NCBI GenBank assembly: GCA_044892505.1
Contig: CM097882.1
Span: 425,816,001 to 425,880,000, forward strand
Reading direction: 5' to 3'
Length of the DNA stretch: 64,000 nucleotides
From: Schmidtea nova
Taxonomy: Eukaryota
This document shows positions 1 through 64,000 of the stretch, piece by piece. Position 1 is the first letter of the stretch. Every line of letters starts with the position of its first letter. Made by a program: the position numbers and the translations under genes. The notes under the pieces were generated by a model that worked only from the letters and a program-made list of their open reading frames with translations, made no database searches and was not told where the DNA came from.

Positions 1-1169
1 TAATGTATTCATTTATTTCAGAATTGCGCCTGGGGCGATCTTGATGCCGATATTGGCTTTATAGAATTGCTATATATCATCGAATGAGCCTTTTAAAATA
101 AGTAGGAAATTTGTTTAAAATTCCTTTAATTTAATTAAAATTATCTAACTTGTGAAAATTAAAAAGAACATTTTAATTAAAAAAAAGTGATAACATTTAT
201 TCCAAAACAAAAGATACTTCAAGGGCATTGTAGTGCCTTAGATTATAAATTTCTTTTTTTAATTAATTAACTTATTTAATAATTATCGAATGAGAGTTTA
301 AATGGCATTGTTTTAATATTCACTTTTTTCGACATACTTTTTTTCTCGATATTCAAATAAAATCTGACATGGTACAAGAAAAACTCACTATTTTCAATTC
401 AAAATCAAAAAAGAAGTCAAATGAAATATTTTCTAATCCAAACGTTGTGACGAATCCGAGATCTGTGGAAATACCGAGTGAAAAGAAGCTATCTGAATCG
501 AATACTTATAAGCTATCGAATAGTGTCAGTAACAATAATCAGTCATTGAATACGGGAATTCTTTCATCTTCATCTCAGTTATGTACTCCGCTTGGAATGG
601 CAAATACTCATTTACTCCAATAATTTCAAAACAATCCCCAATATTTCTCGTTCTTAAACATTCTTAATGAGTCTTCGATTTTCAGTGGCTGCAATATGAG
701 TCAGGTTAATGAATTTTCCGATGTCGGACTAATGGAAAAAAAAGCTAATAAAGAAAAAAAAATTAATTAAAGTTAATAAATTCCCAAATTGGAAACCCAG
801 AATGTGAAAGGAACCGAGCAGTATAGGAAGCCCGGGTAGTTAATAAAATGAATAATGTCATTAACAGGAAACTATCTCATGAACAGGACTGGTAAATCAC
901 TCCGGAACTACGGAAATAATCGTCAAAAAGCAATTATTATGTTTTGACAATGCCAGTATAATACGCTGAGCTGTTTGACAATAGAGCACAGCAGGACGAC
1001 ACCAGAAATCAAAATTTTTTTGCCGACGAAGAGTGTAAATCTTGTAACAATTGTAATTTATTGTTTTGAGAAGATAAATGAATTGTTCTGTGTTGAATTT
1101 TGTTGATAAATTTATATAGAAAGAACACGTGGAGTCAGAGAATAACCGACTTGTTAAATAATAACCCAC

Positions 1170-1215
<46 letters not shown>

Positions 1216-1269
1216 TGTGTGTGTATCTTGGTAGACTCATTTTCATCATCAGTTTGTAAATTAAAATTA

Positions 1270-1732
1270 CTGTAAAATCCCGAGTATAAGCTGCAGCTAA
1301 TACGTACATTAAGGCAACATTTCTGAATTGCAGCTAATATGATGTGCAGCTTATACAACTAAAAAACAATTCAAATCGAAGATAAGATTATTTATTTTAA
1401 TTTTTAACATCACACTCCTCAAAACCATCACACTTTTCATTGTCAATAAAAGTGAAATTTTCTAGTAATTGTTTCTTTTGTTTTTGTTCAGAATCGTTAT
1501 CCATTTTAATCAAGGATTCAAAAAGTGCAATAAACAATATAAACGATATAAACGATTAAAACAAAATGGTTTTTGTTTTTTTAATGATAGGTTGCTGATT
1601 TTTAAATCAGGTGTTTTCAACGCAAATGGTGCAGCTAATACGTGCTGCGGTTTATACGACTAAAAAATACATTTTTATAAAAATGTCATCTGCAACTAAT
1701 ACGCGCTGCAGCTTATACTCGGGATTTTACAG
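1270..1732. mobile_element. Non-autonomous pogo-like MITE, 463 bp
   Basis: 28-bp perfect TIR CTGTAAAATCCCGAGTATAAGCTGCAGC, TA on both sides, internal GCAGCTAATA repeats. Confidence 0.85.
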
Positions 1733-2444
1733 TATATTATAATTTAATACATTTATTATAATTTGGGTAATCTAATCTTTAGGGTTTTCATTAATTAATA
1801 ATCTTCAAAACTCTATTGGATAGTTTTCGGATCTGATTTATCAATTTACATTTAATGGGTGAATGCTACATACATTGGAGAGACTGCCTGTCATATAAGT
1901 ATTCAAGCTCTTGAACACTGTCAACCAAAATGATTGATTTATATAATTTAAAAATATTATTATATATTTATATAATTATTGAACATGTTATATGTGAAGT
2001 GTGGTTGTTGAAATCATTTGATATGAAAATAATTTTACAAAAAGCTGAAAATTTTTATGTTTTGAATGTTTTTTAATAATTAGGATGTTAACTTTTGTGA
2101 ATATAGATGGCTTCTGTTGGTGTTTTTTTTTAAATTAAAAGATTAAATTATTTTAAATTGTTGATGAATGTCAAAAAAGTTTTCAAAAATTTTAATTTTC
2201 ATATAAACTTATTCATATTTTATTTTTATCTAAAAATATTAAAATTATTTAATATAAAACTTGCCTAAATAATAAATTAAATAGATTTAGTACTATCTGA
2301 TGATGATATTGAACCTTTCGAAATATATTGTAAAACGGTTGTTTGATTAGAACATTTTAATAAAATAGATCACCGGAAATCGAAAATGAAATTATCAACA
2401 ATTGTAACAAATATTTTTTTGAAGTAAAATAGTTAATATTATAA

Positions 2445-2700
2445 ACTTTTGGTTTCACCTTTGATCTCTTTTCTTTTAATTCAATAATTTTAATTAATTT
2501 TTGAAAGACTAAATCAAATTTTTTTTATAGTTAAGTACACGTTATTTCGGCACAACCTTTATCAAGTGTGTATATCAAGTGTATATGCACACTTGATAAA
2601 TCCTTTGTGGAAATATCGCACACCTAACAATCAAAAAATATTTTTGATCTATAGTCATACAATTGTTAATATGAAACTTATTGATTTAAAAAAATAGTTA
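2445..2700. repeat. Palindromic foldback repeat, copy 1 of a family
   Basis: Imperfect long inverted arms around CAAGTGT..ACACTTG; related to 17045-17215, 17640-17810 and 29322-29560. Confidence 0.7.
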
Positions 2701-5589
2701 ATGATGTGAATTCAATTAAGTTTTTTGTTACAAATAAGTCATTGTATTTCCTTTTTTGTTACTTTTAGATATGTGATCTTCCACTTTTAAACGTATGCGA
2801 AAATTTAACTGCTCCTTTTGTTAAGGTTAAGACAAAAATTTAGTCATGTTCATTGTTTTTACTTTTCTTAATTCATTTTCAAAGTTCAGAAATCCAATTT
2901 CTTTACAGTAGTGAATAGTAATTTAAATTATACCATTGAAAATAATTCAATTAAATAATGACGAATACTTTCTCAATCAAAGTCTGATAGTAGTGACATT
3001 TCTGGATTGTATGAATAAAATGTCAATGAAATTATTTGTAATTTTAGATTTTAAAATTAATTGCAAAACTCAACTGACTTGCGGAACGAGAATAAGTTAT
3101 ATTAGATCGGATTGTTAGTCAAAAACAACCTGAGAAAACTATATAATTAGATGTGATAAAAATAGAAATGAGGTAAAAACAAGTTTTGGAGAATATTTTG
3201 CGTTTCACTGTTACAAAAGCCAATTTTAAAGATTTTAGCCCATCTAAAATTGTCGAAATACACGAAAGATGAATTGGAAATTTTTTTAAATATTTTAAAA
3301 TCAAATAAGAAATTTGTTCTAGTATTATCAGTTAACAGTACATCAAAGGGAACTAAATAGTCCATTAAAAAAACGACAAAATAAGTTAAATTTTGTGGAG
3401 TGATCAAGATCTTTTATAAATCGAAATATTTCAATAAAAAAACATTGCGAGAAAGGCTTACCAATTTATTTAATTAAATTATTATTAATGTTATTATTAA
3501 TATTTCCTGTGTCATATTTGTGTGATTATGAATGTATGATAAATAATTATCCTTCCGTCGTTCCAGTATTCTTGTATTGCAAGTGTATGCAGATTTACTT
3601 AGAAGAGATTGAAGATGTTCGTTTCATTCGTCAAAGAATGTGGATTGATATGCTAAAATTTACGATTGAAAGGCATATAAATTACCTCTAATTGTAATGC
3701 TTATGTTCATGGTGGCAAATAATTTTTAGTCATGAATGTATTAAGTTGTATATTGTCAAATGAATATATCGAGGAAATATATTTTAAAATATTAAGGAAA
3801 AATTTATTGAAATTTAAAAATAATTATATCTTAAAAATGTCTGATATATTAAAAAAGTATATTTTTTACAATAAATTGAGATTTAAAAATTATTATTAAA
3901 TTGTTTAAATTAATCTATTTATTTGGTCAATAGATATGGTGATGTTGAACTGAATCAACGTAAAAGGAGAATCATGTTCTCAAAATGTATTGTGTTTAAT
4001 AAATGTTTGAACATAATTTGTTGTTAATTATTATTATTAATTAATTATTATTATGAAAAATAGTAAAAAAATATTACTAATGACAAAAATTAAAAAAATC
4101 TTACCAATATTCAAGAACCGCGAATTTCGAATGTTGTGTAGTTGACTGGAAAATATATATAATTATTAATTGAAATTTTATAAAGTGGTTTTAAAATGAA
4201 TAATTATTTATTTAACCTTAAACTATTTTAAGAAATCCCCGTTTTTAATTAATTAAATATTTCATTTATAATTTTATCCAAATTTATAAATTTTATCCAT
4301 AAAATTAAAATCCTGCTGTATTTGCACTGTTAATTTTAAATTATTATTTTATGGAAATTATTTATTAAAATACTGGATTAGATAATTTTTATAATTAACT
4401 AAATCATTATTAAATTTTAAATAAAAAATTATATAATAAAAAAAATCGCATGTTTACATGATAAATTTAAAAATAATAACTCACAATATAATATTATTTC
4501 AAATTAAAAATATAATTTTGAAAGAATTCCAAGGTCATCTTTGATTAAGTGAATATTTATAACAATGTTTCAAGTTTGTTAAATCATTAGTTTTTATTTT
4601 TGAAAATAAATAATCCAAATTTTATTTACTTATATGACAAATAACATATATATTCTTATTTTTAGACGTTTTTTAATAATTATGTTGGCACCATAGCGGA
4701 TTTTAGTTTTATCTTAACCAAATAATTGTTGATTTAATCAGTAGTTACCCGCTGTAAGCAACATTTGTGCTGTTACAAATAGTTGAAAATACTCGTAAAA
4801 AGTAAGCTTTGTTTCCAAAAATATATTTGCTCGAGTAATTTCTCTGGGTTCATAAGCTATTGATAGTACATGTGTGCTCGATTTCGGTGTTCGGTTTCTT
4901 TCTTTCGTAATATAATTTAACCCTTGCTTCACTTTACTAATGTTCGTTCGCAAATTTTATTTATTTATTATTTTTATCCGATAAAACTAAAGTATATTTT
5001 AATATGAATGCAAATAATTAATTGCACATGATTTAATCATCGTTTATAGTGTTTTACGATCTTCTCCGCGACTCTTCCTTTCAACATCTATAGGTTTTGA
5101 TTATGATTTCTGTAAGATCATGACAGTAAAGTTGTGATAAATTATAAATTCGGGGGGGGGTATAATTTCTATTTCGGATTTATTAATTTCATTTACAAAG
5201 TAAGTGCAAGGCTTATCAAGTGGTTTTCAAGTAGGAAAGAGTAAAAGAATGTTATTATCTTACTATGAATTGGTTTCATCATACCGAAAGTATCGATTGT
5301 ATTATTTATTTACCTTGTCAGTTTAGCAGGATCTGAAATTTTAGTTCCACGTCATGGTGATGGTTTTATTTAACAATTTCAAGGGTAAAGCATTTAAACG
5401 TATTTGTTTAGCTAATTCGTCTTCTGTCCTGAAAATATTGTGGTAGATGGTTATGTCATTACAATTCTCACAAATAATTGCATAGGACAGTATGAAAACG
5501 ATAATAGGTATACCGGGAGTTCACATGGGGTTCATGGTCCTTAATAATCCCACAAGATGACATAAATTTTAAACATTCATTTATTTAGA

Positions 5590-6076
5590 CGTGAATTTGA
5601 TCGATATTGAAGACACGATGGTGATCCAGTTGTGTCGGGATAAAAGCCGGATGCTGATCGCCCAAAGGCAACGATTCGAAACTCAAAGAAGATGAATAGA
5701 TGGTCCCCTAAAAGCCCTGCCACTCGAAATCTCGATGCAGATGAACCAACGGGTGTGGCAATGGCGTCACGAACTACGCTCCGCCTGTCCGATTACAATA
5801 TGAATCCATGCAAGTCACGACATCTAGTACCACGGAGGTCTCAATTGCCTGATCCTGACAGATAAAGGATATCGTAACGAATATGCGGAATGGTTCGTGC
5901 TGATCAAGGATGAATTCGACCGTCCCAGGTCTTTATTATATTGGGGACACATCCCGCCATCGGTATTTAAAAGGCTAAGATTTCTTCTCATCAACCCTGC
6001 CCGACATCTCAGGAAAATTCAGCAGAGGGCCTTAAAGAATTGGAAGATATTCAAATCGGAGATAAGAGCTATCTGA
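5590..6076 (+). pseudogene. Unrecognised accessory coding region of LTR element A
   Basis: Frame 5696-6073 reads ...LKALP..WRHEL..PITI*IHASHDI*YHGG..WFVLIKDEFDRPRSLLY..RH, homologous to 47156-47680 (-). Confidence 0.65.
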
Positions 6077-6569
6077 AAGGATCTCCACATTCACCACATA
6101 TTTGCGTATAGGAAAGAATTTTGTCTAAATTAAGGTGTCTATTATCGTTAAATAAACATATTTTTGTGTGTTATAATGTTGTCCTGGTTTGGCTATTTAT
6201 TATTATTAATTACCATAACGATAACAATTTTATTTTTAACAATTTCTATTTTCCTCTCTTAAGATAATTTTTACATCATGGTGACTCCAAAGGTTATCGT
6301 CAACTCCAAAATTGATCATCGAACTCTAAAGAAGCCAATCGAACACCTAAAGAGCCAAATCTGTCAATTATTCGCCCAAAACACTGAGTTCGACACAGCT
6401 GGTTCGCTCCTTTGAAAATGAAGGAACAAGTGATGAAAACCGACAATACGAAGCTAGCAGCGGTCAAAGTGCAAATGGAAATGGAGTGGAATTAATCTAG
6501 ACGAATGGACCGTAAAGTGAAAAGAAGCGTAAGTCCTTCCATCGGCGGCAAGGAGCCCAAGAGAGGGAA

Positions 6570-6768
6570 TATAGTGAGGAGTAATTTTAGCAATAGAGCT
6601 CACCTGCTCACTAGATTCTCGCCACCGTGTACAGTACCAGCGTAGTTAGTTAGGCAATAACTATGGGTACACGAGTGTGATAGATTTATATTTTTGTTGG
6701 GCTATTGGTTATCATTATCCCTAGAAAGCGTTAATAAATTTTATAACAACACCTACACCAACCCAACA
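6570..6768 (+). mobile_element. 3' LTR of element A (Gypsy-like), ~200 bp
   Basis: Purine tract AAGAGAGGGAA immediately upstream, TATAGTG start (decayed TG), AATAAA, ends CCAACA; shares motifs with the split LTR at 43441/37040. Confidence 0.6.
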
Positions 6769-6790
6769 ATTTTATTTATTTTTCTAAATA

Positions 6791-7752
6791 CAGAATAAAC
6801 CAATAAGTTTTGTCCGGTGAAACATGTATAAATTTCAAAACATCAAAAATGTCAATCATCTGTGTCAGAGAGATGTTCAAAATATGCACCACTATGAAAG
6901 ACACATCGGTTCCATCGATCAGGCAGTTTCCTGATTCCATCGGCTAAGAAGCTGTGTGGTTTACTGTCCAACCAAGCGTCCAGAACCACTTGAATTTCAT
7001 CAACTCAGTTGAAATCTCTTCCACGAATCGCAGATATCAAAGGGGAAAACAAATAAAAATCGGATTGGAGAGGTCTGGGAGTAAGGGGGATGTGGCAGAA
7101 CAGTAAAACCAATGTCAGTAAGTTTTTGCACAGATTTGGCTGCCGTATGGGGTCATGCATTGTCGTTTGGATATTGAATTTGATGAAACCCACCACCAAG
7201 AAGACGGCGTCACTTTTGTTGCATTGCCGTCACCAGACGGGACAGCTGTTCGCAGTAAACATCGGCAGTGATTGTAGCACCCTGCGGCAGTCATTGATAT
7301 CAAGAGAGTGTCTCCCACATCGCTCTTTGTCTTCAACATCAAAGTTTCCTTCCTTGAAGTTTACAACCCAGCGTCGACAATGGGCTCATTTGTTGTGTCC
7401 TTCCCCAGTGTCAAAATCATTTCATTTGCAATCTGGGAAGGCACTAATCCACGTTTCCAATTGAAGTAGATTAACTTGCGGATATCCTCTCGTGCGAAAT
7501 TCATTTCAAATCGACGTATTCTAATGAAAACAAAAAGTATTTTAGTCAAACAAGAAATTTATTAAAAGTGCTTAATTCATGTAAAACATATCAAAGTTAA
7601 TAGCAATGTTAAAATTTATTAATAAGTGATTTTTTTTAATTTTACAATTCTACAACATATATGGCATAGACACACAGTTGCAGACCTATACACTCATTAC
7701 AGCATTGGAAAGCTGAGTATCAGCACCGGACAAAACTTATTGGTTTATCCTG
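6791..7752 (-). mobile_element. Internally deleted mariner element, 962 bp
   Basis: 29-bp TIR CAG(A/G)ATAAACCAATAAGTTTTGTCCGGTG, TA flanks; transposase remnants (IRKLIYFNWKRG; SDFYLF; GIRKLPDRWNRCV). Confidence 0.88.
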
Positions 7753-7921
7753 TATTTCTAGTTAATTTGCTAAAACGATTTAAGTATACATCGTATTGTG
7801 TATAAGGTGTTAATGCTTTCTTATTGATTGGTTAAAATAATCAAATTTAAATTAATTCTTTTTTTATTTTAATCTCTGTGATTTTAACAATATTTCAATA
7901 GGAATTTTTTCTAAAGATTTT

Positions 7922-8697
7922 GGATCAAGTATTTTATACCCCCAATTAAGGATCAAGTATTTTATACCCCCTGATTAAATTGTAATTAATAAACACAAAT
8001 TAAATGTAATGATTAAAGGCATGCAATTAAAGAGATAAAAATAATTATATTTATGTTAACAACTCGTCATATTTTAATTAACGTAAGCAAATCATCAAAA
8101 CAATTTTCAGTATGCCGTTCTCTCCACATAAAATCAACCAAAAATCGTTTCCTCGCTTCTAAAGTCAACCCTTTCATCATTTTGATTGCGTACTTCAACT
8201 TCCCATTATAACTTTCGACATTTTGTGTGTGTACACCAGTAATTGGACAGGCGGTTATTCTCGAAAAAGCTTCCCTGCCGCACACTTTTGGTGTTTTGGT
8301 ATTTGAGGCATGTGGTTACCATACACCGCCACTGATAACAATCAATGTAATCCTTGCAATGTTTCAATTGCATAGCCTGTCCACAACTGTCGCAAATGCA
8401 GGCAGAGTGATACAGTCCTTTTGAAAACATCCAGTGTAATAGTTGAATCAACATCGTCTGTAAAGTATCTAAATGCATGGGTTTTTTGAAATTCATAATT
8501 TAAATTAGATTTTTTATAATTAACCCTTAAACAAGTGTCAATAGTATAAGATAATAGTATAGATTAGTATAATTTGAAATTTGAAAAATTATTTATATAT
8601 TATTTTTAGCCATAATGCATATATGCATTATATAAAGTTAAAGGGTTAATATCAAATATTTTATACCCCCCTGCGGGGGGTATAAAATACTTGATCC
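7922..8697 (-). mobile_element. Internally deleted Merlin (IS1595/ISXO2-like) element, 776 bp
   Basis: TIR GGATCAAGTATTTTATACCCCC; perfect 8-bp TSD AAGATTTT; N-terminal Cys cluster (CDSCG..YQWRC..SVRQGSFF) joined to C-terminal GVHTQNVES..FMWR with the core deleted. Confidence 0.9.
8524..8645. mobile_element. piggyBac-like mini-MITE, 122 bp, nested in the Merlin element
   Basis: TTAA|CCCTT...AAAGGG|TTAA with an internal 20-bp palindrome (8612-8631). Confidence 0.7.
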
Positions 8698-10229
8698 AAG
8701 ATTTTAATAAATTATTCTTTTTATTTTCATAGATTGATCATGTTATTTCGTATTTTAATACTATCTATGATCATTTTTTATTCAATTTTCTTGCGAACTT
8801 CAATCAAATTTTGTGCTGTCTTATGAGATGCATTTTTCTATTGTTTTATATTTACCTTGAATGACTTATGAAATGCTGTTCGTATACTTACTATTTTGTG
8901 CATGTTTTCTCTTGTGATTTAATATTTTATTTCTCCAATAGTTTATGATTAATTTTCTGCTGTTGTAACTTAGTGTTATTATGTATTATCGTGGGTTTTG
9001 AATTTACCTCTTTTATGTGTACATATTTTTAGACGCGTTAAAACTTAATAAATCTCGCTACTTTAAGTCCAACATATGAAACACAAGAATTTTACCCCGA
9101 AATTTACATACAACACACCATGCAGACAATAGGAAATATATAGAAGCTAGAAAAAACAAGAAAATTAACATATATTTATCACCCAGGCTGAAACTTGTGA
9201 GTCATATAAATAAACGAATTCGCTGATTGAATTTTATTTGTTTTCTAATGTGTGATTCTCTAGCCACTTTGCCTCCTTCTCCACAATGACGGATAAGATT
9301 ACTCTAAGGATAATTAACTCTAATTAAATGTCAGTTTTGGAAACATTATAGATTATGTAATTTTGTTAAGGATCGTTAAATGGTCATTAATATGTATATA
9401 TAAACTATGTCAAAGGATATAACTATAAAACATAAATAATTAACTAATTTCATTGGAAAATTATACAAATATTTTGATCTTCCAGTTATCTAAAATGAAA
9501 TTTTCCTAATTTAGTCCTTCGAGGTTTGACTTAGATATGCTTTTCTTAAAAACTCCTTTACTTATATTAAATATTTAAACTATCTACTTAAAATAGTCAT
9601 AATAACGTTAACTAAATTAGGGAAATCATGTAGATTTGAACAATAAAAGATATCTAAGTAATTCATTATCAGCAATCTTTTATGTCGCAATAAACTTGCC
9701 TTTCGATGATTATTGTCAAATTGATAAATTCAGAATTGACAATCAATAATTAAGAGATTTAGAAAATCTTATAGAAAATCAATAAATTACTATTATTACG
9801 ATTATTCAATAATAGAGAATGTCAACAAATTTATAATTATCATGTATTTAATTTTACAACTGAATTTTAAAAATATTGATTGAATATAAAAATTCAAACT
9901 GAAAAAACCAAAAAAATTCAAAAAATTTTTGAAAGAATTTTCTGTGAAACATAAATTATTATTAATATTTCCATCATCATTACACATCCCACCCAACTGG
10001 CAAATGGTTAACGAATTAATTTAATATAAATCACGATAACTTTTTCTTTATTTGTAAATCCTTTGCAATGATTTTAAAATAAAAAAATAACGCATTTCAA
10101 AGTAATAAATACATAATTTTTTTTAAAAAAAAAGCAAAAATAAATTCATAAAATATCATTTTGACTTTGAAAATACACACGATAATAATATATATATATT
10201 ATATATTTTTATATAATATATATTATTAT

Positions 10230-34906
<24,677 letters not shown>

Positions 34907-36849
34907 TCACTATTATTCAGTAATAAATTACGATTTTCTTCATATTTTTAAGTAAAACAAATACATGAAAAAACTGACAAACTTACATTAATATGCTAGT
35001 TTTATCTTTTCATGGTGACAAGCTTTGGACATAACGCATAAAGTTTTAATAATAAGATAGATTATTAAAACATTCTTAATTATGTGGTCTATTTAATTTA
35101 TTATTTTTTATCAATTATTATTTAAAAAGTGATACTTTGAAATTACATATTATTTAAGTTAATAGAAATAAAATTGAATTGAAAAAGTAATTTAATTATT
35201 ATACAAGAAATTTAAGTTATTTTATTATACAAATTATATTACACTTAGAAATAAAATGAACTAGTTTAATTTGAAATAATCCTAATTTTAAAAACTGTTA
35301 GTTTCAAATAACTAAGCGTTTGTATTTTTACGCATTTTTTATTTATTTGAGAGCAGAAAAATATTGTCAACCACTTTTTACTATTGATGGACTTAAACAG
35401 AACCCAAATGAACTTTGTGGTTGGTTTTTGGTCATACGTTAAAACTAATTACCTTGACTCATTTCCAATAACCTGGTATATAAACAATAATTAACCATAT
35501 TGTTGCCTGTTACATTGTAAAGTTGGTACTGCAGCAAATAGGTGGAAATTCAAAAAAATGAGTGCCGATTGATTCGGAACTATAATTGACTGAATATAAC
35601 TGGTTGGTCCAAGGGCGACCGATAGAAGATACTTTGCTAGTTTTTATCCCTTCATTTTCCGCAGATAACTATAATTATCTATATTATTATTAAATTTAAG
35701 TTATTCACTAATTATCCAACTTGATTAAAACAATTTTTTATTTTCTTTTCTTTAAAATTCTTACGTGCTTGAAATTCATGGATTTTACTATATATACTTA
35801 ATTATAACTTATAAATGTTAACAAAATAAATAAAGTAAACAAAAGATATAATAACATACAATGATTAAAACAAATACAATAGAACTACAAATTAAAAATT
35901 AAAACAGAACTAGAAAAATTAATGTAAATCAGTAGCATTTAAATCAATAGTTGGGTGATCATTTAATGATGAAGCTTCTTCTAACTCAGGAATGTCAACG
36001 AAACTAATTTTGTTGTTTTTTAATTATCCCAACAGACTAGCTTTCTGTCGTCTCTTATGACGAGCTCGGATGACTTTGCTGGGTCTAAAGCACCTTTTAA
36101 GCGCTTGTGTTGAGTAGAAACTGGGTTAGATTGTGAAATAAATACTGAACGATTTTCAGGGAAAAGTTACATTGTCAGCATGGAAGATGAATAAAACTAC
36201 CATGGCGAGACCAAAATCTGTGTGACACTTTGCCAACGTCCCTTCACTATTTTTTACATTCATTTTTAGTTCAAAAATAATGATTGCATCTTTCTCGGCT
36301 TGTTTGACTGGGATTTGATTTTGTTTGCGGCTATTTTCTAGCTTATCCGCACTTACCAACTTTGCCTCCATTTTGCGGCAACGAATCTTCATCTTTTACA
36401 GCTGGTCATTTAGCGATTTATTTTCACTCATTAATTTGTGTTTGACATTTTCACTCTCTCTGGATCTCTTATTGTTTGTTTTGAATCTTCCGTCAATGTG
36501 GAGAACGATGTTTTAAATTTCTTCCATGTTCTAAAGAAAACTAATAATAAAATGTTTGTATTGGTATATGAAATTAACTATGTAATAAATTTAATCTTCA
36601 GAGTATACCGCGTTTTCATCAATCCGCCATTTATCATGTTCCAGAAGAGTTTCGCAAGCTTTTCATAATATTTTAAAAGTTTTTCATTAATGTTAGAATT
36701 TCTGGACCGTGATTGGGTGTCTAGTTTGGTTTATCGTTTGTTGAACCCATTTGGATTACACCAATATTTACTTTTGAATTAATTGTTGAATAGTTTTGGC
36801 GGTTTCTATATTTGTTATAGGGTTTTAAATTAATGTTTTGCTTCAGTAT

Positions 36850-36990
36850 TCTACTATTAGGTTGTAGTACACTAGGAAGTCAGCTCCTATTATTGATTGC
36901 TGTACGTCTGTAATTATAAAACGCCCAGCTATACTTTTTCGAGTTGATTGTTAATGTACGCGTGTATTGGCCATATGTTTGATGCTGGTG
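36850..36990 (-). pseudogene. Gypsy aspartic protease C-terminal fragment
   Basis: QTYGQYTRTLTI..YSWAF(fs)IITDVQQSIIGADFLVYYNL matches the retropepsin ILGADFL motif. Confidence 0.65.
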
Positions 36991-37156
36991 CTGTTGGCGC
37001 TAGTCAAGGGTTTTCAACATTTTTAGAATTTTTGCTTCGTGTTTAATTTACAAAAATTGGTAAACCTTGTTCAATTTAATCCATGATGTTCTAGGGTCAC
37101 GACACACACATAAAAAATATTACAGTCCATGTACCCGTAAATACCCTAGGTACTTA

Positions 37157-40100
37157 CAGTAAAACTCCGCTTAACGCTGTTTCGTTTAGCTCCGTTTTGG
37201 TTTAGCGTTCTTTTATTTCAACCCGGGTATTCCGCGAAATTGCTCGCAGAACTACGGGGATTCCACACAAAACAGTACAGTCGTGTGTCTTGTTTGGTGC
37301 GGTGTTGTTTGACGCATTTTTATTATTTGAAACATTTGTTGAAATTATTGTAGTGGTGGGTTGTTGATCGTCAATATGGCCTTGACGTTACTATGGCTCT
37401 CATCAACAACTCAACACATAAAACATTGAAATTACCATCTTGTTACCCGTCACTATGTAACGTTGGTACTGTAACAAGTGGGTGGGTATTCGCAATCAGT
37501 GAGCGTCGTCAATACGAAACTATGATTGACCGAATATCTCCTGGGTCCAAGGGCTACCGATGGAAGGTTTCATGCCCATTTTGTCCCTTCTTACATGATT
37601 TAACTGTATATATCTATTTTAAATTGGCAAAATTAAATAATCTTATCTATTAATTAGTCCCAATTAATCATTATGCACAGTATTATCCAAATATACAAGA
37701 GTTTTCGCGCATTCATTTTATTCACAAGCTCATGCTCAACATAACATCACAATCTCAATTCGGTAATCAATTATTCCTTCAGAAAATGCATATATTTGGA
37801 AATATACAAATTACCCTTATCTAGACCCAAATTTTTATTATTCTCGCGCTTTTCTTAAATTATTATGGTTTTTATATTTAAAATTCATGTAAACTCTATT
37901 TATATCTTAATCCTATTGTCTATCTTGCTTTAAATTTATAATATAATTTTATTAATATTTTAGCGATTTATACTTTAAATTTTTACCGCGGCCGTGACAA
38001 CGGGTTTGATGCATTAAAACATTTCCATTTATAATTAATAGTCACATTGTTAAATATGGATTACATTAGGAATTTTATTTGGTAAATCCCCCTTTTATTC
38101 TGTTCCAGGCAAATTTCACTTAGATTTTTGATCGAAAAGGTTGAAATCTACATGATCAAATTTTTCCATGCAAAAAAAAATTTTGTTATAATGCATCAAT
38201 TGATTTTACTTTCATTGACATATTTTCAAAGTTTCGTCAGCCAAATTCCCTAATTTTTCAGGTAAAATTCTTTTACTAATTTTAGCTTAAAATGATTCTC
38301 CTTATAGTATCATTTAATTCAAAACAAAAGCTATTCAATCTGGCACAATTGTTGGAATCCCTATTCAAATGCCTCGGCCACTCTGTGAGAATATTTTGAA
38401 TATTCTCGTAATGAACCCATCCACTCAGTTTTCCGTGGACAAGTTTATAGATTTAAGAACTTTCGATATTGTTATTTCCATTTTATGTGATGTTCAATAA
38501 AAATTTTCCTGGTTTGATTTTAATTAGTTTATTGATTTTGTTTTGGGGTAAAATCTTTTTGTTTCGTAATTTATGATTTCATTCACATTTTATTGATCTT
38601 AAGCATGAAATCCTATTTAAAAATAAAAAATTTTAGTTTTTGTAAAAATATATATATTTGGTTTTTCAAAAAAAAAATTTCTAGTTTTATTGATGATTTT
38701 ATGTAATGGATTAGTGCAAATTAAAGCGTGGAAATGATGGAGTACGAATCTCTTACTGGATCATGCAGTATAAATCAGCAATGATCTCCACCAATGCTCT
38801 AGATTCCACTCAGAATTTTTTAATTTATTATGCTGTAAGTAAAAGTGAAATGGGATAATTCGTATAGATGTAGTTTGCAGATCCCACTATTTAAATTAGA
38901 TTAGGGGGTTACGATGTCTGAAGGTACTAGTTTATGTTTACCCTTAAGTTCGTGGTTTTGTTATGAATCTCCTCCATAGGGCTTGTGTGTATAAGATGGA
39001 AATGATACTACAATATATCGAGGTAGATATCCTATTGCTGGTGAATGTATGAGCTTGCATTGTCGTTGTAGTTGGATGAGAAGAGATATAATGACTGTGT
39101 GTTCTATTGTTACTGTTGTGTTTTTGTGTGATTTGTGGATAGGTGATTTTAAACAATTGAGTGCTTGTGAGTGTGGTCAGATGTACGATTCTAACTAGCA
39201 TGTCTGTGTGGATTTTTTAGTATGATTTGCTGGTGTGTATATGATTGTTGAATGTTATTGAATGATACGGTGTAGGTGTGTCTATTGTATTCTATATGTA
39301 TGTTGCTTGTGTATTAGTATGGATGATGCTATTGACTGAAAAGGGTGTAATTTTTTGAAATTATGGATGTATCATTATTTTTAAGATATCGTGGGGGTAG
39401 TTATATTATAAATTATATAAAATAATTTTAAAATTAAAATAATAATAATAATTTTTAAATCAAAATAATAATAATAATTTTTACAATACTTTTATGGATT
39501 CCTAATTTATAATTTTATGAGAAATTAACTAATGCTAAAATTTATAATTTTTATAAGATAGGTTTTTGAATATAACTTTTTATATTTTAGAATATATATA
39601 TTAATCATAAAATTTTCTATAAAATTTCGAATTCAGATTTTTATAAAATGATAAAAAAATTTTAATATAATAATAAAATTTCGATCTATAATTTTTAAGG
39701 GGTTTAATATAGCTTTTGACTTGCAAATTCTCTGGAATTTTATGAAATGATAAAATCTTTTATATAATAACAATATTAGGAAAATTTTGGTTTACAATTT
39801 TTTCATTTCAAAACTTTTGCAGTACAATAAAAAGCAAATTTTTATTCTTGATCAAAAATGAAATAATAGTAAATTTTTATCCATAAATTTCGAAATCCAA
39901 GTAAGCATTCAACCTAAAAAGTTTTATACACTGAATAAAAATATAAATCATAAATTATAAATTCTTCAAAGAATATTTTTCGATATCGAGCAAAATGAAT
40001 TTCGGTTTTGTTGAGCATGAATTTCCCAATCAAAGTGCGCGCGAATTTTTCGGGACGCTTCACTTAGGAATTTCAGGCTCTCGAAAACGAGATTCACAAG

Positions 40101-43100
40101 GAAAAACCTATTTAGACAATAATGAGTTTAATTCAGATCAAATCAATACTTGTTTCACTATTCGTTTCATTTCGTGAGCATTATTCTAGCTTTGAGCATT
40201 ATTTCGAACAATTTTCTCTTCATCATTAGCATCCAATTTTCTTGCGTTTTCTCATAAGATAATCGTCGTTGAGAGCGTGAAGGCGAAGGTGAGTACGAGT
40301 CGATTTTTTAATCAGTAATATTTCCTATTTTAGATTTCAAGACATGAGTTAGAAAATTTTTATGTTGTATTACGAAATTGCTTATGTAGATAATAAAAAT
40401 ATGCTACTCTATTATAATAAAAATCATTAGTATAACAAATCCTTGCTCTTAGCCATACCACGATTCCCCAGTTGGGATGACGTGATTATGGATGTATGAG
40501 CCTCACCTTAAAGTGGAAATATGGGCTGGCCGATTACCAATCAGACAACGATCCACCCAGGCTACTAACAGATCCGCACAACGCAATGCAGGACGGATCG
40601 TCAGAAGATATGGGAGAAAAAATTTTTTTTATTTATTTTCATAATTTTATTTAGTTTACCAATTTTAATGAGATTTTTCCTGAATTGTTTTGGGAATTTG
40701 TGGCTCGTGATAATGATAATAACAAAAAAAACTAAGCTACAAATCATTAAAATACTTTAATAATATAAAATTTACCATAATTAATAAAATAACAAATAAC
40801 ATATTAAATAAAGGAGAGGAATGGGATGATCGTCAGGCATGATGGACGACCATTCCAATCCCCAATGAGAATAACCAAAATCAAACAAATCCTTACGTTT
40901 GTCCAATAAACCTCTGCTGCGATTTCTTTCCAACGAAATATTATTTTCTCAGAAATTTGGAACGATTTTTCCACAAATTTTCTGGAAGTCAACTTTTGAT
41001 ATTAACTTTTCTTCTTGGAATCAAATTCTCAAATTGAATTTCACAAAAAATATTTTTCGCAATTTCTCCGCAAATTAACCAGAAATATTCTTCACAAATT
41101 CTCTTCAATTAAGTTGTCGTCTGGAGTAAGATTAGAAATTTTTAAATCGGATTTTTTCACGAAATCTCAAATTTTTCTACAAATTCTGTTGGAATAAATA
41201 AAAAAAAATTTTCGATAAAATTCTCACAAATTCTGAATTCTGCCATTTTGATGGCGGTATATATACCATCAATTTTTCGCTATCTTCAGTAGTGCAATAA
41301 AACAAATTGTTCTAGAATTTTCTCTTAATTTTTTCTAAATTAATTCTAATGATTTTCCGAAAATTAATTCCATATTTTTGTATAATAATTTTTTATAAAC
41401 CATAAATAATTTATTTTAATTCAAAATTTTTATATTTGAATCGAAATTTGTTCGTTTTGATTTAATTTATGATATTCCGATCCATATTAATTCTTTCTAT
41501 TGTTAAATGTGAAATTCTGTGACAAAATCACAATTTTCTTCTAAAATTTTTATTAATTTTTCTGTACTAAAGGTTTATGAAAAAATTCTGTTCTTTATAG
41601 GCATTTTCAATGGGTTTTCCGCCTATTCTAACTTCCAAACGTTCTGCTTTTAATTTTTCTCGAGATTTCAGTGAAAAGACTTACAAATTCGCAGTTAGCG
41701 CGTACTCTACCGGTTGATGTGTTTTGATTCCACTTCACCTTTTGGTGTTTTCCACTTAATTGTTGGATTTTTAATGGAAGCTAAGGTTAAAAATGAAATC
41801 TTGCGCGTTCTCTACCTATGGGGTTATCGCTTTATTAAAACAAATTGCGTTTTTGCCCAACAGTAGGTATAAATTTATATAATAATAATTTAACGATTAA
41901 TAGTGACAAATATTATGATCTTTCGTTTTTATCATGGGTGATAATGAAAAACAAGAAAATAAAGCAACCAGAAAAAGCATTTCACTGGAAGCTAAAATGA
42001 AAGTGATTAGAAGATTAGATTCTGGTGAACGTCAATCTCAAATTAGTGCTGCATTGAATTTGGGAACTTCAACAATAAGGACAATTTTTAAGAATAAAGA
42101 AAAATTACTGTCATCGACAACTGCAACTTTGTCAAGCTCTGCAACTAGAATTATCCGATCTAGAAATAACAGTATAGAGGAAATGGAAAAACAACTGTCT
42201 ATATGGATTGACGATGAAATTGAATGCAATATGCCATAAAGCCAATCTATCATAATGGAAAAAGCTAGAAGAAATTAAAAAACTTGAATAAAGAGTACTA
42301 CTATTATTTGATAATGCTCCAAGCCACCCAAGAAATTTATCAGACTTAACAACATGCATTCCAGTCGAAGTGATTTTCTTGCCATCTAACACAACTGCAT
42401 TAATCCAACCAATAGACCAAGGCGTTATATCCAATTTTAAAGTTTATTATTTGAAGCGATGTTTAAGTAGATGTTTGAAAAAACAGACGGAGAAGAGAAG
42501 CAATCAATAAGAGGATTTTGGAAAAACTACAATATCATGAATGCTGTAGCAAATATAAACCTTTCTTGGAATGAAATAACAGAAAGATCTTTGAAAGGAG
42601 TATGGAAGAACATTTGGTAAGAGCAAAGACATTGGACACTCTGTCGATATGAATGAAATAGTGTAAGAAATAGTTGAATTAGCGAAACAAACCGGTTTAG
42701 ATGAGGTAAATGTGGAAGACGTCGAAGGAATAGTTCAAGAAACAGCAGCTAGTTTTTCTAATGATGAGCTCAAGGAATTAACTGCACAAGAAGAAAACAA
42801 AAATATTGATAGTAGTGATTTCGAAGAAGATTAAAAAGAACTCTCAATGGCGTTTGTAAAAATTAGTTTGACCACTATAACTGAAATTATGGACCAATTT
42901 GTTGAAAATGATCCAAATTTTGACAAGAGTTCAAAAGCAAGACAGGGTGTTATAGATGCTTTATCCACTTATCAACAACTTCTAACAGAACGCAAAAGGA
43001 AAACGCAAACTATATTAGATGCCTTCTTGACAAAAACGCAAAAAGTTGGAAACACAGAATAGACTTAATGATCTGACTGACTAATAATTTAATTGTTTTT

Positions 43101-43324
43101 ATAATATATTCGTTTATATTGTTATTTATTCTTGTGTTAAATAAATGTTTGGTTTTATTTTTATAAAAAACAATCATAATTTTTAAATTTAATACCTAAC
43201 GAATTTTCTATCCCACTTCCTCAAACCCCATTATTTACATGTTAAGATAGCCTTGTTTAGCGCTGTTTCGCATTACGCTCTGCTTTGATGGAACGTATCC
43301 ACCGCGTTAAACGGGGTCTTACTG
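37157..43324 (+). mobile_element. Tigger (pogo) element expanded to 6.17 kb by ~4.5 kb of internal sequence
   Basis: Ends TA|CAGTAAAACTCCGCTTAACGC and its near-inverse GCGTTAAACGGGGTCTTACTG|TA; the outer flanks rejoin into one LTR; transposase remnant at 41934-43062. Confidence 0.65.
41934..43062 (+). pseudogene. Tigger/TIGD-like transposase, internally deleted, with stops
   Basis: RKSISLEAKMKVI..STIRTIFKNKEK (HTH), LLLFDNAPSHP, FLPSNTTALIQPIDQG; the middle region is missing. Confidence 0.88.
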
Positions 43325-44042
43325 TACGTTGGTAATACACATGACAGATGAATGTGAATCGGCAGGTGAACTCCTTTACAAGAACTACTCCCGATCCTAC
43401 CATTCTCGCGTTTTCCTTAAGACCGATAGAAGGTCACACTATCTTTCCTTTTTTCACCTTTTTCGTTTGGTTTCTCATTTAGGGTTTTTCTCCTTAGTGT
43501 ACTGGTTTTTAATGATTGATCAAATTTTAATCCGTCGGAAACAACCTTATCAGTACGCTTTTAAATCTTTTAATATAAAGCAAAACAAAACAATTTACAA
43601 AAAACAAATTTAATACATATAATTAAACAATTTTGATAACAATTACAAAACTCAGCCTATTTGATTATCACATATTTGTCAAGAAAGTTTGTCGGACATT
43701 TGTTCATTCCGGTTCCTTAGCGTTTCTTCATTTTCCGTTGTCATTGCATGTGTGGGTGACGACGTTTTCTCGCGGTTTTGTTTGACTTTTCCGTCGTATC
43801 GTTATTTATTTCAATTTGAATATTTATCGGATACCATTCCGCTAAAGTCATCGGCTGGATTAGGTCTTTCAGGTTATCGGCAACGAAAGGCTGGGTAATG
43901 AACTTTCAGAAATTTCTCATTTCTATTTTTTAGGCTTCTTGTTCGATTGTTATATCTTCGATGATTCGGTTAGCCCTTAGCAACTTATCTTTCACCTCTT
44001 TCTTTTCAGCTGGTGTAAAGTATGTGCTTTCTAGCCCTAGAA

Positions 44043-44825
44043 CATGGGTCTCAAACTCAAACTAGCCTGCAGGCCGCATTAGACTATTATCATGAGCCGG
44101 TAGGCCGCAGCATAAATTTTTATGAAAATAAATACTCAAGAATGTATCATAATTGCAATTTATTAGAAAGAGGAAAAAACATTATTATGAACATAAAAAT
44201 GTAACACAAATTTATTTAAATAAAGACAAACAAAGTGTCAAATATATTATTTTTATTTCTGGCTACTTAGTTGGCAACGTTTAGCAGCCACAAGAGCATC
44301 GAAAATTAGGAACAATCTTTTCAGATGTGGCCAGTCTTAGTGTTGCTTGTAAATGTTCGTCACTTAACTTTGTTCTTGTTGAAGATTTGTTGAATTTCAT
44401 CAATAAGAAAAAATGTTCACAAAGATAGGTGTTTCTAAATATTGCAATTATTTTTACTGTCTGAGAATGCAAACTTGGAAATCTTTCTTTTTATTGAATA
44501 ATTCGTTAAAATTTACCACAATGATCAAATTCTTTTATTATAACGTTTGATTATGTTTTGTTTGAGTCAAAATTTTAAACAAAAAATATTATAATTTTCT
44601 TAAATAAGCATTTTTTTAGTAATAATAATAAGTTTTAATAAGAATAATAAAAAGTTTTTCTTTAATAAGCATTAATAAAAATATTGAAGCCATGCTTTTA
44701 ATTTAAAAAAAATCAATTTAAAAACTTAGGCAGTTCTTGTTATTTAATTAATTTGAATTTGAAATTATAAACTTATTTTGGTAATTTATGAAAAAGTCTT
44801 CGCAGGCGCGTGTTTGAGGCGCCTG
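44043..44825 (-). mobile_element. Non-autonomous hAT (Charlie/SPIN, GTF2IRD2-like), 783 bp
   Basis: TIR CATGGGTCTCAAAC / CAGGCGCCTCAAAC; TSD CCCTAGAA/CTCTAGAA (7/8); dimerisation-domain remnant TYLCEHFF.LMK.NKS.TRTKLSDEHL. Confidence 0.88.
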
Positions 44826-47155
44826 CTCTAGAATATGACGTTTCAATTTTCTCATCATCTCCTGGGTGGATCAATGATTTACTGCTATGGTGACATTAGA
44901 TTCATTGCTACTCACTGTAATCATTGAATTTGACAACTCTCTAAATATTGAATTATTCAATATTTTAATATTACATCCCTAGTTATTTGTCTCGATCGGC
45001 TATCACGCGTGTTTGCATGTAAATTTGACTACAGAGCTATTTTTCATTATTCCCTCCTTAGCTATAGAAAATCTACTCTGCAACATTTTTATATCTCTAT
45101 CACCGATTTTAGGGTAATTACTTTATCCATTTAGATATATTAGTATTTAATCTGTTAAGTTACAAACGTTACTTGGTTATCGCTTTCTATACACCTCACT
45201 CACCGTCATTCTTATAATGAACCCCTTGTTGCCTTAATTGGGAAGTTTAAGTTCTTATTTTTTTATTAATTTGTATATCGTTTACGATTAATACACAAAA
45301 AAACAACAAATTTCACTGAACACGAAAATTAATATTTAAATAAACAGATAATTTGGAGATTCGGAACGCTGATCCTTGATTAATTCGGCTCGGAGGGGCT
45401 GAAGGGAGAGTCAGTTGGTTGGTCTAATGGAGCGGGGCTAAATACGAATAGGCCTATTTTTAAGAACTCTTCTGAAGGGATTGTTTAGTAATATTTGATA
45501 ATTGAGCGTCCTGAAATCTCACTTGGAGATTCAACTGAATTCTTGGAGCAGTCCTCTGAGTAACAATATTTTAAATCGATTGGCAACTCTTGGCCAAATG
45601 ATTTCACCAGGGCTGTCCTCGAATAGGCTGAATTGAGACATTTCCCCTGTTTGTGAAAAGGTTTGTTGGTGTTCCGCCAGGATCTCCCTTGCAAAATCAG
45701 TGGGTATTTGTTTCAGTAGCATCGCCACTACAAGGTGATTATCATATAGGTTCTGATTTACGATTGAATCTCGGGTAAAACATTGTCTCCATCCCATCGC
45801 TCCTCCGAGGTTGATATAATTGTAACTGAACATGGCTTCAATTTTCTATTAATAATGAATGTTATAAAGTTAATTATTTATTATAAAAACTTCTTTTATT
45901 TTAAAACAGGAGTAGTGAATTTTACTCTGTCCTTTATCCAACTAAGCTTACCCTGGATTTATGTTTCTTACACCAATAATTTGTCCATTTGAATTTTATA
46001 GATTTAATTTTCCACTCATTATAATAGATATGTTAATAGTTAATAAATTTATTCATATTAGGGACGAATTCTGAAATTTAATTAGAAATCTCATTTTACT
46101 AAATGCCTCCCACAAGAAATTATTCAAGATAATTACTCAATTTACATTTTTAGCTAAACGGCGTTTCCCCAATTACTGCTGTTGACAATTCTCTTTATAC
46201 TCCCCTTCATTACGAAAATGCACTAATGGCTTAAAGTTTGTTCACTGTCACCCGGTTTCCTGCCTAGAAATTTTAACTCTAGAGTCTTACGTCGTAATCT
46301 CAGGAATCGATTCTGGTGGCATTAAGTGGTTTTAGAGTGACTTCGCTACCCTTCGCTACCCATCACTTCCTGTTGTTGCTCGACACTTATGTTTACCTAT
46401 TGGATTTATCTACAGCCGCGCCAGTTATTATGCTGTCGGGTAATCGCTCATGATGCCGCCTAACTAGTTTGGTTTTCACCTACTCACGATCGCTACACAA
46501 TTAATTTATAGGATTCGTGAACTGAGTTAGAAATATAATTTACACTGGAGTTCTATTTCTTTCTCTGTCTGTCACTCAATAGAAATTTGGAGTTACTTGG
46601 AATATTCTCTCGTCATAGTGTGTTAGTCGCCATTCGTTTTACGGATGGTTTTGTTGGAATTTTTTTTTATTCCTTTATTCATCTAAAAATAAAAATATTC
46701 ATATACATTATCCTACTAATCGCCCCTTTAAAAATTAGGTCTACATGGGGTCTATACTATCATGATCGCTCTTTTCCTGGGCTTAACGGGTGAACTTAAC
46801 AGACTTTCCTAATGAATTACTGGAGAAAATCGGAATACTACCCTAGTGTAGTAATCAAACTAACCGTGCTCTACGTCGGCATCCCTACAATCTGAAGTTG
46901 CTACCCCATAAACTATTATTGATTTTAAATTTCACCCATTCACTTTAAATACTAAAACAATTATCAATTTTAACAAACAATTCCATAGCAACAATCATCG
47001 ACTATTTCATTAACACCAAACAAATTCATAAAACGAAAGTTTGCTAACAAAGATTAAATATTCAGAAACTAAAACAAATCACATTGTCAGATTGATTCAC
47101 CTGGATCAGCCCGGACAGTGCTCGATGTACTTCAGCTGTAGTTGTAGATCAGCTC

Positions 47156-47770
47156 TTACGAGAACTTTGCTCCTTCCTTCATAATCTCATCAGTGCCGTA
47201 GATGGCTAGGTTGGGTCTCCGGCATAAATGTGCTTTATAGAGAAAAGTTTCTTGGATTCGAATCTGTGACGCCCAATCCGACATTCCTTGCCATTCCTCG
47301 TGAAATTCAAATGGGAGATTAGAATATCCTCGAACGTCTCCAGTCTTGATGTGTCGCGGCTGGTCTAGCATAATGAAGCTGAGAGCCTTCAAGTTCTGGA
47401 TATTAATATCACTAAAATATAATAACCATCTTGGCACATTTAATTCGTCCCGTAATACACAGAACCATTGGTTGACATCTGGGTCTTGAGGTTCCATCCC
47501 GGTGGAATGCCATTGAGACCCGCCTTTCCACTATACTTCCTCATTAGCCTTCTTTCATATCCCGAAGGGAGCTGGTTGAAGAAGTTCCTGTCGCCACCTT
47601 CGCATGTGGTGATCGAGTTTATTACTGAAGCCTTGCGGAATATCTTTAAGGAGCCAGACGGCCGGTCCGGCGACCTTTCAATTTCGATACTATCGGATCT
47701 TTGTCGAGTTGGGTTGTTGTTTTCGATGTTCCATAATGTTCCTCAAATTCTGACTGCTACACTTTAACCT
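47156..47770 (-). pseudogene. Unrecognised accessory coding region of LTR element B
   Basis: LKDIP..WRQEL..PFGI*KKANEEV*WKGG..WFCVLRDELNVPRWLLY..RH; homologous to 5696-6073. Confidence 0.65.
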
Positions 47771-47873
47771 AATTAGAAAAACATAATAAAAACCAAATAA
47801 AAACATGCAGAATTTAAATTGAGAATCAACAAAAAACGCACTGGCACAAATTCGAAAAGCAATACAATTCAAG

Positions 47874-48620
47874 ATGGAATTCGAACAAAAGATGAAAAAT
47901 GCAGCACCAAAATATTTTCTTTGCAATAAAATTTTGTTATCAATGATTATTTGTTCAGTCACGATAATTGATGTCAGAAACTACAATGTTATGCCTTCAC
48001 AGACAATTTCAATAGGGAATAGTTTACCCTTAATAATGGCACAATTCACAGTTTTGTTGCCTCTTGGATCCATTTCATATTCTACATCCCATCAACAGTT
48101 AATAACTCAACCTAGCCTAACGAATTTTCAATATATTCACGATCCTATTCTCAGTTCAGTAGCTCACAAACATAATATACTCAATCAGATTCATCCACAG
48201 CCGCAACAAGTCGTTTACAGCAGCATTATTCACAAAACTGGAGTGTCCTTAACTTAACATCATACCATTCAACCACAATTTACTCTAATTTCATCAGACA
48301 ATCAGAATCATTCGCAATTATTATCAGCTCAATGTCCCGTTGGCAGTAATAACACTTCAGCCCTTATCATAAACCTAGTTGCTGTGGCACATCCCAATCA
48401 TAGTCAGAATCAACAATACACAATTAGTCGACAACCTCTCGTAGGAATGTCGATATTCTCTGCTGCTTCTCCGTGCTCATTGCTATCAGCCTCTCCGACA
48501 ACTGCCAAAATTATGCACTCATTACAACAACAACATCAAATTTTTCAACCGAACGACAATAGGTTCATCAATCCAAATGATATGGCAATAAGTATCATTT
48601 ATTATATTTCTATAAATAAA
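47874..48620 (+). pseudogene. Gln/Ser/Pro/His-rich reading frame (~250 codons) with one internal TAA
   Basis: ORF-track entries 47874 and 48384 share one frame and are joined by 42 open codons after TAA 48255-48257; product not recognised. Confidence 0.45.
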
Positions 48621-49149
48621 ANNNNNNNNNNNNNNNNNNNNNNNNNNNNNNNNNNNNNNNNNNNNNNNNNNNNNNNNNNNNNNNNNNNNNNNNNNNNNNN
48701 NNNNNNNNNNNNNNNNNNNNNNNNNNNNNNNNNNNNNNNNNNNNNNNNNNNTTCATAAATATTATATTACTTAAAATTAACCTTTCTGAATTCTCTATCC
48801 CGCCTCTCTTCCACCCTTTAACTACAAACAGCGTCCATAATCCTAACCAAAATCAGACGCGCGATAATGATTTTTCCTCAAAACCACACCGATACTTCCA
48901 GCTCAAATCCTCACGTGTTTCGATAACAGAATTTGGGAAATCACCGATACCTCCGATCTACACACCGATATTGCCACATCGCTTCGCACTGACAAGACCT
49001 CATTCCACGTGTCGTGCAATGGTTCTTTAGTCTCCTCTTCTACCCACCTGCAGTCTAATTATATCTTGGACATCAACTGTCGCATCCTAGGAGGCGGTAG
49101 AATCACAACAGAGCCATCTTCCTCATCCTGATTCCGCTCCACACTGTTT

Positions 49150-50500
49150 TTTCTGAACCCGGGCAGTACACCTTCTTCGTGGTTTCGGATCTTTGAAGCG
49201 TGTACGTCTTCCTCTCCAAAGTCACGAGCAAATTACCTCCTCGACAGTTTACCTGCCGAATTGTTGGCTGAACTAGTACCAAAAATTGCTGATGCTCTTG
49301 ACGTAGAAAATCAAAACGAAAGCCTAAAAAATCTAATTACGACCAAATACATTTCTTCACAGACCCAAGCTCTGAAAAAAACAATTTGCGCCACAGATTT
49401 ACTCAGACCAACAACCTAGTCTCTTTTGGGAGCGATAGTTCGTTCAAACGATGCGGCATTACTTGGTCTTTCTAAAAACGCACCTGTATTGACCCACCAA
49501 TTCCTTTCTGCACTCCACTACCATCAACAAACTTCGCTGGAATTGGTTGACTCTGAAAATCCATATCACCTTGCGAAGATCGCTGACCGCATTCACGCAC
49601 TGCAACCACATAAACACCACGCAGATATTTACGCAGAACCTCCACTAACCCCCACCGTTAACGCAGCGCATACACCTCACCACCCTTTCCCTCGAACTGT
49701 TGAAAGATATCCCTACGACACTTCTCCATCATATGATACACATCATCCAAATCCCGTACCAACAACACGCTCATAAAACATGCAATCCAATAACTGCGCC
49801 ACACTAATCTGCTTTTATCATTACAGATTTAGACATCATGTACAAAAATGCTGCATCGATTGTCTGCATCAAAGTCCAACCATTCCAGTTCGTATTCATC
49901 ATCATCTCTTCAAGAAGGATGCCAGATCGTGTCTTGACAGATGCACATGGCGCACAAGCGACAACCTTCTACCAAAAAACTAGTCAAGTCATCAGATATT
50001 CCTGGACTCTCCAATGACTCCCCGCCAATGAATTCCCTTTTTCACATCCAACCATGTCCTACACACACACGATTAACTCCGTCAGCTAGCACCATCTCAG
50101 AAACAACCGCTACTCTCTCAACAGTACTATTTTCTCACACAACACCACCACCAATACCAATACAAGCACCAACACCAGAACAAGAACTAACCAGCTCACC
50201 TCGCACAACACTTGCAACAACACCAACAAAACATCACCCATCACACCGCAGACAGCACCATCCGTATCACTACCAGCTGCAGCATCCACAATACCATCAA
50301 AAACACCACTAACAATACCACAATCACCGCTAACCTTTTCCGACGACGAAACCCGCACAGACTACACACACATTCTACCACAGCCGCCACAAACCGCATC
50401 CCCGTCATCGCTCTCACCAGCACTTATCGTCATCATGGACACACACTCGTCTTATTCAATAATACCTACCAACTTCATCGCATACACATCTTGCTCATCT
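49150..50500 (+). pseudogene. Degraded Gypsy gag (and possible protease start)
   Basis: PSSWFRIFEA; CFYHYRF..HVQKCC zinc-knuckle variant; IMDTHSSYSIIP resembles a DTG protease motif; C/A-rich composition distinct from the pol downstream. Confidence 0.55.
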
Positions 50501-50989
50501 TCCGCCCTAGCCGCGCAAAGTACACACAAACTGCTCTCCGGTACAAGAAAAATTGAGTTTCGCCTTCCAAGTTTTTTTACTCCGGCCCTTGAATACCGTT
50601 TGGTCTTTTCTCATACGCTCCGCGTACTTCGGCGAGGGCTATTGTAGTGCTTCCGTCATTTATATATCTTTATANNNNNNNNNNNNNNNNNNNNNNNNNN
50701 NNNNNNNNNNNNNNNNNNNNNNNNNNNNNNNNNNNNNNNNNNNNNNNNNNNNNNNNNNNNNNNNNNNNNNNNNNNNNNNNNNNNNNNNNNNNNNNNNNNN
50801 NNNNAAAGCACTGGCACAATTTAGAATTTACAAAAAAGTAAGAAGAAAATTCGAAAAGCAATGCAATTAAAGATGGAGTTCGAACAACAGAAGAAAAACG
50901 CAGCACCAATATATTTTCTTTCAAATAAAATTTTGTTGTTATCGATGATTATTTGTTCAGTCTCGATTAAATAATAAAAATAAATTTAT

Positions 50990-53791
50990 TAATAAAATAT
51001 TGAAAATCTAAAGATGCAATCCGATATGTGAAATACATTTTGAATTTTCAGATATTTTTATGTGTAATAAATGGGATATAGGCAAAACAGATATTTTAAA
51101 GCACAGAATAGAAACTAATTCCAATCCAATACCAATTAAGCCACGGTGACAACCAATGCACTATGAGGAAAAACTAGAAGAAATTGTTAAAAACCTAGAA
51201 GGAAATAAAATTATAGAGAAATGCGAATCACATTGGAATTCACCAATAGTATGTGTGCTAAAAAAGGAACTTCTGAAATTCGAATATGTTTGGATTTTAG
51301 TATTTTAAATTCATATACAGTTAGACCAGATTTTCCAATTCCCAATGTTGATAAAATGCTAGATTCTTTGTACGGGGCCTGTTATGAATTCGAATATAAG
51401 ATGTTCAATAATTTATTTAAATCACAACTTTGATTCTTTCCTAATTTGAATTTCTACTTTTTATTTTCTTCTGGTTATTTAAACAAAAATAATTTATAAT
51501 ATATTTCTGCAATATCATTTAATTATATAATAATAAAACACTACAGGGCCAAATATTTTTCGTCGATCGACTTCGGAAATGCTTATTATAAAGTTGAATT
51601 GGATGAAGAGAGTAAATTGAAAACAGCATTTTCTACAAGACAGAGCCAATTCTGCTTTAATAGGATGCCTTTTCAAATAGCTGCCGCACCATCAACGTTT
51701 CAAAAATTTATGACATTAATAATTGAAGATATGATGTGGAATGAAGCATTAGTCTATTTAGATGGCAAATTGATCTTTTCGAAAACTATTAAAGAACAAA
51801 AAGAAAGAATAAATAAGCTTTTCATTAGAATTAGGAAATCTGGACCAAAAATTAACCCTGGAAATGCAAGTTCCTAGTATCTGAATTAAAGTGTCTTAGA
51901 CATATAATTAATGAAAAGGTATTAAAACAGATGAGTCTAAGATTGAAACAATTAAAATTTTAAAGCAGTCTAATTGTGTGAAACATCTTAGGAGCATTTT
52001 AGGATTGTGTAATTACTATAGGAAATTTATTCAAAATTACTCAAAAATAGCTAGGCTATTGGAATATTTAATTGGAGGTAAAAGCAAAAGTATTATTTGG
52101 ACATCACAATGTGTAAAAGTTTTGGACGAGTTAAAACATAGTTTGATCAGTGCACCATTACTATGTCATTCGGATTTTAATAAAGCGTCCATTTTAGACA
52201 CCGATGCTATTATTATTAATAGTTTTGATAGTATTGGTGCTGCTTTATTGCAAAGAGGTGACGATGATGAAGAAAAAATAATTGCATATGGTTCAAAAAG
52301 TACGAATAAACATTAAGTTGGGTATTGTATAACAAGAAAGGAATTATTATCTGTTTTCCATTTTACACAGCATTTTAAACATTATCTGTACGGAAAGAAA
52401 ATTATTTTAAGAACTGATCATAAGGCAATCACATTTGTGTTAACTACAAAAAAGCCAATTACCGCTCAGTTTCAAAATTGGATAAATTTTTTAAGTAGTA
52501 TGGACATGAAATTAGAATATCGTATAGGTGAGAAACACAATAATGCGGGTGCACTATCACGACTGAATATTGGAAATTGCACACAATTTCAGATGAATTA
52601 TATTGATCCTAAAGCAAAAAGATTAAAGCTATAATTTTAGCAATGTCGATAGAAGATCAAACATTTAAATGGCAAAGTAATTCATAAGAAATAATGGAAA
52701 TAGAAGAAAACATTCAGAACGGCAAAACTGAAGATTATTATGTGGACAATGGAATTATTATAACTCATAATAATAAAATATATGTTCCTTCAAATATGAA
52801 AAATAATTTTATACTAGACATCCATGAAGAATTGTGTCAGGCAGGAATCAACAAAACGACAAGTTACATGAAGAATTATTATAATTTCAAAGAAATGTAC
52901 AAAAGTATTAAGAGAATTATTACAACTTGTGAAATTTGCCAGAAACGTAAAACATTCACTAGTAAAACAAAAGAAATTATTGAAAAACTTATTGCGCATG
53001 AACCATTTGAAAAAATAAATATTGATTTTTGTGGCCCCAATAAATTGACACCATCAGGCAAAAAATATGTGATGGCTATAATAGATCAGTTTAGTAAATA
53101 TATAGTATTAAAAGCTGTAAGAACACAAGAAGAGAAGACATTTATTGATAATGTGGAAAGTTCGTTTATATTGAAGTTTGGACCGCCAAAGGAAATTTAT
53201 GTTGATTAAGGAAAATGTTTTGAATCCCAAGCTTTTAAAAATATTTCAGTAAAGTATCACTTGAAGATTGTTTATTCAAGTCATTATCATCATCAATCTA
53301 ATGGACAAATTGAAAGGCAATTTAGAACGCTAAGAGACTGGATTTCCTGCTGTTTGGAAGAGAAACAATTTAAGACATGAGAAGAAGAATTGCCTCATAT
53401 AGAATTTTCAATGAATTCAACAATGCAGTCAAGTATAAAAGTTAGTCCTGTTGAAGTAATTTACGGAAGAAAATTTTGCAAAGAGCGTTTTACCAATGAT
53501 CCAGAAATTAATGGTAAAGAACGAAAGAAACATGAAATAGCATTGAATATTAAATCATTTGACCGTATAAATAATTATAATCAGGAAAATCGAATACATA
53601 GATTTTTCGGAGTCGGTGAATTGGTACTCATCAAGGAAGATCTCAGAAACAAGCAAGATAACACGTATTGCGGATCTTTTGAAATAATGGAAAAATATAA
53701 TAAAAATAGTTATTTATTAAAAAATGTTAATAATAAATGTATTACTAGAAATGTGGAATGGCTAAAGTCATTTAAAACGAGGGGACTGTGA
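50990..53791 (+). pseudogene. Degraded Gypsy pol (RT, RNase H, integrase)
   Basis: KHRIET, WNSP, RICLDF, KTAFST..FNRMPF, VYLDG (YLDD lost), LGLCNYYRKF, LDTDA..IGA.L, RTDHKA, CEICQ, IDFCGP, IDQFSK, SNGQIER; many stops and frameshifts. Confidence 0.93.
51380..51545 (+). mobile_element. Solo LTR, 166 bp, inserted in the Gypsy RT
   Basis: TG...CA ends, perfect 5-bp TSD GGGCC, AATAAA near the 3' end; removal restores DSLYGA|KYFSSID. Confidence 0.88.
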
Positions 53792-54030
53792 TGTAATTAT
53801 AATGGGATATTTGATTTCCCTAACCCCTATTATATATTGTGTAATGCCTGCATGTGTGATTGATTATGCTTGACTTTCTGGGTCCTCAGATGACATCATT
53901 GCTTATTATTTCCCAAGAAGCTATTGCTGATTGTGCTGGTGTCGGCACACCGGGTACTATAAATAGTACCAAGATTTCTTAAATAAAGTTTTAGAACTTC
54001 AAAAGTTATTCTTATTCTTTACAACCCACA
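53787..54030 (+). mobile_element. 3' LTR of the Gypsy pol element, 244 bp
   Basis: Polypurine tract GAGGGGA at the pol end, TGTG...CACA termini, TATAAA and AATAAA inside. Confidence 0.8.
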
Positions 54031-54429
54031 AAATTCTTTTTCATTTTTTTAGTCGAAGCTGTGAAACAATTAAGTCCAGCTTTCGCTTTTTAAACATTTG
54101 AGGACGGTTTTAATAACTAATATTTGATAAATTTTGGGACAGCAGTTGTGCTACTTTGTAAATGTTGAGAACAGAATTGTAAATTGTAATATTTAATAAA
54201 ATTTGTTTACACTCAAATAGTGACTGCATTAACGGTAAACGGTAAATCAATTTACCGGTTTTACCGTCATTTTTCCTTTACCGAATTACCGGTAAATTTT
54301 AGTTTATTTACCGGTAAAATGGTAAATTAATTAATTTTTTTACGAAATTAAAACAATCTAAATTCTAAATAACGATATGAATTACAATGTATAGAAAAGC
54401 ATTTATATAATAGATATTTATATATCTAG

Positions 54430-54552
54430 ATTCTAGAACAAGAAATTGTTATTTTGCGCACGAGCGAATTTTTACTATTCGAGGGTTACACCGCGTAGCC
54501 GAGAAGAATAATTTCTTTGAGAGCGCAAAATAACAATTTCTTGTTCTAGAAT
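54430..54552. repeat. Small hairpin element (30-bp perfect arms, 63-bp spacer) inside the hAT left end
   Basis: ATTCTAGAACAAGAAATTGTTATTTTGCGC and its reverse complement. Confidence 0.8.
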
Positions 54553-55285
54553 TGTATATTAAATTTTTCCTGACAGAATATTTTTGCTTTCTTTTAAATA
54601 CGCATACTATGATATTTAAAAAACAAAGAAAACAAAAATTAAATAAATTTGTTTTATGTTTAAACAGGTTTAATCAATAGAATACCCAAAATATAAAATT
54701 TCTATGTATTGTTTTTTTGGTATCGATTTTTTTTAATGTTTTAAGAGAGAGAAATGAAATAGAAATCTGAAATAAACACAAAAAATTATAAAACGTATTT
54801 TTATCTTGCAGAGTAAAAATGAAATCCAATTGGTTTTCGTATTGCTTACCACTACTAAAACGTGTTTCAAAGAAATTTGCAGTGACACTCATAATTCAAA
54901 AATCGTTTGGAAAAAAACGTATCAAAAATATAACCATCTCTTTTATCCTTTTCATGTAATATTTTTTCTGTTTTGCTACATTTTATTTTCTAAAATGAGT
55001 AGTCCATTTGTATGTTCGTTTTAAACTATAAGAAAAGAAGACATTTATTTTTTATGGACCTACTGTTTGCACTCTTCTAACACGAAAATAAAAAAAGAAA
55101 CTTTTTCGGAGTGATAAGTTTACAATTACAATTTTGAGGAAATTAATGAGTAAAATAATAATTCTGTATTTTTAAATTACTAATCCATTAATCATTAAAA
55201 TATCACGGTATGTATTTATAATTTGGTATTAAATTTTGTTGAATATTTACTTGATTAAAATTTTTGTTGTTAGGCCTATAAAACA

Positions 55286-57265
55286 ATGGAAAGCAAAAAT
55301 TTATCTAACTACGAAAACGAAACCAAAAAGACATTATGGGACTTCTTTTTGCGTAAAGGAAACGATGCCGCGAAATGCAAGAATTGTAATAAAACTTTAA
55401 AATCCGTAGGAGGTTCTACCAGTGGACTACACTATCATCTTAGAAGTCAGCATCAAATTAATTTACTAAAGCGAGATAAACCAGACCCTTCTACGCAATT
55501 CTCTCAAAATAAAAGCGACTGCGCTGTGAGCACTTCAAAGGGTGGTATTATGAATTATTTCAAAAACGTAGTTGATGATACTCTTCCTGCAGTGATTTCT
55601 AGGATGGTAGCAAGGGATGGGTTACCTTTTGAAAAGTTTTGTACCTCTTGTGATTTGAGAAAATTATTAATTGCAAAAGGATATGATGTCCCAAAATCAG
55701 CAAATTCAATCAGAAAAATTGTAATGGATTACGGAGAAAAAATTAGGAATGAAGTACGTGGAGAAATTTCAAATCATAGCAAAAATGGAAGCAAGTTTAG
55801 CCTCACGTTCGATGAATGGACATCCATCAAAAACCGTCGTTACATGAATGTAAATGTCCATGTTGAAAAACTGTTTTGGAATTTAGGCTTAACGCGGTTG
55901 CAAGGATTGATGCCTGCAGAAAAATGTGTAGAAACTCTGGAAAAAAAACTTCAGGAATTTGGACTAAATTTTAATAGCGTCGTAGCGATAACTACAGATG
56001 GGGCAGCAGTAATGAAGAAGGTTGGTGTAGTTTTAAATATACATCATCAGCTATGTTATGCGCATGGAATCCAGCTCGCGGTGGTTAAAGTTTTATACAA
56101 AAGAAAAAGTGAAATAATTGAATTAGCAGAAGAATCAAGTAGTTCCATAGAAGATACCGAAGATTATTATGATGAAGATGATGATCTTAATGAAAATTTG
56201 ATTATAGTAGTAACGGATGATCCAATAGTTCAATGTGATATCTCCCATGAAGAATTAATTCCTATTATAAACAAAATACGAAGAGTAGTGAAAATATTTC
56301 GAAAGTCACCTACTAAAAATGATGACACTCTTCAAAAGCATGTCATCAATGAATTTGGATATGAAATTTCTTTAATATTGGATAGTAAAACCCGATGGAA
56401 CAGCTTATTAGCTATGCTGGAACGTTTCTTCAAATTAAAATCCGCTGTGAGAAAAAGTTTAATAGACTTAAATGTTGATATCAATTTTTCAGAAAATGAA
56501 TTAAACTTGGTTAATGAAATGATAAATGCATTGGAACCAATAAAATTGGCAGTTGAATCTCTAGGCTCCTCAGATTTTACATTATTAAGTGCTGATGTAA
56601 CACTCAAATTTATGCTTGATGAATTATATGAACAGAATACTGTTCTAAGCAGAGAACTTCAACGTGAATTAATCATTCGAATCGAAGAACGTAGAACAAA
56701 TTACTCAGATGTGCTTCAGTTCTTACAAAATCCTTTAGAATATGAAATATCAAAGGATAACACAAATTATGGATTATTTAATAAACTAAATAAAAGCGCA
56801 ATAGTCAAAACTATTGTTTCAATTATTGAGCGCTTGGTAATAAATATTGATATAAATAATGAAACAGAAACTGAATCACCTGAAGATGAGACAATAAATT
56901 TGTCCGTAACCGTACCACAACAGTTGACAATGAAAGAACGGTTAAAAATCGCCATTCAAAGGAAAAATGAAGTTAATTTTGACGCTTTGGCTACTTCACC
57001 AATTAAAAACAAAAAGAAAATAGAGAATATCATCAAAAAGGAAATGAATTCTATTGCGGAGGAAAAACGCCTTGGAACATATTTGGAATTAGCACAAAAA
57101 TATTTGCATACAATAAAACCAACGAGTGTGGAGTCAGAAAGAGCCTTTTCTGCTGCAGGAAAATTGTGTACGAAGATTAGATCAAATCTTAATGATCAAA
57201 CAATAGATACAATTTGTATTTTACGTGGATATTTTGGTAAGCAGAAACATTTAGTTGGTACTTGA
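55286..57265 (+). CDS. hAT transposase with BED zinc finger, 659 aa
   Basis: BED (W.FF..AKCKNC..STSGLHYHLRSQH), FDEWTS, TTDGAAVM, CYAH, TRWNS, PTSVESERAFS: the DDE triad and CxxH are all present. Confidence 0.95.
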   Translation: MESKNLSNYENETKKTLWDFFLRKGNDAAKCKNCNKTLKSVGGSTSGLHYHLRSQHQINLLKRDKPDPSTQFSQNKSDCAVSTSKGGIMNYFKNVVDDTLPAVISRMVARDGLPFEKFCTSCDLRKLLIAKGYDVPKSANSIRKIVMDYGEKIRNEVRGEISNHSKNGSKFSLTFDEWTSIKNRRYMNVNVHVEKLFWNLGLTRLQGLMPAEKCVETLEKKLQEFGLNFNSVVAITTDGAAVMKKVGVVLNIHHQLCYAHGIQLAVVKVLYKRKSEIIELAEESSSSIEDTEDYYDEDDDLNENLIIVVTDDPIVQCDISHEELIPIINKIRRVVKIFRKSPTKNDDTLQKHVINEFGYEISLILDSKTRWNSLLAMLERFFKLKSAVRKSLIDLNVDINFSENELNLVNEMINALEPIKLAVESLGSSDFTLLSADVTLKFMLDELYEQNTVLSRELQRELIIRIEERRTNYSDVLQFLQNPLEYEISKDNTNYGLFNKLNKSAIVKTIVSIIERLVINIDINNETETESPEDETINLSVTVPQQLTMKERLKIAIQRKNEVNFDALATSPIKNKKKIENIIKKEMNSIAEEKRLGTYLELAQKYLHTIKPTSVESERAFSAAGKLCTKIRSNLNDQTIDTICILRGYFGKQKHLVGT

Positions 57266-57524
57266 TCATATCATGTGTAAAAATATTTTTTACTCTCTTT
57301 GTTTAATGAATTGTGAATGTAATATTTTTTATTTAATAATAATATGTAATAACAATGAATTCTAAAACATTTAAATTTTCTATTATTTCTATCATTTTAC
57401 CGGTAAATTACCGGTAAACCGATAAAGTGATGAATTTTTTACCGTTTACCGGTAAATGAAAATTACGGTAAATTTGCAGTCCCTACACTCAAACATTATT
57501 TAAAAAGACCTTATTTACATTATT

Positions 57525-58340
57525 TATTATTATAAGAATTATCGTTTGGAGTCCGAAAATCAATTAATTAATCGTGAGAAAAAAAACTATTCTGTGTTGA
57601 TTCGTAACCACTGATACGAACCGAACAATTATATGGTAAATTTTCTTATAATAATTTGATCGATTTATCATCGATTTTTAGATTATGAAAATTTCAAATT
57701 TACATTTCTATTTGAACATTTCTGGTATGGTAAGCATTTCCTCATTAATTATAAATTTTAGATTTCAGATATTTTAGATTCTCCGATGATTCCAGAGTTG
57801 GTAGAAGTGAGCCCTCCATGACTCATCTTTGCAGATGATAACATCCATCCAAAAATGATGTGAATTTTTCCAAGTCACATGATCCGATCAAGTATTGATA
57901 AGTTTACTTTTTTTACTTACTATTTATTATTGTTTATTTATTATTTACACACAACACATATTATTATTATAAGAATTATCGTTTGAAGTCCGATAACCAA
58001 TTAATCAATTGTGAGAAAAAAAACTATTCTGTGTTGATTCGTAACCACTGATACGAACCGAACAATTATATGGTAAATTTTCTTATAATAATTTGATCGA
58101 TTTATCATCGATTTTTAGATTATGAAAATTTCAAATTTACATTTCTATTTGAACATTTCTGGTATGGTAAGCATTTCCTCATTAATTATAAATTTTAGAT
58201 TTCAGATATTTTAGATTCTCCGATGATTCCAGAGTTGGTAGAAGTAAGCCCTCCATGACTCATCTTTGCAGATGATAACATCCATCCAAAAATGATATTA
58301 ATTTTTCCAAGTCACATGATCCGATCAAGAATTGATAAGT
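57525..58340. repeat. Tandem duplication, period 437 bp, near-identical copies
   Basis: ATCGTTTG at 57541 and 57978; ~380 bp shared with few substitutions. Confidence 0.92.
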
Positions 58341-59653
58341 CATATGAAGGTCAAGATCACTTAAACAAAGACAATGGCTAATCAATTTTAGAAAATTTTT
58401 CTGTTAGTTATAATTAATTTAAATTATTTTTCATTATTTTTATCGTTAGTTTTAATTGTAATTTACCTTTTAGACTTCTAACTTGAAATTTAATAATTTT
58501 CATTTGAAACTTTTAATTTTAGGCTTTTGATTTTAAATTAAAAATATAATGGTTTATAATTTTAGGCTTTTTTAGTGTTGACTTGCTTTTTAATCTTTTT
58601 CAATTAATTACATTAATTTCTCATTTTCAATGATATTATTTTTAATTTTAATTTACCGTTTGTACTTTAGTCAATTGCGGGAGTGGCATTTTTTAATTAG
58701 TATTTGACGAAAATCTGAGAGCTGATCCTTCTCGAATAATAATTTTCACGTGTGAATCTTTTATGATTTAAGATAATCGATTATTTTTCTTGGCATTTGT
58801 GTTAATGTAGTTTTGTTGAAAAAATTACCATGTTTCTATTTACCTGATAATTTATATCTTTTAGGATTTCCGAGAGTCAAGACATTTTAGATGGAATTTT
58901 GACGGGGGAGAGTAATTTATATTGATTTTTTCGATGCTTATTTGTTTGAAATTTAACTGGTGATTTTATTTTTAATTTAAGAATTGCGGGAGTCAACACT
59001 TCTTACGTTTGCTGGAGGAGATAAGTTTTTAATGTCGTTCACTTTATGTGTTTTTATTGGTAATTCATTTTTCAATAGTTTTTCATTGACTCTTTTTACA
59101 TTGGGATTCTTTTTATGTTTGCCGGAGGAAAGTAGACTTGTGTATCCTTCTTTTTTCATTGCTTTTTCATTAGGAAATTGTCGACTCTTTCTAAGAGAAT
59201 TATCTATTTAAATTTGAATTTGAAAATTGTGGGAGTCTTTTGTTGAAGAAGAACAATTTTTTATATCTTTCGTTTGTTATCTATTTTTATTGGTAAGTGT
59301 TTTGTCAACAGTTTTTCATTGAAACAATTTACATTTGTCGGCGGAGACTTATGTCTTACAATAGGAAATTGTTGATTCTTATCTTAGAGTGTCTTTTGTT
59401 GAAGCCGGTGTAGAACAATTTTAAGGTTATGCATGTTCTTGTATATCTTTTTTTGAAAAAAAACCTTTGAAAATATTAATAAATTTGAAAATTTTCGAAA
59501 AATAAAATAAATTAAAATCAAATCAAAAAAGTTCTATATTACTTCATTGAGTATACAAATGAAAATATTATACAATTAGTTATGCAATCAATTATGTAGT
59601 GTATTGTGTAGTATGCATATTGTTATGTAATTATAAAATATATTTGTAATTTT

Positions 59654-59990
59654 TGTAACCCGCCCCTAAAATTTAGGGGTTAGCTGTTTAAATGTTGCGT
59701 AATTTATACAGTTTAAGGAAAATTGCTTGTGTCAGAGCACTTACTTCCCCCTACTCACCCGTATTAATATTTCCTTGAAGAGTGTAATGTAGGAATTTAG
59801 AAGAGAACGGTTGAGCCCTACCGAGTCACCTGTAAAGTGTGTCGGGACAATTGGGGTGCGTGTTGTTTGTTATTTGTGAAGGCGTATGTGATCTTACTAC
59901 CAACTCTAACTCAAACTAATTAAAGCTTTTATTTTTCTAAAAATTATAAACAACAAAATTAATGCTAACGCTACTCACGGGTGGATAACA
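59654..59990. mobile_element. Possible solo LTR, ~337 bp
   Basis: TGTAACCCGCCC...GGGTGGATAACA imperfect inverted ends; no TSD found. Confidence 0.4.
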
Positions 59991-60005
59991 TATAACAAAA
60001 TTTGT

Positions 60006-60711
60006 GGTTCTTTTCGGTTAACTGATCGCATTTTTAAAAATATATTTTATTGATCAAAATCATTTAAATTTCAATATCCGGTGGACAAAAATCAGCAATA
60101 AAGCGAAGAATCTGGTCAAACGGTTCATCTTCGCCCCTGTTTCGTCGCCACATGAATTCCTCCATATATGATTCCAGAAAAATTCGCTTGGTGCCGCTCT
60201 GCCTTTTGTTTCGCCACTTCACAGTACGCCACATCCTTTCAGCATTTTGTGTGTGAGCACCGGTGTGAGCACCTTCCTCTCCGTTGGGCAATTCGTGATA
60301 TTTGAGAACCATGAGAGGCTAGAGTAATGAAAAAATAATGAGTATTTCTTGTTAAAATGTTAAAAGAAAAAAATGAGAAAAAAAATGAAAAAAAAATAAT
60401 GAGTATTTCTTGTTAAAATGTTAAAATAAAAAAATGAGAAAAAAAAATGAAAAAAATAAGATTTATGCAGAAAATAAAAAAATGCGATCAGCTAACCGAA
60501 AAGAACCAATTAGGTTCTTTTCGGTTAACTGATCGCATTTTTTTATTTTATATGGAGGAATTCATGGGGCGACGAAACAGGGGCGAAGATGAACCGTTTG
60601 ACCAGATTCTTCGCTTTATTGCTGATTTTTGTCCACCGGATATTGAAATTTAAATGATTTTGATCAATAAAATATATTTTTAAAAATGCGATCAGTTAAC
60701 CGAAAAGAACC
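60006..60711. mobile_element. Two adjacent, oppositely oriented Merlin-like deletion derivatives (60006-60507 and 60513-60711)
   Basis: TIR GGTTCTTTTCGGTTAACTGATCGCATTTTT appears four times; ISXO2-like C-terminus HTQNAERMW..YMEEFMWRR; ~163-bp near-identical inverted arms. Confidence 0.85.
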
Positions 60712-61539
60712 AATTAATTTTATAATTTTTAATTCTTTTCTTCTGGGGACCCCTCTAGATTTTATTTTACTATTTTTGGATTCGTCTCACAATTTAGCAT
60801 ACACCGATACTTTTTTCCCCCGCAAAATTTTTATTTTTTAGATTTTCTAACTTTTTAATTAATTTCCGTGATTTAACTATTAATCTTAAAATGTTATATT
60901 TTTATTGATTTGTACAAAGTTTTTATGCTTTCTATTTTTGTATTTGACTAATTTTGTTAAACCCCAGCAATTTTAAAGTTTTCAATTTTCTTTATTCTCT
61001 TTTAATCTACAATTTTTCTGATTTTCTTTTTTCTGATTTCCAATGTTTTCTTTAGATCGTTATTTTTAGCTTTTAATTTTCTGTCGTTTCAAGTATTTAT
61101 TTTCCGAGGTATTTCCTTTAGCTTTTCCTTAGTTTTTTATTTCCTATAATGAATTATTTTTAAAATCTATTATTTTTTTTAGCTATTTTTATTTTCCATA
61201 GTTATTTCCATATTTATTTTGTTTTTAATTTTAAATTTTTATTATTTGGTGTACTAATTGTTTCATAAAAAATAATAATAATATGCAAATAGCATGCATA
61301 CAACAACACAATAAATGTCAATAAAATTATGTCAAAAAATGTCAATAAATGTTCGCAAGATCCCAAATTGTAAATTCATAAATTTCCATAATTATATTGT
61401 CAAAAATTAATTGTCATTCGATATATTGTTTGATCTTGATTGCCATCCACATGTACATTTATTCCATATTTATTTCCTCCTATTCTATAGTCATGAAAAA
61501 TTTCGAATGTGTCGACTATTCTTCCAGTGTCTAACAAAT

Positions 61540-61905
61540 ACACTAAAAAGTAAAAAAATTCAACTTATACTAAATTTGAGTACAAGTAAATGTATTTTGA
61601 AAAATGACCTAAGTACAGTATTTCCAAAAGAATTGGAAATTTTGCTTGGTTTTAAAAACATAAAGTATATCATCCTGGTGAACATATAGGTGAAAGATAA
61701 GTTAATATCAATAATGTAATCACTATTAATATTGACTGTGATCTTGTAGAAGGGGTTTATATAAATGCTGTTGCTAGTAATGTACTTTATTTATTCTCAT
61801 CTAATAGAGCACCTGTCAGTTTTAAAATAATTGAAGGAAGATGGCCGCCTATTTATTTTTTATGTTCAAGAGATTAGAGATATTAAAAACAGTTGATCAA
61901 AAAGG
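61540..61905 (+). pseudogene. Polinton/Maverick (adintovirus-like) minor capsid (penton) fragment
   Basis: LLGF..(fs)HPGEHIGE.*VNINNVITINIDCDLVEGVYINAVASNVLYLF..FKIIE..IY(fs)..VDQKG fits the penton pattern LLGF..V.I..I.CD...GSY.NG....LY.F...GYKI.E..Y.P..DQ.G. Confidence 0.68.
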
Positions 61906-62680
61906 AACTCGTACTCAATTTGTTCGTCGTGTGAAAATGGAGAAAATATCAAGCAATCACACAACAAGTCGTCGTGCCTTTCATCAGCGTCTTCTGTTTT
62001 GGGGATGCTTTTCGGGAAATGGTGGTCGTGGACCAATGGTGTATGTTCCACGCACTATGAACACTGTCACGTACATCAACACATTACAGAACCATTTGGT
62101 CCCATACAAGCAAGCACGATTCCAGACTAACAAGTGCATATTCCAATATGATAATGCACCAAGTCATAAAAGTGGACCGACAGTGTACTTTCTACAAATA
62201 AATAACATCCGCACGATTGAATGGCCACCGTACTCACCGGATTTAAATCCGATTGAGAATATGTGGAGCGTGATAAAGAAAAAGATTCGCCAAAAGCCTT
62301 TGCCCACTAGAGAAGATGTTTGGACCTCTGTAAAGGAGGCTTGGAATGACCCCAGTATTCAGGAGCTGTGCTTGAAACTAGCCGACTTGATGGTTGATTG
62401 GATTACGGCATGTATTGCATCCAAAGGAGGATATACAAAGTATTAAATAAACCTTTGCATCTGGTTTCGTGATTTTTTAACAATGCCGGATTAATTTGCA
62501 CGACAGATTTTTGATGATTATATAATTTCGGCAATCTTAAGAGAGGCAATCACTAATATAAACATGCGTAAACATAAAAAAGTAATCTTCATGTTGCATG
62601 AAAATCTTAGTTCAAACGGACTTATGTGAACAAATATACATCAGAAAATTCCCTTGGTCGGATTAATTTGCACGGGACTT
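61906..62680 (+). mobile_element. 5'-truncated Tc1 element (D34E half of transposase and right TIR)
   Basis: WGCFS, FQYDNAPSH, WPPYSPDLNPIENMW with 34 residues between D and E, GGYTKY stop; terminus GGATTAATTTGCACGGGACT(T)|TA; first catalytic D missing. Confidence 0.88.
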
Positions 62681-62880
62681 TATATCAATTTCTTTTCATT
62701 TAAGTCAAGTTTAATAATTTGTTATATATAAAATGCAAATAAAACGATTTTTTAAAAGATTTTTCGTGAGAACAACCAATAATTTTGATTTATCTAGTAT
62801 TGGATGTGAGTTGGGTTTAAAATTAAATTGTATTATGAGAGATAAATTAATTTTTTAGTTTGTTTTAATTTATCTCTCAT

Positions 62881-62931
62881 AACGTTTTGTTGAGTTATCT
62901 ATAGATTCTATAGATAACTCAACAAAACGTT
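62881..62931. repeat. Perfect 51-bp palindrome (25-bp arms, 1-nt loop)
   Basis: AACGTTTTGTTGAGTTATCTATAGA-T-TCTATAGATAACTCAACAAAACGTT. Confidence 0.95.
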
Positions 62932-64000
62932 TCGCATTGGATATGTATTTATAAACCAGATAATTATTTTGATCCTGCTGGAATTTTTTCAATTAAGAAA
63001 GTTTGTTATCTTAGGGATTTTAAATATAATACAATTCAACTGCGACTTGTTAATACAATAATGTGCGGACAATTGTGTCATTTTTATTGCAAACTTTCAA
63101 AAGGATATAACTTCAAAGATATTGTATTAATAATGAAAGATTTCTTTGCATTATAATAGTTAGGCGGATTATTTATAATTCGTTTTGTTTAAAAGATGTG
63201 AAAATTTATAGATTATTTTTTATGTTTGAATTTTTTTATAGTAGTCGCATATACGAATTTTGGGGTTACTTGGAAAAAACGTCCATTTTTGGTCGATTGA
63301 GTGATAAAAGTGAGATGAGTAGATTTTAGTGGGGTCAAGAGAGCTGTAGGCTCCCGAGGCAATACTAAAAACGTGCAAAAATCAAATAAATTGAATGAAG
63401 GCAATACACTTATTTTCAAAGTGGTCCAAATTTGTATTTTGCTACTCCCGTGGGCTTTCAAACGAGAAAAATGGAAATCAATGTCTTTTAGCAAAAAACT
63501 GAGTTTGAATATGATTTTTGGCGTCTAATTTATACTAATTTTTAGTTTCACGCCTACACATTTTGTTCAACATGTGAATTAAATGTATAAATTTATAATT
63601 TAATTTGAGTGCTTATTTTAATAAATGAATTATTTATTTTTTTTCAATAAAACTAGTAATAGATTATAAATCATAAATTATCCTTTTATTTTAATTATAA
63701 TTTTATCTTCGATCATAGTTTTTCGTATTTAATGTAATGATCTTTTTCATTCAATTCTCATGCGGTCCTTCGTATATAAATTCGACCTGTAATCAAATTG
63801 TGTGCCCACTTTTGAGCTGCCTTTTTTATCATTTTATCCCTACTTCGACCGACTTATGTAATGCGGTTCGTGTACTTACTATTTTATGATTTTATTCTAT
63901 TTCTTTTTTATGCTATTTTGCTACTGTGTGCTAACATGTGTTATCGACTGTTTTGAAATTACCTCTTTTTTATGTAAATATATTTATCGATGTATTAAAA

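Follow-up and report, generated by a model that had tools for sequence, protein, structure and literature searches.

Two diverged orphan reading frames share a TGA and a TAG at the same two codons, probably through independent decay

Two short reading frames in the window (the whole stretch of 64,000 nucleotides analysed here) align without gaps over 100 codons, and within this core each holds exactly two stops, a TGA and a TAG, at the same places and of the same type (Table 1). The alignment shows that these frames, copies A and B, are homologous copies of an orphan protein-coding frame without a known relative; the feature is real and odd. With modest confidence, we attribute the shared stops to a coincidence of independent decay in dead repeat copies. 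Inheritance of recoded stops is the main rival and is distinctly less probable, and three further explanations fare worse.

Table 1. Position and strand of the two copies, their stops and the frames used for comparison.
Feature	Position	Strand	Detail	Basis
Copy A, conserved 100-codon core of the orphan ORF	5708..6007	+		alignment with B
Copy A TGA	5801..5803	+	core codon 32, next base A	alignment
Copy A TAG	5825..5827	+	core codon 40, next base T	alignment
Copy A private TGA	6074..6076	+	one alignment position off a copy B Trp	frame reading and alignment
Weak upstream match to B	5617..5646	+	−1 frame, TAA inside in A	P 0.035-0.094
Copy B, conserved core	47351..47650	-		alignment with A
Copy B TGA	47555..47557	-	core codon 32, next base A	alignment and contigs
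Copy B TAG	47531..47533	-	core codon 40, next base T	alignment and contigs
Weak upstream match to A	47676..47705	-	−1 frame, encloses the B frame-0 stops 47692 and 47680	P 0.035-0.094
ORF C, second orphan ORF	45380..45833	-	adjoins B, same strand as B	ORF reading and contigs
Dead pogo transposase (control)	22818..24122	-	four internal stops: TAG, TAG, TGA, TAG

The initial annotation had described this pattern from the letters alone, and its particulars held on recounting. The two cores are identical at 28 of 98 sense positions, 17 of these 28 residues use different codons in A and B, both stops stand in the context I*xxAxxxx*xxGG, and copy A has no in-frame Met after its TAG. Further in-frame stops do lie upstream (TGA at 5693 in A; TAG at 47692 and TGA at 47680 in B), and the CTAAT reported ahead of the TAG in copy B is present there and absent in copy A. 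Within the window, the tblastn match between the two copies has E 2e-12, and a search for a third copy found none. Beyond the core, copy A retains weaker similarity to B until about 6124 and its frame ends at a TAA at 6131, while the frame of copy B is open from 47677 to the TAA at 47158 (173 codons) apart from the two shared stops. Within these 173 codons copy B carries no private stop, neither core contains a frameshift, and all eight internal stops between the first ATG and the closing TAA, in A and B together, are TGA or TAG. The flanks of the two copies show no likeness beyond that of shuffled sequence; a pairing of AT-rich flanks (score 53 against a maximum of 50 in 20 shuffles) was dismissed as an effect of composition. 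The stops of copy B are not an assembly error, because a contig without a single difference crosses both in four of four public runs; this check covers copy B only, in at most three samples of one study, and one run may be the source of the window itself.

The window is AT-rich (GC 22-38% across 2-kb bins) and holds a tau-tubulin kinase (TTBK) gene on its minus strand amid many transposon relics. The two copies flank the TTBK gene and face each other, A about 4 kb beyond the last exon found and B some 12 kb ahead of the first. Among the 120 matches listed, the TTBK product reaches 73-78% to vertebrate proteins and 95% to one other protein, the only match above 78%; the host group seems thinly sampled in the database. 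The host is an animal, and it uses the standard code, as had been said of its TTBK gene: internal stops are absent from three exons of that gene and from a 662-codon hAT frame of the window. A search of the window for tRNA genes, suppressor tRNAs included, found none. The hAT transposase (55274-57265, +) is open over 663 codons, has a BED finger and a dimerisation domain, is free of stops and is possibly young. Other elements include a pair of oppositely oriented arrays of a 16-nt unit (12966-13538, about 90% complementary, MITE- or foldback-like), a 183-nt inverted pair at 59986-60731, a Tc1-like DDE frame of 203 codons (61835-62446, +) and a broken CENP-B-type (Tigger-like) transposase (41919-43000, +). 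Two direct duplications, at 28015-28888 and 57524-58260 (spacing 574 and 437 nt, 98-100% identical), are either tandem copies of recent origin or doublings introduced by the assembly. A frameshifted relic with 34-nt inverted ends (6786-7757, 97%), directly downstream of copy A, is presumably mariner-like, a family name that we give from its motifs.

Nucleotide identity between A and B by codon position is 50, 64 and 24 per 100, where chance gives 25, and third positions are therefore saturated. The copies diverged under protein-level selection until this saturation was reached. As had been noted, conserved residues lie before, between and after the stops: identities at first, second and third codon positions number 17, 20 and 7 of 31 codons before the TGA, 4, 5 and 1 of 7 between the stops, and 27, 37 and 14 of 60 after the TAG. 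Between the stops, 9 of the 14 first and second positions are identical (P 0.002), and the BLOSUM score of this segment has a P of 0.023. By these measures the coding frame is real and conserved across both stops, and because it is, the anomaly stands.

Conservation is already present at core codon 1 (codons 1-15, P 0.0006), ahead of any ATG that could be used after the upstream stops. Further upstream, a weak match between the copies runs in the −1 frame, with a P of 0.035 when frames of the same offset are compared and 0.094 when any of nine frame pairs is allowed; it could reflect a shared frame change or an upstream exon, and may be chance. If real, it would place the two upstream stops of copy B outside the coding frame and would require a frame change shared by both copies. 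T-rich AG sites lie just ahead of this match in both copies (near 5588 and 47769).

Searches for the protein itself were negative. No candidate of 15 was upheld in a word search with copy B, its stops read as X, and an HMM of A and B gave no match at E<=0.001 among 1.84 billion representatives. None of the 152, 143, 108 and 11 pattern matches in viral, metagenome and prokaryote contigs was confirmed, no homologue was found in phages, and searches of Pfam and PHROGs assigned no family. A sequence match in the PDB proved to be a designed repeat protein, aligned in six stretches of 2.5 bits, and was rejected as spurious. Folds predicted from two-sequence alignments reached a pLDDT of 33 and were unusable, which makes a viral fold search with these models (nothing at E<=0.001) meaningless.

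The decay of other frames in the window provides a measure of how stops arise here. The dead pogo transposase, full-length and 77-88% identical to database proteins among the matches listed, has four stops in 435 codons, none of them TAA, and no frameshift. In the 40 of 120 listed homologues that were aligned, three of its stop columns hold Trp, Gln and Trp (40/40 each), and the fourth is variable, with Gln in the closest listed homologue. Two of its 11 conserved Trp columns are now stops, one TGA and one TAG, and 17 of 37 residue changes correspond to G>A or C>T. Counted per available transition route, stops number 0.16 in A and 0.10 in B (each from its first ATG), 0.10 in pogo, 0.14 in a gag relic and 0.10 in an integrase relic. 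In density and type, the stops of A and B resemble those of other dead ORFs in the window. The suggestion that Trp codons had decayed independently to stops in the two copies is for this reason far likelier than an estimate from random positions implies, because stops here stem from Trp and Gln codons by transitions (four of four in pogo). Private lesions comprise the TGA at 6074 in A and an indel and a TAA (45487) in ORF C, with none in the 173 codons of B; at the rate of decay of ORF C, 1.8-3.6 stops would be expected in copy B, and two are observed. A mutational hotspot that could raise the odds of a match was sought among 18 changes, which showed no context bias.

On the favoured reading, independent decay, A and B would be dead members of a low-copy dispersed repeat. 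Codons 32 and 40 would have been stop-prone sense codons (Trp, or Arg/Gln) in the active ancestors of both. After insertion each copy would have died and then accumulated G>A or C>T transitions at about 5-10% of its stop-prone sites, and probably one and the same pair of conserved codons was turned into stops in A and, independently, in B. Both stops would then be without function. The earlier proposal that they may be functional retains the conserved frame across them in its favour and is a possible, though less probable, reading.

The surroundings of copy B bear on its status as a repeat. Contigs mapped at >=80% on 45300-48600 bring additional diverged sequence over B, most of it on the core: in run X1 the bins over B sum to depths of 66-155, with 155 and 109 within 47409-47630, compared with 53 for the exact contig; such summed depth is no copy number. 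Further diverged copies of the copy B region are thus present in the genome, and none of the variant rows listed (40 of 307) falls within B. Several sequences related to the adjoining ORF C at 80-87% exist in the genome; Pfam gave no match to it and an atlas one weak match at 0.75. Against a second copy seen in contigs it shows 84 letter differences and 12 gap letters over 637 nt, with an 8-nt indel and the private TAA, and the 29 listed differences, assumed to come from one copy, comprise 6 synonymous and 15 non-synonymous codon changes. ORF C is therefore dead and has drifted near neutrality. It was rejected as a second frame closed only by TAA: its four TGA/TAG sit in a frame reached through the indel, and the tested part of the second copy reads open with the standard code, the proper frame being free of TGA and TAG over about 150 codons. 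The patchy extra depth leads us to infer that B and ORF C are parts of one dead unit; no single contig of the second copy spans both.

A very high-copy repeat occupies 47800-48600 (summed X1 depth 7,600-33,000 against 53 for single sequence), a part of which (47848-47965) recurs at 50847-50967 with 88% identity, and it lies beside two relics, one gag-like with DUF7041 (48868-49773, +) and the other a broken gypsy pol (about 51000-53960, +). The gypsy-like gag/pol relics near B run in the opposite orientation, and the mariner-like relic lies beside A; no link of these to either copy was seen, nor was a transposase, LTR or TIR tied to A or B. Two X1 contigs join 46705-46710 to 47816-47817 and bypass B, with a short side of only 20-24 AT-rich letters; B may be inserted in a subset of the repeats, or the joins may be chance.

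How surprising the shared stops are depends on the model of decay. If stops could fall anywhere, two positions would be shared once in 4950 by chance, on position alone. In a transitions-only model, which limits stops to routes from Trp, Gln and Arg codons, the probability that a pair of copies carrying two stops apiece agrees on both, in position and in type, is ~1.2e-3, or about one in 800 pairs, and at 10% per route at least two stops are shared in 0.3-0.4% of runs. Under a general mutation model the figure for the A/B pair is about 1e-6, a rough value from 1-7 matches in 12,000 runs. The likelihood ratio of dead copies of a recoding family over independent decay is 370-4800 in favour of inherited stops, and we judge the prior for a family with two programmed stops in a short domain to be 1e-4 to 1e-3. 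Combined, the two put decay marginally in front of the sum of the inherited readings. This prior is the weakest step of the argument, and a higher one would reverse the order. A scan of many windows will meet such stop coincidences. Points against decay are the improbability of the match, the lack of a private stop in the 173 codons of B and of a frameshift in either core, the failure to find a hotspot, the missing contig link between B and ORF C, the missing transposase, LTR or TIR, and the possible upstream frame change, which it leaves unexplained.

That the stops were inherited from a common ancestor and recoded—by double readthrough, by A-to-I editing, or with one stop recoded and the other a coincidence—is a minority possibility that we nevertheless take seriously. 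In its most unusual form, no likelier in itself, an orphan animal gene or mobile-element family would have a conserved domain interrupted by a TGA and a TAG eight codons apart; these would be kept through synonymous saturation and bypassed together, by double readthrough or clustered A-to-I editing, without known cis-signals, and a +1 frame change common to both copies might precede them. Translation would normally end in a short N-terminal product, and the full protein would be made rarely and under regulation. In the editing version, one A>G per stop turns both into Trp codons. Apart from the likelihood ratio, such a history would account for the identical stop type at both sites despite third-position saturation, for the otherwise open frame of copy B and for the coding signature on all sides of the stops, although the signal after them is also expected from recent nonsense changes. 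There is precedent: the parts of PMC5100048 drawn on here describe conserved stop identity and double readthrough in insects, and those of PMC11156358 describe stop-correcting editing in fungi. The specific proposal of readthrough or recoding at these two stops nevertheless gained no cis-signal from context, folds, Rfam or a long-range partner. The next bases are A and T, against the C favoured in insect readthrough in the same part of PMC5100048. None of eight local folds beats its shuffles (z −0.17 to 1.07), Rfam scans of the two regions (5300-6800 and 45300-47850) found no SECIS and a single chance match apiece (E 1.4 and 1.5), and the best long-range partners in the window (−28.8 and −33.3 kcal/mol) are not clearly better than controls (−32.5 and −27.4 kcal/mol). 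Neither the local folds nor the window-wide partner search yielded a duplex over the stop sites that could direct editing, and the fungal kind, as presented in the part of PMC11156358 used here, acts on UAG and disfavours a G before the edited A, as in TGA. The frame ahead of the first stop measures only 35-40 codons; because it is so short and conservation begins before any usable ATG, recoding would need a third bypass.

It is improbable, in our assessment, that the TGA is a true stop and that the region beyond it joins the product through a splice at the TAG or through some other frame change, in a family of split architecture. The TAG is formally a phase 0 acceptor, copy B has its CTAAT upstream, and the weak −1-frame match suggests a frame change shared within the family. 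The use of the TAG as a splice acceptor is disfavoured by the codon-like conservation between the stops, by the poor T content before the AG (0.18 and 0.14, against 0.32 and a T-run in the one host acceptor compared) and by the absence of a GT donor at a shared position in codons 1-32. AGs upstream of both ORFs reach a T content of 0.55-0.68, and the frames that start at the ATG overlapping the TGA are unalike, with 21 codons in A and 4 in B.

A donor with a variant code (a symbiont or its virus), in which TGA and TAG are sense and TAA is the sole stop, is slightly less probable still. It would explain why all internal stops are TGA or TAG and perhaps why GC3 in A and B (0.51 and 0.47) exceeds that of TTBK exons (0.25-0.42). 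The missing TAA and frameshifts are, however, no argument for such a code, because the plainly dead pogo shows both, and this origin, raised in the initial annotation, found no support. The proper frame of ORF C is free of TGA and TAG, and none of the NCBI code tables combines sense TGA and TAG with TAA as sole stop or much improves the alignment (118-134 vs 128). No donor appeared among the representatives, the viral, metagenome and prokaryote contigs or the phages, and an element of this kind could presumably not be expressed, and so spread, in a standard-code host.

Least probable of all is an antisense gene in the frame that shares third positions, where both stops would be shadows of conserved His and Tyr: this frame has 27/92 identities, outscores the sense frame around the stops and yields at least two shared shadow stops in 25% of shuffles, but its overall BLOSUM is 62 against 128, its score is reproduced by synonymous shuffling of the sense frame (P 0.07) whereas the reverse fails (P 0.0008), identical stop sets arise in only 0.06% and two or fewer stops per copy in 1.6% of 5000 shuffles, and the split-box test (16/24 vs 10/19) speaks against it. 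On these sequence comparisons the sense frame stands.

If independent decay is correct, distant copies would share stops about once per thousand pairs in an AT-rich genome where stops derive from Trp and Gln codons, and we would caution that the lack of TAA then gives no hint of a variant code. Should the stops be inherited, the copies would represent an animal case of double recoding within a domain, with no known signal, and the 27-base cassette would be simple to assay.

Several known systems resemble parts of this pattern. Selenoproteins share the in-frame TGA at a common position, but A and B have no SECIS match or Pfam family and the TAG would be left over. Context-dependent nuclear codes (NCBI tables 27, 28 and 31) likewise read TGA and TAG as sense; in these, TAA is also sense and the organisms are protists, whereas the TTBK and hAT frames of the host use the standard code. 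The consulted section of PMC11687900 describes reassignment of UAG while UAA and UGA remain stops. In Fusarium, A-to-I editing corrects premature UAG during sexual development, according to the portion of PMC11156358 cited; A and B are similar in having an in-frame stop in a conserved coding sequence that one A>G turns into Trp, and they differ in that the host is an animal and the Fusarium case is described for UAG. For planarian ADAR2 edits, a T is enriched before the edited A in the part of PMC8797187 used, and the words 'stop codon' do not occur in the main text of that source, a comparison that bears on A and B only if the host is a planarian. A survey of titles and abstract openings found no TGA..TAG pair inside a domain, which is no proof of absence. 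A functional parallel is provided by Anopheles and Drosophila, for which the cited portion of PMC5100048 gives 35 double-readthrough candidates with conserved stop identity, places abundant readthrough after the split from the centipede and treats recent nonsense changes as the main false signal. A and B resemble these genes in the kept stop codon, the use of TGA and TAG and the coding beyond the stop; they differ in that insect readthrough genes, in that portion, have long first ORFs, C-terminal extensions and preferably a TGA followed by C, whereas the stops of A and B lie in the first third of a short frame. The dead pogo/Tigger ORF of the same window is alike in its several TAG and TGA, its lack of TAA and frameshift and its density of stops per route; A and B stand apart from it in having no known family and in stops that coincide between copies only 28% identical.
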